From an uncultured Spirochaetota bacterium (lineage in GTDB: Bacteria; Spirochaetota; Spirochaetia; SZUA-6; Fen-1364), in assembly GCA_963734545.1 (NCBI GenBank), contig CAVTHO010000009.1, positions 128,001-192,000 of the forward strand: a DNA stretch of 64,000 nucleotides, given 5' to 3'. Shown piece by piece: positions 1 to 64,000 of the stretch; the first letter of the stretch is position 1, and the number at the start of each line of letters is the position of its first letter. The notes under the pieces are model-generated. The model was not told the DNA's origin. It saw only the letters and a program-made list of their open reading frames with translations, and searched no databases. The translations under genes and the position numbers were made by a program.

Positions 1-1194
1 CCGGTCGACGCCGCGGGAGAGCCGCTCGACTTCGCGATGATGTGGATGGACCGGCGCGCGCGCGAAGAGGCGGATCTCATCTCGGAGTTCTCCGACACGC
101 CCCTGGACGCCTCGTTCTACCTGCCCAAGGCGTACTGGATCATGCGGCACAAGCCGGAGATCTACGAGCGCACGCGCCACTTCCTTCCCTGCGCGGAGTA
201 CGTCTCGCTCTTTCTCACCGGCAATGCGGTGCGCATCGTGCCCACGCAGCTCTTCAAGGACTTCTTCTGGAACGAGGCGGCAATCCCGCGGCTGCACATG
301 GACCAGGACAAGTTCCCGCCGTTCGCGGAGATCGGCGAGCTCCTGGGCACGGTGAGAGCCGAGGCGGAAGAGACCCTTGGAATTCCACAGGGTCTGCCGG
401 TCATCGCGGGCGGTCCTGATTTCATCATGTCCATCCTGGGCACGGCCTGCATCGTGCCGGGAAGAGCGTGCGACAGGGCCGGCACTTCGGAGGGAATCAA
501 CCTGTGCTGGTCGGCTCCGGTGCACGACCGGCGCCTGCTCTGCTTTCCCCACATTGTGCGGGGCGCCTACAATGTGTCCGCCATGATCTCCTCATCGGGC
601 TCCGCCCTCGACTGGGCAGCGCGCACGCTCGGCCATCGGCACGCGGACGTCGACTCGCTGGTCAAGGAAGCGCAGGAGGCGGTGCCGGGTGCGCGGCGGC
701 TCCTCTTCCTCCCGTTCCTCGCTCCGGAGCGTTTTCCTCTCTGGGACCCCGATATACGCAGCGCCTTTCTCGGTCTCAGCCTGGAGCACGGCAAGGCGGA
801 AATGATGCGCGCGGTCGTCGAATCAACCGGCTTCGCGGTGAGAACGGTAGTTGCGGCCATGGAGGCGGACGGCTGCCAGGTGACAGATCTGCGCGTCTCA
901 GGCGGCCTTGCGCGGCTGCCCCTGTGGTGCCAGACGCGGGCAGACATCACGGGCAAGAAGGTGCTCCTTCCCGAGCAGGAAGACTCGGATCTCGTCGGCA
1001 ACGCGTGCGTGGGATTCTACGGCGTGGAGGAGTTCGAAAGCCCCACCGAGGCCGCGGAGAGTCTCGTGAGGTTCAGGAAGACTTTTCATCCCGATCCCGG
1101 CGCGCGCCAGATTTACGATGAGCTCTTTGCCCTGTTCGCGAAAGCCTGCACCGAGCTGGGGGACCTCTTTCGGGGCCTGTCACCGCGCGCATAG
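1..1194 (+). CDS. FGGY-family carbohydrate kinase (xylulokinase-like), 5' end outside window
   Basis: Open frame from window edge; motifs MWMDRRA, AGGPD, AGTS, SGGLA, and C-terminal 'QTRADITGKKV' typical of FGGY kinases. Confidence 0.85.
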   Translation, partial: PVDAAGEPLDFAMMWMDRRAREEADLISEFSDTPLDASFYLPKAYWIMRHKPEIYERTRHFLPCAEYVSLFLTGNAVRIVPTQLFKDFFWNEAAIPRLHMDQDKFPPFAEIGELLGTVRAEAEETLGIPQGLPVIAGGPDFIMSILGTACIVPGRACDRAGTSEGINLCWSAPVHDRRLLCFPHIVRGAYNVSAMISSSGSALDWAARTLGHRHADVDSLVKEAQEAVPGARRLLFLPFLAPERFPLWDPDIRSAFLGLSLEHGKAEMMRAVVESTGFAVRTVVAAMEADGCQVTDLRVSGGLARLPLWCQTRADITGKKVLLPEQEDSDLVGNACVGFYGVEEFESPTEAAESLVRFRKTFHPDPGARQIYDELFALFAKACTELGDLFRGLSPRA

Positions 1195-1216
1195 GCGCGC
1201 GCCGCCCGTCCCGGGC

Positions 1217-2452
1217 TCAGAAATACACTTTCACGTCGAGCGCAACGGAAACGGCCGCAGGCGTGTTGCCGAACTCCGTCCACTTCCCGCCGTGGGCCCA
1301 GTTCACCGTCAGGTCCACCGACGAGTCCTTCACGAACGTCGTGGTGATGCCGCCGCTGCCAAAGAACGAAAGGTCGGTCAGGCTCAGCAGGCAGGATGCC
1401 GTCAGGCCGATCTTGTCGAACACGGGATCTCCATTGTCGGTCACCGTCGGCTGCGTGAGGGAAACGAACAGGTAGTCCGGGGCCTGTCGCCCGGGCCGTC
1501 CGGCCAACTCCCCGGCAAGGACGAGACTGCCCGTGGAGCGCAGGGCCTGGTACACCACGCTCAACTCTCGCCGGGAGAGCCCTTCGGAAAGGTGGTAGTA
1601 CTCTGCAAGGAACGTGGTGCGCACGACAGGGATCTGCGCCGACATGCCTGTCAGGAAGCTGTACGGGAGACCGTGTGCCGTGCCTGTCAGCACGTCGCCG
1701 GGCAGGCCCCCTTCCACAAAGGAGCCATATTTTCCCTTTCCATAGATTGACCCCTCGAACCAGACCTGCAGGGTGTCCCAGCCCGGCACCTCATAGAGGG
1801 GCGCAACCGATGCATTGAGCGCTCCGGTCCAGGACTCGCTCCGGCTCCAGTACCCGGAGAGCGAGAGGTCCGTGCCGGGAATCGCTGACGTGGAGACCTT
1901 GGTGCCAAGGCCGGTCTGGCCCGCCGCGTCGTACAGCACGCCGAAGCTCATGAGCGAGATGGATTTCGTGATGAGCTCCAGCTTGAGCGCAGTGACTCCC
2001 TCCCGTACGGCGCGCATGGCGGTGGGATCTTTCGGCGGATTCACCGGGTCCGAGGGATTGAACACATACCCGGCGCCCCATTTGAGCCTCTGCTTGCCCA
2101 GACGAAGGTAGAGCAGGTCACCGAAGCTGATGTCCGAGTAGAGCTCATTGACCAGGAAGGAAAGCGTCTCCACCTTCGAGTTCGTCAGGTGATCGAGAAC
2201 ATTCGAATCCTGGAAAGTGAAGTCCAGCAGCCCGAGGGTGGTGTACTGCCGGGAAAACGTGAGCTTCCCGTCCACCAGCGCGCCGGCCGTCACCTCGGTG
2301 AAAGGGCCCGGGTAGGCTGATTGCTCGTTCCGGACGTTCATGATGACCTGTCCATCCACGTCGCCGGCGAGCGTGAAGGAGCTCTTCTCCTGGGAGAAGA
2401 GGGAGCCCGCCATGAGGATCATGGCAGCTGACAGAACGATGACGCGTTTCAC
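1217..2452 (-). CDS. Exported protein, probable outer-membrane beta-barrel, last gene of Lol-like ABC operon
   Basis: Signal peptide MKRVIVLSAAMILMAGSLFS; 'RLGKQRLKWG..FNPSD' segment; amphipathic strands; C-terminal aromatic (KVYF). Confidence 0.6.
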   Translation of the reverse strand: MKRVIVLSAAMILMAGSLFSQEKSSFTLAGDVDGQVIMNVRNEQSAYPGPFTEVTAGALVDGKLTFSRQYTTLGLLDFTFQDSNVLDHLTNSKVETLSFLVNELYSDISFGDLLYLRLGKQRLKWGAGYVFNPSDPVNPPKDPTAMRAVREGVTALKLELITKSISLMSFGVLYDAAGQTGLGTKVSTSAIPGTDLSLSGYWSRSESWTGALNASVAPLYEVPGWDTLQVWFEGSIYGKGKYGSFVEGGLPGDVLTGTAHGLPYSFLTGMSAQIPVVRTTFLAEYYHLSEGLSRRELSVVYQALRSTGSLVLAGELAGRPGRQAPDYLFVSLTQPTVTDNGDPVFDKIGLTASCLLSLTDLSFFGSGGITTTFVKDSSVDLTVNWAHGGKWTEFGNTPAAVSVALDVKVYF

Positions 2453-2477
2453 TCTGTAGTCCTCCCGGGTGCGATTT

Positions 2478-3239
2478 TCAGAAGTCGTAGGGGAAGAGTC
2501 TGCCGGACTCCAGGTATTCTTTCGTGAAGAACTGGTCGGGAACGCTCTTCAAGACGGTGATGTCGTAGATGCGCAGGCTGCTCGTGTCCTCCGGCTTGAG
2601 GGCATCCACGTACTTCATGTCGATCACCTTGATGCGCCCGTCCGCAAGCTCGGCGCCCGTGACAGTGTAGTACTTGAGCACTTTTTCAGACACCGCGTAG
2701 AACGCCTTCTTGATGGTCATGCGGGTGGATTTCTCCACCCATTGCTGGACCAGGCTGTAGGCAAGCTTCCGGTTCTTCGCGCGAAGCTCGAACCGATAGC
2801 ACGCCTTGCCGTCGACGGTCTCCTCTCCCTTGTAGCTCACCGTGTAGTCGAGGTTCGTGTTGAAGCGGGTGAGATCGAGATTCGAGGTCTCTCCGCCCCT
2901 CGCATTGGCCGTGGCCGAGGTCTTCACCACCTTGTTGGTGGTCGCGAAGCGCTGGTAAAAGACGTCCTCGTTGCGCAGGAGGGCGAAGTTCTTCTGGGAA
3001 GCGGGCGCCGTGGCCACCCAGACCACCTTGTTGTCCTTGCGCACGAAGAATCCTTCCGTGGCCCGGTCCCCGCCGCTGGCAAAAGTGTCCACGACAGACA
3101 TCCGGGCCTTGCAGTTCACCGGGAGGTTGACGGCGTCCACGGCGTCGATGTACGCGGCGACGTCGCCCTCGGGAAAGCTTTGCGCCGCAAGGGGCAGCGC
3201 GGCCGCGGCGATCAGGACGAGAAACAGGATCCTCTTCAT
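2478..3239 (-). CDS. Outer membrane lipoprotein-sorting protein (LolA-like)
   Basis: Start reassigned to ATG at 3239 (MKRILFLVLIAAAALPLAAQ signal peptide); 'GGETSNLDL', 'YSLVQQWVEK', 'PDQFFTKEYL' resemble the LolA-like family; operon context. Confidence 0.75.
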   Translation of the reverse strand: MKRILFLVLIAAAALPLAAQSFPEGDVAAYIDAVDAVNLPVNCKARMSVVDTFASGGDRATEGFFVRKDNKVVWVATAPASQKNFALLRNEDVFYQRFATTNKVVKTSATANARGGETSNLDLTRFNTNLDYTVSYKGEETVDGKACYRFELRAKNRKLAYSLVQQWVEKSTRMTIKKAFYAVSEKVLKYYTVTGAELADGRIKVIDMKYVDALKPEDTSSLRIYDITVLKSVPDQFFTKEYLESGRLFPYDF

Positions 3240-3267
3240 TGAATTCCTCCGATGGAAATGTCGTGTC

Positions 3268-4485
3268 TCAGCGGTTGGCCATCTGGGCCGCCGCCTGCTG
3301 CTCTGTCTCACGCCCGACCGTGCGGAAGGTGGTTGCGAACAGCAGCAGGAACAAAAGGGCAAGCGGGACGAGCAGGGTCAACCCGTTCAGCGTGAGGCCC
3401 ATGCGGGTCATCCCGAACATGTACTGAAGCATCAGGAGCGGCGGTCTGACGATCCGCGTTTCGAAAATCGCGCTGATCACGCCGACCACGCCGCTGCCCA
3501 GCAGGTACCCGATGAACAGCTCGACAAGGGCCTCTCCGAAAAACAGCATCCGTACCGTTCCCCGGGGAAAACCCAGGGCGCGCAGGGTCCCGATCTCGTC
3601 ACGACGATCGAAGATGTTCGTCAGGATGATCGAGCGGATGCCGATGAGCAGGGCGAGAAAGATGATCATGGCCATGACGCCGAACATGATGATGTTGTTC
3701 GTGCCCAGGCCGAAGAGAAACCGGATGAACTTGTCGTCGCGATAGCCCTTGACCGGAAAATCCTTTACGACGGCGGAGAGATCCTTCACCATGCCGGGAA
3801 TCCCCCGCTCGTCCTTGACGTACACCTTGTAAAAGGGGGAGGCATCGCCCAGCTCGGACATGGTGAGGTAGTCCTGGACCCTGATGGTGATCCCCTCGTC
3901 GTACCACGGCGCGGAGGCCCGATAGATTCCCGTAATCACGAAGTCCATCGCATTGCGGGCGCCGAAGGCCGAAGGGATGAAAACAGTGATGCTGTCCCCG
4001 GTCTTCAGCTTGTACTTGGCTGCCAGCACCGTGGTGATGAGCACACCGTATTCATCCGCGGGTCCGGGGTACGCGCCTGCCACCAGCTCCGTGCCTTTCC
4101 TGTAGGGCTCGTCCGCCTGGAGATCCGTTGCGCTCACCATGACATATGCGCGGGCAGTCCCTGCCTGGATCTCACAATAGCTCAGGACCCAGGGCACCAG
4201 CAGCGCCGTATTGGGACTGGAGGAAAGGTAGTCCCGCGCCGCGCGCGCCTGCGCCGCATAGCTGTCGATGTTTTCCGACTTGAACTCGAAGCCTTCCTTC
4301 TGGGATATCCAGAGATGTCCCGTCCACTTGGCAATGGTGTCTGCCCGTATGTGCGCGGAGGTCCGGGCCCCCAGGGCGAATGCGAACACGAGGACGGCCG
4401 CGCTCAGCGCGCCGGCCGCAATGATAAAGCCGGCCCGCATGGGGCGCTTCATGATATTGTTCACCAGATAGCGGATCAGTTCCAT
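3268..4485 (-). CDS. ABC transporter permease, FtsX/LolE/MacB-like
   Basis: Start MELIRYLVNN at 4485; one N-terminal TM, periplasmic domain, 'DRRDEIGTLRALGF' motif, three C-terminal TMs. Confidence 0.85.
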   Translation of the reverse strand: MELIRYLVNNIMKRPMRAGFIIAAGALSAAVLVFAFALGARTSAHIRADTIAKWTGHLWISQKEGFEFKSENIDSYAAQARAARDYLSSSPNTALLVPWVLSYCEIQAGTARAYVMVSATDLQADEPYRKGTELVAGAYPGPADEYGVLITTVLAAKYKLKTGDSITVFIPSAFGARNAMDFVITGIYRASAPWYDEGITIRVQDYLTMSELGDASPFYKVYVKDERGIPGMVKDLSAVVKDFPVKGYRDDKFIRFLFGLGTNNIIMFGVMAMIIFLALLIGIRSIILTNIFDRRDEIGTLRALGFPRGTVRMLFFGEALVELFIGYLLGSGVVGVISAIFETRIVRPPLLMLQYMFGMTRMGLTLNGLTLLVPLALLFLLLFATTFRTVGRETEQQAAAQMANR

Positions 4486-4490
4486 GGCGG

Positions 4491-5756
4491 CTACCTCTTC
4501 TCCAGGGTGGTCAGGATGGACAGGCGTCCTCCCCGGATGGCGGGGAAGAGGGGGGCCAGCACGGCCACCGCGAGGAATATTCCCCCCACCAGAGCGATCT
4601 TGGCCGCGTGAAATGAGGGGCGGAACCCGTCGCCGATGACGTAGGCAAAAAACGTAAGGCTGTTCTTGACACCGGTGGCATGGAAGAAGGCGATCACGCC
4701 GGCACTTGAAAGGAACCCGAGAATCGCCCCGGCGGCGATGATCAGGAAGCCCTCGAGGGCGAACTGGAGCGTGATGTCCCACCGCGCGAACCCGAGGGCC
4801 CGCATCGTGCCGATTTCGCTGTAGCGCTCCATGATCGAGAACGCAGTGAGCTTCATCACCAGGAGCACGCAGATGGCCAGCAGGATGGACTCCACCGCCT
4901 TCATCATCACGTCGAAACCCAGAACGATCTCGGCGAATATAGGGGCGTACTCGCGCCAGGAGACCACCTTGAGCCGCGGATGGTGTGCCCGCAGCCAGTC
5001 GCCAACCCGGGGCAGGACTTCGTTGGCTGTGCGGGCGTCGTGAAGGAAGCCGACGACCTCGGAGGCGAGGGGCTGCGTGTATCCCACCAGAGTGCGGAAT
5101 CCGGCCAGATCGAAATACAGCCCCGAGAACCCGAAATCGTTCTTGGGCATTGTCCTGAAGTCGATACCTCCTTTGACCGTGACGAACCGATCCACGAACT
5201 CCCCTTCCCGATTGGGCAGCAGGAACACGTAGCGACTGCCGACGTCCACCGTCTTGTCACGCTCGTAGTCCATCCAGGTCGCCGCGCACACGGCGGGTTC
5301 TCCCGCCTCGACGCGGAATCCCTTTGCATAGTACAGGTCGGTGAAATTGCGATCGAATGTCGCCATTTCCATCGCCACTCCCTGGAAGCCTTTCTCCGCA
5401 TCATTTGCGCCAAAGAGAAGGCCGCTGAACACGATCCTCTCCTGGGAGCCGCTCACCTCGGGCAGACCAGCGAGGAACTGCTTCACCGAGGCGATCTCCT
5501 CGGGCTGGAGCATCTCTTCCGGCTCATAGTGGTAGTAGCCGAACGTGTTCTTCGTCTCGATGTCCTTCCCGAGCACCCGGAAATGACCTGAGAAGGACCG
5601 GCCGAACATGTCGGACTGCTTTTGGGAAATATCCTCGCTGATGTTCTCAAAGAGGAAGGTGAGGAAGGACCCGAAAAGGGCGATGAGGAGGAGGACCCGT
5701 GTGCGCCAGCCATGGCGTCCGAGGTTCTTGATGCAGAGCTGGAGCCGCTCCATCAC
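4491..5756 (-). CDS. ABC transporter permease, FtsX/LolC-like
   Basis: 'ERYSEIGTMRALGF' motif; same topology as the neighbouring permease; overlaps the ATPase stop. Confidence 0.85.
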   Translation of the reverse strand: MMERLQLCIKNLGRHGWRTRVLLLIALFGSFLTFLFENISEDISQKQSDMFGRSFSGHFRVLGKDIETKNTFGYYHYEPEEMLQPEEIASVKQFLAGLPEVSGSQERIVFSGLLFGANDAEKGFQGVAMEMATFDRNFTDLYYAKGFRVEAGEPAVCAATWMDYERDKTVDVGSRYVFLLPNREGEFVDRFVTVKGGIDFRTMPKNDFGFSGLYFDLAGFRTLVGYTQPLASEVVGFLHDARTANEVLPRVGDWLRAHHPRLKVVSWREYAPIFAEIVLGFDVMMKAVESILLAICVLLVMKLTAFSIMERYSEIGTMRALGFARWDITLQFALEGFLIIAAGAILGFLSSAGVIAFFHATGVKNSLTFFAYVIGDGFRPSFHAAKIALVGGIFLAVAVLAPLFPAIRGGRLSILTTLEKR

Positions 5757-6430
5757 GCTGCCTCGACCTGGCCGTCGTGCAGACGGATGACGCGCGCGGC
5801 CCGGCGCATGACGCTGGGATCGTGCGAGGAGAAGATGAAAGTCGTGCCCCGGCTCTTGTTGATGCTCTCCATGAGCTGGAGGACCTCGTCTCCCGTGCCT
5901 GAGTCGAGGTTGGCCGTGGGCTCGTCGGCAAGCACGATCAGCGGGTGCGTCACCAGGGCGCGGGCAATTGCCACGCGCTGGCGCTGGCCGCCGGAAAGCT
6001 CGAAGGGCTTGTGACGAAGGTGATCCGCCAGCCCGACTGCGCTCACGAGCTCCATCACGCGCTCGTGCTTCTCCTCCTTCGACAGCTCGCGATGAAGGAT
6101 GAGGGGAAGACGGACGTTCTCATACACGTCGAGCACGGGCAGGAGATTGAAGGACTGGAAGATGAATCCCAGGGTCCTGTTGCGGTACCGGGTGCGGAGG
6201 GCCTCCGACAGCGCCTGGATATCCTCACCTGCCACCTGGACCGTTCCGCCTGTGGGTGAGTCGATCAGGCCGATCATGTTGAGCAGCGTCGTCTTGCCGC
6301 TTCCCGACGGCCCTGCAACGCATACGAAGGAGCCGCTCTTTATGTCCAGGTCTATGCTTTTCAGAGCACGGACAACGGTTTTGCCGAGATGGTAGTCTTT
6401 GGAGAGCTTGCTGATGGTAATTCCGTTCAT
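5753..6430 (-). CDS. ABC transporter ATP-binding protein (LolD/MacB family)
   Basis: Walker A GPSGSGKTT, LSGGQRQRVAIARA, LADEPTANLD, SSHD; RBS AAGGAAGG before ATG 6430. Confidence 0.95.
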   Translation of the reverse strand: MNGITISKLSKDYHLGKTVVRALKSIDLDIKSGSFVCVAGPSGSGKTTLLNMIGLIDSPTGGTVQVAGEDIQALSEALRTRYRNRTLGFIFQSFNLLPVLDVYENVRLPLILHRELSKEEKHERVMELVSAVGLADHLRHKPFELSGGQRQRVAIARALVTHPLIVLADEPTANLDSGTGDEVLQLMESINKSRGTTFIFSSHDPSVMRRAARVIRLHDGQVEAA

Positions 6431-6465
6431 ACAGACCTTCCTTGCCATTAATCAATTTGAATCGT

Positions 6466-6494
6466 AGGCTAATTGTTTAAAGTTTAATTGTCAA
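6466..6494 (-). promoter_or_regulatory. Sigma70-type promoter of the ABC/LolA-like operon
   Basis: Minus strand TTGACA-N17-TAGCCT, inside a very AT-rich stretch (about 6445-6570). Confidence 0.7.
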
Positions 6495-6637
6495 TATCTT
6501 TTAATAAATTAATTTTCTATTGATTTATTTAACCTCTATCTAGCTTTCTAGTCATATTCACTCTTATAACACCAGTCGAATCCCTGTTGTATACCATGCG
6601 GAAGTCGAATTTCATGAGTGTGAAAGGCCGGGCGGAA

Positions 6638-8101
6638 TCAGGTTCTGGGCTGCGGGGTGATGCTGATAACGTGCGCCGCTGACTCGCGCAGAGGTTCGCT
6701 CAGGCGGATATGGATGTCCCTGCCTTCCTCGAACCAGGTAACATAGCTGAGTGAGCCGAGGATCCTGACTCCCGCGTAGGGCAGAAAGCGGAGGGCCGGG
6801 AAGCACGATTGTCCGGCCGGCGGGCGTGCCCAGGAGAATCGCGTAGACGGTCATTCCCTTGCCGGTGTAGCGCACTTCGATGCCCTCTTCGGTGACGCTG
6901 TCGGCATCCCCCCAGGGACGCGTGCCGAATATCGCCTCGCCGTTCACTTTCAGCCAATCCCCGAGCCCCCTCAGCCTTGCCCGCTGCGCCGCGGAGAGTG
7001 AGCCGTCCGCCCCGGGCCCGACGCCGAGCAGCAGATTGCCGCCGCGGGCAACCACGTCCACAAGAAGACGCACCAGCGCGGGGACGGAGAGCATGTTCTC
7101 CTCTTTCTCCTCGGTCGTGCAGCCGAAGGAAAATCCCAGGCCCCGGACGCATTCCCACTTGCCGATGCCTGCGCTCGGGGCAGCCGCGTACTCGAGGGTG
7201 CGGACATCCGCGTGAGCCCCGGGGGGAGCAGCCATGCGCCGCTTCGGCTCCCCGCGGGGCCGGGGAGCAAACAGCCGCGCGAGCGCCATGGCGGCCCGGT
7301 GAGGAATGCTGCGCGATTCACCCAGGTCCGAGTGGCCGAACCTGTCATTGATCACGCCGTCAGGCACCGCGTCATAGTAAAGTGAGAGAAGCTTCCGAAG
7401 GTCCTCGCCCCGGGGACTGCCGATGTCGTTCCAGAGGATCGAAGGCTTGTACCGTGCAATCAGCTCGCGCCAGTGTGCATCCACGTAGGCCGCGTAGCCG
7501 CGCGCCCGCGGGGTTGCGGACACGAGGTCCTCCAGGTTCCGGATGGGTGTTCCTCCGAACGTCCAATCCAGACCGCCTGAATAGTACACGCCCAGGCGCA
7601 GTCCGCTCTCGCGCGCGGCGGAGGCCGTCTCACCTATGATGTCGCGGGAGAGCTGCCAGCCCCGCTTGCGCGGATTGCGCCGGCGCGCGGGCCACATCAG
7701 GAAACCGTCATGGGGCTTTGCCGTGACAACCAGGTAGCGCGCGCGGCACGACAGGATCGGCTCGATCCATGGGAAGGGTCCCAGTCCTTCATCCCCTGCC
7801 GGAATGTCCGTGCAAAGGCGTCATACCGCGCGAGACGGCCCCACTTTGCCCGGTGGTGCTGCTGGGTGGGGCTGCCGGAGATGAGCATGCTGTTGGCGTA
7901 CCATTCGGCGTAAGGGTTGTTGGCGAACCAGTACTCCCAGCCGTGCTCATCGATCACGCGGGGAAGCTCACCCGTGGGCGGCGCCCACGCCGGGACCGCG
8001 TACGGGCCCCAGATGGACGATGATCCCCAGCTTTGCGTCGTCGTACCAGTCCGGCACGGGACGCGCCGCGAACAATTCCAGGCTCACGAGTTGGTGCCCA
8101 T
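6638..8101 (-). CDS. Alpha-L-fucosidase (GH29), split by several frameshifts (probably assembly errors)
   Basis: Pieces in different frames: 'PDWYDDAKLGII', 'NPYAEWY', 'LGVYYSGGLDW', 'ILWNDI', 'KWECVRGLGFSFG', 'VVARGGNLLLGVGP', 'WLKVNGEAIFGTRPW'. Confidence 0.85.
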
Positions 8102-8133
8102 GGGCGGCCTACCGTCCCAGTCTACGGGCCTCC

Positions 8134-8190
8134 CGCCTACGGGCGTGCCGTCGCGTACGTCCCGTACTCGTCGGCCCTCGCCGTCCATGG

Positions 8191-8193
<3 letters not shown>
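8134..8193. repeat. 60-bp double-hairpin dispersed repeat, copy 1 (abuts nifJ TAG stop)
   Basis: cgcctac..gtacgtcccgtac tcgtcggccctc gccgtccatggc ta; homologous to 63745-63804. Confidence 0.65.
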
Positions 8194-11926
<3,733 letters not shown>

Positions 11927-12934
11927 TCACCACTGCTGCTCTGCGATGGCCATGATCTCCCGCGGCGTCGCCGTACCCGTCATGAACAGCTTCTGCACGG
12001 TCACGCCCGCGGCAAAAGTACCGAGCATTGCCGCTTCCCAGGGGTCAGCGCCCGCGGCAAGGCCGGCGGCAATTCCGGCAGTCGCGCTGTCACCTGCTCC
12101 CACGGTATCGACAGGGCCCGGGATCCGAGGCGCGGGCACTTCCTGCGTGCCGCGTGCGTCCTGCACGAGAATGCCGCGCGCGCCGCGCGTGAGAAAGATC
12201 GTTTTTTCCCAGCGTCGGAACAGGATTTCCGCGGCGCGCGCGGCCACGGCCAGGGGAACCGGGTCCGCAGACACCCACCGCTCCCCGCACAGCCTGAGCG
12301 TCTCACGGTCGCTGAGCTTCCGCATCGCCCCCGCGTAGCTGTCGCTGAAGTGTCTGCTGTCGCAGAGGAAAGGGATGGCCGCTCGGGTGGCTGCTGCGGC
12401 AAGCGACTGCCGGAACTCCTCCGTGTGGATGCCCTTCAGGAGCTGCTGGTTGATGATGACCAGGTCGAGGGAGGCAAGCGATTCGCGCAGAGCCCGCAGG
12501 AGATCGCGCGCCGTGTCCGCGTGCAGCACGTTGGCATTTCCGAGATCGATCCTGCCCTGTTCCTGCTCCTCTTCGATGGGCTTGATGTAGACCGGCGTGT
12601 CCCAATCGCGCTCCTGCGCGAGGATCCCGCCGGTGTCCGCTGCCGAAGCGCCGAGGATGCGCAGCATCTCCCGTCCGAATGGATCGCTGCCCGCTATTCC
12701 GAACGCGCTCACGCGCTCCACGCCCATTGCCAGGAGATTGCTCACCACGTTGCCCGCGCCTCCCAGGGAGTAGCGCGGGTGCCGGACCGCACGGGTAGAC
12801 AACCCGGTCTCCACGGAGGTCTCCGAGAGCGACGAATCCATGGTCCAGTATGCATCGAGGCAGAAATCCCCGATCACACCGACACGCGCACGACGGATAT
12901 CGTCGAGAAGCTTTTCCAGGCGGTCTCTTGTCAT
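11927..12934 (-). CDS. PfkB-family sugar kinase (HldE/RfaE kinase-domain-like)
   Basis: Start MTRDRLEK; 'VIGDFCLDAY', 'LGGAGNV', 'TRGARG', 'DTVGAGD'. Confidence 0.85.
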   Translation of the reverse strand: MTRDRLEKLLDDIRRARVGVIGDFCLDAYWTMDSSLSETSVETGLSTRAVRHPRYSLGGAGNVVSNLLAMGVERVSAFGIAGSDPFGREMLRILGASAADTGGILAQERDWDTPVYIKPIEEEQEQGRIDLGNANVLHADTARDLLRALRESLASLDLVIINQQLLKGIHTEEFRQSLAAAATRAAIPFLCDSRHFSDSYAGAMRKLSDRETLRLCGERWVSADPVPLAVAARAAEILFRRWEKTIFLTRGARGILVQDARGTQEVPAPRIPGPVDTVGAGDSATAGIAAGLAAGADPWEAAMLGTFAAGVTVQKLFMTGTATPREIMAIAEQQW

Positions 12935-13049
12935 GCCGGGCCGCAGTTTAGACAAGCCGCGCACCGTCATCAAGGACTGGAAAGGCCAGGGCTCTTCTCT
13001 TATACTGGCGCGTCGCCGCGGCGTTCGCCGATCGAATGAAAGGATGCAA

Positions 13050-14207
13050 ATGGTCGCAACCATCGTTCTGGCACTGTTCTTCGTACTCTTCCCGGCCCTC
13101 ATCATCTGGCTGGGAGAGAAGAGGTTCGCTCTCGTGGACAGGATCGGGGCGGTGGTGATCTGCTACGCGGCAGGGCTCATCCTGGGCAATATCGGGATCC
13201 TGCCGAAGGGGGCCGCCGCGGTGCAGGACATCACCACGACCATCGCGATACCGCTCGCGCTGCCGCTCATGTTTTTCTCTCTGGACGTGGGCGCGTGGGC
13301 GCGCTCCAGCGGCAGGGCGCTTCTCGCGTTCGGGCTGGAAGTCGTTGCGGTCGTCGTCGTTTCCATTGCAGGCTTCTTCGTCTTCAAGGGAGTGATCGGG
13401 CCTGAAACGGCGAAGCTCACGGGGATGCTCAACGGCGTGTACACCGGCGGGACAATCAACCTTGCCGCAATCGGGACAGCCCTCCGGGTGAGCCCCACCC
13501 TCTATGTCGCGGCCAATACATCCGACATCGTGATCTCGGGCCTGTACCTCCTCTTTCTCGTCACGATCGGACAGAGGGCCATCGGTATTCTTCTTCCCGC
13601 CTGGAAGAAATCCGCCGCCGGCCCCGCGCAGATGGCGGTCGAGGAATGGGGCTCGTACAAGGGCTTCTTCTCCCGGGAGAGGTTCCCTCCCCTGGTCGTT
13701 TCATTCGGTCTCGCGCTGCTCATCTTCGCGATCGGCGCGGTCTTCAGCCTGCTCCTGCCGGGACAATGGGGCACGATCGTGACGATCCTGGTCATCACCT
13801 CGCTGGGCATCGCGGCCTCCTTCATCGCGCCGATCCGGCGCATCCGCATGACCTACCAGCTCGGCCACTATTTCATCCTTGTGTTCTGCCTCGTGGTGGG
13901 GTCCATGGCGGACCTGAGCAGGCTCCTTTCGGTGATCCCCGGTGTCATCGGCTATGTCAGCGTGGCGATATTCGGCTCTCTCATTGTGCACCTGCTGCTG
14001 TGCGCGATCTTCCGCATCGACACAGATACGATGATCATTACCTCGGTTGCCGGGATCTGCTCGCCCCCGTTTGTGCCGATGGTGGCAGCAGCGCTCAAGA
14101 ACCGCGACATCATTATGCCGGGTGTCATCACGGGAATCATCGGCTGGGTGACCGGCACGTATCTCGGCATAGGCGTGTCCACCGTCCTTTCCGCGCTGGT
14201 GCATTGA
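13050..14207 (+). CDS. DUF819-family multi-pass membrane protein
   Basis: About 10 TM helices; 'GVYTGGTINLAAI', 'SPPFVPMVAAALKN' segments. Confidence 0.7.
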   Translation: MVATIVLALFFVLFPALIIWLGEKRFALVDRIGAVVICYAAGLILGNIGILPKGAAAVQDITTTIAIPLALPLMFFSLDVGAWARSSGRALLAFGLEVVAVVVVSIAGFFVFKGVIGPETAKLTGMLNGVYTGGTINLAAIGTALRVSPTLYVAANTSDIVISGLYLLFLVTIGQRAIGILLPAWKKSAAGPAQMAVEEWGSYKGFFSRERFPPLVVSFGLALLIFAIGAVFSLLLPGQWGTIVTILVITSLGIAASFIAPIRRIRMTYQLGHYFILVFCLVVGSMADLSRLLSVIPGVIGYVSVAIFGSLIVHLLLCAIFRIDTDTMIITSVAGICSPPFVPMVAAALKNRDIIMPGVITGIIGWVTGTYLGIGVSTVLSALVH

Positions 14208-14208
14208 C

Positions 14209-15618
14209 ATGACATACCAGGAGATACTCGAGCGCACACGGGCCCTTGCCGCGCGTCCGGTCCGCAGGCTGGACCAGGGGAAACGCGCCGCGTTCATGAG
14301 CGGGTTCACTGCCCGGACCAGCGGTTCGGCCCGGCTCTTCGAGAAGGCGGGAAAAGTGCTTCCGCGGGGAAGCGGCCACGCGTGGACGCCCCATGTCCCC
14401 TATCCATTGTACATGGACCACGGGAAGGGAAGCCGGTTATGGGACGTGGACGGAAACGAGTACGTCGACTATGTGCTGGCCGGAGGGCCCCTCATCCTGG
14501 GGCACAACCACGAGGGCCTGCGCCGGAGCATGCTCGACCTGATCTCCCGGCGGACGTACTTCCACGGATTTCACGACGAGATGGAGCTCAAGGCGGCGGA
14601 AAAAATCATCCGCCATTTCCCCGGCATAGAGAAGGTGCGATTCACCTGTTCGGGCACCGAGGCAAACGCGGCGGCGGCGAGGATCGCCCGGTCCTTCACC
14701 GGCAGGAAGAAGATCGCCAAATACCTGGCGGGCTACCACGGGTGGAGCGACCAGTTCATGACGGACATGGAGGTGCCCGGCAGCGGACGCTTCATTTCCC
14801 AGGGAGTGCCGGGTGAGATCCTCGACCTGACCGTGCTCGTGCCGCCGAATGACCTCGACGCGCTGGACAAGGCGCTTGCGCAGCACGATTCCGACGGCGG
14901 CGTGGCGGCCGTGTTCTGCGAGCCTGTCGGCGGAGAGTCGGGTCTCGTGCCCTTTGCGGAAGGCTTCCACGCGGCCGCCATGGAGATTGCCCACCGGCAT
15001 GGTGCGCTCTATGTCTTTGACGAGGTGGTGACCGGTCTCCGCATGGGTCTCGGCGGGGCGCAGGGAGTCCTCGGCGTCAAGCCGGACCTCACCACGCTGG
15101 GAAAGGCGCTCATGGGCGGGTGGCCGTCCTGCGGCGCGGTCTGCGGCAGCGCAGAGGTCATGGAAACCGCCTGCACGGGAGTGATCCCCGACGGGCGGCC
15201 GTTCGCCTACATTGCGGGGACCCTGCCGGGAAACACCCTCTCGGCGGCTGCCGCGTATTACACGATCGGGGAGCTGGAGAAGCCGGGGGTCGTGGAGCGC
15301 ATGCTCGCCGCGGCCGCCGACTACGTGGACAAGCTGAACGCGCTGTTCGCCGCCCGGCGGTGCGGCTTTTTTGCGTACAACTTCGGCGGTATCATCCGTA
15401 TCGAGATGACCTCGCCGCACGGAGTTCCCCTGACCCGGCCCGAGGCAATGCAGGAGATCATACGGCGGCGGGCGACGCTGGAGGAGTACTCATTCATTCT
15501 CCACGCCCAGGGCGTGCTCACGTGCAACGGAAGGGACATGGTGTCCTGCAGTCACTCCGCGCAGGACAATGACAAGGCCGTCGAGGCATTCTCGTCCCTG
15601 GTCGATTCGCTCGAGTAG
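14209..15618 (+). CDS. Class III PLP-dependent aminotransferase (GSA-aminomutase-like)
   Basis: 'GSRLWDVDGNEYVDY', 'SGTEAN', 'YHGWSD', 'FDEVVTGLR', 'TTLGKALMGG'. Confidence 0.9.
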   Translation: MTYQEILERTRALAARPVRRLDQGKRAAFMSGFTARTSGSARLFEKAGKVLPRGSGHAWTPHVPYPLYMDHGKGSRLWDVDGNEYVDYVLAGGPLILGHNHEGLRRSMLDLISRRTYFHGFHDEMELKAAEKIIRHFPGIEKVRFTCSGTEANAAAARIARSFTGRKKIAKYLAGYHGWSDQFMTDMEVPGSGRFISQGVPGEILDLTVLVPPNDLDALDKALAQHDSDGGVAAVFCEPVGGESGLVPFAEGFHAAAMEIAHRHGALYVFDEVVTGLRMGLGGAQGVLGVKPDLTTLGKALMGGWPSCGAVCGSAEVMETACTGVIPDGRPFAYIAGTLPGNTLSAAAAYYTIGELEKPGVVERMLAAAADYVDKLNALFAARRCGFFAYNFGGIIRIEMTSPHGVPLTRPEAMQEIIRRRATLEEYSFILHAQGVLTCNGRDMVSCSHSAQDNDKAVEAFSSLVDSLE

Positions 15619-15629
15619 GAGGCTCCCGC

Positions 15630-16466
15630 ATGGAAGGCCAGAAGGCAGCCAGGGGCACGGCGCTGGTCACCGGCGCCTCCCGCGGCATCGGAGGGGCAAT
15701 CGCGCAGGCCCTTGCGGCGGACGGATGGGAAGTGGTTGCCGTCTGCCGCGATCCCGACAGGATCCCCCGCGCACAGAGGGCGGACGCCGTGCGCTACATC
15801 GGCCTCGACCTTGCGGAGAAGCGGAGCGTCGACTCGCTGGTGAAGACCGTGAAGGCGGTGGACGTGCTCGTGAACAATATCGGCGCCAGTCCGATAGGCC
15901 CGGCGGAGGAGGTCCCGATCGATAAGGTACGGGAGCTCTTCGAGCTGAACTTCTTTGCAGCGGTCCGGCTCACGCAGGCGTATCTGCCGGCCATGCGGAA
16001 ACGCGGACGGGGCGCGGTGATCTTCATCGGCTCCATGAGAAGCGAGGCGCCCACGCCTTTCTCTTCATTCTACTCCGCCAGCAAGGCCGCGCTGCGCTCC
16101 TTCTCGGAATGTCTCCGCATGGAGGTGAGAGAGTACGGCATCTCCGTGTCATTGATCGCGCCTTTCTATATCCGCACAACCCTGCCCCAGGAGAGGCAGT
16201 TCGCCCCCGGGTCCCCGTATGCGGCGGCCGTGCGCAGGGTGAAGGAGAGCCGTGACCGCATGATCGCCGGTGCCGCGGAGCCCGCCGAGGTAGCGCGGGT
16301 GGTCCTGAGGATCCTTGCCGCGGGCAGGCCGCGCGCTTTCTATGCCGCGGGTCGGGCCGCGGGGTTGCAGGCGTTTCTGGCGCGCCACCTTCCCCGGCGG
16401 ATCGTGGAAGCGAGCATGGCGCGCAGGTTCAGGCTCAACGGCCCGAAAGAAGAGGGAAAGCCGTGA
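15630..16466 (+). CDS. Short-chain dehydrogenase/reductase
   Basis: TGASRGIG, VNNIG, YSASK catalytic motif. Confidence 0.9.
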   Translation: MEGQKAARGTALVTGASRGIGGAIAQALAADGWEVVAVCRDPDRIPRAQRADAVRYIGLDLAEKRSVDSLVKTVKAVDVLVNNIGASPIGPAEEVPIDKVRELFELNFFAAVRLTQAYLPAMRKRGRGAVIFIGSMRSEAPTPFSSFYSASKAALRSFSECLRMEVREYGISVSLIAPFYIRTTLPQERQFAPGSPYAAAVRRVKESRDRMIAGAAEPAEVARVVLRILAAGRPRAFYAAGRAAGLQAFLARHLPRRIVEASMARRFRLNGPKEEGKP

Positions 16467-17491
16467 GAAGGCAGTGCCTCTGGTTCGAGGGGGCCGGGCG
16501 TGTCTCCGTGCGGGAAGAGACGATGGACGGGCCGGGCAGCGGCGAGGTCCTCCTCGAGTCGGTCGTGAGCGCCATTTCGCCCGGTACCGAGATGCTCTTC
16601 TATGGTGGAAAGCTCGAAGAAGGGGCAGCGGTGGACGCGACGATACGGGACTATCGACGCGAGCTTTCCTATCCGCTGCGCTATGGCTATTCCAGCGTCG
16701 GAAGGATCGTGAAGGCGGGTGACGGAGTCGACCCGGCGCTCGTGGGCAGGCTCGCGTTCGCCTTCATGCCGCACGCATCGGCGGCCTGCGTCCCCGTGGA
16801 CCTGGCCGTCCCCGTGCCCGAGGGAATCGATGCCGAGGAAGCCGCATTCCTTGCGACCGCCGAAACCGCGGTCAACCTCGTGCTCGACTGCCGCCCCCTG
16901 CTGGGAGAGCGCGCGAGCGTATTCGGTCTTGGCGTGATCGGTCTTTTCACGGCCGGCCTCCTTTCCCGGTTTCCCCTTGCATGCCTTTCCGGCTGGGACC
17001 TGCACGCGCTTCGCCGGAAGGCGGCGGCAGCATGGGGTGTGAAGGCGGAAGACCCGGAGGAAAAGCCGCCCGGAGTGGGAACAGAGGACTTCGCCGTGGA
17101 GGCAAGCGGGTCATCGGACGGATTCCGTCTTGCCCTGTCTTCCTGCGGATTCAACGGACGGCTGGTAGTCGGCTCCTGGTACGGCAGGGCGGCCCGCGGG
17201 CAGGCCTTCGAAGCTTTCGATACGCTGTTCCACAGGAACCGGGTTCGGATCATTCCCAGCCAGGTGAGCACGATCGATCCGTCCCTGACAGGGCGATGGA
17301 CCCGCGCACGGAGACTGGCCTCCGCATGGGAGGCCATCCGGTCTCTCCGGCCGGGTCGCTTGATCACGCAGCGTGTGCCCTTTGCCCTGGCCGCGGATGC
17401 CTACCGGCTCATCGCCGGCTCCCGGGGCCGGACCATCCAGGTCATGCTCGTGCACGAGAGCGCAGGAATTCCGCCACTCGCGCCCGGATAG
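16463..17491 (+). CDS. Zinc-binding alcohol dehydrogenase (MDR) family oxidoreductase
   Basis: 'SAISPGTE', 'YPLRYGYSSVG', GLGVIG Rossmann motif, 'VVGSWYG', 'FHRNRVRIIPSQV'. Confidence 0.85.
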   Translation: MRRQCLWFEGAGRVSVREETMDGPGSGEVLLESVVSAISPGTEMLFYGGKLEEGAAVDATIRDYRRELSYPLRYGYSSVGRIVKAGDGVDPALVGRLAFAFMPHASAACVPVDLAVPVPEGIDAEEAAFLATAETAVNLVLDCRPLLGERASVFGLGVIGLFTAGLLSRFPLACLSGWDLHALRRKAAAAWGVKAEDPEEKPPGVGTEDFAVEASGSSDGFRLALSSCGFNGRLVVGSWYGRAARGQAFEAFDTLFHRNRVRIIPSQVSTIDPSLTGRWTRARRLASAWEAIRSLRPGRLITQRVPFALAADAYRLIAGSRGRTIQVMLVHESAGIPPLAPG

Positions 17492-18311
17492 CCGCGGCGC
17501 CTTCGTCTCCCCCGGCGGCCAGCTCCCGACCGGCAAATCCCGGCAGGATGTCCACCCGGACGCGCACCGGCCACGCGCGGGCAAAAAGGGTATGGGCCAC
17601 CGCCTGCAGCATGGCGCCGAATCTCTCCCGGTCCTCCCGCGCTTTTCGAATCAGTGTGAGCGGATTGCCCTGCGCCCGGCGGGAGAGCACCCCGCTCACC
17701 ACTATGGGAATGACGACAGCGTCCGGGACGAACCGCAGGAAAAATGTGGTGCTGGCAGACCATCCGGCAAGGGCTTCCACGGCCCCCGGAAGCACCGAGG
17801 GGTCCGGCTCGATCTCACCGGCCGGGAAGGTAAGCAGCGCGCCGCCGGTGCGCAGGTGGCTGATGGAGCTGCGCAGGGCTTCCCGCCGCCTCTCCTGCTG
17901 TTCGGGGAGGAAAAAAAGGGAGCGCGAGGCAGCGGGAAGCGCGCGCAGGAATGGGCGGTCCGCCGCGAGGATCCTGAGATCCGGCCGCGGGATGGCAGCG
18001 CAGAGGCACACGGTATCGGTCATTCCCGGATGGTTGGAGAGCAGAATCACCGGACCGGTCTCCGGAATCCGCTCCGCGCCGGTGATCACGAAGTCCCGCA
18101 CGTACGCGGAGATGATGATCGGCGCCGCCTCGCGGAGACTGGACGCCACGACTGCGTCGTCGAACTCCACCAGCCGCCGGGCCAGCACGCGCGCCGGATG
18201 CCGGAAGGCGAGCTCGAGGCTCCGGCGAAAGACGCGCAGATTGCTCAGGCCCAGGGCGGAGAGGATATCGAGCGTGTTGATGGCGATGAGGTCCCGTTCC
18301 CGCGCGTCCAT
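17442..18311 (-). CDS. PlsC/LPLAT-family acyltransferase
   Basis: 'LLSNHPGMTD' (HX4D) and 'FPAGEIE' motifs. Confidence 0.8.
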   Translation of the reverse strand: MDARERDLIAINTLDILSALGLSNLRVFRRSLELAFRHPARVLARRLVEFDDAVVASSLREAAPIIISAYVRDFVITGAERIPETGPVILLSNHPGMTDTVCLCAAIPRPDLRILAADRPFLRALPAASRSLFFLPEQQERRREALRSSISHLRTGGALLTFPAGEIEPDPSVLPGAVEALAGWSASTTFFLRFVPDAVVIPIVVSGVLSRRAQGNPLTLIRKAREDRERFGAMLQAVAHTLFARAWPVRVRVDILPGFAGRELAAGGDEGAAAIRARVAEFLRSRARA

Positions 18312-18356
18312 GCTTTCGCCGGCACGGTAGCACAGACCGCGCGCGGCTGCAATTCA

Positions 18357-18404
18357 CACGAATGTCACGGAGGACCGCGGTCACCGTATTCGGTGACATT
18401 CGTG
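18357..18404. promoter_or_regulatory. Nested inverted repeats between the divergent acyltransferase and COG0720 operon promoters
   Basis: CACGAATGTCAC (18357-68) / GTGACATTCGTG (18393-404) perfect 12-bp IR; inner GACCGCGGTC and GTCACCG-tatt-CGGTGAC. Confidence 0.55.
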
Positions 18405-18445
18405 ACCGGCTTGCGCGCGAGCCGGCACATGCGTACATTGCACGC

Positions 18446-18829
18446 ATGTTTCGCCTGTGCTTCCAGCGCGCTTTCACGGCCCGGCACTTTCTCACGGGCG
18501 GCAACTGGGGTGCCGAGAATGCGCCCCACCCGCACCGCTACCGAATCGAGTGGGAGCTGCGCGCGCAGGAGCTGGACGCGCACGGCTACCTCGTCGACCT
18601 GGTTGAAGTCGAGCGCAGCCTCGGGGACGTGCTCGGCAGGTACCGCGGCGCCCTGCTGAACGACCTGCCGGAGTTCGCGGGGCTCAACCCATCGCTGGAA
18701 CGTTTTGCGAAGCTGCTGTGGGACCGGCTCTCCGCCTCGCTCCGTCCCGGTGTGAGCTGCGCCGTGCGCTTGTGGGAAAACGAATCCGCCTGGGCGGGCT
18801 ACGACGGGACCATGCCCGGTCCGGGCTGA
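18446..18829 (+). CDS. 6-pyruvoyl-tetrahydropterin synthase / COG0720 (QueD-like) T-fold protein
   Basis: ATG 18446; 'FTARHFL', 'PHPHRYRIE', 'LNDLPEF..NPSLERFA', 'LWENE'; lacks the QueD C-x3-HGH motif. Confidence 0.85.
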   Translation: MFRLCFQRAFTARHFLTGGNWGAENAPHPHRYRIEWELRAQELDAHGYLVDLVEVERSLGDVLGRYRGALLNDLPEFAGLNPSLERFAKLLWDRLSASLRPGVSCAVRLWENESAWAGYDGTMPGPG

Positions 18830-18839
18830 GCCGCGTTCA

Positions 18840-19940
18840 ATGCGCGTCGGGCTCGTGATCTATGGGGAACTCTCGACAGCCTCGGGTGGTTTCCTCTATG
18901 ACCGGATGCTGGTGGACGCGCTCCGTCGCGGGGGAGATACCGTCGACGTGATTTCCCTGCCGTGGAGGAGCTACGGCAGGTGCCTCCTTCAGAATCTGGA
19001 CAGGGGGCTTCGCGCGGCCCTCCTCGCATGGACCGGAGACCTGCTGCTGCAGGACGAGCTGAACCACCCCTCCCTCATTCTTTTCAACAGGGCGCTTACT
19101 CGCCCTCGTGCGGCGCCGGTGATCTCGATCGTGCATCACCTGAGATCCTCCGAGCAGAACCCCGCCTTTGCGCGCGGCGTGTACCGCCGTGTCGAGCGCG
19201 CGTACCTGCTGTCCGTCGATGGATTCATCTTCAACAGCCACGCCACCCGCGGAAGCGTCGAGCGGCTGATCGGTCGTCCTGTCCAGGGGATCGTCGCCAC
19301 TCCCGGCGGAGACAGGCTGGGTCCCCTGCCGACAGAGGAGGAGGTGCTGCGCCGGTGCAGCGAGAAAGGGCCTCTCCGGGTGCTCTTCGTGGGAAACATC
19401 ATCCCGCGCAAAGGGCTCATCAGCGTCGTCGACGCATTGGGGCAGGTCCCTTCTCACCTCTGGAGGCTGACCGTCGCCGGCTCGCCCGAAATGAATCCCC
19501 GCTACGCGGCGGAGGTCGGCCGCGCCGTTGCCGCGCGCGGCCTGCGAAACAATGTGTGCATGGCCGGCCGGCTCGATGACGCCCGGCTCGCTGAAGCCTA
19601 CAGGACGCATCACGTCCTCGCGGTGCCCAGCCTGTACGAGGGATTCGGCATCGTCTACCTCGAGGCAATGGGTTTCGGCGTTGTTCCCATAGGCTCCCGG
19701 ACCGGCGGCGCAGCCGAGGTGATCGAACACGGCAGATCCGGCTGCCTTGTGCCTCCGGATGATTCGCGCGCGCTTGCGGACGCCATTGCCGGCCTGGCCA
19801 TTGACCGTGCCTTTCTGCGTGACCTGGCCCTGGAGGCCCGCCGGCGTTTCCGCACGTTTCCCGGATGGGAGTCAGGCATGACCGCGCTGCGGGAGGACCT
19901 CCACGACATGGCCAGGCGCAAGGGAGACCGGCATGGATGA
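18840..19940 (+). CDS. Glycosyltransferase family 4 (GT-B)
   Basis: 'SGGFLYDR', 'VGNIIPRKG', 'PSLYEGFGIVYLEAM' (EX7E). Confidence 0.92.
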   Translation: MRVGLVIYGELSTASGGFLYDRMLVDALRRGGDTVDVISLPWRSYGRCLLQNLDRGLRAALLAWTGDLLLQDELNHPSLILFNRALTRPRAAPVISIVHHLRSSEQNPAFARGVYRRVERAYLLSVDGFIFNSHATRGSVERLIGRPVQGIVATPGGDRLGPLPTEEEVLRRCSEKGPLRVLFVGNIIPRKGLISVVDALGQVPSHLWRLTVAGSPEMNPRYAAEVGRAVAARGLRNNVCMAGRLDDARLAEAYRTHHVLAVPSLYEGFGIVYLEAMGFGVVPIGSRTGGAAEVIEHGRSGCLVPPDDSRALADAIAGLAIDRAFLRDLALEARRRFRTFPGWESGMTALREDLHDMARRKGDRHG

Positions 19941-20832
19941 CGAAACCTTCATCCGCTACCTGGCCTCGAAAAGGTCCGTGGACGACCGGGCGTTGAACCG
20001 GGGCGTCTGGGATGCAATGATCGCGGCTGCCCGGGACCTGTCCGCACGCCCGCCGATTTTTCGACATGCCCCGGGGGGCGGTGCCCAGGTGGACGGTCCC
20101 CGGGTGCTCGAGCTCGGCGGCGGCATCGGCACAATGGTGGATCGGGTTACGGAGGAAGGCCGGCTTCTGCCCGCATCGTGGACCATGATCGACTCGCAGC
20201 CCGCGCTGATTGCCAGGGCGCGCCAGAGGCTTGCACACACGGCTCCCTTTCCCCTCGAGCTGCTTGCCACCGAACTCGATGCCTATCTCGCAACGCCATT
20301 TCGGCCGTTTGACCTGGTGATCGCCAACGCTTTCCTCGACCTGCTGGATCCTCCCCGCGCGCTCCCCGGAATTGCCGGACTATGCAGGCCGGGGGGGCTC
20401 GTCCTCTTCTCGATCACGTTCGACGGGCTCACGGTGCTCGAACCGGAGATCGATCGCGACCTGGACGCCACAATCGTAGCGCTCTACCACCGCACCATGG
20501 ACGAGCGCACTGCGGGCGGGGAGAGATCAGGGGACAGCCGGTGCGGAAGGCATCTTCTCACCCTGCTGCCCCGGTGCGGCTACCGGATCGTCGCGGCTGG
20601 CTCGTCGGACTGGATCGTTCATCCGCGCAACGGGGAGTATCCCGCGGACGAGCGCTTCTTCCTGAGCTGCATCCTAGGATTCTTCGAGGAATCCCTTTCC
20701 GCAAGAGCCGAGCTCGATCGGACAACCCTTGACCGGTGGCTGCGCGCGCGGCGTGCGCAGCTTGCAGAAGGCGAGCTCGTGTTCCTGGCGCACCAGCTGG
20801 ACGTGCTCGCATCCGTGGAAGCTCGTTCGTGA
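19933..20832 (+). CDS. Class I SAM-dependent methyltransferase
   Basis: 'VLELGGGIG' motif I, 'FDLVIANAFLDL', 'RPGG'; overlaps GT4 stop. Confidence 0.8.
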   Translation: MDDETFIRYLASKRSVDDRALNRGVWDAMIAAARDLSARPPIFRHAPGGGAQVDGPRVLELGGGIGTMVDRVTEEGRLLPASWTMIDSQPALIARARQRLAHTAPFPLELLATELDAYLATPFRPFDLVIANAFLDLLDPPRALPGIAGLCRPGGLVLFSITFDGLTVLEPEIDRDLDATIVALYHRTMDERTAGGERSGDSRCGRHLLTLLPRCGYRIVAAGSSDWIVHPRNGEYPADERFFLSCILGFFEESLSARAELDRTTLDRWLRARRAQLAEGELVFLAHQLDVLASVEARS

Positions 20833-22157
20833 CGGATACCGGCGCTCCGGTCGTGATGCTGGCAAGCGGGACCCAGGGCGATGTGCAGCCGTTTCTCGCT
20901 CTCGCGCTGGGCCTGCGCAGGGCCGGCATTCCTTCGGTGATCGCCGCTGCTCCCCGGTATCGATCCCTCGTCGAAACGAGGAACATCGGATTCTCCGCGC
21001 TGGAAGGCAACCCGAGCGATCTCATGGCAGGTTCCGGATCCATGGCCGCGACCCTGAGCAGCGGAGCGGCGCAGGGAATCGCATCCACCGCCCGGTTTCT
21101 GCGCGCGGCCCAGTCAGAGTACCGGCGCATGCTCGAATCGGCGGCTGCGGCCTGCAGACCGGCGCGCGCAATCCTTGCAGGCCTGCCCTCCACCTGGGGT
21201 TTTTCCATAGCGGAAGCCCTCGGGGTCCCCTGCATCCTCTGCATGCTGCAGCCCTTTGGCCGAACGCGCGCCCTTCCCTCGGCGCTCCTGCCCGCGCGCA
21301 GGTCCCTCGGACACTGGTACAACCTGTTGAGCTACCGCGTCATCGAGCAGGCTATGTGGCTGCCCTGGCGGCGCGTCACGAATGCCTGGCGTCGGCAGAC
21401 GCTGGGGCTGCCGGCACTCCCGATGGCAGGACCCTGGCAGCGGATGTACGCTTCCGGGTTCTCCTGCCTCTATGGATTCAGCCCCGCGATACTTCAGGCC
21501 CCGGTCGACTGGCCTCCCGCCCACGTCATCACGGGCTTCTGGTTCCTCGAAGAAGAGCCCGTTTGGACGCCCCGTCCCGCCCTGGAGCGGTTCCTTTCCC
21601 TCCACGATCCGGCGTTGTACATCGGGTTCGGGAGCATGGGAACGAATCACGCCCGCAGAGTGCTTCGAGTTGTCGAGGCCGCCCTCGAGCTGAGCGGGCT
21701 GCGCGCCGTGGTTTCTCCCGGCAGTCATTCCCTCGGCCTGAGGTCGGAAGATCCGCGCCGAATCTTCTTCGAGGAAGAGGTCCCTCACGCCTGGCTCTTC
21801 CCGCGGACCGCGGCCGTCATGCACCACGGCGGCGCGGGCACGACCGCCGAGGGCCTGCGCGCCGGAGTTCCCTCACTCATCTACCCCGGGGCCGCGGACC
21901 AGTACTTCTGGGCCGAGCGGATCGCGAGGCTCGGCGCGGGCCCGCGCCCGGTGGGCCGAGCCGACCTGACGCCTGCCGGCCTGGCGCGACTTTTCACGCG
22001 CGTGGCGACGGATCGGGCGATGAGGGAACGGGCCCGGCTCATCGGGGAGAGAATTCGAGCGGAGAACGGCGTGGAGAGGGCGGTTGAAGAGCTGCTGCCG
22101 CTGCTCGGCGGCAGCAGTCTACGCGGGCCCCGTCCCGCCTCGCCTGCTCGAGAGTGA
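20829..22157 (+). CDS. Glycosyltransferase family 1 (GT28/sterol 3-beta-glucosyltransferase-like)
   Basis: GTG start overlapping upstream stop; 'GTQGDVQPFLALALGL', 'YIGFGSM', 'PHAWLFPR..HHGGAGTT', 'DQYFW'. Confidence 0.88.
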   Translation: MTDTGAPVVMLASGTQGDVQPFLALALGLRRAGIPSVIAAAPRYRSLVETRNIGFSALEGNPSDLMAGSGSMAATLSSGAAQGIASTARFLRAAQSEYRRMLESAAAACRPARAILAGLPSTWGFSIAEALGVPCILCMLQPFGRTRALPSALLPARRSLGHWYNLLSYRVIEQAMWLPWRRVTNAWRRQTLGLPALPMAGPWQRMYASGFSCLYGFSPAILQAPVDWPPAHVITGFWFLEEEPVWTPRPALERFLSLHDPALYIGFGSMGTNHARRVLRVVEAALELSGLRAVVSPGSHSLGLRSEDPRRIFFEEEVPHAWLFPRTAAVMHHGGAGTTAEGLRAGVPSLIYPGAADQYFWAERIARLGAGPRPVGRADLTPAGLARLFTRVATDRAMRERARLIGERIRAENGVERAVEELLPLLGGSSLRGPRPASPARE

Positions 22158-23300
22158 CACTATCGCGAAGCCGGCCGCGGCAAATCCGGCGCCCATCCAG
22201 TAGGGAGCCGGCGGGCCGAATGCCTGGTGGGCAGCGCCTGCGAGCCCGGGCCCTGCTATCAGGCACGCGCTCAGAACCGACTGCACGCCTCCCATGACCC
22301 GGCCCACCCCTGCTTCCGGAGCGCTGTGCGCCACAAGACTCATGAGGGATGGAATCCCGAGGCCTGTCCCTATGGCAACCACGCCGAGGAGCGGAAAGAG
22401 CATCCAGCCTGCCGGCGCGATGGCGGCAAATGGAAACATCACCACGGCCGCCGCCGCTCCGATCGATGCAAGCCTCGCTTCTCCCACCCGCGGCGCGACG
22501 CGTCCCACGAGGAATCCCTGGGTGAGCACCGCGCAGGCTCCTATGAACGTGAAGAACAACCCGTTGGCGGAAGGCGTCCAGCCGAACCGTGCCTGGCTGA
22601 AAAGAGGAAATGTCAGGGGCAGGCCGGAGAAGGAGAGGTTCAGCGCGGCAAGCGTGAGAAGAAACGGCCTGAGAGTGGGGCGGCGAAAGACATCTATGAG
22701 GGCGCTGACCGGATTTATACGGAGATTCTGCCGGTCAGCCGTCAATCGATCTGGACGGTGGAAATCCCTGATGGCGAAAAACCCGAAGAGGGCATTCCCC
22801 AGCGCGATGCCGCTCGCGGCGAACGCGGGAATCCGCAGACCGCGGGCCCCGAGAAATCCCCCGAGCAACGGGCCCGCAGCCACTCCCAGTCCGACGGCAG
22901 CACCCGCCAGACCCAGCCAGCGCGTGCGGTCGGAAGGTCCTGCGCCGTCGGTGATGTAGGCCTGGGCGGTCGCGAAGCTCCCTCCCACGAGGCCGCCGAA
23001 GGCCACTGCGGCGAACAGCACGGCAAGGGACCCGGCAAGGCCGATACCCAGGTAAGCGACGAAGCTGCCGAGCAGGCAGGCCACCAGGACCGGCCTCCTG
23101 CCGTGCCGATCCGCGAATGATCCGATCACGGGGGCCCCGATGACCTGCATGACGGCATACGCGGAGCCGAGGGCCCCGGCAAGCAACGCGCCGCCGGCAT
23201 GGCGCTGGACGTACAGCGGCAGAAGCGGTGCGACCATTCCGAACCCGGCCATATCGAGGAAGATCGTGACGAGGATGAACGCCAGGCGCGGTTTCGGCAT
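22119..23300 (-). CDS. MFS efflux transporter (TCR/Tet-like)
   Basis: 'IFLDMAGFGMVAPLLP', motif A 'GSFADRHGRRPVL', about 12 TMs. Confidence 0.88.
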   Translation of the reverse strand: MPKPRLAFILVTIFLDMAGFGMVAPLLPLYVQRHAGGALLAGALGSAYAVMQVIGAPVIGSFADRHGRRPVLVACLLGSFVAYLGIGLAGSLAVLFAAVAFGGLVGGSFATAQAYITDGAGPSDRTRWLGLAGAAVGLGVAAGPLLGGFLGARGLRIPAFAASGIALGNALFGFFAIRDFHRPDRLTADRQNLRINPVSALIDVFRRPTLRPFLLTLAALNLSFSGLPLTFPLFSQARFGWTPSANGLFFTFIGACAVLTQGFLVGRVAPRVGEARLASIGAAAAVVMFPFAAIAPAGWMLFPLLGVVAIGTGLGIPSLMSLVAHSAPEAGVGRVMGGVQSVLSACLIAGPGLAGAAHQAFGPPAPYWMGAGFAAAGFAIVSLSSRRGGTGPA

Positions 23301-23386
23301 GAACGCCGGCGGATTTCCGAAGCTCTGCATCCCCCCCATGCGTACATCGTCTTGCACCATTCTGCAACCCCCGGCACAATCAGGGT

Positions 23387-24337
23387 GTGCCAGGCGGTCA
23401 TGAACGGGAAAGCGCGGGCCACGCCTCCGCGGTACGGGCCTACTACGAGAGCAACACGCGGCTCTTTCTTGCGCTCGGCATCGGCAGGCGGACGCTCGCC
23501 ATCCGGCGGGCCGTGTGGGCGGATGGGGTGGATGATCTCGCCGCGGCCGTGAACTACGTAAACGGCCTTGTTGCGGCCGAAGCGAGGCTGGCCGCGACAA
23601 AGGACGGCGCGCTTCGGATTCTCGATATCGGCTGCGGTGTCGGAGGCAGCCTGCTCTTCCTTGCCGGCGCGGTGAATACGCCGCTCCAGGGGATCGGCGT
23701 CACCATCAGCCCGCGGCAAGCCGTCATTGCACGAAGACAGGCGCGCATCCGGGGGCTTTCCTCAAGGTGCTCTTTCATCGCGGCGGATTTCGCGCGCCTC
23801 ACCGGTCTTCCCCGGTTCCCTCTCTCCTTCGCCATCGAGTCATTCGTCCATTTCACCGCGCCGGCAGAGTTCTTCACCGCGGCGGCAAGATCGCTTGCGC
23901 CGGGAGGACGTCTGATGGTGATCGACGATTTCCTCGCCGGTGACCGGCATTCGCCCAGGGAACGCGGGCTTGTCAGTGCCTTCCGGCAGGGGTGGCTTCT
24001 GCCTTCGCTCTGCACGGTCAGGCGCGCGGTCCAGTGCGGCGCTGAATGCGGCATGCGCCTGGTGGAAGATCGCGACCTGAGCAGTTTCCTTTCCCGAAAA
24101 CCCGCAGGCTCGCGGATAGGAAAACCCGCAGGCTCGCGGATGGGAAAACCCGCAGGCTCGCGGATGGGAAAACCCGCAAGCTCGCGGATGGGTTGGTGGG
24201 CCGTGCGCGTCATGCGCGCGCTTCCCGTGCCGTGGCCTTACTGGAGAAGCACGATGGGAAGCCTCGCCCTGGAAGCCTGCAGGCGGGCAGGGCTGGTCGA
24301 ATACCATGTCCTCGTGTTCGAGAACCAGCGGGCATGA
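23387..24337 (+). CDS. SAM-dependent methyltransferase (tocopherol/sterol/CFA-like) with internal 8-aa tandem repeat
   Basis: 'ILDIGCGVGG', 'GVTISPRQ', 'IESFVH', 'LAPGGRL'. Confidence 0.82.
   Translation: MPGGHERESAGHASAVRAYYESNTRLFLALGIGRRTLAIRRAVWADGVDDLAAAVNYVNGLVAAEARLAATKDGALRILDIGCGVGGSLLFLAGAVNTPLQGIGVTISPRQAVIARRQARIRGLSSRCSFIAADFARLTGLPRFPLSFAIESFVHFTAPAEFFTAAARSLAPGGRLMVIDDFLAGDRHSPRERGLVSAFRQGWLLPSLCTVRRAVQCGAECGMRLVEDRDLSSFLSRKPAGSRIGKPAGSRMGKPAGSRMGKPASSRMGWWAVRVMRALPVPWPYWRSTMGSLALEACRRAGLVEYHVLVFENQRA
24097..24192 (+). repeat. 4 x 24-bp in-frame tandem repeat (KPAGSR[I/M]G)
   Basis: aaaacccgcaggctcgcggatagg / ..atggg / ..atggg / aaaacccgcaagctcgcggatggg, contiguous. Confidence 0.95.
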
Positions 24338-24338
24338 C

Positions 24339-24962
24339 ATGCGCCGCCTCATGACGGCAGCAGCCTGGAGCGGAATAGCAGGGCCGATCCTCTTCGCCGG
24401 CGCGCTGGCCGTCCTCTCATTCGTGGAGCAGGACTTCATGCGCACCCTTGGCTGGGAGCCGCTCACCGCGGCCACTCGTGACTGGCCCAGCGGCCTGGCC
24501 CTGGGTCCCGGGGGCATTGTCATGACCGCGGCGTTCGTCGCATGCGGGCTGCTCCTCGTGCTCTTCGCGGCCGGACTCCGGCGGGCGTTTCCTGCCGCCC
24601 CCGTCTCGGCCCTTGCCGCTATTTTCATGGCCCTGGCTGGATTGGCCATGAGCTTTCTCGCGTTCTCCACCGACCCCACGAACAGCCAGGGACCCGCCAC
24701 CCTGCACGGCCGCATCCACGATGCGGCCTTTATTGCTCTCGGTGCAACGCTTCTTGTATCGCTCGTGGCCTTTGGTTTCGTATTCCGCACGGACAGGAAG
24801 TGGAGCGCGAATGCGGTCATCTCGTGGGTGACGGCGGCGTTGATCGTCCCGTCATTCACGGCCAAGGGAATCGTCTTCTACTTCTTTCTTGCCTCGTACC
24901 TGGTCTGGTGTGAGGCGGCTGCCGTCCGCCTCCTGCGACGCATCGGCGCTCCGCCTACTTGA
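24339..24962 (+). CDS. DUF998-family membrane protein
   Basis: Five hydrophobic helices; 'SGLALGPGG', 'FSTDP...TLHGRIH'. Confidence 0.7.
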   Translation: MRRLMTAAAWSGIAGPILFAGALAVLSFVEQDFMRTLGWEPLTAATRDWPSGLALGPGGIVMTAAFVACGLLLVLFAAGLRRAFPAAPVSALAAIFMALAGLAMSFLAFSTDPTNSQGPATLHGRIHDAAFIALGATLLVSLVAFGFVFRTDRKWSANAVISWVTAALIVPSFTAKGIVFYFFLASYLVWCEAAAVRLLRRIGAPPT

Positions 24963-25557
24963 ACATGTCCACCGTGTCCTGCTTCTTCCTTGCCTGCGCA
25001 TAGGCAGCGTCGACCTCTTCGTCCTCGAGATATCTGCGGAGATCCGCCGCCTGCTCGGTGGTGAACACGATCTGGTCGCTGCTGGCAAAGGCTGCGGCGG
25101 TCCGCATGACAAGCGTGATGCGCAGCGCGTCTGCGCCCTCCAGCCGCGCGCTGAAAACGAGCTTGACCTCGCGCGTGCCCTGCGCATCCCATCCCTCGCC
25201 GCGGCGGAACATCTGCGCAAGGTCGATCGTGGTGATCTCACGGGTGATTTCCACGTTGTTGTCCATCGCGAGCCGCGCCCACTCCTGGAACTTCGCAACG
25301 GCTTCACGGAGGGAGGCACGCGCGGGACCTTCCACGATCATCCCGTATCGCGGCGCGGAGCTGCCGAAAAGATTCTGTACGCTGATGGCAATGATCCCCG
25401 GGTTGTCGGCAAAGGCGAGGAATGTGAGGCCCCGCCTGCTGTCCTTGATCTGGCCGTAGACCACCGACTGGCCGGTCGGGACCGGGCTCCAGGGAGGCAG
25501 GCTCGAACAGCCGGCAATCAGAACCAAGAGAAGGACAAAGACGAACGACTTACGCAT
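24955..25557 (-). CDS. Putative lipoprotein, unknown function
   Basis: Lipoprotein signal MRKSFVFVLLLVLIAG-C. Confidence 0.65.
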   Translation of the reverse strand: MRKSFVFVLLLVLIAGCSSLPPWSPVPTGQSVVYGQIKDSRRGLTFLAFADNPGIIAISVQNLFGSSAPRYGMIVEGPARASLREAVAKFQEWARLAMDNNVEITREITTIDLAQMFRRGEGWDAQGTREVKLVFSARLEGADALRITLVMRTAAAFASSDQIVFTTEQAADLRRYLEDEEVDAAYAQARKKQDTVDMFK

Positions 25558-25560
25558 TGC

Positions 25561-27207
25561 TCACTCCCGCTCCAGCTCGATCTGCTCCAGAATCGCCTCG
25601 CAGGGCCCCCGGCCGGACCATCGGGGCTCGATTGCGGCGATGCCTTGTTCGATGGAGAGCTCGGTGGCTACCGGCTGCGGGGAGCTGCCGGTGGCGGGAG
25701 AGGCCGCTCCGTAGCTCCAGTCCGCAACAGCGCCTTTGCCGTCGTACGCGACGACTTCCAGGCTCACCGAACCCGAAGGACTCGGGACAGCCGCCGGAAT
25801 CACGACTGCCCGCGCTGCCAGCCGGAGCTTCTCTCCCGGCTTGACCGGTATGCGATACCCTGTGCCGAGCGCCCAGTCCCGGGTCCCGCGATGCAGGAGG
25901 TGAACGGCCGTGGGGGCTCCCGCGGCATCATAGTCTATTCGAAGCGTGCCCGCTCCCGGGTCCCGGGTCCACAGCATCCCCCAGTCCTCGATGGGCATGA
26001 TCAGCTTCGGCATCGAGCCTGCATTGAAGCTTTCAAGGGGCACCGGCTCCCGCGCGCTCGTTCCGCTGACCATTTCCAGGCCCAGGGCCTGGAGGCAGCC
26101 GACATCGACGGTACGTCCCTTGAAATGCGCCCTGTCCCGGTAATCCACCATGCCCAATCCCTGGTCGTACTCCCACATCGCCCACCCAATATGCAACACC
26201 TCGAGGCTCGTGCGGACGTCTGAAATCCAGCGCAAACGATCCTCCGCGGGCGCCACCTTCTTGTAGACGCCGAACTCACCGCAGAACACGGGAACGCTGT
26301 GTGAGCTGCCCCAGTCGGCAGCTCGCGAAAGCTCCTTTCGAATCCGGGCCGCGTCCCAGCGCTCCTGGCCATACCAGCGGACCTGCTCGCGCGCTTTCGC
26401 GTCCCGCAGAATGCCGGCCGCCGCCGCAACCGCTTCAGGGCTCGAAGGATACGGGATGCCGGCAAGCTGCTTCTGGATCTCGCCGGTCCACTCGGCGCCC
26501 TGGTGGGTGAAGGTGAAAGGCTCATACCAATGGAAACTGTAGACGACGTTCCCGTCCGCAAGGGGCTTCAGGGCGAGAAGACCATTGATGCCTCCCCATG
26601 ACTCCCCGGTCGCGATGATCGTGCTCTGCGGGGCGCCGCGCCTGATTGCCTCTGCCAGGCGCTCCTGCGCGGGAGGCCACCAGCCGGCGTCTATCTTTTC
26701 CACGGTGGACAGGTGCGGCTCGTTCATGACCTCGAAAAAAACGCGCTCTGTCGAGTAGGCGGCGTATCGGCGCGCAAGGGCTTCCCAGAAGCTTTCGACC
26801 CTGGACCTGAAAGCAGCATCGTGCGCCAGCCTGCTTTCAAAATCGTTGTTCGAGGAGGCGCCGTGAATCGGGTCCACGATCACGGCGAGCCCCGCATCGA
26901 GGGCCATGCGGACGGCTTTGTCCACGTACCGGATGGGGTCCAGAAATGTTTCCGGCACGGCGTCGTTGTAGAGGACTTCGGGCGCAATGGTCAGCCGGAC
27001 GACGCTGATGCCGGTTTCCTTGATCAGGGAGAAGTCGCTCTCCGTGAGCCGGTGTGCGTAGCGTTTCGGGTCGGAGTATGAGGAAAACCAGTTGTCGATA
27101 TTGATGCCGCGTGCAAGGAGCTGCAGCCGGGCAGAGGGAACACCCCCGCTCCAGAGCATTGGCGAGGCGAGAATGGCGAGCACGATCGCAAGAGTAACAC
27201 GCTGCAC
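25561..27207 (-). CDS. Secreted GH5 glycoside hydrolase (cellulase family) with C-terminal beta-sandwich extension
   Basis: Probable GTG start 27207 with signal peptide; 'RGINI', 'EVMNEPH' acid/base, 'YSFHWYEPFTFTHQGA', 'FCGEFG' nucleophile. Confidence 0.85.
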   Translation of the reverse strand: MQRVTLAIVLAILASPMLWSGGVPSARLQLLARGINIDNWFSSYSDPKRYAHRLTESDFSLIKETGISVVRLTIAPEVLYNDAVPETFLDPIRYVDKAVRMALDAGLAVIVDPIHGASSNNDFESRLAHDAAFRSRVESFWEALARRYAAYSTERVFFEVMNEPHLSTVEKIDAGWWPPAQERLAEAIRRGAPQSTIIATGESWGGINGLLALKPLADGNVVYSFHWYEPFTFTHQGAEWTGEIQKQLAGIPYPSSPEAVAAAAGILRDAKAREQVRWYGQERWDAARIRKELSRAADWGSSHSVPVFCGEFGVYKKVAPAEDRLRWISDVRTSLEVLHIGWAMWEYDQGLGMVDYRDRAHFKGRTVDVGCLQALGLEMVSGTSAREPVPLESFNAGSMPKLIMPIEDWGMLWTRDPGAGTLRIDYDAAGAPTAVHLLHRGTRDWALGTGYRIPVKPGEKLRLAARAVVIPAAVPSPSGSVSLEVVAYDGKGAVADWSYGAASPATGSSPQPVATELSIEQGIAAIEPRWSGRGPCEAILEQIELERE

Positions 27208-27332
27208 GGTGACAGGGTATGTCTTCAGACTCGCCCCGGCAAGACCGGTCCGGAAAGTCGGAAAAAACCGGATTCGATTTTCCGTGCTTTCCATTCCGGT
27301 TCTGGTATAATTCACAAAGGATAGGAGATTGC

Positions 27333-27539
27333 ATGGGTGACAAGAGCATGTTCTGTGCCTACCATGCAGAATGTCCGTTTTTCAACGTCGCTGACGCATC
27401 CGAGCTCGTGAAAGTGCTGAGGCACCTGATCTGCCTCCGCACGCATACGAAGTGCGAGATCAGGACAGAGCTGCTGTCCGGCAACAAGGTTCCCGCGGAC
27501 GCGCATCCCAACATACGCCTGGCGAAATGGCTCAACTGA
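27333..27539 (+). CDS. Small Cys-rich protein (68 aa)
   Basis: TGgTATAAT at 27303-311, RBS AGGAG, ATG 27333; C-x5-CPFF..C-x6-C..VP.D..PN. Confidence 0.6.
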   Translation: MGDKSMFCAYHAECPFFNVADASELVKVLRHLICLRTHTKCEIRTELLSGNKVPADAHPNIRLAKWLN

Positions 27540-27586
27540 CAAGAGCCGCCGGGCCGGTCATCCCTTCATAAGCGGACGGCACACAC

Positions 27587-28216
27587 CTACAGCGAGCGGC
27601 AGAACCGGACCATCTCCCGAACCGCCTCGGCCATGTTCTGCGCGTACGTGCGGCCTGAGCTCTTGCGCGGCTTGAACGAGTGGTCCCCGTCTTCCAGATA
27701 TGCCACCCGAATCGCGGCAGACAGCGTGTAGCCGGCAATCTCCTCCCGGGTCCCGAGCGTATCCCGGGTGCCCTGAAGGATAAGCGTGGGGGTCTTGAGA
27801 TCCTTCAGGTGCGCCACTCGAAGACTGGCCGGTCTTCCCGCCGGATGAAACGGGTAGCCCAGGCAGACCAGACCTTTCACACCGAGCCCGTCCGCCACCA
27901 TGCTGGCAATCCGTCCACCCATCGACCTTCCGCCAATCACCAGCTCTGACGGCGAGCCGAGCTGATCCACGACGCCGGCCCAGCAATCCTGCAGCACCTT
28001 CGGCGCATCAGGGGCGGTTCTCCTGCCCGTCTTTCGAAACTCCTGCATGTAGGGGAACTCGAACCTGATCACTTGAATGGACTCACCGACCAGCGCGTGC
28101 GCCATTTCTTCCATGGGCGGAGAGTCCATGAGCGACCCGGCTCCGTGCGCAAGAACCACGCGCAGCCAGGGCTTCCCGGCTTCCGGGGTGTCGATCAGCA
28201 AAGGTACAGTACTCAC
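27587..28216 (-). CDS. Alpha/beta hydrolase (KANL3/Tex30-like)
   Basis: GTG start with GGAGG RBS; 'LAHGAG', 'GGRSMGGR', 'LGYPFHP', 'QGTRD', 'GDHS'. Confidence 0.88.
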   Translation of the reverse strand: MSTVPLLIDTPEAGKPWLRVVLAHGAGSLMDSPPMEEMAHALVGESIQVIRFEFPYMQEFRKTGRRTAPDAPKVLQDCWAGVVDQLGSPSELVIGGRSMGGRIASMVADGLGVKGLVCLGYPFHPAGRPASLRVAHLKDLKTPTLILQGTRDTLGTREEIAGYTLSAAIRVAYLEDGDHSFKPRKSSGRTYAQNMAEAVREMVRFCRSL

Positions 28217-28280
28217 GCAGCCTCCTCCGCGCCTATGGCCCCGGTGCCCGCAGTCACTTACATTGGACTGGGAAACAGGG

Positions 28281-30245
28281 ATGGCTATTGAAGAATATCG
28301 CCGCAAAAGAGACTTCAGCAAAACACCCGAACCCGAACCGGGAAAGCTGGACGTCGGGGGAAACAGGTTCGTCGTCCACCGGCACGAGGCGCGCAACCTC
28401 CACTATGATCTGCGGATCCAGGCGGGAGGGGTCCTGTCCTCCTGGGCCGTGCCGAAAGGATTCTCATACGATCCGGTGGACAAGAGGCTCGCGGTAAGGA
28501 CCGAGGATCATCCGCTCGAGTACACGAGCTTCGAGGGGGCCATTCCGCGCGGCCAGTACGGCGCCGGTACGATGCGCATCTGGGACGTCGGGGAATACGA
28601 GGTGCGGAAAGCCCCCGACATCCATAGAGCAATCGAGAAGGGAGAAATCAAGCTCGAGCTGCGGGGCCGGCGATTGCGCGGGGAATGGCACATGGTGCGC
28701 ACCAAGGGGGGCGAAGGCAGGGACTGGCTGCTTTTCAAGGCCCGGGATCGCTACGCCGGGTCCGGTAGCGACTTGTTCGGAGGCGCGGACATGAGCCGGG
28801 CAATCCAGAGACCGCCGCTCGGCAGGATTGCCCGAATGGAAGCCTCGCCCTGGCCGCTGCCCTTCGATGACCCGGACTGGCTTTTTGAACCGGCGCTGGC
28901 AGGGAAGCGCGTGCGCGCGTCGATCGACGGCCCTTCGGTCAGCATCCGGGCCGGGGCGGAAGACCTTGCCCCGGAGCTGCCGGCCGTTGTGGCGGATCTG
29001 GGGAAAATACGCGCGGAGACGCTGCTCTTCGATGGTGTTGTCGTCACGGGCGAATCAGCGCCTGTTCTGTACGTCTTTGACGTGCTCTACGCCGAAGAAT
29101 GGGACCTGAGGCAGCTCGCGCTCCGGGAGCGCAAGGCCGTCCTCCGTTCGCTCCTGCCGGACCTGAAATGCGTATTCCGGGTCGACCCGGTGGCCGAGCG
29201 CGGCTCGGCGCTCGCACAGGCAGCCGCCGAATCGGGGCTGTCGGCGATTCTGGCCAAGCGCGCGTCGAGCAGATATCAGGCAGGACTCTCGGAGGACTGG
29301 CGGCACATACCGGTTACCGCGGCAAAGACCCGGAACCAGGCCAGGAAGCCTCCCCGCCCGGCCGAGTTTGCAATAACGAATCCCCGCAAGGTGTACTGGC
29401 CCGAGCAGGGATACACGAAAGGGGACCTGCTGGCCTACTACGAGCTGACCGCGGGCTGGCTCCTCCCTTACCTCAAGGACCGCCCCCTGCACATGTACAG
29501 GTGGCCGGATGGAATACGGGGCAAGTCGTTCTATCAGAAGCAGCTCCCCGAGGGAATTCCCGACTGGATCGAGACGGTGGATGTCGCCAAGGCTGGCGAG
29601 GAGCCGACGCACTACATCGTCTGCAACGACCGAAGGACGCTGCTGACCCTCGTGAACCTCGGGACCATAGACATTCATCCCTGGCTTTCCCGCAGGGGCA
29701 GCCTCGATTCTCCGGACTGGGCGATCCTCGACCTGGACCCCAAGGAGGCTCCATTCTCGAATGTGATCAAGGTGGCGCGCGTCGTCGGCAAGCTCCTGCG
29801 GGGGCTCGGCCTCGAGGCCTACCTGAAGACTTCCGGCTCCACCGGGCTGCACGTCTGCATCCCGTTGAAGCCCGGCTACACCTACGAGCAGAGCCGCATG
29901 TTCTGCGAGGCCGTTGCGCGGCTCGTTGTGCGGGACCATGGTGACATCGCGACCGTGGAGCGCGTCATGAGCCGTCGCGGGGGCCGGGTCTACGTGGATT
30001 TCCTTCAGAACCGAAGGGAGCAGACGGTCGTCCCGCCGTACGTGGTGCGGCCGGTGGAAGCTGCGTCGGTCTCGATGCCGCTCGCCTGGGACGAGCTCGA
30101 AGGGGAGCTGCGCATCGAGGACTTCACGCTGGCCACGGCACCCGCGCGCATCGAGAAGACGGGAGACCTTTTTCGCACTGCCCTCGGCAAGGGGCAGGAT
30201 CTTGCGGGGGCCATCGAAGCCCTGGCGCGTTCCCTCGAGGCCTGA
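28281..30245 (+). CDS. ligD: LigD-type NHEJ protein: phosphoesterase + degenerate ligase domain + primase-polymerase
   Basis: PE: 'HRHEARNLHYDLRI', 'SWAVPKG', 'RTEDHPLEY'. Pol: 'YTKGDLLAYY', 'RWPDG', 'LDLDP', 'KTSGSTGLHV'. Middle domain has EPALAGKR in place of ExKxDGxR. Confidence 0.9.
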   Translation: MAIEEYRRKRDFSKTPEPEPGKLDVGGNRFVVHRHEARNLHYDLRIQAGGVLSSWAVPKGFSYDPVDKRLAVRTEDHPLEYTSFEGAIPRGQYGAGTMRIWDVGEYEVRKAPDIHRAIEKGEIKLELRGRRLRGEWHMVRTKGGEGRDWLLFKARDRYAGSGSDLFGGADMSRAIQRPPLGRIARMEASPWPLPFDDPDWLFEPALAGKRVRASIDGPSVSIRAGAEDLAPELPAVVADLGKIRAETLLFDGVVVTGESAPVLYVFDVLYAEEWDLRQLALRERKAVLRSLLPDLKCVFRVDPVAERGSALAQAAAESGLSAILAKRASSRYQAGLSEDWRHIPVTAAKTRNQARKPPRPAEFAITNPRKVYWPEQGYTKGDLLAYYELTAGWLLPYLKDRPLHMYRWPDGIRGKSFYQKQLPEGIPDWIETVDVAKAGEEPTHYIVCNDRRTLLTLVNLGTIDIHPWLSRRGSLDSPDWAILDLDPKEAPFSNVIKVARVVGKLLRGLGLEAYLKTSGSTGLHVCIPLKPGYTYEQSRMFCEAVARLVVRDHGDIATVERVMSRRGGRVYVDFLQNRREQTVVPPYVVRPVEAASVSMPLAWDELEGELRIEDFTLATAPARIEKTGDLFRTALGKGQDLAGAIEALARSLEA

Positions 30246-30262
30246 GCCCGGCCCGGACCGGG

Positions 30263-31474
30263 TCAGTCGTCCGGATCGTCCCTCCCCTTGTACCTGATCA
30301 GGGTGAGGTGCATCTCGCTAGGAAACGCTTTGAGGCATTCCGCTCGATGAGGGAGCGCCTTGTCGTGCTGACCCGTGCGGGAGAATATGATTGCGAGATT
30401 GCAGTGCGCATCCGGATAGCGGGGCTCGAGGGACAGCGCGGTCTGGTAGGCATGGATCCCCTCGTCATGCTTGCCAATTGCCACCAGGCAATTGCCCAGA
30501 TTGTTCCACGCCTCCGCGAAACCACGATCGGCATCGATAGCCTGCAGGTAACGCTCCGCCGCGTCCGCCTCGCGTCCCAGCTCGTAGAGAACATTTCCGA
30601 GGTTGAAGAGCGTTTCCGGATCTGGTTCCGCTTCGAGGGCCCGGCGGTACGCATCCGCTGCCCGCTGAAGATCGCCGCGCTCCTCGGCCTCCACCGCCTC
30701 GGAAAACCACCGGCTGTGGCTCTGGTCGCCTTCCGGGAAGATGGACACGCGGGGAGATGTCATCTCCCGCTCCGTGTCGAAATCCATGAGCCTCTGGCCG
30801 CTGGGCTCGGCCCAGCCTCCATCCAGCAGCCGGATGCGCAGCCCGCTGTCATACGCCTCGAGACGCCCGGCAATCTGTTCTCCATCCGGCACCCACTGGG
30901 CGATCTCGGAGAGGCTCTGGCGCAGCAGCGCGGTGGAGACTCCGGATGCCGTCAGCCGGCCGAGGTTGCGCGCAAGCAGGATGTCCTTGAACTCGAACCA
31001 GGCCAGCCGATTGGCCACGCGCGCGGGAGGGAGCAGCCCTCGGCGCATCCAGCTGCGGACCACGGAAAGGGGCTCGTCCACGATGCGGCCCACCTGGGCC
31101 GCGGTGTACATTCGGGAGATATCGCTCAATTCTCCTTCGGCGCCGATCAAGGCCAGGAACTCGGCCTCGTCCACCAGCCGTATGGGTGCCCCCTGTTTCT
31201 TCAGCTCGCGGAAGCGCAGCATGTTGCGCGCAATACCCCCGTCCGGCGTGAAGTGCCCCGTTGCCTGGCCCGCTATGAGAAGCTCCGTGGTGGTCCCTGG
31301 CTCGCGCACGGGGCGGCCGCCGGCCCGGGTGATCCGCTGGACCGCCTCTGCCCTGTCCATGGAGACCAGACGACCGGTGAGCGCCACTTCCCTGCCGGCG
31401 AGCGATTCCTGAGGCGGCACTTTTTCCCTGCGCGGTACCCCGCGCATTTCTTCTTCCGTCACGACGTCAGGCAT
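30263..31474 (-). CDS. BRCT + MerR-like HTH + TPR protein
   Basis: LigA-like BRCT 'LAGREVALTGRLVSMDRAEAVQRITRAGG..IRLVDEAEFLALI'; HTH 'YTAAQVGRIV..VVRSWMRRGLL'; TPRs 'LFNLGNVLYELG', 'AWNNLGNCL', 'AHCNLA'. Confidence 0.82.
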   Translation of the reverse strand: MPDVVTEEEMRGVPRREKVPPQESLAGREVALTGRLVSMDRAEAVQRITRAGGRPVREPGTTTELLIAGQATGHFTPDGGIARNMLRFRELKKQGAPIRLVDEAEFLALIGAEGELSDISRMYTAAQVGRIVDEPLSVVRSWMRRGLLPPARVANRLAWFEFKDILLARNLGRLTASGVSTALLRQSLSEIAQWVPDGEQIAGRLEAYDSGLRIRLLDGGWAEPSGQRLMDFDTEREMTSPRVSIFPEGDQSHSRWFSEAVEAEERGDLQRAADAYRRALEAEPDPETLFNLGNVLYELGREADAAERYLQAIDADRGFAEAWNNLGNCLVAIGKHDEGIHAYQTALSLEPRYPDAHCNLAIIFSRTGQHDKALPHRAECLKAFPSEMHLTLIRYKGRDDPDD

Positions 31475-32363
31475 CCAGAAGCCCCTCGAACACGGGTGCG
31501 CGAAGCAATCCCGCTGAGGTGAGCTCAGCGAAGCTTACCGCGCAGAACAGGCCCGGCTCAACCCACCTCGCGCGTTCAGGGCAGGACACGAGCGGCGTGT
31601 CTCTCGGCCGCTGTCTCAGGAGCGTGTTGATCCTTTCGCGGACCCCTTCGGTGAAGCCGCCCCCCACTCTCCCGACATAGCGAAGCGCACCTTCCTGCTC
31701 TCCGGGAAGGCCGTTGCTCGCCACGAGCAGGCTCTGGAAGTCATCGCCATCCTTCTCGATATATCCGATGATGGCAACGTGGACCTGGAGCCGCCGCTTG
31801 AACTTCACCCAGGCGCCGTTGCGCTTTCCCGCCGCGTATGTGCTGGAGAGGCGCTTTGCCACGACTCCTTCAAGGCCCTGCTCGCAGGCCATCCGGTACA
31901 GCATCTTTCCTTTGGCGCGGACCCCTTCTGAAAGAATCACGCCCGGACACGGGGAATCCTTCATGATCTCTTCGAGGACCCCGCGCCTTTCGGAGAACGG
32001 CGCGTCGAGCAGGGAGCGGGACGCGCTGTAGAGGACGTCAAACACGACAAAGCTGACCGGCCAGGCGCCGGCACCGTGTCTGCTTTGAAGGACGAGCTCG
32101 AAATCAGGCTTGCCGTCGCGAAGAACAACCAGCTCCCCGTCCAGGACGAGGCCGTCGGGGAGCGCGGCCAGGCCGGCAAGGGACGGGTAGCGCGCGGTGA
32201 TATCCACCCCGTTGCGGCTCACAAGGCGATGCGCGCCGCGCTCCACCAGGGCCTGCGTGCGGATGCCGTCCCACTTGAACTCGAAGAAATGGGCGTCCGA
32301 ATCGAATGGCTGGCCGAGGACGGCGAGCATGGGGGGCACGAACCGGGGAAGCGCCTTATCCAA
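31467..32363 (-). CDS. Stand-alone ATP-dependent DNA ligase (LigD-ligase/LigC-like)
   Basis: Probable TTG start overlapping the Ku stop; intact 'EFKWDGIR', 'LDGELV', 'FDVL', 'EGVVAK', 'WVKFK' and OB domain 'GRVGGGF..LRAPVF'. Confidence 0.88.
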   Translation of the reverse strand: MDKALPRFVPPMLAVLGQPFDSDAHFFEFKWDGIRTQALVERGAHRLVSRNGVDITARYPSLAGLAALPDGLVLDGELVVLRDGKPDFELVLQSRHGAGAWPVSFVVFDVLYSASRSLLDAPFSERRGVLEEIMKDSPCPGVILSEGVRAKGKMLYRMACEQGLEGVVAKRLSSTYAAGKRNGAWVKFKRRLQVHVAIIGYIEKDGDDFQSLLVASNGLPGEQEGALRYVGRVGGGFTEGVRERINTLLRQRPRDTPLVSCPERARWVEPGLFCAVSFAELTSAGLLRAPVFEGLLDA

Positions 32364-33255
32364 CCTTCTTCTTCTTGGTCGTTGCGGCTTTGGCCGGCTT
32401 GGCGCTGGGAGCCTGCTTGAGCCCCGCCTTTGCCGCCTGCTTGTCCTCCACCGTTGCCTGCGCGCCGCTGGCTGCCTGGGCCTCTGCCACGCTGCGCTTG
32501 AGGGCCTCCATGAGATTGATGATCTTCGGCTCCTCGGGGTCACGGATCTGGACGACTTCCTTCCCCTCGATCTTCATCTGGATCAGCTTTGTCAGCTTTT
32601 CCTTGTACACGTCGTGATACTTTGAAAAGTCGAAGCTCTTGATCATCGAGGCTTTGATGAGCGTGTCCGCCAGGGACATTTCCGCATCGGACACTTCCGT
32701 TTCAGTGATCTCGTCCTTGAACGCGGAGGCGGCCTTCACCTCGTCCTTCCGGTTCAGAACGGTCATGGCCAGCACCCCGTCTATCGGCCGCAGCATGACC
32801 ACCTGCTCTTTCTGGGAGATGACCACCTCGGCCATGGCGCACACCTGGTTCGCCAGCATGCCCTTCAGCAGAAGGTTGTACGGTTTCTGGCCCACGGGCC
32901 CGTCCGGCGTCAGGAAGTAGGTCCGGCCGCCCAGGTAGATCGTGCTGAGGTCCTCCGGCTTGATGAACCCGTCTATCCGGATGGACTTGTCGCTCTCGGT
33001 GCGCAGCTTGTCGATCTCATCCTCGTCGATGATGACATACTGCCCTTTCGAGTACTCGTAGCCCTTGACGATCTCCTCGCTGCTGACTTCACCAACCTCA
33101 GGGGCGAACTTCTTGTACTGGATCCGCGTGTGGGTTTTTGCGTGAAGCTGGTGGAGCGTGATGTCGCTCCCGGTCGACGTGGACGTATATGCCTTGACTG
33201 GCACTGAAACCAGGCTGAGCTTCAAGAACCCCTTCCAACTGGCATGGGCTGCCAT
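32356..33255 (-). CDS. ku: Ku DNA end-binding protein
   Basis: 'WKGFLKLSLVSVPVKAY', 'IVKGYEY', 'INLMEALKRS', basic Lys/Ala-rich tail. Confidence 0.95.
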   Translation of the reverse strand: MAAHASWKGFLKLSLVSVPVKAYTSTSTGSDITLHQLHAKTHTRIQYKKFAPEVGEVSSEEIVKGYEYSKGQYVIIDEDEIDKLRTESDKSIRIDGFIKPEDLSTIYLGGRTYFLTPDGPVGQKPYNLLLKGMLANQVCAMAEVVISQKEQVVMLRPIDGVLAMTVLNRKDEVKAASAFKDEITETEVSDAEMSLADTLIKASMIKSFDFSKYHDVYKEKLTKLIQMKIEGKEVVQIRDPEEPKIINLMEALKRSVAEAQAASGAQATVEDKQAAKAGLKQAPSAKPAKAATTKKKKVG

Positions 33256-33454
33256 GAACGCCTCCTCGTACTGCCGTCACAGCGGGATGGGACACGGTCG
33301 TCGGCTCCCCGAAGCGGCCATACCTTCCCAATTCACTAAGGTATTGTCGGCATATTTCGAAGTCAACTTCCTGGGACCGGGAAGCGCCTGGCGCGCATGT
33401 GTGCACACACGGAGGCGAATACAGGGGCAGGCCCGCACGAGAAATCCAGGATTC

Positions 33455-33494
33455 TTGACACATAAGGTAGGAATTCATACGATATTGGTATGAA
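33455..33494 (+). promoter_or_regulatory. vapBC promoter with overlapping operator palindrome
   Basis: TTGACA-N17-TACGAT, ATG 6 nt downstream; TTCATAC-N7-GTATGAA inverted repeat (33474-33494). Confidence 0.75.
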
Positions 33495-33711
33495 AACAAC
33501 GGTCTCGGAAAAGGGCCAGGTCACCATCCCGAAGGCAATTCGGGACAAGCTGGGTCTCCGGCCCGGTACAGTCCTGGACTTCGATGCAATAGAGGGGAAG
33601 TTGATAGGAGTGAAAAAGGAGCAGGATGACCGCATCGGCCGATGGCTCGGCAAGGGATCCCTTCCCGGCGCGCTTTCCGTGGACGACTATCTGCGGCGGA
33701 TCCGCGGATGA
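33490..33711 (+). CDS. vapB: AbrB/MazE/SpoVT-family antitoxin
   Basis: 'VSEKGQVTIPKAIRDKLGLRPG' AbrB signature. Confidence 0.9.
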   Translation: MKTTVSEKGQVTIPKAIRDKLGLRPGTVLDFDAIEGKLIGVKKEQDDRIGRWLGKGSLPGALSVDDYLRRIRG

Positions 33712-34119
33712 TCACCGCAGTGGACAGCTCCGTCATCCTTGACGTGTTGACCGGGGACCAGGGCAATACGTCTGCGAGCCTCGCCGCTCTGCGAAAAGCT
33801 TCGCGGGAAGGCCGGTTGATTGTCAGCGAGAGTGTGGTTGCCGAGGTTCGGCCGGTATTTGAATCCAATTCCCTCTTCGAGGAGTTTCTGGGGGACTGGG
33901 GCCTGGAGTTCATGCCCTCCACGCTGCGCAGCTCGATCCGGGCGGGCGAGATGTTCCGTCAGATGCTGGCACGGAAGAAAAAGCAGGAGGGCAGGATACT
34001 GCCCGGATTTCCTTATTGGCGCGCACGCGCTCGAACACGCTGATCGATTGCTTGCCAGGGATCGGGGTTTCCTGCGCGACTACTTCACCGAGCTGGCCCT
34101 CTGGGACCCGTCGCGATAG
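33708..34119 (+). CDS. vapC: PIN-domain toxin, one frameshift near 34000
   Basis: '[12 protein letters not shown]', 'VVAEV', then in another frame '[16 protein letters not shown]'; ATGA overlap with the antitoxin. Confidence 0.85.
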
Positions 34120-34162
34120 CCCGCCTGGGAGGGACGCAGGATTGAGAGACAAAAGGGAGCTG

Positions 34163-34771
34163 ATGCAACTGGAGCTTGCCGAATGGCGCAGACTGACAGG
34201 GGAGCTGTATGCGGCGGTACGCACGTCCTCCACGGGAGAGGGCGAGCAGGCGTGGAGAGCTTTTGTGAACACGCGGAGCGAAATGTTCCGCGCCCACCCT
34301 CAATCGCCGCTTACTGCCCGACAAAAGAAGACCTTCCAGGCGCTGCTCTACTTCCCGTACAATCCGGCCTGGCGATTTCAGGTCCGGGCAGAGCCTCTCG
34401 AGACCGCGGCCGCTGCCCGATCGCTGGCCGTCGATCTGCCGGAAGGAAAGGCCGGTCTCCTGCCTTTTGCGCACGTCCACTTTGCCTCTGTGCAGCTCAC
34501 GCTGTACTGGATCGAAGGGTACGGTGGGGGACTCTTCCTGCCTTTCAAGGACAGGACGAACGGCACCGAGACATACGGCGGGGGCCGCTATCTGTACGAC
34601 ACGATCAAGGGCGCGGACCTCGGAGCCGGTCCTGACACGATGCTGCTCGACTTCAACTTCGCCTACAATCCCTCGTGCGCATACAGCCCGCAGTGGACGT
34701 GTCCGCTCGCGCCTGCGGAAAACAACCTGCCGCTGCGTATCGAGGCGGGAGAGCTTGCTTTCGAAGGGTGA
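34163..34771 (+). CDS. DUF1684 domain protein
   Basis: 'HPQSPL', 'LFLPFKDRTNGTETYGGGRYL', 'LDFNFAYNPSCAY..WTCPLAP'. Confidence 0.88.
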   Translation: MQLELAEWRRLTGELYAAVRTSSTGEGEQAWRAFVNTRSEMFRAHPQSPLTARQKKTFQALLYFPYNPAWRFQVRAEPLETAAAARSLAVDLPEGKAGLLPFAHVHFASVQLTLYWIEGYGGGLFLPFKDRTNGTETYGGGRYLYDTIKGADLGAGPDTMLLDFNFAYNPSCAYSPQWTCPLAPAENNLPLRIEAGELAFEG

Positions 34772-34775
34772 GCGC

Positions 34776-35477
34776 CTATCGCGAGGCCCGCTTCGGCGCT
34801 GCCCGCCGTGTGAGCTCCCTGGGCGGCGGCGGGGTGAGGCCTTTGGTTACCCGCGTCCCGATGGATTTCATCAACGGCCCCACGACCTTCTTGAATGGAA
34901 TAGCAAGCGGATAGTCGTGATTGTACGGCGCAGCCCAGTGCCGCCCGATGAGGGTCGCGTAGACCGACAGGGTCTGCTTGGCGGCCATGAAGTCCCGCGC
35001 GCTGAGAATCTCGTCGGCAAGTCCGAACGGGATGCTCCGCATGAGCGAGCCCCGCGCGTACTCCACTGCCCATACTCCATCCGTGAAGTTCATGCCGCAG
35101 GCCTGGCCTTTGCCCACGAAGATGCGGTCTCCCGGTCGGTACACCCGCTTTTCGAACTGCCCCTCGGCGTAGTACCAGGTCTCCCCGTCGATCACCGTGT
35201 CCCAGAACGCCACGCGGTGGCGCCCCGAGTGGCCTTCGGAACCGATGGGGGTGCCCCAGATCATCACGTACTCCTGGAGCGACGCGAAGTAGAGCTTCAT
35301 CTGGATCATCGCGCCCCCTGCAATGCTGTAGATCCAGGGCTGGCTGTTGTCGATATGGCCCGGGTAGCGCTCCTCGACCGCCCGCGCGAACACATCGAAC
35401 ATCTCCGGCTTGCGATGGCCCAGACAGGCCATGGCACACTCATCGATCACCTCGGGGTCGAAAATGTATCTCTTCAT
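34776..35477 (-). CDS. ERG2/sigma-1 receptor family protein (C-8 sterol isomerase-like)
   Basis: RBS GAGGAG, start MKRYIFDPE; 'AGGAM..MKLYFASLQEYVMIWGTPIGSEGHSGRH', 'WAVEYARG..IPFGLAD'. Confidence 0.82.
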   Translation of the reverse strand: MKRYIFDPEVIDECAMACLGHRKPEMFDVFARAVEERYPGHIDNSQPWIYSIAGGAMIQMKLYFASLQEYVMIWGTPIGSEGHSGRHRVAFWDTVIDGETWYYAEGQFEKRVYRPGDRIFVGKGQACGMNFTDGVWAVEYARGSLMRSIPFGLADEILSARDFMAAKQTLSVYATLIGRHWAAPYNHDYPLAIPFKKVVGPLMKSIGTRVTKGLTPPPPRELTRRAAPKRASR

Positions 35478-35533
35478 GGCTCTCCTCGCATGACACACAT
35501 GGTAGCCGAGCTTGCATAGGTTGGCAAGGTACT

Positions 35534-36793
35534 CTATGAGATCATCCTGGCCAGGAACTTCGAACGGAAGGTGTTCCCCATCACCACCCGCTGAACGGGA
35601 GGAAGCGCAAGGAACGCCCCCACCACGGCACGGAGAAAGCGATGGCTCGCAAGGTTGGGATTGTTGAAAAGGAAATTCTGCAGAGTGCCGCGTTCGAGCG
35701 CCTGAAGCACAACTCTTTCGACCGTATTCTCGGGCAGGAGGACCCTCTGTCCGCGCGGGACGAGACGCATTGCTTTCTTCCGGCAGGCAAGACCGCACAC
35801 CCCGCAGCCGATGCAGAACGTCGAGTCCACGGCAGGCTTCCGGGTCGCCGGCGTGCTGTCACTCATCTGGATTGCATCAATCGGACAGGCGTCGGCGCAC
35901 CTCCCGCAGCCCGCGCAGAGCGCGTTATTGCATTCGGCAATGAAGCGTGATGTCACAAGGATGTTCGGATACCCGAACTTCCTTATTCCGTTGAGGACGG
36001 TGCAGCAGCACTTGCAGCAGAGACAGATGAACTGGACGTCCCGCCGGACATTATCCGCGTTCAGGACGAGCCTCATTTCCTTTGCCCGCGCGAGCAGCTC
36101 ATGCAGCTCGCTCCTCGATACCGGCCGGGCAAGATTCCTGCGCACCGCGTAGTCGACGTCCCGCCCGAAGCTCACGCACATCTCCAGCGGGCTCTCGCAA
36201 TTCTTCTGGCCCAGGTGGAGCATCTTGTGCCGGCACGAGCAGATGCCGACCGCCGCGCCGGGTGCCTGATCAACCAGGGCGCTTGCTTTCTCATGGTCCA
36301 GCACTTCAACGTGCGGCGATGCAACCGCGTCAACGTGGGGGATGGTGCGCAGGACCGATACTTTCTGACCACGTCCGAAATTGGCTTTGAGGAACTCGTC
36401 GCTTCCCAGCAGGTAATCCTTGAAGAGCTTCGCCATGCGGGCAAAATCAAGCTCGCCGTCCGTGCGCATCATGGTGTATTCGAAAATCCCGATGACCATG
36501 GGCGAGACGGTGTAGTGGAACTCATCACCGATCTCGAGGTCCATGACCAGCCCCTTTGCGGCGAGTCTTTCCAGCGCCCGGCGAAGTTTCTCCACCTCGA
36601 TGCCCGTGATCTGTCGAAGACGCGGAAGTGTCGTGAGCCCCGCGGGTATCCGGGAAACGAGCTCCGCCTCCTCGACGGTGTACAGCTCACGCAGGACCGC
36701 GCGGAGAGCCTCGTTCCATGGAGTGCGGACGGTGAGCCCGTCGATTGCAGTGCCCAGATCCCGGTAGACATCCTTGGATGCGAGATGACCCAT
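35534..36793 (-). CDS. 4Fe-4S binding protein with N-terminal winged-helix-like region
   Basis: 'CSCR', 'ICLCCKCCC', 'CAGCGRCADACP', 'CIGCGVCGLAC'. Confidence 0.85.
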   Translation of the reverse strand: MGHLASKDVYRDLGTAIDGLTVRTPWNEALRAVLRELYTVEEAELVSRIPAGLTTLPRLRQITGIEVEKLRRALERLAAKGLVMDLEIGDEFHYTVSPMVIGIFEYTMMRTDGELDFARMAKLFKDYLLGSDEFLKANFGRGQKVSVLRTIPHVDAVASPHVEVLDHEKASALVDQAPGAAVGICSCRHKMLHLGQKNCESPLEMCVSFGRDVDYAVRRNLARPVSRSELHELLARAKEMRLVLNADNVRRDVQFICLCCKCCCTVLNGIRKFGYPNILVTSRFIAECNNALCAGCGRCADACPIDAIQMSDSTPATRKPAVDSTFCIGCGVCGLACRKKAMRLVPRGQRVLLPENTVERVVLQALERGTLQNFLFNNPNLASHRFLRAVVGAFLALPPVQRVVMGNTFRSKFLARMIS

Positions 36794-36795
36794 GT

Positions 36796-38052
36796 CTAGC
36801 CTCCGGCTGTCTCGGCCGCCGGGCTCTTTCGTGAACCTGCCACGAGCGCCAGCACCGCGCCGGCCGCAAAGAGGACGATATTCAGAACAAACGGCAGGTC
36901 CTTGTTCATGCCGGAGAGAGTTCCGGCAATCCATCCGAACGGTGACGTGAGCAGGATGATGCCCACGGCAAGAATCGACAGAATACGGGCGCGTTCCTTC
37001 GCGCTTATGGTCAGCACGGTCATCCTGTCCACGAGCGGATTGACGGCGGCAAAGCTGCACGCTTCCAGGACAACACTGACAATGAGAGAAGGATATCCGT
37101 GTTCGGGGGTGGTGATCAGCACCACCTGGCTCGCGACAAACCCGAGAAACCCGACAACCATCGGCACCTTGAAGTGCATCTTGTTCAGGCGCGGCATCAG
37201 GACAATGAAGAATGCGATCATGAAGGCGGATTTGATAAAGGGAAAAATGGCAATGCTCTCGGCAGGGAAATGCAGCTTCTCTGTTACGATAATCGCCCAG
37301 AAGGTGCCGCTGATCAGGCTGGAAATGCTGAGCACGAGCATAATGCCGGCGGTAAGCAGGGTCCATGGAGTGCGCACGAGCTCGGACAACACGTGCCTGT
37401 ACTCGCGGAGCACGTGGAACATGCTCTGATTGCGCGTCTCCTGCAGACGGATCTTCCCCTGTGCGGTCTCTTCAGTGATTACATATGTCACGATTGCTTT
37501 GACCGCAAACATAAAAGCCGCAAACAGATACAGGCCGCGCATGGTGGGAATAAGCGAAAAGATGCCGATCAACACCCCTGCCAGCGGCGCGATGAACCCC
37601 ACGATCAGGTTCGCAATGTAGATCCAGGTGTAGATATCCACCAACTGACGGGGGTCGGCATCCTCCACCAGCAGGCACGACCATGAATTATGGGTGATGC
37701 GCCAGGCGCTGTTGACAACGCCCGCAGCCAGGAAATACCAGAAGTTCTGCGCCAGTGCCGAGATCAAGGACGGGACCGTCCACGCCAGTATGTCGAAGAT
37801 CAGGGTGGTGCGGCGGCGTCCCAGCTTGTCGGTCAATACTCCGCTCAGCAGGGCAAAGGCGATCTGGAACCCCCAACTGATGCTGAGGATCAGGCCGATC
37901 TGCCTGTCCGCCAGGCCGAGGGATACCATGTAAATAGAAACATAGGGGATGTATAGATTGTAGGGGATGGCCCACAAGGGCTCGGTATAGACGCACCCGC
38001 GCGGGTTCCCGCGCAGGCTTTTCAGAGTGATGATGAGGGAATGGTCATTCAT
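36796..38052 (-). CDS. MFS transporter
   Basis: Start MNDHSLII; 'GVLTDKLGRRRT' motif A; about 12 TMs. Confidence 0.88.
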   Translation of the reverse strand: MNDHSLIITLKSLRGNPRGCVYTEPLWAIPYNLYIPYVSIYMVSLGLADRQIGLILSISWGFQIAFALLSGVLTDKLGRRRTTLIFDILAWTVPSLISALAQNFWYFLAAGVVNSAWRITHNSWSCLLVEDADPRQLVDIYTWIYIANLIVGFIAPLAGVLIGIFSLIPTMRGLYLFAAFMFAVKAIVTYVITEETAQGKIRLQETRNQSMFHVLREYRHVLSELVRTPWTLLTAGIMLVLSISSLISGTFWAIIVTEKLHFPAESIAIFPFIKSAFMIAFFIVLMPRLNKMHFKVPMVVGFLGFVASQVVLITTPEHGYPSLIVSVVLEACSFAAVNPLVDRMTVLTISAKERARILSILAVGIILLTSPFGWIAGTLSGMNKDLPFVLNIVLFAAGAVLALVAGSRKSPAAETAGG

Positions 38053-38148
38053 TACGTGTATGCGGAAGTATGGAGCGAAATTGACTCCCGCGTCCACGGC
38101 ACATACTATGGTCCAGAGGGTCACCGGGAGCCGGCAGTCATCGAATCG

Positions 38149-38973
38149 ATGGAATCGACCGTCCAAGATCTTGCGCATCTCATGCGGGGCCGCAGGACGC
38201 TGGTTCTCAGCGGGGCGGGAATCAGCACGGAGTCGGGAATTCCAGACTATCGCGGCCCGAATGGTTCCCTGCGGACGCGCCACCCCATGCAATATCACGA
38301 GTTCGTCGGATCCGCGGAAGCGCGCCGGCGATACTGGGCTCGCAGCGCGATCGGCTGGGCCCAGGTGGGCAAGGCCCTGCCCAACAGGGGCCATGCCGCC
38401 ATCGCCCGACTCGAGCAGCTCGGGGTCGTCACCGGTGTGATCACGCAGAACGTCGATGGCCTGCACCAGGCGGCAGGAAGCCGCCGGGTGCTCGAGCTGC
38501 ACGGCTCGCTCGCGGAAGTCCGCTGCTTGTCGTGCGGTTTCTTGGAGATGCGCGACCACCTGCAGGGCCGGCTTCTCGAGGAAAACCCTGGATGGGCTTC
38601 CTCGCCGGTTGAGGCGGCCCCGGATGGGGACGCCGAGATACCACTTGAAACCGTGGCTTCCTTTTCGATTCCGAGCTGCCTCCGGTGCGGAGGAGTCCTC
38701 AAGCCGGATGTGGTATTCTTCGGTGAGAGCGTGCCCAGGCCCCGAGTGGAGGCCGCATGGGGCATGCTGGCAGAGGCGGGGTTGCTCCTGGTTGTCGGCT
38801 CGTCTCTGGCGATTTTTTCCGGGCTCAGATTTGTGCGCCAGGCGGCCAGGGAGAACAAGCCTGTGGCCATCGTGAACCAGGGAGATACCCGGGGGGACGA
38901 AGTGGCAGCGGTCCGGATAGGAGGGCGCCTGGGTGACGTCCTCCCCTCGCTGCTGGACGCATTGGAGGGGTGA
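38149..38973 (+). CDS. NAD-dependent protein deacylase, sirtuin (class II/SIRT4-like)
   Basis: 'GAGISTESGIPDYRGP', 'TQNVDGLH', 'ELHGS', CxxC..CxxC, 'KPDVVFFGE'. Confidence 0.92.
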   Translation: MESTVQDLAHLMRGRRTLVLSGAGISTESGIPDYRGPNGSLRTRHPMQYHEFVGSAEARRRYWARSAIGWAQVGKALPNRGHAAIARLEQLGVVTGVITQNVDGLHQAAGSRRVLELHGSLAEVRCLSCGFLEMRDHLQGRLLEENPGWASSPVEAAPDGDAEIPLETVASFSIPSCLRCGGVLKPDVVFFGESVPRPRVEAAWGMLAEAGLLLVVGSSLAIFSGLRFVRQAARENKPVAIVNQGDTRGDEVAAVRIGGRLGDVLPSLLDALEG

Positions 38974-38993
38974 TCGAAAAAAGGAGCTGAAAC

Positions 38994-39581
38994 ATGATGT
39001 CGCATCCATTCAAGTGGGTTTCGGAGTCGTCGAGAAAAACGGTCTTCTGGGTCCTCTTTGGCCTCGCAATACTATTGATGATCGCCCTCCAGGTCCTCGG
39101 AGCGCCTTTGAAGACACAGGCCGCGCCGGCAGGAATCGTATCATTCGAGCTTGCGGGAAGCATCAATGCCGCTGAAAAGATCGTGAGCTCGTGGGACGGG
39201 CAGGCAAGGACGTACGCGGGCCTCAACCTGGGACTCGATTATCTGTTCATTTTCGCGTATGCGGGCGCGATCGGACTGGGGTGCGCTCTTCTTGCAGCAA
39301 GCGTTGCCAGGCGCCACAAGGTATTTGCCTCCATTGGATTTGTTCTCTCCTGGGCACAGCTCCTCGCCGCGGCATGCGATGCAACAGAAAACTACGCGCT
39401 CATTTCGCTTCTCCTGGGGTCCAGGGTCAATGGATTGGCCCTTCTTGCCCGTGCGTGCGCAATACCGAAGTTCCTGATCGTGCTGCTCGGGCTCGCTTAC
39501 TTTGCCTTTGCCCTCATCGTCCTGCTCGTCTGGGCGGCCCGTCGGAAGCAAAATCTGCCCTCCGGGATGCAAAGGCGGTAA
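38994..39581 (+). CDS. Hypothetical membrane protein
   Basis: RBS AAGGAG; four hydrophobic helices; 'IVSFELAG', 'LDYLFI', 'CDATEN'. Confidence 0.65.
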   Translation: MMSHPFKWVSESSRKTVFWVLFGLAILLMIALQVLGAPLKTQAAPAGIVSFELAGSINAAEKIVSSWDGQARTYAGLNLGLDYLFIFAYAGAIGLGCALLAASVARRHKVFASIGFVLSWAQLLAAACDATENYALISLLLGSRVNGLALLARACAIPKFLIVLLGLAYFAFALIVLLVWAARRKQNLPSGMQRR

Positions 39582-39649
39582 GGATCAGGACTCGCGGAAA
39601 CTGATTTTCGCTGTGCAAATCACCACCTCGGCCTTATAATCCGGGGCGT

Positions 39650-40679
39650 ATGAAGGCCCTGGTGAAAAAAGGCCCGGGAAAGCGGCTGGAGATGCAGCAG
39701 GTCCCGATGCCCGTGGTCGGGGGCAACGATCTGTTGATCCGGGTTACCAAGGCCGCCATCTGCGGCACCGACCTGCACATCTGGAACTGGGACGAGTGGT
39801 CGCAGCGCACCCTTCGGCCTCCTCTGATCACGGGACACGAGTTCGTGGGACGGATCGTCGACATGGGCGCCAAGCGTCAGCGGCTACGAGATCGGCGAGC
39901 GCGTCTCCGGCGAAGGCCACATCGTCTGCGGCGTCTGCAGGAGCTGCCGCGCGGGGCGCCGGCACCTCTGCACCAACACGGTCGGCATCGGCGTGAACCG
40001 TGACGGCTGCTTTGCGGAGTACCTCTCCCTGCCCGCGCCGAACGCCTGGCACGTGCACCCGGGGATCCCCTCGGAGATCGCCTGCTTCCTCGACCCGCTG
40101 GGAAACGCCACGCACTCTGCCCTCTCCTTCGACCTGGTGGGAGAGGACGTTCTGATCACGGGAGCGGGGCCCATCGGCATCATGGCGGCGGCCATCTGCC
40201 GGCACTGCGGCGCACAGCGGATCGTCGTCACGGACGTCAACGACTACCGCCTGGGGCTTGCTGCCAGGATGGGGGCCACCATGACGGTGAACGTGTCCCG
40301 GACCTCCATCGAGGATGCGCGGAAGGAGCTGGGGATCATCGGGTTCGACATCGGCCTGGAGATGTCGGGAAACGGCGCGGCGTTCGAGTCGATGCTGGAG
40401 AACATGTACCACGGCGGGCGTATCGCGCTGCTGGGCATCCTTCCCAACTCGACGGGAATCCGCTGGGACCAGGTGATCTTCAAGGGCCTGGTCATCAAGG
40501 GGATCTACGGCAGAGAGATCTTCGAGACCTGGTACAAGATGCAGACGATGCTGCAGAGCGGGCTCGACGTGAGCCCGGTGCTCACACACCGGTTTCCCTT
40601 CGAGCAGTTCGAGAAAGGGTTCGAGGTCATGCAGTCCGGGCAGCTGCGGCAAGGTGATCCTCGAGATCGCGGAGGATGA
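39650..40679 (+). CDS. tdh: L-threonine 3-dehydrogenase (frameshifted)
   Basis: '[14 protein letters not shown]', 'GHEFVG', 'DPLGNATH', 'GAGPIG', '[14 protein letters not shown]'; directly upstream of kbl. Confidence 0.93.
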
Positions 40680-41904
40680 AGAAGATGCTTGACCATGACG
40701 CGCGGAGGGAGCTGGGTGAGCGGATTGCCGAAATCCGTTCCGCGGGGACGTACAAGGAGGAGCGGGTCATCCAGACGCCGCAGGGGGTGCATCTTCGCGT
40801 GCGGCCGGGAAACGAGGTGCTGAACTTCTGCGCCAACAATTATCTCGGGCTCGCCTCCCACCCGCGGGTGCTCGCTGCCGCGCACGCGGCCTCGACCGCT
40901 GGGGATACGGCATGGCGTCGGTGCGTTTCATCTGCGGCACCCAGGAGGTGCACGCGGAGCTGGAGAAGCGCATGGCGGCGTTCCTGGGCACGGAGGACGC
41001 GCTGCTGTACTCTTCCTGCTTCGACGCCAACGGCGGCGTCTTCGAGCCTCTCCTGGACAAGGACTGCGCGCTCATTACCGACCAGCTCAATCACGCTTCC
41101 CTCATAGATGGCGCGCGGCTGTGCAAGGCAAATCGTTTCATCTACGCCCACGCGGACATGAGCGATCTGGCGGAGAAGCTCGGGGAGGCGTCAACCGCGC
41201 GGCTCAGGATGATCGTCACGGACGGGGTTTTCTCCATGGACGGAGACCTGGCGAACCTCCCCGAGATCTGCGCGCTTGCCGAGAAGCACAGGGCAATGGT
41301 CATGGTGGACGACAGCCACGCCACGGGATTCATCGGCAGGAAAGGCAGGGGCACGGCGGAGCACTTCGGCGTGACCGGCCGCGTGGACATTATCTCCACG
41401 ACGTTCGGCAAGGCACTCGGGGGCGCCACGGGAGGATGCCTCGCAGGCAGGAAGGAGATCGTCGAGCTCCTTCGCCAGAGGAGCAGGCCATACCTGTTCT
41501 CCAACTCGCTGGCGCCGGTGGTGGCGGGAGCGAGCATCGCCGTCATCGAGATGCTCAGTGAAAGCACCGAGCTGCGCGACAGGCTCGAAGAGAACACGGT
41601 CTTTTTCCGGCAGGCCATCACAGACGCGGGATTCGACGTGAAGCCCGGCATACACCCCATCGTTCCCATCATGCTCTACGAGGAGAGCCGGGCCGTGGAG
41701 ATGGCGCGCCGGCTCCTGGATGAGGGCATCTACGTCATCGGCTTCTCCTACCCCGTGGTGCCGAAAGGCCAGGCCCGGATTCGCGTGCAGGTCTCCGCCG
41801 TGCACACTCGAAACGACCTGGAAAAGGCCGTGTCGGCATTTGCCCGGGTGGGAAGGACCATCGGCCTGCTGAAACAGGATGCGCGGAAAAACTTGACCGT
41901 GTGA
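40676..41904 (+). CDS. kbl: Glycine C-acetyltransferase / 2-amino-3-ketobutyrate CoA ligase (frameshifted)
   Basis: '[10 protein letters not shown]', '[10 protein letters not shown]', 'SCFDANGG', 'DDSHATG', 'FGKALGG', '[11 protein letters not shown]'. Confidence 0.95.
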
Positions 41905-42020
41905 GTCGGCCATGTTACGCTTCGAGCGCAATCCGCTGCCTTGCACGGCACACCGTGCAGTTCCGCGGATTCGGTCTTCCCGATAAACGTGCCGCCAATC
42001 CTGGATTCAGGGGGAGAGGA

Positions 42021-43934
42021 ATGGAAAACACTCTTGTAAAGGTGCATTGGTCGGTCGCCCAGAAGTATCCTGATTCAGCTGCACTCATGAGCAAGGACAA
42101 GAAAGGTGAGTGGTCCTCGGTCACTTTTCGTCAGTTCGCCGCCTCGTACGAATGTTTCGGAGCGGGTCTGCTCGAATTCGGCGTGAAAAGAGGTGACCAC
42201 GTCGGGGTCATTGCCGACAACCGGAAGGAATGGCTGTTCGCCAATCTGGGCATCCTCGGAATCGGTGCGGCGGATGTTCCCCGCGGCTGCGACACAATGC
42301 CCGACGAGGCGCGATTCATCCTCCACCATGCGGATTGTGGAATCAGCCTTGCGGAAAACGCGGAACAGCTCAGGAAGATCCTGGGAAAGAAAAAGGATCT
42401 TCCGCTCCTCAAGACCATCATCGTCATTGACGAGGAGTTCAAGCCGGAGGACTTCAGGGAGCCGACCGAGGGCGTGCAGATCGTCACCTATCAGCACATC
42501 ATGGAGCTCGGCAGGAAAAGGCTCGCCGCCGATCCGCAGGCGTACCGGCGCGAGATGGAGAAGGGAACGCCGGAAGAGCTTGCCACCATCATCTACACCT
42601 CGGGTACAACAGGTGAGCCGAAGGGCGTCATGCTCACCCACGGAAACTTCCTGCACAATATCCGCACCATCCCGAATGCCATTCACGTGGGACCCACCGA
42701 CATATTCCTGTCGGTCCTTCCCGTGTGGCACTCCTTCGAGCGCATGATCGACAACTTCGCCCTTTCCCAGGGCACGGCCCTTGCGTACTCCAAGCCTGTC
42801 GGGAAGATCATGCTCGCCGACATGGCGGCCGTGAAGCCCACGATAATGGCGTCGGTTCCCCGGATCTGGGAAGGGGTGCGGGCCGCGATCTACCGCAACG
42901 TGAACGAGGAAGGCGGAATCAAGAAGGCGTTGTTCCAATTCTTCGTTGCTGTGGGCAAAGCTCATGCCGCGGCGTCGGCCCTCGTCCGCGGACTCTTCCC
43001 ACGGTTCACGCGCAGGTACCGTATCACGGATTTCCTTATCGGCATCCTTCCCTTCATCCTGCTTTTCCCTCTCAAAGCCCTGGGCAATCTTCTCGTGTTC
43101 AAGAAGATCAAGGCCCGGCTGGGAGGACGGTTTCGTTTCACCGTTTCCGGTGGCGGAGCGCTTCCCCCGTACGTCGACAAGTTCTTCCAGGCCGCGGGAG
43201 TGCTCCTCCTGGAAGGGTACGGCCTCACGGAGACCACGCCCGTGGTATCCGTGCGGCTGCAGGATCATCCCGTACCGGGCACGATCGGTCCGCTCCTGGC
43301 CGAGATGCAGATGAAGCTGCTGGACCCCGAGACGGGTGTGGAAGTGGGACCGGGGAAAAAGGGAGTCATCTACCTCAAGGGTCCCAACGTCATGAAAGGC
43401 TACTACAAGCGGCCTGACAAGACGGCGGAGGTTCTTTCAGCCGATGGCTGGCTGAACACGGGGGACCTGGGCATGGTCACCTGGAAGGGCGAGATCCGGA
43501 TAATCGGCAGGACCAAGGAGACAATTGTTCTCCTTGGCGGGGAGAACGTCGAGCCGGTTCCAATCGAGGATACGATTCTCGAAAGCGAATACATCGACCA
43601 GGTCATGGTGGTCGGCCAGGACCAGAAATTCCTGGCCGCGCTCGTTGTGCTCAACGATGAAGCGATGGAGAGATACGCGAAGGAGCAGGAGATCGGCTGG
43701 ACGGACAAGACCGATCTTCTGAACAACTCGCAGATCCTGGAGCTTGTCTCCGATGAGATCAACTCCCGGGTCAACGCAAAGGGCGGCTTTCGGGAGTTCG
43801 AGCGGGTCTTCCGGTTCAAGGTGCTGCCGAAACATTTCCAGCCCGGCGTGGAGCTCTCCGCCAAGCAGAGCATGAAACGGAGCGTCATCGCCGATATCTA
43901 CAAAAAGGAAATCGCGGGCTTGTTCGAGATCTAG
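42021..43934 (+). CDS. Long-chain fatty acid-CoA ligase
   Basis: 'IYTSGTTGEPKGV', 'EGYGLTET', 'GWLNTGDLG', 'GENVEP'. Confidence 0.92.
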   Translation: MENTLVKVHWSVAQKYPDSAALMSKDKKGEWSSVTFRQFAASYECFGAGLLEFGVKRGDHVGVIADNRKEWLFANLGILGIGAADVPRGCDTMPDEARFILHHADCGISLAENAEQLRKILGKKKDLPLLKTIIVIDEEFKPEDFREPTEGVQIVTYQHIMELGRKRLAADPQAYRREMEKGTPEELATIIYTSGTTGEPKGVMLTHGNFLHNIRTIPNAIHVGPTDIFLSVLPVWHSFERMIDNFALSQGTALAYSKPVGKIMLADMAAVKPTIMASVPRIWEGVRAAIYRNVNEEGGIKKALFQFFVAVGKAHAAASALVRGLFPRFTRRYRITDFLIGILPFILLFPLKALGNLLVFKKIKARLGGRFRFTVSGGGALPPYVDKFFQAAGVLLLEGYGLTETTPVVSVRLQDHPVPGTIGPLLAEMQMKLLDPETGVEVGPGKKGVIYLKGPNVMKGYYKRPDKTAEVLSADGWLNTGDLGMVTWKGEIRIIGRTKETIVLLGGENVEPVPIEDTILESEYIDQVMVVGQDQKFLAALVVLNDEAMERYAKEQEIGWTDKTDLLNNSQILELVSDEINSRVNAKGGFREFERVFRFKVLPKHFQPGVELSAKQSMKRSVIADIYKKEIAGLFEI

Positions 43935-43983
43935 CCGGAGAGGGCGAAAGGAACGGTCCCGCCGTCGGAGCAGCGGCGCGGGC

Positions 43984-45051
43984 TCAGCGGCCCGCTGTCT
44001 TCAGAAGGCGGTCCGGCTTCACGATGCCTTTCTCGGTGATGATGCCCGTCACGAGGGATGCCGGGGTGACATCGAATGCGGGGTTCCGCGCGCGCGCGCC
44101 GGAACTCGCAATCCGTACCGTCCTCGTGATGCCCGCCTCATCGGGGCCTGCCGCGGTGAGCACCTCCGCTTCTCCCCGCTCTTCGATCGGAATGGAGTCT
44201 CCGGTCGGGCACGCGAAGTCGATTGTCGATGTCGGCGCGGCGACGTAGAAGGAGATCCCGTTCTCCCGTGCAAGGACAGCCTTCTCATAGGTGCCGATCT
44301 TGTTTGCCACGTCTCCATTTCTCGCAATCCGATCCGCGCCCACGATGACGATGTCCACCTCTCCCCGGCGCATGAAGAAACCCGCCGCGTTGTCGGGAAT
44401 GACGCGAAACTCGATCCCCTCCCCCGCCAGCTCCCAGGCGGTCAGGCGCGCTCCCTGGAGACGGGGCCGGGTTTCATCCACCCATACGAAGAGGCGCTTC
44501 CCCTCCCGCTTCGCCCTGTACACCGGCGACAGCGCCGTTCCCCAGTCGGTGAATGCGAGCCATCCCGCGTTGCAGTGGGTGAGCACCCGGGCGCCGTCCC
44601 GTATCAGAGGCGCGCCCGCCTCCCCGATCCGCCGGCCCGCATCCACGTCCTCCTCCGCAAGCGTGTCCGCCTCCGCGCACGCGGCCTCCCGGGCGCGCGC
44701 CACATCGGGGAGGGCACCCAGCGCCGCGGCACGCACGCGGTCAATGGCGTAGAAGAGGTTCTGCGCCGTGGGACGCGTGGATTTCAGGAGAGACGCGGCG
44801 GCGTCCATGTAGGCGCGGAACTCCGTCAAGGAAGCCGGCGCCTCCCGGGCAGCCTGGGCCACTCCGAATCCCCCCGCCACGCCGATTGCGCCCGCTCCCC
44901 TCGTCACCATGTCCTTGATGGCGCGCGCCGTAACGCGATGATCCGGTGAGTCGAAAATGGCAAACTGGAAGGGCAGCAGGATCTGGTCGATCATGCGCAC
45001 CGTCCCGCCTTCCCTCCAGACCGTCCGGTAGGGGGTGCCGTTGACGAGCAT
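43984..45051 (-). CDS. mtnA: S-methyl-5-thioribose-1-phosphate isomerase
   Basis: 'MVTRGAGAIG', 'TRPTAQNL', 'LTHCNAG', 'DETRPRLQGARLTAWEL', 'GADRIARNGDVANKIGTY', 'NPAFDVTP'. Confidence 0.93.
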   Translation of the reverse strand: MLVNGTPYRTVWREGGTVRMIDQILLPFQFAIFDSPDHRVTARAIKDMVTRGAGAIGVAGGFGVAQAAREAPASLTEFRAYMDAAASLLKSTRPTAQNLFYAIDRVRAAALGALPDVARAREAACAEADTLAEEDVDAGRRIGEAGAPLIRDGARVLTHCNAGWLAFTDWGTALSPVYRAKREGKRLFVWVDETRPRLQGARLTAWELAGEGIEFRVIPDNAAGFFMRRGEVDIVIVGADRIARNGDVANKIGTYEKAVLARENGISFYVAAPTSTIDFACPTGDSIPIEERGEAEVLTAAGPDEAGITRTVRIASSGARARNPAFDVTPASLVTGIITEKGIVKPDRLLKTAGR

Positions 45052-45097
45052 GAGGGGAACTATAGCGCACCTTTCGCGGATCAGATAGGATGCGGCC

Positions 45098-46727
45098 ATG
45101 GTGCACAGCATCGCCATCGCCGATGTCCCCTCCACCACACCCCTGTTCGCCGATTTCTGGAAAGGAAAGGAAACCTTTCGCGGCCTTCTTCCCCGGCATT
45201 TCATGGATCCGCGCGCCTTCTCGGAGCAGGCCGGCCTGCTTGCCCGCGCCCGCTACGACCGCGGCACGCTGTGCACGGTGCTCCGCGAGCAGAACGAAAG
45301 GTTCGGCGCGGGCGCACAGACGCTGCGGTCCATCGACGCGCTGGAGGGGCCCGGCTCCATGGTCGTGATCGGAGGTCAGCAGGCCGGGTTGTTCGGCGGC
45401 CCCCTCTACACGGTGCACAAGGCCCTGACGATCATCGTGCTCGCCCGCAGGATGGCGAAACAACTGCGACCGGCCGGTGATCCCCGTGTTCTGGATCGCC
45501 TCCGAGGACAGCGATCTCGCGGAGGTGAATCACACCTTCGTTGTCGACAGGGACGGTCGGCTGCGGGAGCTTCGTCTGCACGAAGCGGTGGAAGCGAAGC
45601 TTCCGGTCTCCCGTGTGCGCCTCGGGGAGGAGATCGGGCCGCTCATGAACGAGCTGGCCGCCGCGCTTCCCGAGGCAGATGGCGCGGAGAATGTACTCGC
45701 CGACCTGCGGGCGGCGTACGCCCCCGGCCGCACCTATCCGCAGGCCTTCGGCTCCTGGATGACGAATCTCTTCGGCGAGCAGGGACTGGTGCTCGTCGAT
45801 CCTTCCGATGTCCGGCTGAAACGGATGGCGCATTCGCTTTTCGAGCGCGAGATCAGGGAGAACAGCCCGGTGAGCGCCGCGGTCATCGCGCAGACCCGCC
45901 GGATGATCGAGGCGGGATACGCGCCGCAGATCGAGCTGCGGGAAGGGTTCCTCACTCTTTTCCACCAGGACCCTGCCCGGCAGGCCATCGCGCTCCGCAG
46001 GAACGGATTCGAGCTGAAGTCGACCGGGAAGACCTTTACAGCGGAGGAGCTCGCCGGTCTCCTGGAGCGCAGCCCGGAGAGCTTCACTCCCAACGCGGTG
46101 CTGCGTCCCCTGTACCAGGACACGCTCTTTCCCACGCTGGCTGCGGTCCTCGGTCCATCGGAGATCGCCTACTTCTCACAGCTCACGCTGGCCTATGAGC
46201 GGATGGGCATCCCGATGCCGATCGTTTTTCCCCGCTCCTCCCTCACCCTGGTGGAACCGAAAATGGAGAAGCTCATGGCCAGGCTCGGCGTGGGCCTGAG
46301 GGACCTCCTCGTGCGCGGGGAACGAATAATCGACGACATATTGAAGAGAGACATTCCCGAGTCCCTCACCACGCGGGTCATGGAGGGCAGGGCCTCTGTG
46401 ACGGCAGCCTGGAAAACGATCATCGGCGAGATCGACACGCTTGATCCCACGCTGCATCGGACGGCGGAACTGGGATCAGGCAGGGCCCTGCGCCAGTTCG
46501 ATTTCATGGAAAAGAAGATCGCGCAGGCAGCCCGGAAAAAGAACGGGATCCTCCGCGGGCAGGTGGAGAGGCTCGTCGCCGCCCTGGCGCCCAGGAACGG
46601 CCTGCAGGAGAGGACGCTCACGGCGCTCCCCTTTCTTGCGCGCTACGGAAAACAGATTCTCACCCAGGCAGCGGAAGGCATCGATCCGTTCGCCCCCGAG
46701 CACAGGGGGCTGGTGGTGGATCAATGA
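45098..46727 (+). CDS. bshC: Bacillithiol biosynthesis cysteine-adding enzyme (frameshift near 45470)
   Basis: 'GGQQAGLFGGPLYTVHKA', 'PVFWIASEDSDLAEVNH', 'PNAVLRPLYQD', 'GPSEIAY', 'LQER'. Confidence 0.9.
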
Positions 46728-47446
46728 CGCTGGACATACTGGCATTCGGCGCGCATCCGGATGACGTGGAGCTGGCCGCGAGCGGTACCCTGATCAAGGC
46801 GGGACGCGGCGGCGCGAAAACGGGCGTGATCACCCTCACCCGCGGAGAGATGGGCACGCGCGGCACTCCCGCCGCGCGGGCGGCTGAGTTCGAGGCGGCA
46901 GGTGACGCGATGGGTCTCACTCATCGGGAAATGCTCTCCCTGCCGGACGGCAGGCTGGCCCCGGACCAGGGGGCAAAGGAAGCCGTGGTTCGGGAGATCA
47001 GGGAGCATCGGCCGCGCATCGTCCTTCTGCCCTATTGGGAGGACAGGCATCCCGATCACGGCGCCGCTTCACGCATCATCCAGGAGGCGGCATTCCTGGC
47101 GGGACTTCGCAAGCTGGAAACCGGCCAGGAGCCGCACCGCCCGTCCGAGCTTGTCTACTACATGGCCAGCTGGGAGTTCGAGCCGAGCTTTATCGTCGAT
47201 ATCAGCGACGTGATCGAGGACAAGATCAAGGCGATCCAGGCATACGGCACGCAAGTGCACAATCCGGGCTACGCGGGGAACGAGCCGCCCACCTTCATCT
47301 CCAGCCAGCACTTCCAGGAGCTGCTCATGACCCGCATGGCCCACTACGGACACCTCATCGGAAAGAAGTACGGGGAGCCCTTCCGCATCAAGGGTCTGAT
47401 CGAGGTGAAAGACCTGCTGGAGTCTTTCGGAAGCCGGACGTTTTAG
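46724..47446 (+). CDS. bshB1: Bacillithiol biosynthesis deacetylase (PIG-L family)
   Basis: 'GAHPDDVEL', 'LTRGEMGTRGT', 'DRHPDH'; coupled to bshC. Confidence 0.88.
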   Translation: MTLDILAFGAHPDDVELAASGTLIKAGRGGAKTGVITLTRGEMGTRGTPAARAAEFEAAGDAMGLTHREMLSLPDGRLAPDQGAKEAVVREIREHRPRIVLLPYWEDRHPDHGAASRIIQEAAFLAGLRKLETGQEPHRPSELVYYMASWEFEPSFIVDISDVIEDKIKAIQAYGTQVHNPGYAGNEPPTFISSQHFQELLMTRMAHYGHLIGKKYGEPFRIKGLIEVKDLLESFGSRTF

Positions 47447-47733
47447 CTCTCCCCTTGCGATGCAGGGGATTGCCTGGTAATGCGCCCCTCTTAATCGTGG
47501 ATAACAGTCACCGTGGTGTAGCGAGTCGCCGAGCCAAAGCTATGACTTACCGCACACTCGCTCTGAGTAATGAAGTGTACTTTCTTCACTTCGGCGAGAA
47601 GCTGATTCAATGCGGTTTCAAGTGCCACGGAACGGCCTCCTCCGGGCTTCGGAGATCAAGCAGCTTCTCATAGTAGAACCACGCGCAGGGAATGCAAGGC
47701 CCAATCGGGTGGATGTACAACTCGGCTCGCCGC

Positions 47734-50634
47734 CTAATGGCCCGTTGGCCCTGAAGGCTTATCTGCGCCTTGCTTCAGAATGATGGTCGCACCCCCTGGC
47801 ACACCCGACGTCTGCTTTAATTCGATGGAAGCGCCGTTTTCTAGAATCTTGATTACCCTCTGCTCCTGGACCACGCGGAACTCAACCGACCGGCTTTCTC
47901 CTCCCGTGAGCGCGAGATCGAAAGACTCGGGCTCAATTCTATGGTAGCTCGGAAGCTGTCCCCCTGCGATACGAAGCACATAGTTTCCCGGTCGCACATC
48001 CTGGAAGCTGAAATCCCCATTGGGGCTCGTCAGCTTTCGCCGAATCTCGGCACCGTTGGCTATTTCGATGATCACGTTTCCGAGGCCCCCGAGTCGTGCG
48101 CGATTGGTTTCCCCTGATTCTGCGCCCGATCCTTTCTGATCCAACGGAAGGTAGGCGCCGGCCTCGTCCGGGAACCCGTACACGCCGACGTTCCCCGTGA
48201 CCGAGCAACTCTTGATCATCCCTATGGCGAGGGAAATCGTCGACCCGCTCGGTGCCGTCACCGCCAGAGGCATCGGTTCCACTGGCACCATACCGGGTCT
48301 TACGGTCGCCAAATCCACGTGGACGTACTTGGTTCCCGATTGGGGAAGGTAGAACGTGAACCGTCCCTTCGCATCGCTGAGCGCCGCAAGGCCGTCCAGA
48401 CGGAGCAGGACCCCTGGCATGGGCTCATCAGTCGAGGCGTTGTACACGCGACCCGTTACAGTTGCCGTATCCGGCTTTCGGCTGATCGGCAGATCGAATG
48501 GCACCCCATAAGTGAGTTGCAGAGAATAATAGGGCGTCCAGGACTCCGGATCATAGGTGAGTCCGACATCAAGCTGCGCCGTGAGAGTAGTGCCCCATGA
48601 GAAGGCAGTCGTGAGTTTGGCTCCGACGGACGCCAGAAGCTCGGTGAAACCCGCCTGGCTGAAAATGTAGCTGTTGCCGGCCTTTGCTTCCAGCTGGGTT
48701 TTCGCTTTCGAGTATCGAGCGTCCACCTGCCAGCCCGCAACATGTGAAGCATTCCCGTTTGAATCCAGCCTGCCGTTGTAGAGGAGCGAAGCGGCATACC
48801 ATGCCGTATCGGCTGGTTGAAACTCGAAAGAGAGGTTGTGCTGTTGCTCCAGGGACGAAACCCCATTTGCTTTATCGAACTCGAAGCCTGCCGAGGACGC
48901 AAGGCCGATGGCGAACGGCTTGAGGGGCTGGCGCAGCGAGAGTCGGAAGATGTTTTGCCAGGAGTCATATCTCGGCGCGGGAAGCCTGTCTATGCGTCGC
49001 CAGTTTTCCCAGTCCAGCCTGAGCCGCATGCCCCACCGTGGTATTTCTCCCTCCGCGCCCAGAGAGATCTCCATGGTCCGATCTGCCGACAGTTGCGCAG
49101 GATCAAGGAGCAGGTTGGCATCAGCCATCGAGAAGCCGCCGTGCAGGGTGAGGAAGGGGGGCAGGACGCGCACGTGGACGAGCGTACGCAGGGATTGTGT
49201 GTCGCTGAACGTTCCCTGAAAACCAGGCCATGCCCTGACGAATCGCGCGGTCCAGGAAACAGGTTCGAGATTGCCCTGGGACCATGCAAAGACCGCCGGG
49301 CGGAGGCTGCCGGAAGTATCGTCCTGGATCGCCGTGTCAAGCTGAAACTGGAGGTTCTCCGTCGGATTGTATTGCTGCATCAGGCCGAAGGAAATGCTGT
49401 CCGTAATCGGCGAGAAGGCGCTCAGCCCCGCGCGGTACACCACGTCGTCCCATTGCCCCGATCGGGGAATCGTGAAGTCAGCGGTCCCGCCTATCGCCTG
49501 CGCCCCCTGCGGCGACCAGACGTCCTTGTAGTACAGGCCGCCGAAACGAAACGGGGAGAGGTTCACCATGCCCCGGATTCCCCGGCCGAACACGTCCTCA
49601 GCGAGCAGCGGAGAGATCGCGTAGGGGAGATCCCCCAGCCCCAGCTCGCCGTAGCGACTCTCGTACTGGAAGCTGTAGCGGTCCGTCGGATTGAAGAGCG
49701 GATCAAAAGTGGTGTCGACCCGTTTGCGAAGCTCCAGATCGACTCTGTGCTCGCCGGCCTCGTCTATGGTGCCATGAGCTTTCACGGATTCCTCGAGACC
49801 CGCGGTCAGCTTCTGGTCATAGCCGCTTAAAATTGTCGTCTCGGTGAAAAACGGCACCGCGTGCGAGAGGATCCTGGCGTCGACCGAAAGTGGGACGACC
49901 TCGACAGAGCTTGCGGCAATTGCCAGCGGTGCGCCTGGTCCCGTGGCTCCAGCTTCCTCAGCCGGATGTAGGCGCACGGTGACCTGGAGGGGGTGGAGCA
50001 CAGACGTGACCAGCAGCGGGTCCGTACGCACCGCGATGCTGAACACTTTTACATCACCGGCAGGCACGATCGTCCCCGCCGCGCCCCCAAGACCGCTGAT
50101 CTTGAACGGGAACAGGGACCCGCTCGTCACGTCAACCTCGACCTCAACGTCCGTGTTCCCGGTGTTGGAAATAACAAAGGATGTCGTGTATTCCTTGCCG
50201 GCAATCACGAAAGAGGGGCGTTCCAGGAGCTTCAAATCGAGGGCAACCTCGGGCAGGACACGTACTTTGAGGTCGCACCCCGCGCTGAGCGTCGGGTCGT
50301 CGAGGTCTTTCACCCGGTACGCAACGACGTACTCTGCGGCGGCGGCACGAGACGGAACGAGGAAAGAGACCACGTGAAGGTCGGTCGCCGAAGGCGCCAG
50401 GACGAACGGTCCCTCCTGCGTGAGCGCCTTCCAGCCGGGAGGAAGCGAAGGCTCGAGAATCAGCGTGCGGGCCTGCGGGCCGCTGTTTGATACGGACAGC
50501 GCGAAGGTGACTGCCTGCCGGGTATGAACCTCGAGAAGATCCACCCCTGTCGTCCTCACGGTGACCGGCAGATTCTCCGCACCGGCCGTGGTTGCGACTG
50601 CCAGCAGGAGAATCGGGATAAGGCGGCGGAGCAC
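47734..50634 (-). CDS. Large exported protein: N-terminal Ig-like domains, central beta-barrel-like region, C-terminal carboxypeptidase-regulatory-like domains (usher-like)
   Basis: Probable GTG start 50634 with signal peptide VLRRLIPILLLAVATTAGA; 'VSNSG..LPPGW', 'ISNTGN'; 'ELGLGDLPYAISPLL..GRG'; 'VTGRVYN..DAKGRF'; 'NGDFSFQDVRPGNY'. Confidence 0.6.
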   Translation of the reverse strand: MLRRLIPILLLAVATTAGAENLPVTVRTTGVDLLEVHTRQAVTFALSVSNSGPQARTLILEPSLPPGWKALTQEGPFVLAPSATDLHVVSFLVPSRAAAAEYVVAYRVKDLDDPTLSAGCDLKVRVLPEVALDLKLLERPSFVIAGKEYTTSFVISNTGNTDVEVEVDVTSGSLFPFKISGLGGAAGTIVPAGDVKVFSIAVRTDPLLVTSVLHPLQVTVRLHPAEEAGATGPGAPLAIAASSVEVVPLSVDARILSHAVPFFTETTILSGYDQKLTAGLEESVKAHGTIDEAGEHRVDLELRKRVDTTFDPLFNPTDRYSFQYESRYGELGLGDLPYAISPLLAEDVFGRGIRGMVNLSPFRFGGLYYKDVWSPQGAQAIGGTADFTIPRSGQWDDVVYRAGLSAFSPITDSISFGLMQQYNPTENLQFQLDTAIQDDTSGSLRPAVFAWSQGNLEPVSWTARFVRAWPGFQGTFSDTQSLRTLVHVRVLPPFLTLHGGFSMADANLLLDPAQLSADRTMEISLGAEGEIPRWGMRLRLDWENWRRIDRLPAPRYDSWQNIFRLSLRQPLKPFAIGLASSAGFEFDKANGVSSLEQQHNLSFEFQPADTAWYAASLLYNGRLDSNGNASHVAGWQVDARYSKAKTQLEAKAGNSYIFSQAGFTELLASVGAKLTTAFSWGTTLTAQLDVGLTYDPESWTPYYSLQLTYGVPFDLPISRKPDTATVTGRVYNASTDEPMPGVLLRLDGLAALSDAKGRFTFYLPQSGTKYVHVDLATVRPGMVPVEPMPLAVTAPSGSTISLAIGMIKSCSVTGNVGVYGFPDEAGAYLPLDQKGSGAESGETNRARLGGLGNVIIEIANGAEIRRKLTSPNGDFSFQDVRPGNYVLRIAGGQLPSYHRIEPESFDLALTGGESRSVEFRVVQEQRVIKILENGASIELKQTSGVPGGATIILKQGADKPSGPTGH

Positions 50635-50635
50635 C

Positions 50636-51460
50636 TTACTGCTTGAGCACGAGGGTAACGTTGGCGCCGAATACATCCTCGTCCCCGCAATCGACGACGA
50701 TCAGGGCTTTGTAGGAAGGATCCTGGACACCGATCAGATCCACCGTGAACCGCACCGAGGTCCCCGGATACATCCTCTGTTTCCCGCCGTCGAACTTGCC
50801 GACTTTGGTCCCCCTGGAATCGTAGAGCTCGGCCCACAGAGTGCCGCGCAGCCATCGCTCACCCGTGTTTTGCACGTCGACGAGGAGTAGTCTCTTTTCT
50901 TTTTCGCTGACCAGACTGATCTGGCTGAACTTCAAGAGCCGGGTGCCGGTGGCACCTATGTGGGTCACGATCTGGACCGCGTAGCGCAGCACCTGGCTCA
51001 CCCCCACGCCGGTGTTCTTCGGCCCGGGCTGGCTGGACTCCGCGGACCCTTCCGGGACGGGCTCCACCATGACAACGCTCCAATAGGTCCCGGCCAGCGT
51101 TGCATCATTCGGCACCTGGACGCTGAAGTGCAGCGACACGGTCTCATTCGGCGGGATCGTAACCTGCTGGGGAGACAGCGTCATCCAGCGGGCATTGGAC
51201 CTCGGGAGCGCGCCGGGATCTCCGTAGAGCACCTTCCCATCCGCATAAAAGAAATAGTCGGTCTGGTAGGTCTTGATCTCCTGCGGCGTTTTCTCGGGAT
51301 TCTTTACATCGATGGAGCCTTCATAGGTGCGTCCCGGCGCCACCTCGTACTCACGAGTGAGCGATCCTGTAACGATGATCCCCGCGTAACACGCAAGCGG
51401 CGCAGCGAGCAAACCAACCATGACGGCAACGATGCGAACGTTCATATTCCTCCGGCTCAT
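50636..51460 (-). CDS. Periplasmic pilus-chaperone-like protein (two Ig-like domains)
   Basis: Signal peptide; 'WMTLSPQQVTIPPNET', 'GTYWSVVMVEP', 'RYAVQIVTH', 'VQNTGE', 'MYPGTS'. Confidence 0.65.
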   Translation of the reverse strand: MSRRNMNVRIVAVMVGLLAAPLACYAGIIVTGSLTREYEVAPGRTYEGSIDVKNPEKTPQEIKTYQTDYFFYADGKVLYGDPGALPRSNARWMTLSPQQVTIPPNETVSLHFSVQVPNDATLAGTYWSVVMVEPVPEGSAESSQPGPKNTGVGVSQVLRYAVQIVTHIGATGTRLLKFSQISLVSEKEKRLLLVDVQNTGERWLRGTLWAELYDSRGTKVGKFDGGKQRMYPGTSVRFTVDLIGVQDPSYKALIVVDCGDEDVFGANVTLVLKQ

Positions 51461-51463
51461 CTG

Positions 51464-52009
51464 TCAGAACTCCGTCACGGTGTACGTGACGCTCGTTACA
51501 TCGCTGGGCGTCACCAGATTGGGAGCAGACACGCCACGAATCTGAAGCTGGCATCGGATGTTTCTCACTGCTGTTCGGGTGTTGCAGCGGAAAAGCTCCG
51601 TGGGGACGTTCGTGACCTGCTGATAGACATTCAAGGGTCCGACGAGGTTGCCCGCGGGGGTGCCATTGTTGGTACGCCGGATCCACAATTGCAGGTTGGC
51701 GCCCCAGGTGGCGGTATAGGTCCTGCTGACAGTGACTACCCACCCCGTCATCCCGCCCGTGAATGGAGCGTTCACTCGCAAAACAGTCTGGTTGGCCGCA
51801 CTGGTGTAGGTGGTTGTGGTAAAATCTCTTCCCGCTGCCGGAACCGGTGAGGGCGCGGCCGGGATGGTGACCGTCCAACCGCCGGCGCCGGTCGAGATCA
51901 CCAAGGCCAGCGGGACGGCGGGCTCTGCGACAACAAGCAAAAACAGCAGATTGAGAACTAGGCTCCCCGCTCGAACCGGCTGTGGAAGGGATGAAAAAAA
52001 ATCGCGCAT
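51464..52009 (-). CDS. Secreted pilin-like protein (minor subunit candidate)
   Basis: Hydrophobic leader; Thr/Val-rich beta protein; C-terminal alternating strand 'SVTYTVTEF'. Confidence 0.55.
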   Translation of the reverse strand: MRDFFSSLPQPVRAGSLVLNLLFLLVVAEPAVPLALVISTGAGGWTVTIPAAPSPVPAAGRDFTTTTYTSAANQTVLRVNAPFTGGMTGWVVTVSRTYTATWGANLQLWIRRTNNGTPAGNLVGPLNVYQQVTNVPTELFRCNTRTAVRNIRCQLQIRGVSAPNLVTPSDVTSVTYTVTEF

Positions 52010-52012
52010 GCG

Positions 52013-52068
52013 AAAAAAAACGGAGAGGGCCGGATCGAGGCATTACGCCTCTCCACTAGCCCTTCCGT
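52013..52068 (-). terminator. Intrinsic terminator-like hairpin after the first pilin-like gene
   Basis: Minus strand ACGGAAGGGC...GCCCTCTCCG followed by T8. Confidence 0.55.
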
Positions 52069-52084
52069 CCTTTCAGTGGTCGGC

Positions 52085-52624
52085 CTAGCTGGCGTCGGTC
52101 AATGTGAAGGTCACGGTGACCAGGTGGTTGTCGCCCACAGCGAGGTTCGCGACAGTATCCACTTGCAAGGTGTACGTCAGCTGCGCTCCATTGGCAGCCT
52201 GGCCGGTGACGCAGCTCGGAATCGCCGTGACGATGTTCAGCGCAGCCGCGCCAATCGTGACAGCTGCACCCGCAGTCCCGCAACCGCCGGTGACCGAGGT
52301 CGCCTGCACGTGCAGAGAGGTGCCGGCAGGCGCGGCATCAGCGCCACCCCACTGCACGGAAATGTTCCTGTTGGTTCCGGTGGCATTTACCGTGGTATAC
52401 CACAGATATTTGCTGTTGTCCGTTTGGCCGACAGGGGCCAGTCCTCCTGCTGCCGGAGCCTGCACGCTCAAAGTGACCGTGGCAACGTTGTTAAGGCTCA
52501 TCATGACGATTTCAGGCACATTCAGCTGAACCGAATGGGCTGCCGAGCTGGTTGCGGCAAACGCGCCGGCACCTACAAACAGACAAAGAGCGGCAATTAA
52601 TAGAGTTTTTCTAATGAAGTTCAT
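52085..52624 (-). CDS. Secreted pilin-like protein (major subunit candidate)
   Basis: RBS AAGGAGG; signal peptide ending AFA; 'HSVQLNVPEI', 'YLWYT', Cys pair GGCG..PSCVTG; C-terminal 'VTVTFTLTDAS'. Confidence 0.65.
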   Translation of the reverse strand: MNFIRKTLLIAALCLFVGAGAFAATSSAAHSVQLNVPEIVMMSLNNVATVTLSVQAPAAGGLAPVGQTDNSKYLWYTTVNATGTNRNISVQWGGADAAPAGTSLHVQATSVTGGCGTAGAAVTIGAAALNIVTAIPSCVTGQAANGAQLTYTLQVDTVANLAVGDNHLVTVTFTLTDAS

Positions 52625-52740
52625 TTTTCGTCCTCCTTGCTTCTCAGAACCGGAACGCGTGTTCGCTCACCCGGCCTCTACAAGGAGTATAGTCTCCGCT
52701 TTCGCGTAATTCCAGAAAAAGCCCTGCTATTTTCGCCTAT

Positions 52741-53046
52741 CTAGCTGTTCGTCGCCACCATGTCATAGTCGGTGAACACGACATCCCCGCCGACCAGCTC
52801 GGGAGAGTAGACCGATTCGAATCGTTTCACGGCCGCCGATTCACCGTGGGCCCTGTGCGCAGCCTCGTTGTCGAATATGAAGAAGTGCACGAAGCGTGTC
52901 GCATCTTCCTTTTGCTGCCACGCCACGTACAAGCGCGTGCCGGGTTCGTTGGCTTTCACGAAGCGGACAAACTCCTCGATTGACCTCTTCACCCTATCTA
53001 CTGCTCGGGCGTTCACCCGGTATTCGGCGATTTGATAGATTGCCAT
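52741..53046 (-). CDS. Antibiotic biosynthesis monooxygenase (ABM) family protein
   Basis: 101 aa; 'NEPGTRLY', 'FVHFFIFDNEAAHRAH'. Confidence 0.8.
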   Translation of the reverse strand: MAIYQIAEYRVNARAVDRVKRSIEEFVRFVKANEPGTRLYVAWQQKEDATRFVHFFIFDNEAAHRAHGESAAVKRFESVYSPELVGGDVVFTDYDMVATNS

Positions 53047-53067
53047 GAGGCCCTCCTATGGGCCTCA

Positions 53068-53097
53068 AATATATGCAAGAGAATGCTTGCATGTCAA
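53068..53097 (-). promoter_or_regulatory. Promoter with palindromic operator upstream of the ABM gene
   Basis: TTGACA-N18-TATATT; ATGCAAG-N6-CTTGCAT palindrome (53073-53092). Confidence 0.6.
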
Positions 53098-53165
53098 ATT
53101 CGGCGAAAGCCGCGTGACGACGAACGGTGGACCTCCCCCCGGATCAGCCTGCGCGCTCCACTCCG

Positions 53166-54523
53166 CTACAGAGCGGCACCGTTTGAGGCGATCACCCTCT
53201 GATACCAGTTTGCGCTCTTTTTCCACGTGCGCGCCTGCGTATGAAAGTCGACGTGGGTAATCCCGAACCGTTTGCTGAACCCGTACGCCCATTCGAAGTT
53301 GTCCATCAGCGTCCAGAGAAAGTAGCCTTCCAGCCTCACCCCGTCATTGATGGCCCGGTGGGCCTCGGAAAGGTGGGTGGATATGTAGTCGATCCTGTCG
53401 TCGTCCTGCACCTGCCCATCCACGACCAGATGGTCAGGAAAGGCAGCTCCGTTCTCCGTGATGACAATGACCGGGTCGTCATACTCCTTCTTCACCTGCA
53501 TGAGGATATCGTACAGCCCTTCCGGAAACACCTCCCAGCCCATCTCCGTCCGCTCGCACTCTTTTCGGAGCGCATGTTGGTACCCGAGGAAGCCTCCCGC
53601 GTCGCTCGCGTACACCCTTTCGGGGAAGTAGTAGTTCAGGCCGATGAAATCAACGGGGTTCGTTTTCAACAGCTCGAAGTCCTGCCGCTCCGTGTGAGGA
53701 GCCACTTTGTTCCTGGTATACAGGCTCAAGATGTCGTCTGGATACGAGCCCTTCAGGACAGGGTCCAGAAACCAGCGATTGGTCTTGCCGTCCGCGAGCC
53801 GGGCCGCCTCGATGTCCGACACACCGTCGGTGAATGGATAGACCGGGTGAACGTCCAGGGCGATGCCGATCCGGTGCTTGCCGGGACTCAGCTGCCGATA
53901 GGCCTGTACGCCGAGGGAATGCGCGTGCAGGAGGATGTGCGACGCCTGCACCGCCGCGCCGAAGTCCTTCAGCCCCGGCGCATGGATTCCCATCTGCATG
54001 ACCGGCGAACGAGGACACCTGGGGCTCGTTGAGCGTCATCCAGATTTTCACCCGGTCACCGAGCCGCATGAAGACCGATGCGGCATAGTCGGCAAACCAG
54101 CTTGCCGTGTCCCGATTGGTCCAGCCTCCCCTGTCCTGAAGTGACTGCGGCAAGTCCCAGTGATACAGGGTGGCGGCAGGTTCGATACGCGCCTCCAGCA
54201 GCGCGTCCACGAGGGTCTCGTAGAAATCCAATCCTCTTGGATTGTGCCTTCCGTTTCCCATCGGAAACACGCGCGGCCAGGAAATGGAGAACCGGTAGGA
54301 CGCCGAGCCCGAGGTCCCGCATGTTCTCGATGTCGTCCCGCCACCTGTGGTAGTGATCGCAGGCAAGGACCCCGGTCTCCCCGGTCTCGATGGCGCCGGG
54401 CACCTGGCAGAAGCGGTCCCAGATCGACTCGCCCTTTCCATTCTCCCGTGCGGCGCCCTCGATCTGGTAGGCGGCAGTGGCTGCTCCCCAGAGAAACCCC
54501 GTCGGAAAACCGCTTGAAGGCAT
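53166..54523 (-). CDS. GH1 beta-glucosidase (frameshifted)
   Basis: '[14 protein letters not shown]', 'CDHYHRW', 'YRFSISWPR', 'TLNEP', 'ITENG', 'DNFEWAYG'. Confidence 0.92.
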
Positions 54524-54662
54524 GGATTCATTATAGAAACGGCAGTCCGAGGTGTCAAACAACACTCCGGATTGCGGTGGACCATGCATATCATTAAACC
54601 GGTTTGACCGGGAGAGCATCCTTCCGTATCTTAGATTCAAAAGATATTCTTCCGGAGCAAAC

Positions 54663-57228
<2,566 letters not shown>

Positions 57229-57242
<14 letters not shown>

Positions 57243-57549
57243 GCGGCCGGTCCAGCCTCCGGACCGCCGCTGCTGCCTCGAGGGGAACCTGGAAGACCTT
57301 GTGCGGCGATGCTCCGCCGAGCTTCAACACCACGCTGCCCGGCGGAACGCCGAGGGCTTTTGCCAGGACCCTCGCGACCTCTCCATTCGCCCTGCCCTTT
57401 TCGGCAACCGCCCGGACCGAGACGTGGAGCTCCGCGCCGCGGACGCCGAGAACAGAGTCCTGCCGCGCCCCCGGCTTCGCCTTGACCTTCAGGGTCACGA
57501 AATCGGCGTGAATTGAATAGAAGCCTCCCGGATCAGCCAACGCGGTCAC
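57229..57549 (-). CDS. DUF167 (YggU) family protein
   Basis: 'LKVKAKPGA', '[10 protein letters not shown]', 'GGASPHK'. Confidence 0.8.
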
Positions 57550-59783
57550 TTCACCTCGAACACAACCCTGTCAGAGCCCCGCGCGCTCGTCAAGGAGATC
57601 GAATGAGCTCCGCGTACGAGGGGCACGCTGACCGTGGCAAGCGCTGCCCCGCGCGCCAATACGACTCCGTCGAATGCCAGCCATGCCTCTTCTCCGCTTC
57701 GGACCGCCAGAACGGCGGGAATCCTCTCCGTGCCCGACCTCAGTGTCTGGTCGAGATAGAATACCTGACCGTTCACGGGAAAAAGAATGCGCACGGATTC
57801 ATCCGGATCCAGGAAGCTTTCCTGAAGGAGGGCTGCGGGCGCTTTCGGGTTGGCGTGATACGCGCAGGAGTCCGGCACCTCGGCCGCGTTTCTGAAGTAC
57901 TCGCTCCGCGTGGATGGACACCATTGCGTCTCCCTCTTGCCGGTGAGGGTGCAAATCCGCGTCTCCACGACGTGTGCCGGCGCGGCGAAGTCCCTCGAGA
58001 CCAGGGCGCGGGAATCGCGCGCGGTCAGCCAGGCAAGCACATCGGTCACGATCTGCGTGGGGACGACGCTGCCCGTCTTGTTGATCACCGTTCTGCCGTC
58101 GAAGTTCCCTGCCCAGACGCCCACCGTGTACAGGGGGGTCGCGGCCACGCACCAGAGGTTGGTGAACTCGCTCGAGGTGCCGGACTTGAACATGGCGGGG
58201 AAGTCAGTGCGGAAATACGTGTGCGTGCCGAAGCCGGTCGCCCGGGCAGAGGGATCGGAGAGGATGTTGCAGATGATCCATGCGGAAAACGGATCGAAGA
58301 TCCTGCGGCCCGCTCCGCTTCCGCCGCGCGCCAGAACGAGGTCGGGCAGGGTGCCGCCGCGCGGAAAGACGGTGAATGCGCGGGTGAGCTCCAGCAGGGA
58401 GATCTCCGCGTTGCCGATCGCGGTTCCCAGGCCATACCGGGCCGCTGCATCGGGGGGCAGGGCGAATCCCAGGTCTGCCAGCGTGCCCAGGAAGCTTTCC
58501 AGCCCGACGTGAAAGAGCGTGTAGACCGCGGGCACGTTCAGGGAGCTGGCCAGCGCGGTGCGCAGCCGCACCACCCCGTGGCTCCTGTTGTCGAAATTCG
58601 ACGGCTTGTAGCTCACCTCGTCAGACGCTCCGAACACCATCGGCACATCCGGCAGCAGAGTGGCCGCGGTCCACCCTTTCTGGATGGCGCTTGCATACAG
58701 AAAAGGCTTGATCGTGGACGCGCTCTGTCTTCGGATGAGCACGCCATCCACCTGCCCCGCGTGCGCCGTGTCCCGGAAATCCCCTGATCCCAGCCAGCCG
58801 AGCACGGCACCTGTCGCATTCTCGATGACCACCACTGCCGCGTTGGAGACGCGCGCGGCGGCGTAGCGCTGCAGGGAGAACCGCACCCGGCCCTGTATGA
58901 AATCGTTCAAGCCCAGGTCCAGCGTCGTCCGCACCTCGCCGCCGCTTGTGTCGATATTCCCGCCCGCCACCCGACCGGCGATGTACCGCGCGAAGTGCGG
59001 GGCGGCCGCGCCGGGACGCCCTGATTTCGCTCCGCGCACGGCCCGCTCGATCTCCCCTGCATCGATCCCCAGCCCCTTTTTCACCGCCACATCGCGCGCG
59101 GCGGCGATCAGGGCATCAGGATGCTCGAACGGATCATAGAGAGTGGGATTGCGAGGGATGATGGCCAGGATCAGGAGCTCCGCCGTCGACAGGGTGGACA
59201 GCTCTGCCCCGAAATACGTCCAGGCGGCGGCGCCGATCCCGCGCGTATTCCGGCCGAACGGCAGGGCGTTCAAGTACAGGGCAAGGATCCTGTCCTTGGT
59301 GAGCCGCGACTCGATGCGCAGTGCGTCCCCGGCTTCGACGAGCTTCGCGAGAACGCTTCGCGGGTGGGGGGATATGATGCGCGCAAGCTGCATCGTGATC
59401 GTCGATGCTCCCGATCGTGCGCCATGGCCCCGCACCCGGTCTGCAAGGGCCCGTACAATGGCGGCCAGGTCCACGCCCGGGTGGAATCGAAACCTTCCGT
59501 CCTCGAGCCTTACGAAGATGTCCTCTGCCGCCTTGGGAATCCTGGCCGGGTCCACCCGCTCCTCGAAGGAGCCCCCCCTTCCCGGCATCAGCGCGATGAG
59601 GAAGCCGTGCCGGTCCGTGATTCGCGCCCCCGAGGCGTCCGAGAGAAAGGCGTCGAACGCAGGCCATGGCAGCCAGAGGAGGGCCGCTGTCAGGAGCGCG
59701 GGAGCGCCGATCAGCAGCACGGAGCGCGCAAGGAGCCTCCGGCCGGGATTCAGCCGCGTCGGGAGGTCCGGGAGCCCAGCCAT
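57546..59783 (-). CDS. pbpC: Penicillin-binding protein 1C
   Basis: Transglycosylase 'EDGRFRFHPGVD', 'GASTITMQLAR'; transpeptidase 'ASTIKPF', 'SLN', 'KSGT'; PBP1C-type C-terminal domain. Confidence 0.88.
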   Translation of the reverse strand: MAGLPDLPTRLNPGRRLLARSVLLIGAPALLTAALLWLPWPAFDAFLSDASGARITDRHGFLIALMPGRGGSFEERVDPARIPKAAEDIFVRLEDGRFRFHPGVDLAAIVRALADRVRGHGARSGASTITMQLARIISPHPRSVLAKLVEAGDALRIESRLTKDRILALYLNALPFGRNTRGIGAAAWTYFGAELSTLSTAELLILAIIPRNPTLYDPFEHPDALIAAARDVAVKKGLGIDAGEIERAVRGAKSGRPGAAAPHFARYIAGRVAGGNIDTSGGEVRTTLDLGLNDFIQGRVRFSLQRYAAARVSNAAVVVIENATGAVLGWLGSGDFRDTAHAGQVDGVLIRRQSASTIKPFLYASAIQKGWTAATLLPDVPMVFGASDEVSYKPSNFDNRSHGVVRLRTALASSLNVPAVYTLFHVGLESFLGTLADLGFALPPDAAARYGLGTAIGNAEISLLELTRAFTVFPRGGTLPDLVLARGGSGAGRRIFDPFSAWIICNILSDPSARATGFGTHTYFRTDFPAMFKSGTSSEFTNLWCVAATPLYTVGVWAGNFDGRTVINKTGSVVPTQIVTDVLAWLTARDSRALVSRDFAAPAHVVETRICTLTGKRETQWCPSTRSEYFRNAAEVPDSCAYHANPKAPAALLQESFLDPDESVRILFPVNGQVFYLDQTLRSGTERIPAVLAVRSGEEAWLAFDGVVLARGAALATVSVPLVRGAHSISLTSARGSDRVVFEVK

Positions 59784-60721
59784 GCGAAGAACCTCTCGCC
59801 GTAGAACATGAACGCAAGACCGGCAAGGGCCAGGGGCACGCCGAAATGGAGCAGCGGCGTGGCGGATTCACCGGCAAAGCCCAGCCCGATCAACAGGGCG
59901 ATCAGCGGATTCACGAGGGCGTAGCTGACGAGCCTTTCCGCCGGCTCGACGCTCACCAGGTAGGTGTACGCGCTGAACGCGACGGACCCGACGACGCCGA
60001 GGTACAGCACCCCGACGAGCGACGCGGCCGACATGGAAGAAACCAGGACCGCGGGTGACGGGCCGACGGCCAGGCTGATCACGAGGCAGACGATACCGAC
60101 GAACAGCATCTGGATGCCGCTGTTCACCGTGTTGTCGCCGCTCACGGGGAACCGATGCCCGAGGCTGGTGGCCAGACCCCACGACAGCATCCCCACCAGG
60201 CCGATCACCACGGAAGGGTTGAGGCTCGATCTGAGCGAATGCCCGTTGTACAGCAGCACCGCCACTCCGCCGAATCCGATCACGACTCCCAGCACGCGTG
60301 CCAGCGTAAGACGCTTGCGCAGCAGCAGACGGTCAAAAACGGCGACCACGATCGGAGCGGAAGAGGCAAGAAGCGCGGCGATGTAGCTGTCGATATTGCG
60401 TTCCGCGATCGTGATTCCTCCATTGCCCACCATGAGGAGCAGGACGCCGAGGATCACGGAGGAGACGACATTGCGCGGCGAGGGCAGGCGCCTCAGGCCG
60501 CCACGGGCAGCCGACGCTCCCAGGAGAAGCGCGCCTCCGATGGTCCATCGGATCGCAAGAACCCAGGCGGGGGAAATCGTGGCAACCGATTGACGGATGA
60601 AAAAGTAGGTCGAGCCCCAGACCACATAGATGGTGGCATAGCAGGCCACAATGACGGCGGGTTGGCGCCGCGGCACCCTGCCCGGTACTCCGTGCGGTTC
60701 GCTGAGGGGAGATCGTTTCAT
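59750..60721 (-). CDS. EamA/DMT family transporter
   Basis: 'IYVVWGSTYFFI', 'SYALVNPLIA'; about 10 TMs. Confidence 0.88.
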   Translation of the reverse strand: MKRSPLSEPHGVPGRVPRRQPAVIVACYATIYVVWGSTYFFIRQSVATISPAWVLAIRWTIGGALLLGASAARGGLRRLPSPRNVVSSVILGVLLLMVGNGGITIAERNIDSYIAALLASSAPIVVAVFDRLLLRKRLTLARVLGVVIGFGGVAVLLYNGHSLRSSLNPSVVIGLVGMLSWGLATSLGHRFPVSGDNTVNSGIQMLFVGIVCLVISLAVGPSPAVLVSSMSAASLVGVLYLGVVGSVAFSAYTYLVSVEPAERLVSYALVNPLIALLIGLGFAGESATPLLHFGVPLALAGLAFMFYGERFFAWLGSRTSRRG

Positions 60722-60865
60722 TCGGGCGTGTCCGTGAATCTTGTACCATTTTTGCGCGGAACAGGCCAAGGCGCCCCGTAGACAGGGATGGCGAGGGGCG
60801 CCGAGTCCAGGGAAGGACGGCAGGCGCCCTTGCCCAAGGAGGCCGCGAGAATCTACCATCCGCGC

Positions 60866-61909
60866 ATGCAAAAGAACGCACCCCGTTTCGTTGTGGTGGG
60901 GCCAGGGGCCATCGGCGGCGCGACCGCGGCACTGCTTGCACGGGCCGGCAACGATGTCACCCTGGTGTGCAAGGACGGAGAGCTTGCCGCCCGAGTGTCC
61001 AGGCAGGGCCTGCGGATTCGGGGCGCCAGGGGCGACGCGAGCGTGCGCCTGCCGGCGGTCGCCGCAATCGAGGCTTTGGCGGGTGAGTTCGACTACGGGC
61101 TCATCGCGGTCAAGGCGCCTGACCTGCCCGACGCGGCCCGGCGCCTCCTTCCTTTCCTGCGCCCCGACTCGCTCGTCGTGTCCATGCAGAACGGCATCTG
61201 CGTGGATGCGCTGGCTGCCGTGGTGGGCGCGGCGCGGACGGTCGGGTGCGTGGTGGGATGGGGCTCCACAATGCTCGCCCCGGGCGATATCGATGTCACC
61301 TCCACCGGCGAGCTTCTCATCGGCATGGCTGCCGGGGACGGCGGCGGGCGCCTGGAGACGCTGAAGAAGGCGCTGGACTCGGTTGCCGACACCCTGATCG
61401 TGAAGGACGTCCTCAGTCACCTGTACTCGAAGCTCATCATCAACTCCTGCATCACATCCGTCGGCGCGCTCTGCGGGCTTCCCATGGGCAGGATGCTGGG
61501 CCGGCGCGATGCGCGGTCTCTCTTTGTCGCGATCATGCGCGAGGCCATTGCAGTGGCCGACGCGATCGGGCTCACGGTGCCCGAATACGGAGGCAGGCTG
61601 GACTACTACACGTTCCTCCGCGGGTCAGGGCCGCTTGCCGCGCTGCGGCGCTCGATCCTTCTCCGCCTGATCGGATTCAAGTACCGGCGCCTCCGGTCCT
61701 CCAGCCTGCAGTCCCTCGAGCGGGGCCGGAAAACCGAAATCGACTATTTCAACGGCTACATCGTGCGGCGGGGAAAGGAGAAAGGCGTGCCGACCCCGGT
61801 CAATGCCATGATCGTCGCGCGCGTGAAAGAGATCGAGGCAGGCACGCGCGCGATCTCCACGAAAAACCTCGCCGGTGTTGACATCCCCCCCGTCATCCCC
61901 GTACCTTAG
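60866..61909 (+). CDS. Ketopantoate reductase family protein
   Basis: 'VGPGAIGG', 'AVKA', 'SMQNG', 'SKLIINS', 'SSLQSLERGRKTEIDYFNG'. Confidence 0.88.
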   Translation: MQKNAPRFVVVGPGAIGGATAALLARAGNDVTLVCKDGELAARVSRQGLRIRGARGDASVRLPAVAAIEALAGEFDYGLIAVKAPDLPDAARRLLPFLRPDSLVVSMQNGICVDALAAVVGAARTVGCVVGWGSTMLAPGDIDVTSTGELLIGMAAGDGGGRLETLKKALDSVADTLIVKDVLSHLYSKLIINSCITSVGALCGLPMGRMLGRRDARSLFVAIMREAIAVADAIGLTVPEYGGRLDYYTFLRGSGPLAALRRSILLRLIGFKYRRLRSSSLQSLERGRKTEIDYFNGYIVRRGKEKGVPTPVNAMIVARVKEIEAGTRAISTKNLAGVDIPPVIPVP

Positions 61910-61914
61910 CGGGC

Positions 61915-63707
61915 ATGACCGGCAACGAGCTGAGGCGCATTTACATCGATTTTTTCAAGGAAAAGGGCCACGCGGAGATCTCCGGAAAGTCCCTCATCCC
62001 GGAGAACGACCCCACTGTTCTCTTCACCACGGCGGGGATGCACCCCCTGGTGCCCTATATCCTGGGAGAGCCGCATCCCGCGGGAAAGAGGCTGGTGGAC
62101 TGCCAGAAGTGCATGCGCACGGACGACATCGACGAGGTGGGCGACTCCGCGCACCTCACCTTCTTCGAAATGCTGGGCAACTGGTCCCTGGGGGACTACT
62201 TCAAGAAGGACGCCATCGCGTTCAGCTACGAGTTCCTCACGTCGCCCCGGTGGCTGGGCTTCTCCGCGGATTCGCTTTCCGTGACCGTCTTCGCGGGAGA
62301 CGGCGAGGTGCCGCCGGATCACGAGGCGGCGGAGAACTGGAAATCCATCGGCATTCCGGAGGAACGCATCCATTTCCTGCCGCCGCAAGGACAACTGGTG
62401 GGGACCGGCGGGTCAGACCGGACCGTGCGGCCCGGACACGGAGATGTTCATCGACACGCGGCAGTCCCCGCCTGCGGCCCCGACTGCAAGCCGGGGTGCC
62501 ATTGCGGAAAGTACATCGAGGTCTGGAACGACGTGTTCATGCAGTACAACAAGACCGCGGACGGAAAGTACCTGCCCCTCGCGCAGAAGACCGTGGACAC
62601 GGGCATGGGGGTCGAGCGCACCCTCGCCATGATCCAGGGAAAGAAGACCGTCTTCGAGACCGAGCTGTTCTGGCCGATCATCGAGCATCTTCAAGAAATC
62701 ACGGGCAGGACGTACGGCGCCGAGCCGGCGGTCGACACGTCCTTCCGCATCATCGCGGATCACCTGCGCTCCTCCGTGTTCATCATCGGGGACGACCGGG
62801 GCGTGAAACCCTCCAATCTCGGCCAGGGCTACATCCTGCGCCGGCTCATCCGCCGCACCATCCGTCACGGCCGCAAGCTCGGCCTGGAGGGCAGCTTCCT
62901 CGGGGCGCTGGCCGCTCGATGTCATTGCCATCTATGAGGAGTTCTATCCCGAGCTGCGCGAGCGCGCGGAGATGATCACGACGGAGCTGGGGCTGGAGGA
63001 AGAGCGGTTCTCCGAGACTCTGCAGAAGGGCGAGCAAGAGTTCGAAAAGCTGCTGCCCAATCTCATGAAGAACCCGCAGAAGATCATCCCGGGCCGCGTG
63101 GCGTTCCGCCTCTACGACACCTATGGGTTTCCCATCGAGATCACGGAGGAGCTGGCGCGCGAGCACGGCATGGCCGTGGACAGGAAGGGATTCGACGAGG
63201 CCTTCGAGAAGCACCAGGAGCTGTCCAAGGCGGGCGCGGAGAAGATCTTCAAGGGCGGCCTGGCCGACCATTCGGAGATGACTACCCGGCTGCACACCGC
63301 CACCCATCTCCTCCACCAGGCGCTTCGCATGGTGCTGGGCACGCACGTGGCGCAGAAGGGCTCCAACATCACCGTCGAGCGGCTTCGATTCGACTTCTCC
63401 CACCCCCAGCCCATGACGGAGGAGGAAGTCCGCAAGGTCGAGGCGATCGTGAACGAGCAGATTGCCCGCAAGCTGCCCGTGACCATGGAGGTCATGACCA
63501 TCGAGGAGGCGCGCGCCGCCTCGCGCCATCGCGCTGTTCGGGGAGAAGTACGCGGAAAAAGTGAAGGTCTACACGATCGGGGACTTCTCCAAGGAAGTCT
63601 GCGGAGGACCGCACGTGGAAAACACGGGCGTTCTGGGCAGGTTCGTCATCCAGAAAGAGCAGTCATCCTCGTCCGGCGTCAGGAGAATCCGCGCGGTGCT
63701 GGAATAG
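61915..63707 (+). CDS. alaS: Alanine-tRNA ligase, short form without C-Ala domain (frameshifted)
   Basis: '[10 protein letters not shown]', '[12 protein letters not shown]', 'DTGMGVER', 'LYDTYGFP', 'HTATHLL', 'EVCGGPHV', ends '[10 protein letters not shown]'. Confidence 0.95.
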
Positions 63708-63710
63708 CCT

Positions 63711-63728
63711 TCCGCGGTACTCCGCGGA
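63711..63728. terminator. Hairpin between convergent alaS and TPR gene
   Basis: TCCGCGG-tact-CCGCGGA just after the alaS stop; no U-tract. Confidence 0.35.
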
Positions 63729-63744
63729 GTTGGGCCGAAGGCCG

Positions 63745-63804
63745 CGCCTACAGGGCTCGCTAAAGTGCATCCCTGCACTCGCTCGCCCTCGCCATCCCTG
63801 GCTA
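63745..63804. repeat. 60-bp double-hairpin dispersed repeat, copy 2 (abuts TAG stop of TPR-like gene)
   Basis: cgcctac..gtgcatccctgcac tcgctcgccctc gccatccctggc ta; homologous to 8134-8193. Confidence 0.65.
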
Positions 63805-64000
63805 CGCCGGCTTCTGCAGCTTCTCCAGCAGCTCGCCGATCCCGAGGTTCTTGATCCCCATGCGCTGCGCGCGCACGAGCACCTCCAGCGCCTTTTCCTT
63901 CTTGTCCAGGGCGAGCCAGCTCTGCGCGATCTCGATGTAGAGCCGCGGATTCTTCGCGTCGTTGACCAGCAGCCCGGAGAGGCTCTCGATGGCCTCCAGG
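63802..64000 (-). CDS. C-terminal part of a TPR-like protein (5' end outside window)
   Basis: Manual translation LEAIESLSGLLVNDAKNPRLYIEIAQSWLALDKKEKALEVLVRAQRMG...KPA*. Confidence 0.55.
   Translation of the reverse strand, partial: LEAIESLSGLLVNDAKNPRLYIEIAQSWLALDKKEKALEVLVRAQRMGIKNLGIGELLEKLQKPA

Follow-up and report, generated by a model that had tools for sequence, protein, structure and literature searches.

[quoted passage not shown] This gene, named BHT here, is linked with ku across Spirochaetota, Planctomycetota, and Alphaproteobacteria, and this comparative link is new. We propose that BHT is a putative accessory factor of a variant NHEJ system, made together with Ku and serving as a non-catalytic adaptor at Ku-bound broken DNA ends, a reading to which we assign a probability of roughly 55%. 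Passages of PMC7719229 and PMC6379672 describe bacterial NHEJ as consisting of Ku and LigD, and the literature on bacterial NHEJ and BRCT proteins yielded no published description of BHT. Our results suggest that in these lineages a further, previously unstudied partner joins the two proteins to which end joining in bacteria is usually attributed.

In the window, BHT is the last gene of a ku–ligase–BHT operon (Table 1). All of the gene coordinates that the initial annotation had given for ku, the ligase, and BHT were recovered, together with the 8-nt overlaps and the 17-nt distance to the ligD stop codon. The ku ATG is preceded by GAGGAGG, and ku scored 255 bits against TIGR02772 in the profile search (cut-off 150). 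The ligase reading frame extends over 31467–32543 at full length and contains an in-frame TTG at 32363, which overlaps ku (stop codon at 32356–32358) by 8 nt. This start had previously been an assumption; the same TTG and the same overlap are kept in nine of ten relatives examined, where purine-rich codons for the lysines of the Ku tail precede the TTG, and the tenth (L064) has a 4-nt overlap, TTGA. The BHT ATG in turn overlaps the ligase TGA by 8 nt (ATGCCTGA), and 17 nt separate the BHT stop (30263) from that of the convergent ligD (30245). Among 16 ligase/BHT junctions examined, three overlap by 8 nt, three by 4 nt, and ten have a gap of 2–12 nt. Of 46 alphaproteobacterial loci, 35 have a CTGA in which the stop of ku overlaps the frame of BHT. 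Stop and start codons that overlap or almost touch were shown in three phyla; BHT is inherited along with ku and is predicted to be co-expressed with it. For ligD, the ATG at 28281 is the likely start, as had been annotated before; a longer reading frame, from 28077, extends into the divergent hydrolase gene, whose own start is uncertain because its longest reading frame overlaps the ligD 5' end.

Table 1 Features of the NHEJ locus and domains of BHT; positions are those of the window
Feature	Position	Strand	Description
Alpha/beta hydrolase (Abhydrolase_11)	27587-28396	-	Divergent from ligD; Pfam PF20408 6e-73
LigD-like gene	28281-30245	+	3'-phosphoesterase (PE), ligase remnant, primase-polymerase (Pol)
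BHT	30263-31474	-	403 aa: BRCT, MerR-type winged HTH, small beta unit, linker, TPR
BHT TPR domain	30320-30727	-	Residues 250-385; about four repeats; strongly acidic
BHT MerR-type winged HTH	30890-31114	-	Residues 121-195; Pfam MerR_1 and VIA
BHT BRCT domain	31130-31411	-	Residues 22-115; RFC1/LigA class; profiles and fold searches
Stand-alone ATP-dependent NHEJ-type DNA ligase (NTase + OB)	31467-32363	-	298 aa; TTG start
ku	32356-33255	-	299 aa; basic Lys-rich C-terminal tail (KKKKVG); Pfam Ku 3e-44
Promoter-like site upstream of ku	33338-33366	-	TTGACT, 17 nt, TACCTT; then 82-nt leader

The locus resembles the canonical system, a Ku homodimer with a multidomain LigD, in that it likewise clusters Ku, a 3'-phosphoesterase, a primase-polymerase, and an ATP-dependent NHEJ-type ligase; the corresponding models (TIGR02772, TIGR02777, TIGR02778, and TIGR02779) all exceed their curated cut-offs. 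It differs in having a separate ligase gene alongside a dead LigD ligase module, and in the addition of a conserved non-catalytic gene, BHT. The window's ligD product contains a PE domain (residues 72–224; TIGR02777 200 bits versus 144), a Pol domain (residues 432–700; TIGR02778 248 versus 215), and a ligase remnant of 80–140 residues, in which the match to the ligase profile is confined to positions 98–181 of 302 and no OB domain was found. The EFKWDG of the stand-alone ligase aligns with EPALAG of the remnant, which therefore lacks the motif I lysine. Wherever the alignment of Spirochaete sequences covers motif I (19 rows: the window plus 18 loci, three of which repeat a genome), the remnant lacks this lysine; every stand-alone ligase has it. 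The stand-alone enzyme has an intact motif I (KWDG), scores 230.9 bits against TIGR02779 (cut-off 227.75), and also matches Pfam DNA_ligase_A_M and DNA_ligase_A_C. Judging from these sequences, the ligase module of LigD is catalytically inactive in the window lineage, and its place is taken by the stand-alone enzyme. The possibility that the convergent gene encodes a complete LigD was ruled out by the missing motif I lysine and OB domain. The operon had initially been described as converging on LigD: a ligD-like gene is indeed convergent, but its ligase module is dead, and gene orders other than the convergent one also occur.

We then examined the neighborhoods of BHT across phyla. In 69 of 80 loci (17/18 in Spirochaetota, 6/14 in Planctomycetota, and 46/48 in Alphaproteobacteria), BHT has a ku gene no more than 1.3 kb upstream in the same orientation; these counts overstate independence because genomes within a phylum are related. 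Allowing Ku at any place in the locus raises the number to 71. The linkage of homologs to ku, on which the initial annotation had made its proposal depend, was thus found in three phyla. BHT is positioned directly downstream of ku or ku-lig in all three. The link with ku persists through different gene orders: ku-lig-BHT with ligD facing it, ku-BHT on its own, ku-BHT-(hydrolase)-ligD, ku-ligD-BHT (L077), and, in cultured Ensifer adhaerens, ligD-ku-BHT-hydrolase. Together with the BRCT assignment described below, this linkage strongly supports the earlier idea that the NHEJ gene set has a conserved additional member in the BRCT/HTH/TPR gene.

The phyletic pattern pointed in the same direction. 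Among 41 related genomes, several of which also contribute to the 80 loci, 24 encode BHT, 22 encode Ku, and 23 encode LigD-Pol. BHT accompanies Ku in every one of the 22 Ku-positive relatives, and Ku occurs in none of the 17 BHT-negative ones; the only departures from an exact match are two fragmented assemblies. In one alphaproteobacterial family (81 genomes), Ku was present in 71 and BHT in 11, and each of these 11 BHT genes adjoins a ku. Since only about one-sixth of the Ku-positive genomes in this family sample carry BHT, it is not a general requirement of NHEJ. BHT-linked Ku proteins also form clades of their own in the Ku tree: 25 of 26 alphaproteobacterial ones group together (SH-aLRT 99), as do those of Spirochaetes and Planctomycetes (SH-aLRT 99).

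Linkage of this kind could also arise by hitch-hiking, with BHT serving another process and simply sharing a mobile or conserved segment with ku. In the Ku tree, the nesting of Spirochaete Ku within Planctomycete Ku suggests block transfer, as hitch-hiking would have it. Eight BHT loci without an adjacent ku fit the same explanation: six of the 14 Planctomycete loci, the Spirochaete G011, and the alphaproteobacterial L110, whose neighbors are unrelated genes except for the ligD kept at L110; two of these genomes, G042 and G011, yielded no Ku anywhere. However, the ku-BHT link persists through at least five gene orders in three phyla, the lig-BHT pair stays together in relatives where 2.6–13 kb of unrelated genes are inserted nearby, and BHT follows Ku in the 41 relatives as described above. 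We thus regard hitch-hiking as very improbable.

We next assessed the domains of BHT. The composition previously read from the sequence (BRCT, MerR-like HTH, and TPR) was borne out by profiles and by fold searches with AlphaFold2 (AF2) models (mean pLDDT 85), and the full architecture is kept across 59 aligned sequences from three phyla. The N-terminal BRCT call held by profile and fold, though the Pfam BRCT model alone fails, scoring below its cut-off (E 0.15; 12.7 bits versus 21.3). Two NCBIfam models, PRK06195 (8e-8) and LigA (3e-4), match the N-terminus with their BRCT ends, and a profile of 46 family members searched against the PDB retrieved the BRCT domains of RFC1 (1.2e-7) and Escherichia coli LigA (1.9e-7). 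Foldseek returned LigA (1e-4) and RFC1 BRCT (3.5e-4), and the VIA fold search gave Z 8.4–8.7 over 75–81 residues to several BRCT domains. The AF2 models contain the beta-alpha-beta-beta-alpha-beta-alpha BRCT fold, with strands at residues 29–32, 54–56, 65–68, and 99–102 and helices at 41–50, 83–93, and 103–109.

The best sequence and fold matches of this domain are thus the RFC1 (p140) and LigA BRCTs, a class that occurs on DNA, at 5' ends and nicks, according to an excerpt of PMC9293004 and to structure entry titles. The BHT domain differs from them in belonging to a non-enzymatic protein and in carrying a conserved insert (GWPL..DG) between beta3 and alpha2. Phosphate-binding BRCT motifs, as given in a passage of PMC10386641, comprise Ser/Thr-Gly in the beta1-alpha1 loop and Thr/Ser-x-Lys at alpha2. 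Across the 59 sequences, the first is represented by T33-G34 in 43 and by A-G in 13, with gaps in two and one further sequence left untallied. The N-terminal alignment shows no variation at G34, R35, or M39, which are also present in all non-gap rows of the full-length alignment; there, one row has T in place of S38. Position 61 is basic in 21/21 alphaproteobacterial and 12/13 Planctomycete sequences; a basic residue is not the common one there in Spirochaete members, whose BRCT lacks the basic residue of the T/S-x-K motif in that passage. The residues of the phosphate pocket therefore appear to be kept only partly.

The second domain raises the question of whether BHT is instead a transcription factor of the NHEJ operon, its MerR-type HTH binding an operator while the BRCT senses broken DNA or the TPR senses a peptide or protein signal. 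Pfam MerR_1 matches residues 123–189 at 1.5e-6 (28.7 bits versus a cut-off of 21.6), and the fold resembles DNA-bound MerR N-domains at Z 9–10, with the TipAL N-domain reaching Z 10.2 (VIA; rmsd 1.5 A over 65 residues). In Spirochaete members the HTH is very basic (net charge +8.3), and R140, W142, and R144 occupy the recognition helix in 25 of 25. Regulators commonly sit inside the operons they control, as BHT does, and source databases and automatic cluster names tag its relatives as MerR-family regulators or TPR proteins. The combination of a DNA-binding-type HTH with a TPR domain is also a known regulator architecture, that of the RRNPP family. RRNPP-type regulators have an N-terminal XRE-type HTH and a peptide-binding TPR, with no BRCT, and our profile and fold searches revealed no sequence relation between them and BHT.

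Several features argue against a regulatory role. MerR proteins dimerize through a long antiparallel coiled-coil helix, followed by an effector-binding region. BHT shares with them the winged HTH fold and the MerR_1 match, but its HTH is internal, and it has no MerR-type effector domain. The long dimerization helix is absent from the AF2 models (pLDDT 79–91 in this region); the wing is followed by three short helices (162–176, 181–194, and 198–204) and the short strands of the small beta unit. The recognition-helix residues differ between phyla: Alphaproteobacteria have E/D, L, and M at these positions, and the net charge of their HTH is only +2. Promoters activated by MerR proteins have an over-long spacer of 19–20 nt that carries the operator. 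We scanned the regions upstream of ku in the window and 22 other loci and found TTGAC(T/A), 17–18 nt, TA(G/C)NNT in 18 of these 23; the over-long spacer was not seen at the ku promoter, and the spacer sequence is neither conserved nor palindromic. Furthermore, BHT is predicted to be translationally coupled behind ku and not expressed separately. We consider the regulator explanation unlikely, and lean towards a partner protein on indirect signs, namely the coupling to ku, the lack of a MerR dimerization helix, a promoter spacer of 17 nt, and the lack of conservation of the recognition helix between phyla.

The third domain is matched by Pfam TPR_1 (3e-22; 77.9 bits versus a cut-off of 27.8) and many related models, and Foldseek aligned it with consensus TPR proteins at 1e-8 (TM 0.93 on the target). 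Its mean net charge is -13 in Spirochaete members and ranges from -8 to -13 across the three phyla, and the tails of BHT-linked Ku proteins are basic: each of the 29 examined has 8–15 Lys+Arg among its final 45 residues. Such conserved complementarity in three phyla might indicate that BHT modulates Ku as a chaperone, loader/unloader, or inhibitor, the acidic TPR masking the Ku tail and limiting its binding or threading until a break occurs. This would agree with ku, rather than the ligase or LigD, being the constant partner gene across phyla, and MerR folds can act by protein binding alone, as in the CbpM-CbpA J-domain complex (3ucs; VIA Z 9.2, rmsd 7.2 A). The charge match is only a correlation, however, and fits an adaptor equally well, and a pure mask of the Ku tail would not need a BRCT of the DNA-binding class. 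Modulation of Ku is, in our estimate, improbable.

We thus favor the adaptor reading, in which BHT is most likely a predicted DNA-end- and Ku-tail-binding protein. The BRCT would touch the DNA end, in keeping with its nearest relatives, which bind DNA at 5' ends and nicks, and in Spirochaete members the very basic HTH may also contact it. The acidic TPR would grip a basic peptide, for which the Lys/Arg-rich C-terminal tail of Ku is the best candidate. BHT could then tether the ligase and the PE-Pol enzyme to ends held by Ku, or position them there. It may matter more in the window lineage, where ligation would have moved from the dead LigD module to a ligase flanked by ku and BHT.

In eukaryotic break repair, the BRCT domains of Lig4 work with XRCC4, that of Pol mu/lambda with Ku-DNA, and XRCC1 serves as a scaffold. 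BHT is similarly a BRCT-bearing protein tied to Ku-dependent end joining, in its case by gene linkage, and its fold-search lists include Lig4-XRCC4, XRCC1-Lig3, and the Pol mu NHEJ complex (Z ~7 or Foldseek E 0.02). In contrast to these systems, BHT has a single, not tandem, BRCT and no XRCC4/XLF-like domain; the resemblance would be an analogy of role only, without evidence of shared descent. More tentatively, BHT might be a putative third core component of a widespread NHEJ variant in bacteria, with a role like that of the XRCC1/XRCC4 scaffolds, reading the 5' end through its RFC1/LigA-type BRCT, clamping the basic Ku tail through its acidic TPR, and being required for efficient joining in these lineages. 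If so, its presence would have allowed the activities of LigD to be divided between a separate ligase and a PE-Pol enzyme with a dead ligase module.

Finally, the hydrolase gene often accompanies this gene set: besides the window, it adjoins ligD in 14 of 23 fetched loci of relatives and in 24 of 48 alphaproteobacterial loci.

On the minus strand of the window, ku, a stand-alone ATP-dependent ligase gene (lig) and the gene for BHT, the BRCT, MerR-type HTH and TPR protein, follow one another, and a LigD-like gene converges on them (table below). The ligase TTG overlaps the ku stop by 8 nt, and the BHT start and ligase stop share the 8-nt overlap ATGCCTGA. Both overlaps had been proposed in the initial annotation and were found, as was the convergent arrangement, in which 17 nt separate the BHT stop from that of the ligD-like gene. 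Given these overlaps, the promoter-like site upstream and the antitoxin gene on the opposite strand beyond it, ku, ligase and BHT look like one transcription unit. The antitoxin gene (MazE/AbrB type, 9e-11) is divergent from ku and overlaps an ORF that matches PIN weakly (E 7e-4, below cut-off); the two are probably a VapBC-like pair with no relation to the BHT finding.

Features of the ku-lig-BHT region and of related loci (L numbers, fetched loci with BHT homologues)
Feature	Coordinates	Strand	Remarks
Abhydrolase_11 (PF20408) gene	27587-28396	-	also in L030-L046, L084-L129, L132
LigD-like gene	28281-30245	+	PE, ligase remnant, Pol
BHT	30263-31474	-	403 aa
ATP-dependent ligase ORF	31467-32543	-	298-aa protein from in-frame TTG at 32363
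ku	32356-33255	-	GAGGAGG precedes ATG; stop TAA at 32356-32358
Promoter-like site TTGACT-17 nt-TACCTT	33338-33366	-	upstream of ku, followed by 82-nt leader
MazE/AbrB-type antitoxin gene	33490-33711	+	73 aa
Antitoxin gene and overlapping ORF (pair)	33490-34043	+	
962-1162-aa open frame	L033:3554-6964, L042:3677-7087, L046:3529-7017, L039:10487-13960, L034:2957-5845	as ligD	

BHT belongs to a large family. A region-limited search returned 99 proteins from Spirochaetia MAGs, nearly all full-length and alike in architecture, which their sources, where they give a name, call "tetratricopeptide repeat protein" or "MerR regulator". When 1.84 billion representatives were searched with a profile, 479 clusters (50% identity) were recovered at E <= 1e-30 and 2707 at <= 1e-10. 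Proteins of 170-270 aa that combine BRCT and MerR_1 without TPR form protein-atlas clusters of their own, mostly from Planctomycetota. Across 41 genomes (the window genome and 40 relatives), the BHT N-terminus, Ku and LigD-Pol were detected in 24, 22 and 23, in essentially the same set of genomes, drawn from three families of one order. Every one of the 22 genomes with Ku also carries BHT, and Ku is absent from all 17 that lack BHT; the two in which BHT but no Ku was matched are assemblies of 410 and 230 contigs. In the 23 loci fetched from relatives, lig immediately precedes BHT in 21, is 0.8 kb away in one and is missing from one (genome G011); ku immediately precedes lig in 15. Insertions of 2.6-13 kb part ku from lig in five, and ku falls outside the fetched locus in three. 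The inserted genes have no relation to the set (MFS transporter, ECF sigma factor, glycosidases, methionine sulfoxide reductase), the single exception being a long open frame behind ligD in five relatives. In two relatives (G009, locus L036; G018, L045) the BHT homologue is broken into two or three frames, as is the ligase in G009; these are possibly pseudogenes or assembly errors, and Ku and LigD-Pol are still present in both genomes.

The initial annotation had called for a survey of homologue neighbourhoods, and this survey extended the linkage well beyond one order. With one genome scanned per species, 96 BHT relatives were confirmed, and we analyzed the best 80 of these 96 with the window proteins by tblastn: 18 loci from Spirochaetota, 14 from Planctomycetota and 48 from Alphaproteobacteria (Xanthobacteraceae, other Hyphomicrobiales, Methylocella and similar), three of them assigned to a phylum by similarity. 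Ku is encoded in 71 of the best 80 loci, and in 69 it lies on the same strand, at most 1.3 kb upstream of BHT. Of the nine loci without ku, one starts at a contig end and cannot be judged; for the others, an intact Ku lies elsewhere in the genome in five cases, one genome has a broken Ku, and none was found in two. The gene order differs among the groups: Spirochaetes have ku-lig-BHT convergent with ligD, most Planctomycetes have ku-BHT by itself, and Alphaproteobacteria have ku-BHT-(hydrolase)-ligD. Variants include ku-ligD-BHT (L077), and the cultured Ensifer adhaerens CTYH.Ch1 has ligD-ku-BHT-hydrolase on NZ_CP118611.1. In 81 genomes of one alphaproteobacterial family, Ku was present in 71 and BHT in at least 11, the BHT search having scored no more than 36 first-look candidates per genome; all 11 BHT genes found adjoin ku. 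Since genomes of one phylum are kin, and some of the 80 loci share genomes with the 41 relatives, the argument rests on the three phyla and several gene orders rather than on raw counts. The comparative signal is strong.

In a quick IQ-TREE search of Ku (LG+G4, 77 rows, alignment cut to the first 200 residues), BHT-linked Ku proteins fell into two well-supported clades within a polytomy. One holds 25 of the 26 alphaproteobacterial BHT-linked Ku (SH-aLRT 99), apart from the unlinked Ku of the same family; the other (99) unites those of Spirochaetes and Planctomycetes, with the Spirochaetes nested inside. The linked Ku of one locus, L159, lies elsewhere in the tree. As read from this tree, BHT is a marker of particular Ku lineages, and the ku-BHT block was probably transferred between phyla.

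The junctions between these genes indicate coupled translation. The ligase TTG, an assumption of the initial annotation, recurs 8 nt inside ku, after AAGAAGAAGAAGG of the Ku lysine tail, in nine of ten relatives examined, from three families; in the remaining one the overlap is 4 nt. The lig/BHT junction is an 8- or 4-nt overlap or a 2-12 nt gap at all 16 loci examined. In Alphaproteobacteria (L084-L131), the Ku end CGC TGA overlaps, as CTGA, a CTG that is in frame with BHT at 35 of 46 loci, with AAGAGGAAG (AGGAAG, from the Ku KRK codons) 8 nt upstream, and 23 of the 46 lack any ATG, GTG or TTG between the upstream in-frame stop and the first conserved BRCT strand. The simplest reading is that BHT is probably made by re-initiation at this CTG once ku terminates. 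A -1 frameshift yielding a Ku-BHT fusion is possible, but at one locus, L088, a stop in this frame lies five codons upstream. Fusion through one continuous ORF was rejected: the long junction-spanning frames of seven alphaproteobacterial loci are not in the ku frame. Whether by CTG re-initiation or by frameshift, BHT synthesis is, on the evidence of these junctions, bound to Ku synthesis.

We then examined the domains of BHT itself. Pfam places MerR_1 at residues 123-189 and TPR repeats at 250-385, in line with the MerR-like HTH and TPR initially annotated, and fold searches agree: residues 121-186 resemble DNA-bound MerR N-domains (TipAL, Z 10.2, rmsd 1.5 A over 65 residues) and the C-terminus resembles consensus TPR proteins. 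The N-terminal BRCT domain was likewise borne out by NCBIfam, family-profile and fold searches, although the Pfam BRCT model alone was not significant (E 0.15). Residues 22-110 match the BRCT ends of an NCBIfam exonuclease-BRCT model (8e-8) and of LigA (3e-4), and a profile of 46 family members matched the BRCT domains of RFC1 (1.2e-7) and E. coli LigA (1.9e-7) in the PDB. The AlphaFold2 model (59-sequence alignment, mean pLDDT 85) gave only TPR proteins when all 403 residues were submitted to Foldseek, and residues 1-240 were therefore folded separately (pLDDT 80.6); residues 22-115 then resembled BRCT domains, with LigA and RFC1 ranked first by Foldseek (VIA Z 8.4-8.7). The N-terminal alignment shows no variation at G34, R35 or M39, and the BRCT T-G pair is retained in 43 of 59 sequences; the basic residue of the BRCT pocket occurs only in Alphaproteobacteria and Planctomycetes. 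The HTH carries a charge of +8.3 and a fixed recognition helix in Spirochaetes, but only +2.1 in Alphaproteobacteria, where recognition-helix positions are acidic or hydrophobic. Because these residues and charges differ between groups, sequence-specific DNA reading, as judged from them, is not conserved across the family.

The enzymes accompanying BHT in the window are of the NHEJ type: Ku scores above the curated NCBIfam threshold of TIGR02772 (NHEJ Ku), and the stand-alone ligase above that of TIGR02779 (NHEJ ligase domain). The convergent LigD of the initial annotation stands as regards its 3'-phosphoesterase (PE) and primase-polymerase (Pol) domains, both over the NCBIfam cut-off, but not as regards its ligase module. 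This remnant spans only profile positions 98-181 of 302, no OB domain was found in the gene, and motif I, with the adenylated lysine, reads EPALAG as against EFKWDG in the stand-alone ligase. The lysine is lost from all 19 Spirochaete rows that span the motif in the alignment (the window plus 18 loci within L028-L065, three of them repeating a genome fetched twice) and from one Planctomycete LigD (L071). Every stand-alone ligase in the alignment keeps KWDG or KGDG, and the LigD of Alphaproteobacteria retains the lysine, as KxDG or KHNG. Since LigD has lost the motif I lysine and the stand-alone ligases keep theirs, ligation in the window's lineage is predicted to have passed from LigD to a separate ligase, making the LigD-like gene a natural example of a ligase module turned pseudo-enzyme.

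What might BHT do in this setting? BRCT domains of the RFC1/LigA class sit on DNA at 5' ends and nicks, according to PMC9293004 and PMC10386641, and the titles of PDB entries among our fold matches also show them on DNA. The BHT TPR domain is strongly acidic, with charges of -13, -13 and -8 in the three phyla, and the C-terminal tails of all 29 BHT-linked Ku examined hold 8-15 Lys and Arg per 45 residues. From the BRCT class, the group-variable HTH and this pairing of acidic TPR with basic tails, we propose that BHT is an adaptor: the BRCT domain, plus the HTH where it is basic, would occupy the DNA end, the TPR domain would grip the Ku tail or another basic peptide, and BHT would thereby position the separate ligase and PE-Pol. 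When two Ku chains were modelled together with BHT 22-403, each protein with its alignment, the predicted complex scored 0.31 (mark 0.32, controls 0.00), a result given no weight for or against. The domain and charge data do not distinguish the adaptor from a mask or chaperone of the Ku tail, a role that we consider possible but less likely.

The initial annotation had named a scaffold or a damage-responsive regulator. The MerR fold is real and HTH plus TPR is an existing regulator architecture, yet we consider a transcription regulator less likely than an adaptor. MerR proteins have a long dimerisation helix after the HTH; in the BHT models the HTH wing is followed by three short helices and a small beta unit, and this helix is absent. 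The promoter-like site of ku is also unlike that of MerR regulators: TTGAC(T/A) and TA(G/C)CTT, with an ordinary 17-18 nt spacer lacking a palindrome, precede ku in 18 of 23 upstream regions (the window and 17 other loci) across families. The BHT gene is, moreover, placed behind ku. The leaders behind this site measure 6-100 nt, and several have a GGGAGGG box and a GC-rich hairpin in common; Rfam gave nothing at E <= 1 for the ku upstream region (33200-33560), and TTGAC-N17-19-TAGCTT has no match elsewhere in the window.

The BHT-bearing set is a variant of bacterial NHEJ, which teaching and models alike present as a minimal machine of two proteins, a premise of structural and single-molecule work. 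In open-access and bioRxiv full text (main texts) we found no paper that ties bacterial Ku or LigD to a protein of BRCT/MerR/TPR make-up, and no earlier description of such a Ku partner; the terms BRCT and TPR do not occur in the available text of PMC7719229 and PMC6379672, nor does that of PMC10386641 contain a bacterial NHEJ BRCT protein. The eukaryotic BRCT-based assemblies (Lig4-XRCC4, Pol mu/lambda, XRCC1) would be similar in role only. If BHT is indeed a conserved, co-translated, non-catalytic BRCT partner, at least one large NHEJ variant has an adaptor layer, on a scale of some 480 clusters (50% identity, E <= 1e-30) over three phyla. This raises a testable question, namely how ligase and polymerase are recruited when unfused in LigD, and as Ensifer adhaerens is a cultured carrier, the role of BHT can be addressed directly there by deletion and assay.

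Two further genes were observed around ligD. In Spirochaetes the Abhydrolase_11 gene is transcribed divergently from ligD; in 24 of the 48 alphaproteobacterial loci it occurs either between BHT and ligD or behind ligD. It is a possible fifth member of the gene set. Five relatives, at a place where the window has no such gene, carry the long open frame behind ligD; in L033 and L034, Pfam assigns it an RNase_H_2-type nuclease and the SF1 helicase domains AAA_11 and AAA_30, with AAA_12 additionally in L033.

Follow-up and report, generated by a model that had tools for sequence, protein, structure and literature searches.

Archaeal stand-alone Lig, Pol and PE proteins are reported from work on Methanocella paludicola that PMC8656161 cites. 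A split or 'non-conventional' class of NHEJ, with the LigD domains on separate proteins, is defined in a bioRxiv paper (10.1101/869602) that sorts architectures according to which of LIG, POL and PE they contain; nowhere in that paper does the term 'inactive' occur. The catalytic residues of the fused enzyme have been assigned (PMC8656161). The 3'-phosphoesterase (PE) domain of P. aeruginosa LigD uses a His-His-Asp manganese site together with an Arg, a His and a Tyr, and the primase-polymerase (Pol) domain of M. tuberculosis (Mtb) LigD uses a DxD motif, the Ser and His of motif II, the Asp of motif III and an Arg. In the Mtb ligase domain, K481 is the nucleophile, R501, E530, E613 and K635/K637 are metal or phosphate ligands, and E479, R486 and K618 form hydrogen bonds with the adenine base and with the ribose; E613A and K637A each abolished nick sealing (PMC8656161). 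Non-catalytic effects of the Mtb ligase domain were the subject of a 2026 study (PMC13717202), in which D522, K579 and L580 affected Ku binding, DNA binding and polymerase rate, and not intrinsic ligation. In the literature covered in full text, which includes few subscription journals, we found no account of a LigD whose ligase domain is degenerate.

The window, by which we mean the whole 64,000-nt stretch analysed, encodes a 654-aa protein (P0001) in which PE and Pol domains flank a pseudo-nucleotidyltransferase (pseudo-NTase, psiNT) domain, next to an operon for Ku and a separate ligase (Table 1). We consider it probable that these genes form a split NHEJ module, with the PE-psiNT-Pol protein serving end processing, ligation taking place in trans, and psiNT kept for a non-catalytic role.

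Table 1. Features of the locus, with positions in the window
Feature	Position	Strand	Evidence
P0001, 654-aa PE / psiNT / Pol protein	28281..30245 (incl. stop codon)	+	ORF call, Pfam and TIGRFAM matches
PE domain, residues 1-165, active site intact	28281..28775	+	PF13298, E 3.2e-41
psiNT domain, residues ~186-345, ligase nucleotidyltransferase fold, no catalytic residues, no OB	28836..29315	+	Profile, AF2, Foldseek, VIA-align
Motif I remnant E203-P-A-L-A-G-K-R210	28887..28910	+	Translation, alignment to 1VS0
Linker, residues 346-365, poorly conserved, at the canonical OB position	29316..29375	+	Alignment, full-length model
AEP Pol domain, residues 366-654, active site intact	29376..30242	+	PF21686, E 2.9e-87
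403-aa protein with weak BRCT-like N-terminus, MerR-type HTH and TPR repeats	30263..31474	-	Profile scans
P0002, stand-alone LigD-type ATP-dependent DNA ligase (NTase and OB)	31467..32363	-	PF01068, E 4e-30; PF04679, E 1.1e-15
Ku	32356..33255	-	PF02735, E 3e-44; TIGR02772, 255 bits (cut-off 150)

Architecture of the locus

The reading frame of P0001 is open from 28077, and its homologues begin at MAIEEY, so the start was placed at 28281. The initial annotation had described the PE and Pol motifs as intact, and the catalytic residues of both domains align one-to-one with those of solved structures, with TIGRFAM scores over the cut-offs. The PE domain scored 200.5 bits with TIGR02777 (cut-off 144). 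Its residues H35, H41, D43, R45, H77 and Y81 align with H42, H48, D50, R52, H84 and Y88 of the P. aeruginosa enzyme, and comparison with the P. aeruginosa PE structure 2LJ6 (E 4.6e-45) matched all six active-site residues. The Pol domain scored 248.7 bits with TIGR02778 (cut-off 214.7) and matched 2FAO with an E-value of 7.4e-35; D484, D486, S518, H524, D573 and R590 align with Mtb D137, D139, S172, H178, D227 and R244, and all six were invariant in the alignment of P0001 homologues (A1).

The OB domain, annotated as absent, was indeed missing: the Pfam scan of P0001 found no PF04679 match, and where P0001 has its 20-residue linker the aligned canonical LigDs have 138-175 extra residues. The full-length AF2 model had a pTM of 0.50 and a mean pLDDT of 76.2, with the linkers at 160-165 and 348-361 below 50; given this pTM and the disordered linkers, the model predicts no defined arrangement of psiNT relative to PE or Pol and is uninformative about domain packing. 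Compared with LigD as a class, P0001 has the PE site, the AEP Pol site, the NTase fold and the association with Ku, and lacks the KxDG of motif I, the motif III Glu, the motif IV Glu-Gly, the KxK of motif V and the OB domain (PF04679).

The neighbouring ligase had been said to keep its motifs and OB fold, and this was upheld for P0002, which has motifs I, III, IIIa, IV and V and an OB domain, matched PF01068 and PF04679, and scored above the cut-off for TIGR02779 (230 bits against 227.75). It matched 1VS0 over residues 70-355 (E 1.6e-33). The sequences nearest to it in the tree set have the motifs EKDG..R, DGE, EG..K and W.K.K. The likely start is a TTG at 32363, overlapping the end of Ku, with an alternative ATG at 32330. 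As the only PF01068 match above cut-off in the genome of the window, P0002 is the sole intact ATP-dependent ligase found there. Ku and this ligase are thus encoded apart from Pol and PE. The last gene of the Ku-ligase operon, which overlaps the ligase stop by 8 nt, encodes the BRCT-like/MerR/TPR protein. This gene was present in 39 of 72 family loci, the literature covered in full text (few subscription journals among it) yielded no account of it, and we regard it as a candidate for a new NHEJ accessory factor in bacteria.

The degenerate nucleotidyltransferase domain

Profile and fold alike identify the middle domain as a genuine LigD NTase homologue. The family profile aligned with 1VS0 across 179 positions nearly without gaps (E 3.4e-25). 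The AF2 model of psiNT (pLDDT 93.2, pTM 0.85) had 1vs0_B as its best Foldseek match, and VIA-align superimposed 167 residues on 6NHZ with a Z-score of 22.0 and an rmsd of 2.0 Å. Pfam yielded a partial PF01068 match only (residues 258-340; 23.2 bits, under the 26.2 cut-off), and TIGR02779 scored 60.4 bits on P0001 against its cut-off of 227.75.

Alignment to LigD proteins, which the initial annotation had proposed as a check, placed replacements at the catalytic positions of this homologous domain. In motif I, where the loss of Lys and Asp had been claimed, we read the same letters: set against Mtb LigD (1VS0), A205 stands in place of the nucleophile Lys and A207 in place of the Asp, with E203, G208 and R210 kept. 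Motifs IV and V, likewise called degenerate, read G-L-S-A-I-L-A-K-R, with S321 for Glu, A322 for Gly and the Lys (K326) kept, and W-R-H-I-P, with both Lys gone (H342, P344). Two further losses had gone unrecorded: motif III reads DGV, with V253 for the Glu, and G225 stands at the equivalent of Mtb R501.

The losses were family-wide. Across 67 aligned psiNT domains, seven positions with a conservation of at least 97% among 146 canonical NTase domains were lost: K205, D207, R225, E253, E321, G322 and K342, named by the canonical residue and its position in the protein of the window. The motif III Glu was found in 0/67 psiNT sequences and the motif IV Glu in 3/67; the first motif V Lys was present in 3/67 and the second in 0/67. 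In motif I, Lys occurred in 7/67 and Asp in 4/67, never both together (0/67). In the alignments the middle domain lacks the residues needed for adenylylation; psiNT is thus presumed catalytically dead, and, judged from sequence, members of the family almost certainly cannot ligate.

An assembly or frameshift artefact in a single record as the source of the apparent KxDG loss has a negligible probability in our estimate. The frame is unbroken, as annotated. No K.DG motif was found in any forward frame of 28701-29400, and contigs from four public runs, 90-99% alike, had no insertion or deletion over 28600-29500, an interval for which no RNA data set was listed. The same degenerate pattern was common to 72 independently assembled loci, and we rejected the artefact on these grounds.

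Ligation by an unconventional route, with another Lys as nucleophile or with the OB domain of the neighbouring ligase borrowed, is highly improbable. K209 lies four residues past the normal Lys position in the protein of the window, and the seven members that retain the motif I Lys, all from Acidobacteriota, could be read in the same way. Position 209, however, is variable in the family (K, R, T, S, A and others), and the metal-ligand Glu and the phosphate-binding Lys and Arg are lost as well, when in Mtb LigD a single E613A or K637A is enough to abolish sealing; moreover, every assessed genome has a complete separate ligase.

E203, R210 and K326 are among the canonical-invariant positions still present in 67/67 psiNT sequences, and correspond to Mtb E479, R486 and K618, the residues that bond adenine and ribose (PMC8656161). 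The motif IIIa Phe (F266) was found in 96% and D251 and D267 in 100%, and almost all of the lost positions serve phosphate, metal or nucleophile functions. The invariance of adenosine-contacting residues suggests docking or nucleotide binding. Such a pattern would be expected if psiNT were a non-catalytic nucleotide-binding module that recognises the adenine nucleoside moiety of ATP, ADP, AMP, NAD or a 5'-adenylylated DNA end and so senses or gates the hand-off from end processing to the separate ligase, which we regard as rather unlikely; it fits ligation in trans and differs from the split module proposed above only in the job of the dead domain. The same residues may, however, persist merely to hold the fold together, and R225 and E253, which touch the ribose in Mtb as well, are lost.

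Distribution, phylogeny and selection

Whether homologues share the residue losses of P0001 had been proposed as a check; of the 80 loci retained from species genomes, 72 have them. The 72 loci span Spirochaetota, Planctomycetota, Acidobacteriota and Eiseniibacteriota, so the loss in the gene of the window is not an assembly error. PF04679 was absent from all 63 family-level proteins scanned, and family proteins measure ~650-720 aa against ~800-930 aa for canonical LigD. Public records name them 'non-homologous end-joining DNA ligase' or 'bifunctional NHEJ protein LigD'. Among genomes of the same genus, 16 of 18 had psiNT, and at least 11 of those had a ligase-sized second match on the same contig. 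A profile search with the psiNT alignment (A2) against 1.84 billion representatives did not separate the psiNT family cleanly, canonical NTase domains scoring 150-170 bits. A check of alignment columns in its best 150 matches found 113 canonical domains and 20 that lack Lys, Asp and the Glu of motif III; the remainder were 12 otherwise degenerate, one classed as Lys only and four partial.

Co-occurrence with a stand-alone ligase was another of the proposed checks, and proved obligate in the genomes that could be assessed (61/61; 11 family loci on short contigs fall outside this count), with the ligase gene in most cases next to Ku. A stand-alone LigD-type ligase lay within the fetched flanks of 41/72 family loci versus 0/8 canonical LigD loci, and Ku within the flanks of 31/72. 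Among loci with full flanks, 20 of 45 had no ligase inside 10 kb; all 20 of the genomes without a nearby ligase that were checked carry one elsewhere, and Ku adjoined it in four of the five inspected. Every catalytic position was kept in 34 of 37 trans ligases. Ligation in trans by the stand-alone ligase is therefore well supported as the probable arrangement, given the ligase in 61/61 assessable genomes and the single intact one in the genome of the window.

In the phylogenetic tree, psiNT (36 sequences together with two degenerate library proteins) lay on one side of a branch with a support of 99, and the 37 trans ligases on one side of a branch with a support of 97. The topology uniting the dead domains with the trans ligases was not rejected (p-AU 0.655), which does not amount to a demonstration of a duplication. 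The initial annotation had spoken of sub-functionalised NHEJ; the dead middle domain and the ligase that always accompanies it support the division of labour, and the duplication that the term implies is putative.

The psiNT domain is under purifying selection, weaker than that on PE and Pol. For seven pairs at dS 0.42-0.89, dN/dS was 0.11-0.17 for psiNT, 0.02-0.06 for PE and 0.02-0.09 for Pol, and in 14 of 15 pairs the psiNT value was above that of Pol. Values of 0.60-0.99 for psiNT, based on few substitutions, came from three very close pairs (dS 0.02-0.07). The subclade of the window lacks ~18 residues between motifs III and IIIa relative to the rest of the family, which could be ongoing erosion. 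These relaxed values and the deletion are what one would expect of a decaying, functionless remnant that acts as a mere PE-Pol spacer until deleted, a reading to which we give little credence. Four phyla retain the domain. Across 67 sequences that are 30-83% identical to the domain of the window, 10 columns are invariant and 16 nearly so, and dN/dS is low at informative dS. Its fold is confidently predicted, and six positions (D197, R244, A248, Y264, V301 and L311) are conserved in psiNT and not so in canonical domains. No PE-Pol fusion devoid of the middle domain occurred among the best 120 PE relatives, of which 116 are 633-721 aa long. With parent fold kept, catalytic residues lost and purifying selection acting, psiNT has the features of a pseudoenzyme domain. 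We infer that it is held by selection for a scaffold or docking role.

Proposed mechanism and comparison with described systems

In the split NHEJ module that we favour, the PE domain of the 654-aa protein would heal 3' ends and its Pol domain would fill or extend them. The psiNT domain would keep the NTase fold but be unable to form the lysyl-AMP intermediate, and the stand-alone ligase, presumably co-transcribed with Ku on the opposite strand, would seal nicks in trans. The most likely role of psiNT would be to position PE and Pol at Ku-bound ends through contacts with DNA, with Ku or between domains. A non-catalytic role has a precedent in the effects of D522, K579 and L580 of Mtb LigD (PMC13717202). 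The Ku-contact residues D522, R567, K579 and L580 correspond, by hand mapping, to A245, W274, A286 and V287, and their identity is not conserved; the mapping favours neither the presence nor the absence of a conserved Ku-tail site. A complex prediction of psiNT (A2) with the C-terminal region of Ku (residues 190-299 of A3), run without controls, gave a score of 0.00 against a mark of 0.32, which weighs on neither side of the binding question.

A more elaborate arrangement is conceivable, though doubtful, in which Ku, the ligase, the BRCT-like/MerR/TPR protein and the PE-psiNT-Pol protein form a distinct four-component NHEJ. Here psiNT, far from a passive spacer, would be a binding module that has an adenosine cradle (E203, R210, F266 and K326) without phosphoryl-transfer chemistry and that times the hand-off from end processing to the ligase by binding a nucleotide, an adenylylated 5' end or the tail of a partner. 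The origin of psiNT and the trans ligase from one duplication, which belongs to this arrangement, is compatible with the tree in the sense that the uniting topology was not rejected.

[quoted passage not shown] The family amounts to a natural separation-of-function experiment that isolates the non-sealing roles of the LigD ligase domain. Here a domain stripped of catalysis has been kept for a long time and across four phyla, so the question of a non-catalytic role becomes directly testable. In evolutionary terms, a fused multi-enzyme can cede one activity to a separate gene while retaining the domain.

By analogy only, a repair-enzyme domain retained minus its activity is also described for noncanonical prokaryotic PolX without polymerase activity (PMC9226535); fold, pathway and lost activity are unrelated there, and homology is not implied. 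The best match of psiNT in sequence and fold is the ligase domain of Mtb LigD (1VS0, 6NHZ), with which it shares the E479, R486 and K618 positions and the Phe-Asp positions of motif IIIa. In contrast to Mtb LigD, K481, D483, R501, E530, E613, G614, K635 and K637 are replaced in psiNT, and the residues past ~Mtb 640, which form the OB domain, are missing from the protein. P. aeruginosa-type LigD has the same order of PE, ligase-derived domain and Pol, and the same link to Ku; unlike it, P0001 has neither the nucleophilic Lys nor the metal and phosphate ligands, its OB domain is missing altogether, and a separate ligase gene always accompanies its family. As in split NHEJ, the ligase is separate from the end-processing activities, Ku is adjacent, and the ligase is of the LigD type (TIGR02779). 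Here, however, PE and Pol remain on one polypeptide, with a conserved but dead version of the ligase NTase domain linking them.

Architecture of the PE-psiNT-Pol protein

The 654-aa protein combines a 3'-phosphoesterase (PE) domain, a middle domain resembling ligase nucleotidyltransferase (NTase) domains (psiNT, residues ~186-345) and a primase-polymerase (Pol) domain. The PE and Pol domains also passed their NCBIfam cut-offs (200.5 bits, cut-off 144, and 248.7, cut-off 214.7, respectively). Residues H35, H41, D43, R45, H77 and Y81 of the PE active site aligned with P. aeruginosa H42, H48, D50, R52, H84 and Y88, and D484, D486, S518, H524, D573 and R590 of the Pol active site with M. tuberculosis (Mtb) D137, D139, S172, H178, D227 and R244; residue roles follow the available text of a review (PMC8656161). 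Both active sites are intact, as stated in the initial annotation. The Pfam match to PF01068 was partial and sub-threshold, pairing residues 258-340 with positions 112-200 of the 204-position profile (23.2 bits, cut-off 26.2), and the LigD ligase-domain model TIGR02779 scored 60.4 bits (cut-off 227.75). The Pfam scan found no match to the OB domain PF04679, in line with its reported absence.

Features of the PE-psiNT-Pol locus and positions lost in psiNT
Feature	Position	Strand	Evidence or remark
Open frame	28077-30245	+	contains the 654-aa protein gene
654-aa protein start (MAIEEY...)	28281	+	same start as in the consensus of 51 homologues
PF13298, 3'-phosphoesterase domain	residues 33-140	+	Pfam E 3.2e-41
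PF21686, LigD primase-polymerase domain	residues 379-631	+	Pfam E 2.9e-87
Lost motif I positions	K205, D207		67-vs-146 column comparison
Lost Arg, equivalent of Mtb R501	R225		67-vs-146 column comparison
Lost motif III position	E253		67-vs-146 column comparison
Lost motif IV positions	E321, G322		67-vs-146 column comparison
Lost motif V position	K342		67-vs-146 column comparison
403-aa protein (weak BRCT-like N-terminus, MerR-type HTH, TPR repeats)	30263-31474	-	last operon gene; 8-nt overlap with ligase stop
Stand-alone ligase	31467-32363	-	PF01068 and PF04679; TIGR02779 230 bits; 1VS0 alignment E 1.6e-33
Ku	32356-33255	-	operon member
Alpha/beta hydrolase	27587-28396	-	PF20408 E 6.3e-73; divergent from the PE-psiNT-Pol gene

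Along 163 residues, psiNT is 31% identical to the neighbouring ligase (E 1e-10). The Mtb LigD ligase domain 1VS0 aligned almost gaplessly with a profile built from 67 family members (E 3.4e-25), placing A205 at the nucleophile Lys and A207 at the motif I Asp. The translation of bases 28887-28910, E-P-A-L-A-G-K-R, was identical to that reported initially. When the 67 sequences were compared column by column with 146 canonical NTase domains, seven positions conserved in at least 97% of the canonical domains were found to be lost in the family (Table); the second motif V Lys is P344 in the window protein. The initial account of the motifs was accurate overall, with the adjustments that the motif IV Lys (K326) is kept and that the motif III Glu and the ATP-phosphate Arg are also lost. 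Without the motif I Lys, the other catalytic motifs and an OB domain, the 654-aa protein departs in three defining respects from LigD as a ligase. It should not be classified among DNA ligases.

An assembly artefact behind the motif losses was rejected. No K.DG occurs in any forward frame of 28701-29400, and the coding frame runs through this region without a stop. Contigs from four public metagenome runs span 28600-29500 and show substitutions but no reported insertion or deletion; they are 90-99% alike and come from related strains, so they do not stand for raw reads of this sample. Many independent assemblies share the motif losses. The compensating frameshift named initially as a possible refutation was thus looked for, and no restoring forward frame was found.

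Among the fetched loci, the divergent alpha/beta hydrolase gene accompanied the family in L003-L023 and L065 alone, which are closer loci and all Spirochaetota records.

Conservation, fold and ancestry of psiNT

A search with psiNT returned 76 proteins. Sixty-three matched at E <=1.8e-25, the complete ones being about 650-720 aa long and none carrying PF04679; after a gap followed 13 canonical LigDs (E 3.4e-16 or weaker), 12 of them with PF04679. The Lys position was never Lys, and the Asp position never Asp, in 51 full-length members. A scan of one genome per species gave 80 loci (203 further candidate stretches were left out). The degenerate architecture was present in 72: Spirochaetota 34, Planctomycetota 25, Acidobacteriota 8, Eiseniibacteriota 3 and unassigned 2. 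The eight canonical loci showed ELKYDGxR, DGE, EG..AKR and W.K.K/R, with 138-175 extra residues at the place of the OB domain. Among 67 aligned psiNT domains, the motif I Lys was present in seven, all from one Acidobacteriota subgroup, and the Asp in four; the two never occurred together. The motif III Glu was found in none, the motif IV Glu in three, and the first and second motif V Lys in three and none, respectively. Close homologs therefore share the substitutions, a check suggested in the initial annotation. Ten columns were invariant: E203, G208, R210, D251, D267, R284, L288, K326, Y332 and W340. PsiNT was present in 16 of 18 other genomes of the window's genus (completeness of the two exceptions: 84% and 91%) and in 3/12 genomes from other families of its order. 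Public records name family members 'non-homologous end-joining DNA ligase' or 'bifunctional non-homologous end joining protein LigD'. In such names the reference to a ligase is very likely mistaken.

Several variants were observed. The Lys-keeping Acidobacteriota loci (L024-L028, L030 and L036) read E-M-K-F-x-G-x-R at motif I; missing from them are the Asp of this motif, the Glu of motifs III and IV, the Lys pair of motif V and an OB domain. In the five of these seven genomes checked, the Ku-ligase pair lay >10 kb from the psiNT locus. About 18 residues between motifs III and IIIa (29020-29060) are absent in the window's subclade (the window, L003, L004 and three close proteins), where the rest of the family has the consensus ALDxxGxPSExALxxELxxGG. 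In three relatives (G022, G034 and G044) psiNT matched in two pieces inside one open frame of 774-852 aa, which suggests an insertion in mid-domain.

A psiNT model from the 67-sequence alignment had a mean pLDDT of 93.2 and a pTM of 0.85. Its best Foldseek match was 1vs0_B (E 4.7e-11), and VIA-align gave Z 21.3-22.4 against NTase domains of ATP-dependent ligases, including Mtb LigD 6NHZ (Z 22.0, rmsd 2.0 A, 167 residues aligned, chain residues 451-638). Selection was estimated by the Nei-Gojobori method for 15 pairs. In seven pairs with dS 0.42-0.89 (window/L004, window/L003, L003/L004, L033/L034, L027/L028, L027/L030 and L068/L071), dN/dS was 0.11-0.17 for psiNT, 0.02-0.06 for PE and 0.02-0.09 for Pol. 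PsiNT exceeded Pol in 14/15 pairs, and its ratio reached 0.60-0.99, on few changes, in three pairs that are very close (dS 0.02-0.07). Since its dN/dS is low yet above that of its neighbours, psiNT is constrained, but less than PE and Pol. No direct PE-Pol fusion was found among the 120 closest PE relatives, none of which carries PF04679; 116 measure 633-721 aa, and the remaining four are truncated, at 367-527 aa.

Ancestry was assessed with a quick, unrooted IQ-TREE of 118 NTase domains (171 columns). One branch (SH-aLRT 99) set apart 36 psiNT and two degenerate library proteins, and another (support 97) 37 trans ligases; the backbone between these groups was without resolution. A tree holding them together scored 10.3 log-likelihood units above the free quick search and was not rejected (p-AU 0.655), which allows a single duplication as the source of the two groups. 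The few catalytic columns left in the alignment could add a little to the psiNT grouping. In five proteins of the representative library (P0108, P0130, P0144, P0147 and P0089), some catalytic positions of the NTase domain are replaced. These domains sit among canonical ligases, outside the family, and may reflect independent decay or sequencing errors.

The partner ligase and its operon

On the strand opposite to the PE-psiNT-Pol gene lies a three-gene operon of Ku, the stand-alone ligase and the 403-aa protein. The ligase, described initially as keeping its motifs and the OB fold, proved to do so (Table); it likely starts at a TTG preceded by an AAGAAGG stretch and overlaps the end of Ku. PF01068 matched only two places in the 5.1-Mb genome of the window (10 contigs, 89% complete): this ligase (107 bits) and psiNT (25 bits, below cut-off).

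We counted neighbouring genes in the flanks at a threshold of E 1e-15. Fetched flanks of the 72 family loci held a separate ligase in 41, Ku in 31, the BRCT-like/MerR/TPR gene in 39 and all three in 29; where the flanks reached the full 10 kb (45 loci), these numbers were 25, 19, 25 and 18. The eight canonical loci had Ku in six and a separate ligase in none. All 20 full-flank loci without a nearby ligase had a stand-alone LigD-type ligase elsewhere in the genome. TIGR02779 identified 15 of these ligases (209-279 bits over the complete profile, in open frames of 299-381 aa) and PF01068 the other five, of which four adjoin Ku and two the BRCT-like gene. These 20 genomes contained no full-length ligase match in a long LigD-sized frame, and thus no canonical fused LigD. 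The expected co-occurrence with a stand-alone ligase was accordingly observed for all 61 family loci that could be assessed, the other 11 lying on short contigs. Every catalytic position was kept in 34/37 trans ligases; in the other three, the column of the motif III Glu holds Ile or Val, perhaps through misalignment.

The N-terminus of the 403-aa protein matched Pfam BRCT below the cut-off (E 0.025) and, in NCBIfam, the BRCT-bearing ends of PolIII epsilon and LigA. A MerR+TPR form adjoins 3/8 canonical LigD loci. A literature search on the protein found nothing; we regard it as a candidate NHEJ accessory factor.

A possible repair module and known systems

In the module that we propose, Ku would bind DNA ends, the PE-psiNT-Pol protein would trim 3' ends and then fill or extend them, and the Ku-linked stand-alone ligase would seal the break. 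PsiNT is almost certainly catalytically dead, because the AMP adduct forms on the motif I Lys and, in Mtb LigD, either E613A or K637A is enough to abolish sealing (PMC8656161, available text). Ligation is very probably carried out by the product of the neighbouring gene. Judged from sequence, the loss of seven conserved positions and the separate ligase, in the flanks or elsewhere, support the initial proposal of a dead domain with ligation in trans.

According to the available part of a 2026 paper (PMC13717202), the Mtb ligase domain contacts the Ku C-terminus, and mutations in it changed Ku binding with intrinsic ligation intact, weakened DNA binding about threefold and altered the polymerase rate. 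By analogy, a non-catalytic role of psiNT may be older than its loss of catalysis, which would explain its retention. The surviving invariant residues include equivalents of Mtb E479, R486 and K618, which bind the adenine base and ribose (PMC8656161, available text), and the phosphate, metal and nucleophile residues are gone. This pattern would fit a core kept for structure alone as well as an adenosine-binding pocket that has survived.

A full-text literature search found no conserved dead NTase domain inside a PE-Pol protein always accompanied by a dedicated ligase, and the available text of the review PMC8656161 contains none. Fused PE-Lig-Pol LigD is known; PE-psiNT-Pol differs from it by a putatively dead NTase domain without an OB domain. 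Split NHEJ is also known, the available part of 10.1101/869602 describing a 'non-conventional NHEJ' class with domains on separate proteins. What appears to be new here is a conserved, apparently catalytically dead NTase domain kept within a PE-Pol protein and always paired with a dedicated ligase.

Follow-up and report, generated by a model that had tools for sequence, protein, structure and literature searches.

This locus raises the question of whether four adjacent genes of an uncultured Spirochaetota bacterium encode a pathway for building a surface fibre. The genes lie within a window of 64,000 nt (the whole stretch of DNA that was analysed), run co-directionally on the minus strand in the order S1-S2-M-B according to the ORF list, and all encode exported proteins. 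S1 (52085..52624, 179 aa) is the proposed polymerising fibre subunit, S2 (51464..52009, 181 aa) is an S1 paralogue without the N-terminal extension of S1 and is proposed to be a tip or initiator subunit, M (50636..51460, 274 aa) is a two-domain, chaperone-like protein of the WxLIP type, predicted to be soluble and periplasmic, and B (47734..50676, 980 aa rather than the roughly 970 aa first estimated) is a proposed outer-membrane pore or assembly platform. S1 and S2 are separated by 75 nt and S2 and M by 3 nt, and M and B overlap by 41 nt. Each protein has a signal-like hydrophobic start (best 12-aa hydropathy 2.4–3.0 in the first 46 residues). Beyond a marginal Ala/Val-rich stretch of S1, no further membrane-helix-like segment was found in the four proteins, and no LPxTG anchor was seen in any of them. 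The initial annotation had described four co-directional exported proteins, including two Thr/Val/Ala-rich proteins of about 180 aa, and this description holds, with T+V+A+G+S accounting for 58% of S1 and 49% of S2. The strings that it quoted were all located: VTVTFTLTD is the C-terminus of S1, SVTYTVTEF is that of S2, and SPQQVTIPP, YWSVVMVE and NTG are found in M.

Outside this locus, frameshifts break many of the window's housekeeping genes. The S1, S2, M and B ORFs appear intact, which is noteworthy against that background. The window contains one module of this type.

Homologues of each of the four proteins are numerous. There were 443 relatives of M in one-genome-per-species contigs, and the 79 loci examined come from the best-scoring 80 of these. 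The order S1(n)-S2-M-B is repeated in these best 79 loci, which span more than 12 phyla: M is followed directly by B in 73, and a B homologue occurs in 77, an S1-family gene in 69 and S2, typically immediately upstream of M, in 59. Exactly S1-S2-M-B is found in 27 of the 79 loci and S1-S1-S2-M-B in 11, and a locus often has several S1 paralogues, with a maximum of 16. Distances between M proteins and between B proteins are correlated (Mantel r 0.875, 34 loci), with none of 999 permutations giving as high a value. Because homologues are many and gene order is conserved across phyla, the S1-S2-M-B arrangement is more than chance. The synteny outside this genome that the initial annotation had suggested surveying is therefore present. 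The module is not limited to non-proteobacterial hosts, since it is also found in Chromatiaceae, Thiodiazotropha and 'Deltaproteobacteria'. In Deinococcus deserti, the only subunit is of the S1 type.

M was modelled confidently (AF2 pLDDT 92.7, pTM 0.83). In Foldseek, ranks 1–3 were taken by Enterococcus faecium WxLIP structures (E 1.3e-14 to 2.5e-13, TM 0.54–0.59), with 9i25_C as the top match at E 1.3e-14 and 9i1y also in this set. These were followed by the chaperones of chaperone-usher pili CfaA (2.5e-10), CsuC (1.6e-9), Caf1M (1.9e-9), FimC (2.2e-9) and PapD (5.3e-8). Judged by this model, M is similar to pilus chaperones from Gram-positive and Gram-negative bacteria alike. The earlier likening of M to pilus chaperones, with a PapD-like fold expected from AlphaFold and Foldseek, was borne out for the two-domain fold but not for the sequence family: PapD_N of Pfam matched no member of the M family, and among solved structures M is most closely related to the WxLIP (DUF916/DUF3324) chaperones of Gram-positive WxL pili. 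The M family could also be aligned with actinobacterial DUF916-annotated proteins across both domains (hhalign 98.3%, E 1.8e-14), compared with 7.9% for the control alignment of M with the Ig domains of B. A sub-threshold match to PF06030 was seen in 22 of 51 M-family members. M itself falls below the Pfam cut-offs for both PF06030 and PF11797, and would therefore have been missed by the screen described in the preprint bioRxiv 10.64898/2026.10.17.759780. That preprint gives a C-terminal membrane helix for 96.7% of WxLIPs, in contrast to the M family, where 0/51 members have a membrane-helix-like segment or anchor.

The last strand of M domain 1, QVLRYAVQIVTHIG (50954..50995, minus strand, residues 156–169), is a candidate for the strand donated to subunits. 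Its columns are invariant or near-invariant, R159 and Q163 being invariant, and it aligns to xVSRVGIRIYLSVG of the DUF916-like family. In the model, the strand covers residues 160–168 and is preceded by a loop of lower confidence. In the 2026 preprint bioRxiv 10.64898/2026.10.17.759780, the WxLIP protein ElrE is shown to act as a donor-strand chaperone of WxL pilins, and by analogy strand 156–169 of M may have a donor role. M would be expected to bind the S1 and S2 subunits.

S1 begins with a signal peptide read from the sequence (52556..52624, minus strand, residues 1–23, ending in AFA), which is a helix in the AF2 model; at position 23, 86% of 119 family members have Ala. It is followed by an N-terminal extension, ATSSAAHSVQLNVP (52514..52555, minus strand, residues 24–37), the proposed donor strand. 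The median distance from the predicted cleavage site to the equivalent anchor is 35 residues in the S1 family versus 21 in S2, leaving approximately 14 extra residues in S1. The profile of the extension, T-V(95%)-T-[ILM]-T-[FV], has alternating hydrophobic residues, and in the model of the S1 monomer the extension does not form a paired strand. The segment SAAHSVQLNV, previously singled out as a possible donor strand, lies inside this conserved stretch, and we infer that the extension could function in this way. At the other end of the protein, the C-terminal strand NHLVTVTFTLTD (52094..52129, minus strand) stops 2 residues short of the protein end. TVTxTLTD is conserved at the extreme C-terminus in alignments A2 and A6, and the model places a strand at residues 171–175. 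Covariation for antiparallel pairing of the extension with the C-terminal strand was weak and not significant, at about the 98th percentile of all ladders.

The S1 model is a 7-strand beta fold (AF2 pLDDT 91.6) with no Foldseek match at E<=1e-3 (best 0.019; TM 0.3–0.42). Among the 41 weak matches listed, most (22) are subunits of chaperone-usher pili (E 0.02–0.23), 8 are other self-assembling fibre subunits and 11 are unrelated beta-sandwiches. Neither a Pfam nor an NCBIfam family was found for S1, nor a Pfam family for S2, and neither protein had a PDB sequence match or detectable sequence similarity to FimA, DUF4402 or a WxL-like pilin. The database relatives of S1 also have no Pfam family, and all but one of the names given to them are 'hypothetical protein'.

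The S1 and S2 families align with each other from the mature N-terminus of S2 onwards, across 124 columns (hhalign 93.1%, E 3.2e-7), and on this profile evidence the two proteins are distant paralogues. They had initially been described together, but they are not equivalent, as S2 has no 14-residue extension. The difference is tied to gene position: the M-adjacent subunit is without an extension in 51 of 62 loci, versus 9 of the 133 remaining subunits (Fisher p 1e-26), and has one in the other 11 of the 62. Where loci of Ignavibacteria and Bacteroidota have no HMM-defined S2, the M-adjacent paralogue likewise has no extension. Because it lacks the extension, S2 looks like a tip or initiator subunit, and it is in this respect like the tip adhesins of chaperone-usher pili, which have no N-terminal extension.

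B can be divided into three regions. The N-terminal Ig-like region (49882..50577, minus strand, residues 34–265) comprises about two domains, and matches NPCBM_assoc in 30 and FixG_C in 24 of 35 B-family members; the FixG_C match of the window's own B (residues 168–237) is weak. The central region (48466..49881, minus strand, residues 266–737) is a proposed beta-barrel, with approximately 25 amphipathic beta segments in a crude periodicity scan. In the aligned region of homologues, Porin_4 was matched in 6/35 (3 above cut-off) and OMP_b-brl in 5/35 (all below cut-off). The C-terminal region is a pair of transthyretin-like (CarboxypepD_reg) domains (47833..48462, minus strand, residues 739–813 and about 864–948). 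PF13620 matches two stretches of the window's B (E 2.3e-10), residues 739–813 scoring 41.1 bits against a Pfam cut-off of 32.3; CarboxypepD_reg domains are present in 35/35 family members, and the family profile matches the transthyretin-like domain of NOMO2 in the PDB (E 4.7e-10). The CarboxypepD-like domains of the initial annotation were thus recovered. Homology in some relatives (Porin_4) supports its barrel-like core as an outer-membrane barrel, but the B of the window itself had no barrel-family match. No sequence similarity to ushers was detected in B, and no B-family member has a Pfam Usher match. The topology of B, and a role as a pore, are what we would propose from this arrangement.

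Two other systems share features with the module. The WxL pilus of Bacillota (E. faecalis elrABCDE, with chaperone ElrE and pilins ElrC and ElrD) has the closest structural match to M, which by profile also matches the related DUF916-annotated family. According to bioRxiv 10.64898/2026.10.17.759780, the WxL pilus also has subunits of ~160–230 aa with an amphipathic N-terminal strand of ~14–15 residues, and a chaperone gene that adjoins the pilin genes. Unlike the WxL pilus, the host here has an outer membrane, S1 and S2 are not WxL domains, and the operon includes a large, proposed barrel protein. The uncharacterised DUF4402 operons, for example on plasmid pMC4 of Sphingopyxis indica, encode a DUF4402 protein, a 'molecular chaperone' and a carboxypeptidase regulatory-like protein; no paper mentioning DUF4402 was found in a full-text search. 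The pMC4 operon is built of the same three parts, of comparable size (160, 274 and 895 aa), its chaperone matches the M family (94.4%, E 8.8e-8), and the C-terminal part of its large protein matches B weakly (43%). In contrast, S1 scores 0.9% against DUF4402, and PF14352 is matched by no S1-family member.

Could the module instead export or display monomeric surface proteins, with no fibre? B would then be a porin-like protein of the outer membrane, M would act in the periplasm as a holdase or binding protein, and the two small proteins would be beta-sandwich monomers at the surface or in the periplasm, such as adhesins or ligand binders. The lack of significant structure matches for S1, the position of both subunits outside every known pilin family, the general porins rather than ushers among the barrel matches of B, and the resemblance of M to non-chaperone tandem-Ig proteins (Vpr fibril, CEP192 and RbmA, with E-values like those of the chaperone-usher chaperones but lower TM, 0.27–0.34) are all compatible with such a role. 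However, the structures that M matches best are those of pilus chaperones from two independent systems, many S1 paralogues per locus are typical of fibre subunits, and a monomeric function gives no obvious reason for an extension tied to gene position. We consider this explanation unlikely, whilst allowing it an appreciable chance.

True membership of the superfamily of chaperone-usher pili of Proteobacteria (classical Fim, Pap and Caf1, alternative CFA/I, archaic Csu) is improbable. The locus would then be a very divergent member of the archaic or alternative branch, with M derived from a PapD-like and B from a PapC-like ancestor beyond the reach of sequence methods. Those systems likewise combine subunits, a two-Ig-domain periplasmic chaperone and an adjacent gene for a large outer-membrane protein, and the part order of B is usher-like, with periplasmic domains, a barrel and two C-terminal beta-sandwich domains. 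The matches of M to CfaA, CsuC, Caf1M, FimC and PapD (E 2.5e-10 to 5e-8) also favour this origin, as does the report in bioRxiv 10.64898/2026.10.17.759780 that ElrE obtains the same chaperone matches. Nevertheless, WxLIP is 4 orders of magnitude ahead of every chaperone-usher chaperone in E-value, and similarity is absent at the sequence and profile level: hhalign gave 0.3% for M/FimC, 0.8% for B/FimD and 3.9% for S1/FimA (signal peptide only), no family member matched PapD_N, Usher or fimbrial Pfam families, and the FimC control matched 20 NCBIfam fimbrial-chaperone models, M-like proteins none. In B, NPCBM_assoc-like and CarboxypepD_reg domains replace the N- and C-terminal domains of an usher, and the barrel resembles general porins, where anything. 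A type V (FimA/Mfa-like) pilus system is close to refuted. It is suggested by the NCBI name 'FimB/Mfa2 family fimbrial subunit' on an M homologue of Deinococcus deserti plasmid 2, which sits at the Pfam Mfa2 threshold (21.7 bits versus 21.2, over 58 residues), but the window's M has no Mfa2 match, and in fold it agrees with chaperones instead of Mfa2. Type V pilins are made as lipoprotein precursors, and a lipobox was found in 0/119 S1-family proteins.

The divergent, uncharacterised fimbrial pathway put forward in the initial annotation is partly supported, by synteny and by the chaperone fold of M, but not by usher similarity in B or PapD-family membership of M. We think it probable that the locus encodes an uncharacterised diderm pilus pathway operating by donor-strand exchange, with a soluble WxLIP-type chaperone and an outer-membrane pore that is not PapC. 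In our model, S1, S2, M and B would be exported by the Sec pathway, and M, as a soluble chaperone of the WxLIP/ElrE type with two Ig domains, would catch unfolded S1 and S2 in the periplasm and complete the subunit beta-sandwich with one of its own strands, probably that at the conserved residues 156–169. S2, lacking the N-terminal extension, would go in first and so form the distal tip, and S1 subunits would join next, singly. B may be an outer-membrane barrel, with Ig-like N-terminal domains in the periplasm and transthyretin-like domains at the C-terminus, that docks chaperone–subunit complexes and threads the growing fibre across the outer membrane in the manner of an usher. S1-S2-M-B would then represent one operon for a surface fibre, or pilus, of a diderm bacterium, in which strand exchange leads to fibre formation.

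Four co-directional ORFs on the minus strand make up the operon, at the coordinates that the initial annotation had assigned. S1 (52085-52624; 179 aa) and S2 (51464-52009; 181 aa) encode two small exported proteins, proposed as the fibre subunit and the tip or initiator subunit, respectively. M (50636-51460; 274 aa) encodes a two-domain chaperone-like protein, and B (47734-50676; 980 aa) a large proposed outer-membrane pore. The sequence strings quoted in the initial annotation were all found in the predicted proteins, and the export claimed for all four is supported by a signal-like hydrophobic segment at each N-terminus. No convincing membrane helix follows the signal segment in S1, S2, M or B. 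In the order S1-S2-M-B, the genes are spaced by a 75 nt gap, a 3 nt gap and a 41 nt overlap, and a strong ribosome-binding site lies ahead of S1. Functional annotation is absent for all four components, and NCBIfam gave no useful match.

The four genes have a GC3 of 0.67-0.77, with most long ORFs in the window at 0.64-0.89, and S1, S2, M and B have the same lengths as their homologues and align with them end to end. Many housekeeping genes in the window are broken by frameshifts, split across two to three frames or truncated, among them those for PFOR (8617-11459), Tdh/Kbl (39993-41904), BshC (45098-46727), GH1 beta-glucosidase (53166-54736), ClpB (54552-57511) and AlaS (61915-63763), which suggests an indel-rich assembly and not true pseudogenes. 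The window has no tRNA genes, and nothing meaningful was found among DNA repeats in the module region. A non-homologous end-joining cluster, consisting of Ku and LigD-type ligase, polymerase and phosphoesterase pieces, is located at 28077-33255.

The conservation of the module was assessed by a pattern scan for the M family in one genome per species. The scan matched 523 stretches, 443 of which encode an M relative; the best-scoring 80 of these 443 yielded 79 loci, to which all locus counts given here refer. Direct phmmer searches found a B homologue in 77 of the 79 loci, and iterated HMMs found the S1 family in 69 (151 ORFs) and S2 in 59. B lies immediately after M on the same strand in 73/79 loci. 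The M-B adjacency is interrupted by an S1 gene in L022, L045 and L061, B is upstream in L021, M is at a contig end in L047 and a lone M sits beside an unrelated gene in L031. Synteny of the four genes in other genomes, a check that the initial annotation had set, was confirmed: the exact order S1-S2-M-B occurs in 27 of the 79 loci, and S1-S1-S2-M-B in 11. The pairwise distances of M and B are correlated (Mantel r 0.875, 34 loci; 0/999 permutations as high), indicating that M and B are passed on together as one block, a result that says nothing of protein contact.

By group label, the loci belong to Deltaproteobacteria/Desulfobacterota/Syntrophia (13), Ignavibacteria (10), Planctomycetota (8), Spirochaetota (7), Zixibacteria (5), Armatimonadota (4), Bacteriovoracaceae (3), Bacteroidota (3), Gammaproteobacteria (3; Thiocapsa marina, Thiohalocapsa marina and Ca. 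Thiodiazotropha), Clostridia (2), single examples of other groups (7) and unclassified genomes (14). Cultured carriers include Deinococcus deserti VCD115 (plasmid 2), Thiocapsa marina 5811 and Thiohalocapsa marina DSM 19078. A quick tree placed the window M inside a clade of all seven Spirochaetota rows (SH-aLRT 94, inner node 97), which makes a spirochaete the probable host. Among 1.84 billion representative clusters, the M profile matched 5,796 at E<=1e-3, 1,887 at 1e-10 and 732 at 1e-30. Public names of the homologues are 'hypothetical protein', 'carboxypeptidase regulatory-like domain-containing protein' and 'molecular chaperone', along with 'P pilus assembly chaperone PapD' (JGI; twice) and 'FimB/Mfa2 family fimbrial subunit' (once).

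Individual loci showed further variation. The two MAGs labelled Clostridia (L044 and L046) carry every part of the module, the putative barrel protein B among them, and may represent diderm Bacillota or mis-binned contigs. An extreme expansion was observed in a Bacteriovoracaceae MAG (L036, 1576-13083), with 16 S1-family paralogues around one M-B pair. A Treponemataceae MAG (L001, 1372-9922) has two complete tandem modules, the first of which is S1-M-B without S2 and encodes a longer B of 1277 aa.

In the window, unrelated housekeeping genes flank the module: those for BshB and BshC lie on one side, and those for an ABM-domain protein, the GH1 glucosidase and ClpB on the opposite side. The ABM (antibiotic biosynthesis monooxygenase) domain gene (52741-53046, minus strand; 101 aa) lies just upstream of S1, and has its own sigma-70-like promoter match (11/12) at 53097-53068. 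The scan for sigma-70 promoters and terminators gave a result at chance level, and an Rfam scan of 47000-53400 found no RNA families. Loose sigma-54 matches numbered 38 in the window versus 63 expected by chance, none of them upstream of S1. A sigma-54-dependent NtrC-type response regulator adjoins the module in 25/79 loci (for example at 2975-4339 of L029), a hint that a two-component system and sigma-54 may control the module in many lineages; the window has no such regulator.

The initial annotation likened M to two-domain pilus chaperones and proposed structure prediction and Foldseek as the check. The AF2 model of M is confident (pLDDT 92.7, pTM 0.83), with two beta-sandwich domains whose strands lie within residues 29-168 and 176-271, and its matches in the PDB upheld the chaperone fold. 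Rank 1 was the Enterococcus faecium WxLIP, the chaperone of Gram-positive WxL pili, in complex with a long WxL protein (9i25_C; E 1.3e-14, TM 0.55/0.59, 267 columns), and apo WxLIP (9i1y) took ranks 2-3, the three ranks spanning E 1.3e-14 to 2.5e-13 and 264-267 columns. The next matches were the chaperone-usher chaperones CfaA (2.5e-10), CsuC (1.6e-9), Caf1M (1.9e-9), YadV, FimC (2.2e-9) and PapD (5.3e-8), with TM of 0.37-0.48 by query length. A few unrelated tandem-Ig proteins reached similar E-values at lower TM.

The only Pfam matches of the window M were sub-threshold, to WxLIP_PGBD (PF06030; 21.2 bits versus a cut-off of 27.3) and fn3_5, and it did not match WxLIP_HBD (PF11797). Across 51 family members at E<=0.01, fn3_5 was matched by 26, WxLIP_PGBD by 22 and WxLIP_HBD by 2. 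Profile comparison with hhalign linked the M family across both domains to an actinobacterial 'DUF916 domain-containing' family (98.3%, E 1.8e-14, 208 columns), and also to a Paenibacillus hypothetical protein (89%, E 2.2e-6, 214 columns); a control comparison with the Ig domains of B gave 7.9% (E 0.0044, 70 columns). The last strand of M domain 1, QVLRYAVQIVTHIG, holds the invariant residues R159 and Q163; its counterpart in the alignment with the DUF916-like family, VSRVGIRIYLSVG, is just as conserved. A helix-like hydrophobic segment was found in 0/51 M-family members versus 35/35 actinobacterial DUF916-like proteins. We rejected membership of the PapD family, as PapD_N (PF00345) matched neither the window M nor any of the 51 family members, the hhalign comparison with FimC gave 0.3% (E 0.18, 12 columns), and NCBIfam returned no models for M though the FimC control matched 20.

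No family for S1 or S2 exists in Pfam or NCBIfam, and single-sequence and profile searches found no PDB sequence relatives of either protein. An NCBIfam match of S1 to 'Stx1a B subunit' (E 0.14) covered the signal peptide only, and was dismissed as chance. Used as a database query, the S1 profile retrieved 162 proteins; among the 120 listed, none has a Pfam domain and the names, where given, are all 'hypothetical protein' except one JGI 'Tfp pilus assembly protein PilW'. The S1 and S2 families are distant paralogues, as shown by hhalign (93.1%, E 3.2e-7, 124 columns). Both end in a conserved C-terminal strand located 2-4 residues before the end, TVTxTLTD in S1 and YSTTVxYTVxD in S2.

The S1/S2 alignment begins where mature S2 begins, which corresponds to approximately residue 42 of S1. 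The median distance between a crudely predicted signal-cleavage site and the equivalent conserved glycine is 35 residues in the S1 family (n=91 past filters, IQR 34-40) and 21 in S2 (n=45 past filters, IQR 20-24), giving ~14 extra residues in S1. The profile of this extension (S1 residues 24-37; 119 sequences) reads T-D-T-A-T-Q-T-V(95%)-T-[I/L/M 93%]-T-[F/V/I 99%]-S-E, a pattern which predicts a strand with one hydrophobic face. We scored the extension with an HMM of mature S1, calling it absent where the first matched profile position was at least 12; 195 of 209 ORFs were alignable. The extension is absent from the subunit directly upstream of M in 51/62 loci, and from other subunits in 9/133 cases (odds ratio 64, Fisher p 1.2e-26). 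In the Ignavibacteria and Bacteroidota loci without an HMM-defined S2, the M-adjacent paralogue also begins at the body strand. The strand-less form is encoded once, beside the chaperone, in much the same manner as the tip subunits of chaperone-usher pili.

The S1 model, also confident (pLDDT 91.6, pTM 0.77), has seven strands. Residues 18-38 were not assigned as strand, with block pLDDT of 76 for residues 21-30 and 94 for 31-40. Foldseek with this model gave no matches at E<=1e-3 (best 0.019). The 41 rows shown comprise 22 chaperone-usher subunits (CfaB, Caf1, CupB6, FimA, FimG, FimH, FimI and SafA), eight other self-assembling fibre subunits (TLP-1, cannulae/CanA, a Sulfolobus filament, Ena3A and TasA) and 11 unrelated beta-sandwiches. 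The modelled resemblance to pilus subunits is suggestive only. Covariation analysis of 260 S1-family sequences (effective number 166) picked out several hairpins; that the extension pairs with the C-terminal strand was no more than hinted at, by a signal at about the 98th percentile that is not significant.

For B, the Ig-like N-terminal and CarboxypepD-like C-terminal domains recognized in the initial annotation were corroborated by family matches, with NPCBM_assoc-like Ig domains in 30/35 and CarboxypepD_reg in 35/35 aligned members. The barrel-like core proposed between them was borne out in part. In the region aligned to B residues 266-737, Porin_4 matched 6/35 members, three above the cut-off (46.3, 35.5 and 28.7 bits versus 27), and OMP_b-brl matched 5/35, every one below its cut-off, but the window's own segment matched no barrel family. 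One weak match each to DUF481, DUF2490 and DUF5777 was seen in the central region, and a crude periodicity scan of residues 266-737 counted ~25 amphipathic beta segments. In PDB sequence searches, which covered all four proteins and four profiles, the single useful match was that of B to a transthyretin-like domain. Usher (PF00577) matched none of the 35 B-family members, and the hhalign comparison of B with FimD gave 0.8%.

Donor-strand exchange with chaperone help has been described for proteobacterial chaperone-usher pili. The module has in common with that pathway the two-Ig-domain periplasmic chaperone fold predicted for M by AF2 and Foldseek, but in sequence tests M does not belong to the PapD family and B is not a PF00577 usher. 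The pilins of type V (FimA/Mfa) pili are lipoprotein precursors; a lipobox-like motif is present in 0/119 S1-family and 2/30 S2-family proteins, and a type V reading was rejected on these counts.

The closest comparison is with the WxL pili of Gram-positive bacteria. WxLIP had been defined, and strand insertion predicted, in an earlier paper (PMC10599100). According to a preprint dated 17 October 2026 (10.64898/2026.10.17.759780), the Enterococcus WxLIP ElrE completes the WxL pilin fold by donor-strand complementation, ElrD polymerizes by donor-strand exchange via an N-terminal strand of ~15 residues, and a model of ElrE matches CsuC, CfaA, Caf1M and EcpB in Foldseek. The preprint also states that the system is confined to Bacillota and a small actinobacterial satellite, and describes a WxLIP screen that demanded both PF06030 and PF11797 above threshold, so M would fail it. 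M is structurally and evolutionarily related to WxLIP, as the first three Foldseek ranks and the DUF916 profile indicate, but differs in its Pfam scores relative to threshold and in having no C-terminal transmembrane anchor. S1 and S2 differ from WxL pilins in having no WxL domain: PF13731 matched neither protein, and was absent from the 25 listed of the 28 families matched by 35 S1-family members. The module shares a chaperone lineage with WxL pili, but fails three of their defining features, namely the Pfam thresholds, the membrane anchor and the WxL pilins.

Two related operons carry other subunits. On the Sphingopyxis indica plasmid pMC4 (L082, 3032-7295), a DUF4402 protein, a 'molecular chaperone' and a CarboxypepD_reg protein are encoded in the same architecture; the chaperone is related to M (94.4%, E 8.8e-8, 184 columns), but the small subunit shows no relation to S1. 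We rejected DUF4402 and WxL domains as homologues of S1: hhalign gave 0.9% with the DUF4402 protein and 1% with an Arthrobacter WxL-like neighbour. The DUF4402 family PF14352 did not match S1, nor was it among the 25 listed of the 28 families matched by 35 S1-family members. We found no mention of 'DUF4402' in the full-text literature searched. A Deinococcus psychrotolerans plasmid (L084, 3904-9650) encodes, in order, a 291 aa protein, an M-like protein (99.5%, E 1.4e-22, 237 columns), a 175 aa protein that is not recognized as S1 and, last, a B-like protein (96.3%); each of them is annotated as hypothetical. This variant suggests that divergence is faster in the subunits than in the chaperone and pore.

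Taken together, M would act as a periplasmic chaperone, its closest solved relatives both working by donor-strand complementation; the subunit family occurs in two forms, with and without an N-terminal amphipathic strand; and B, a large putative outer-membrane barrel protein co-inherited with M, would complete the set. As the chaperone relatives, the two subunit forms and the co-inherited B fit one mechanism, we read the operon as probably a donor-strand-exchange pilus system of diderm bacteria, chaperone-usher-like in its working and outside that sequence family. In this reading, M would bind the subunits, strands would be exchanged between them, fibres would form and B would serve as the pore. 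More tentatively, and at slightly less than even likelihood, the module could represent a third pilus pathway that spans phyla and combines a chaperone with an outer-membrane pore, a diderm counterpart of the WxL system in which the WxLIP-type chaperone is soluble, the pilins form a new family and the pore derives from porins and has no relation to PapC ushers. We found no description of the diderm module in the full-text literature; subscription journals and preprint supplements lay outside the reach of the search, and a prior description is possible.

The module places a WxLIP-type chaperone in the diderm periplasm, beside a large proposed outer-membrane barrel protein. If the more tentative reading of a third pathway is correct, donor-strand-exchange fibres would exist in Spirochaetota, Planctomycetota, Ignavibacteriota, Zixibacteria, Armatimonadota, Deinococcota and others, and chaperone-guided donor-strand exchange would be older and more widespread than proteobacterial chaperone-usher or Bacillota WxL pili imply. 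Should fibres be made, the module would give a name to a surface appendage of many poorly studied phyla, provide an evolutionary link between the Gram-positive and Gram-negative pathways, and add a new type of outer-membrane secretion pore.
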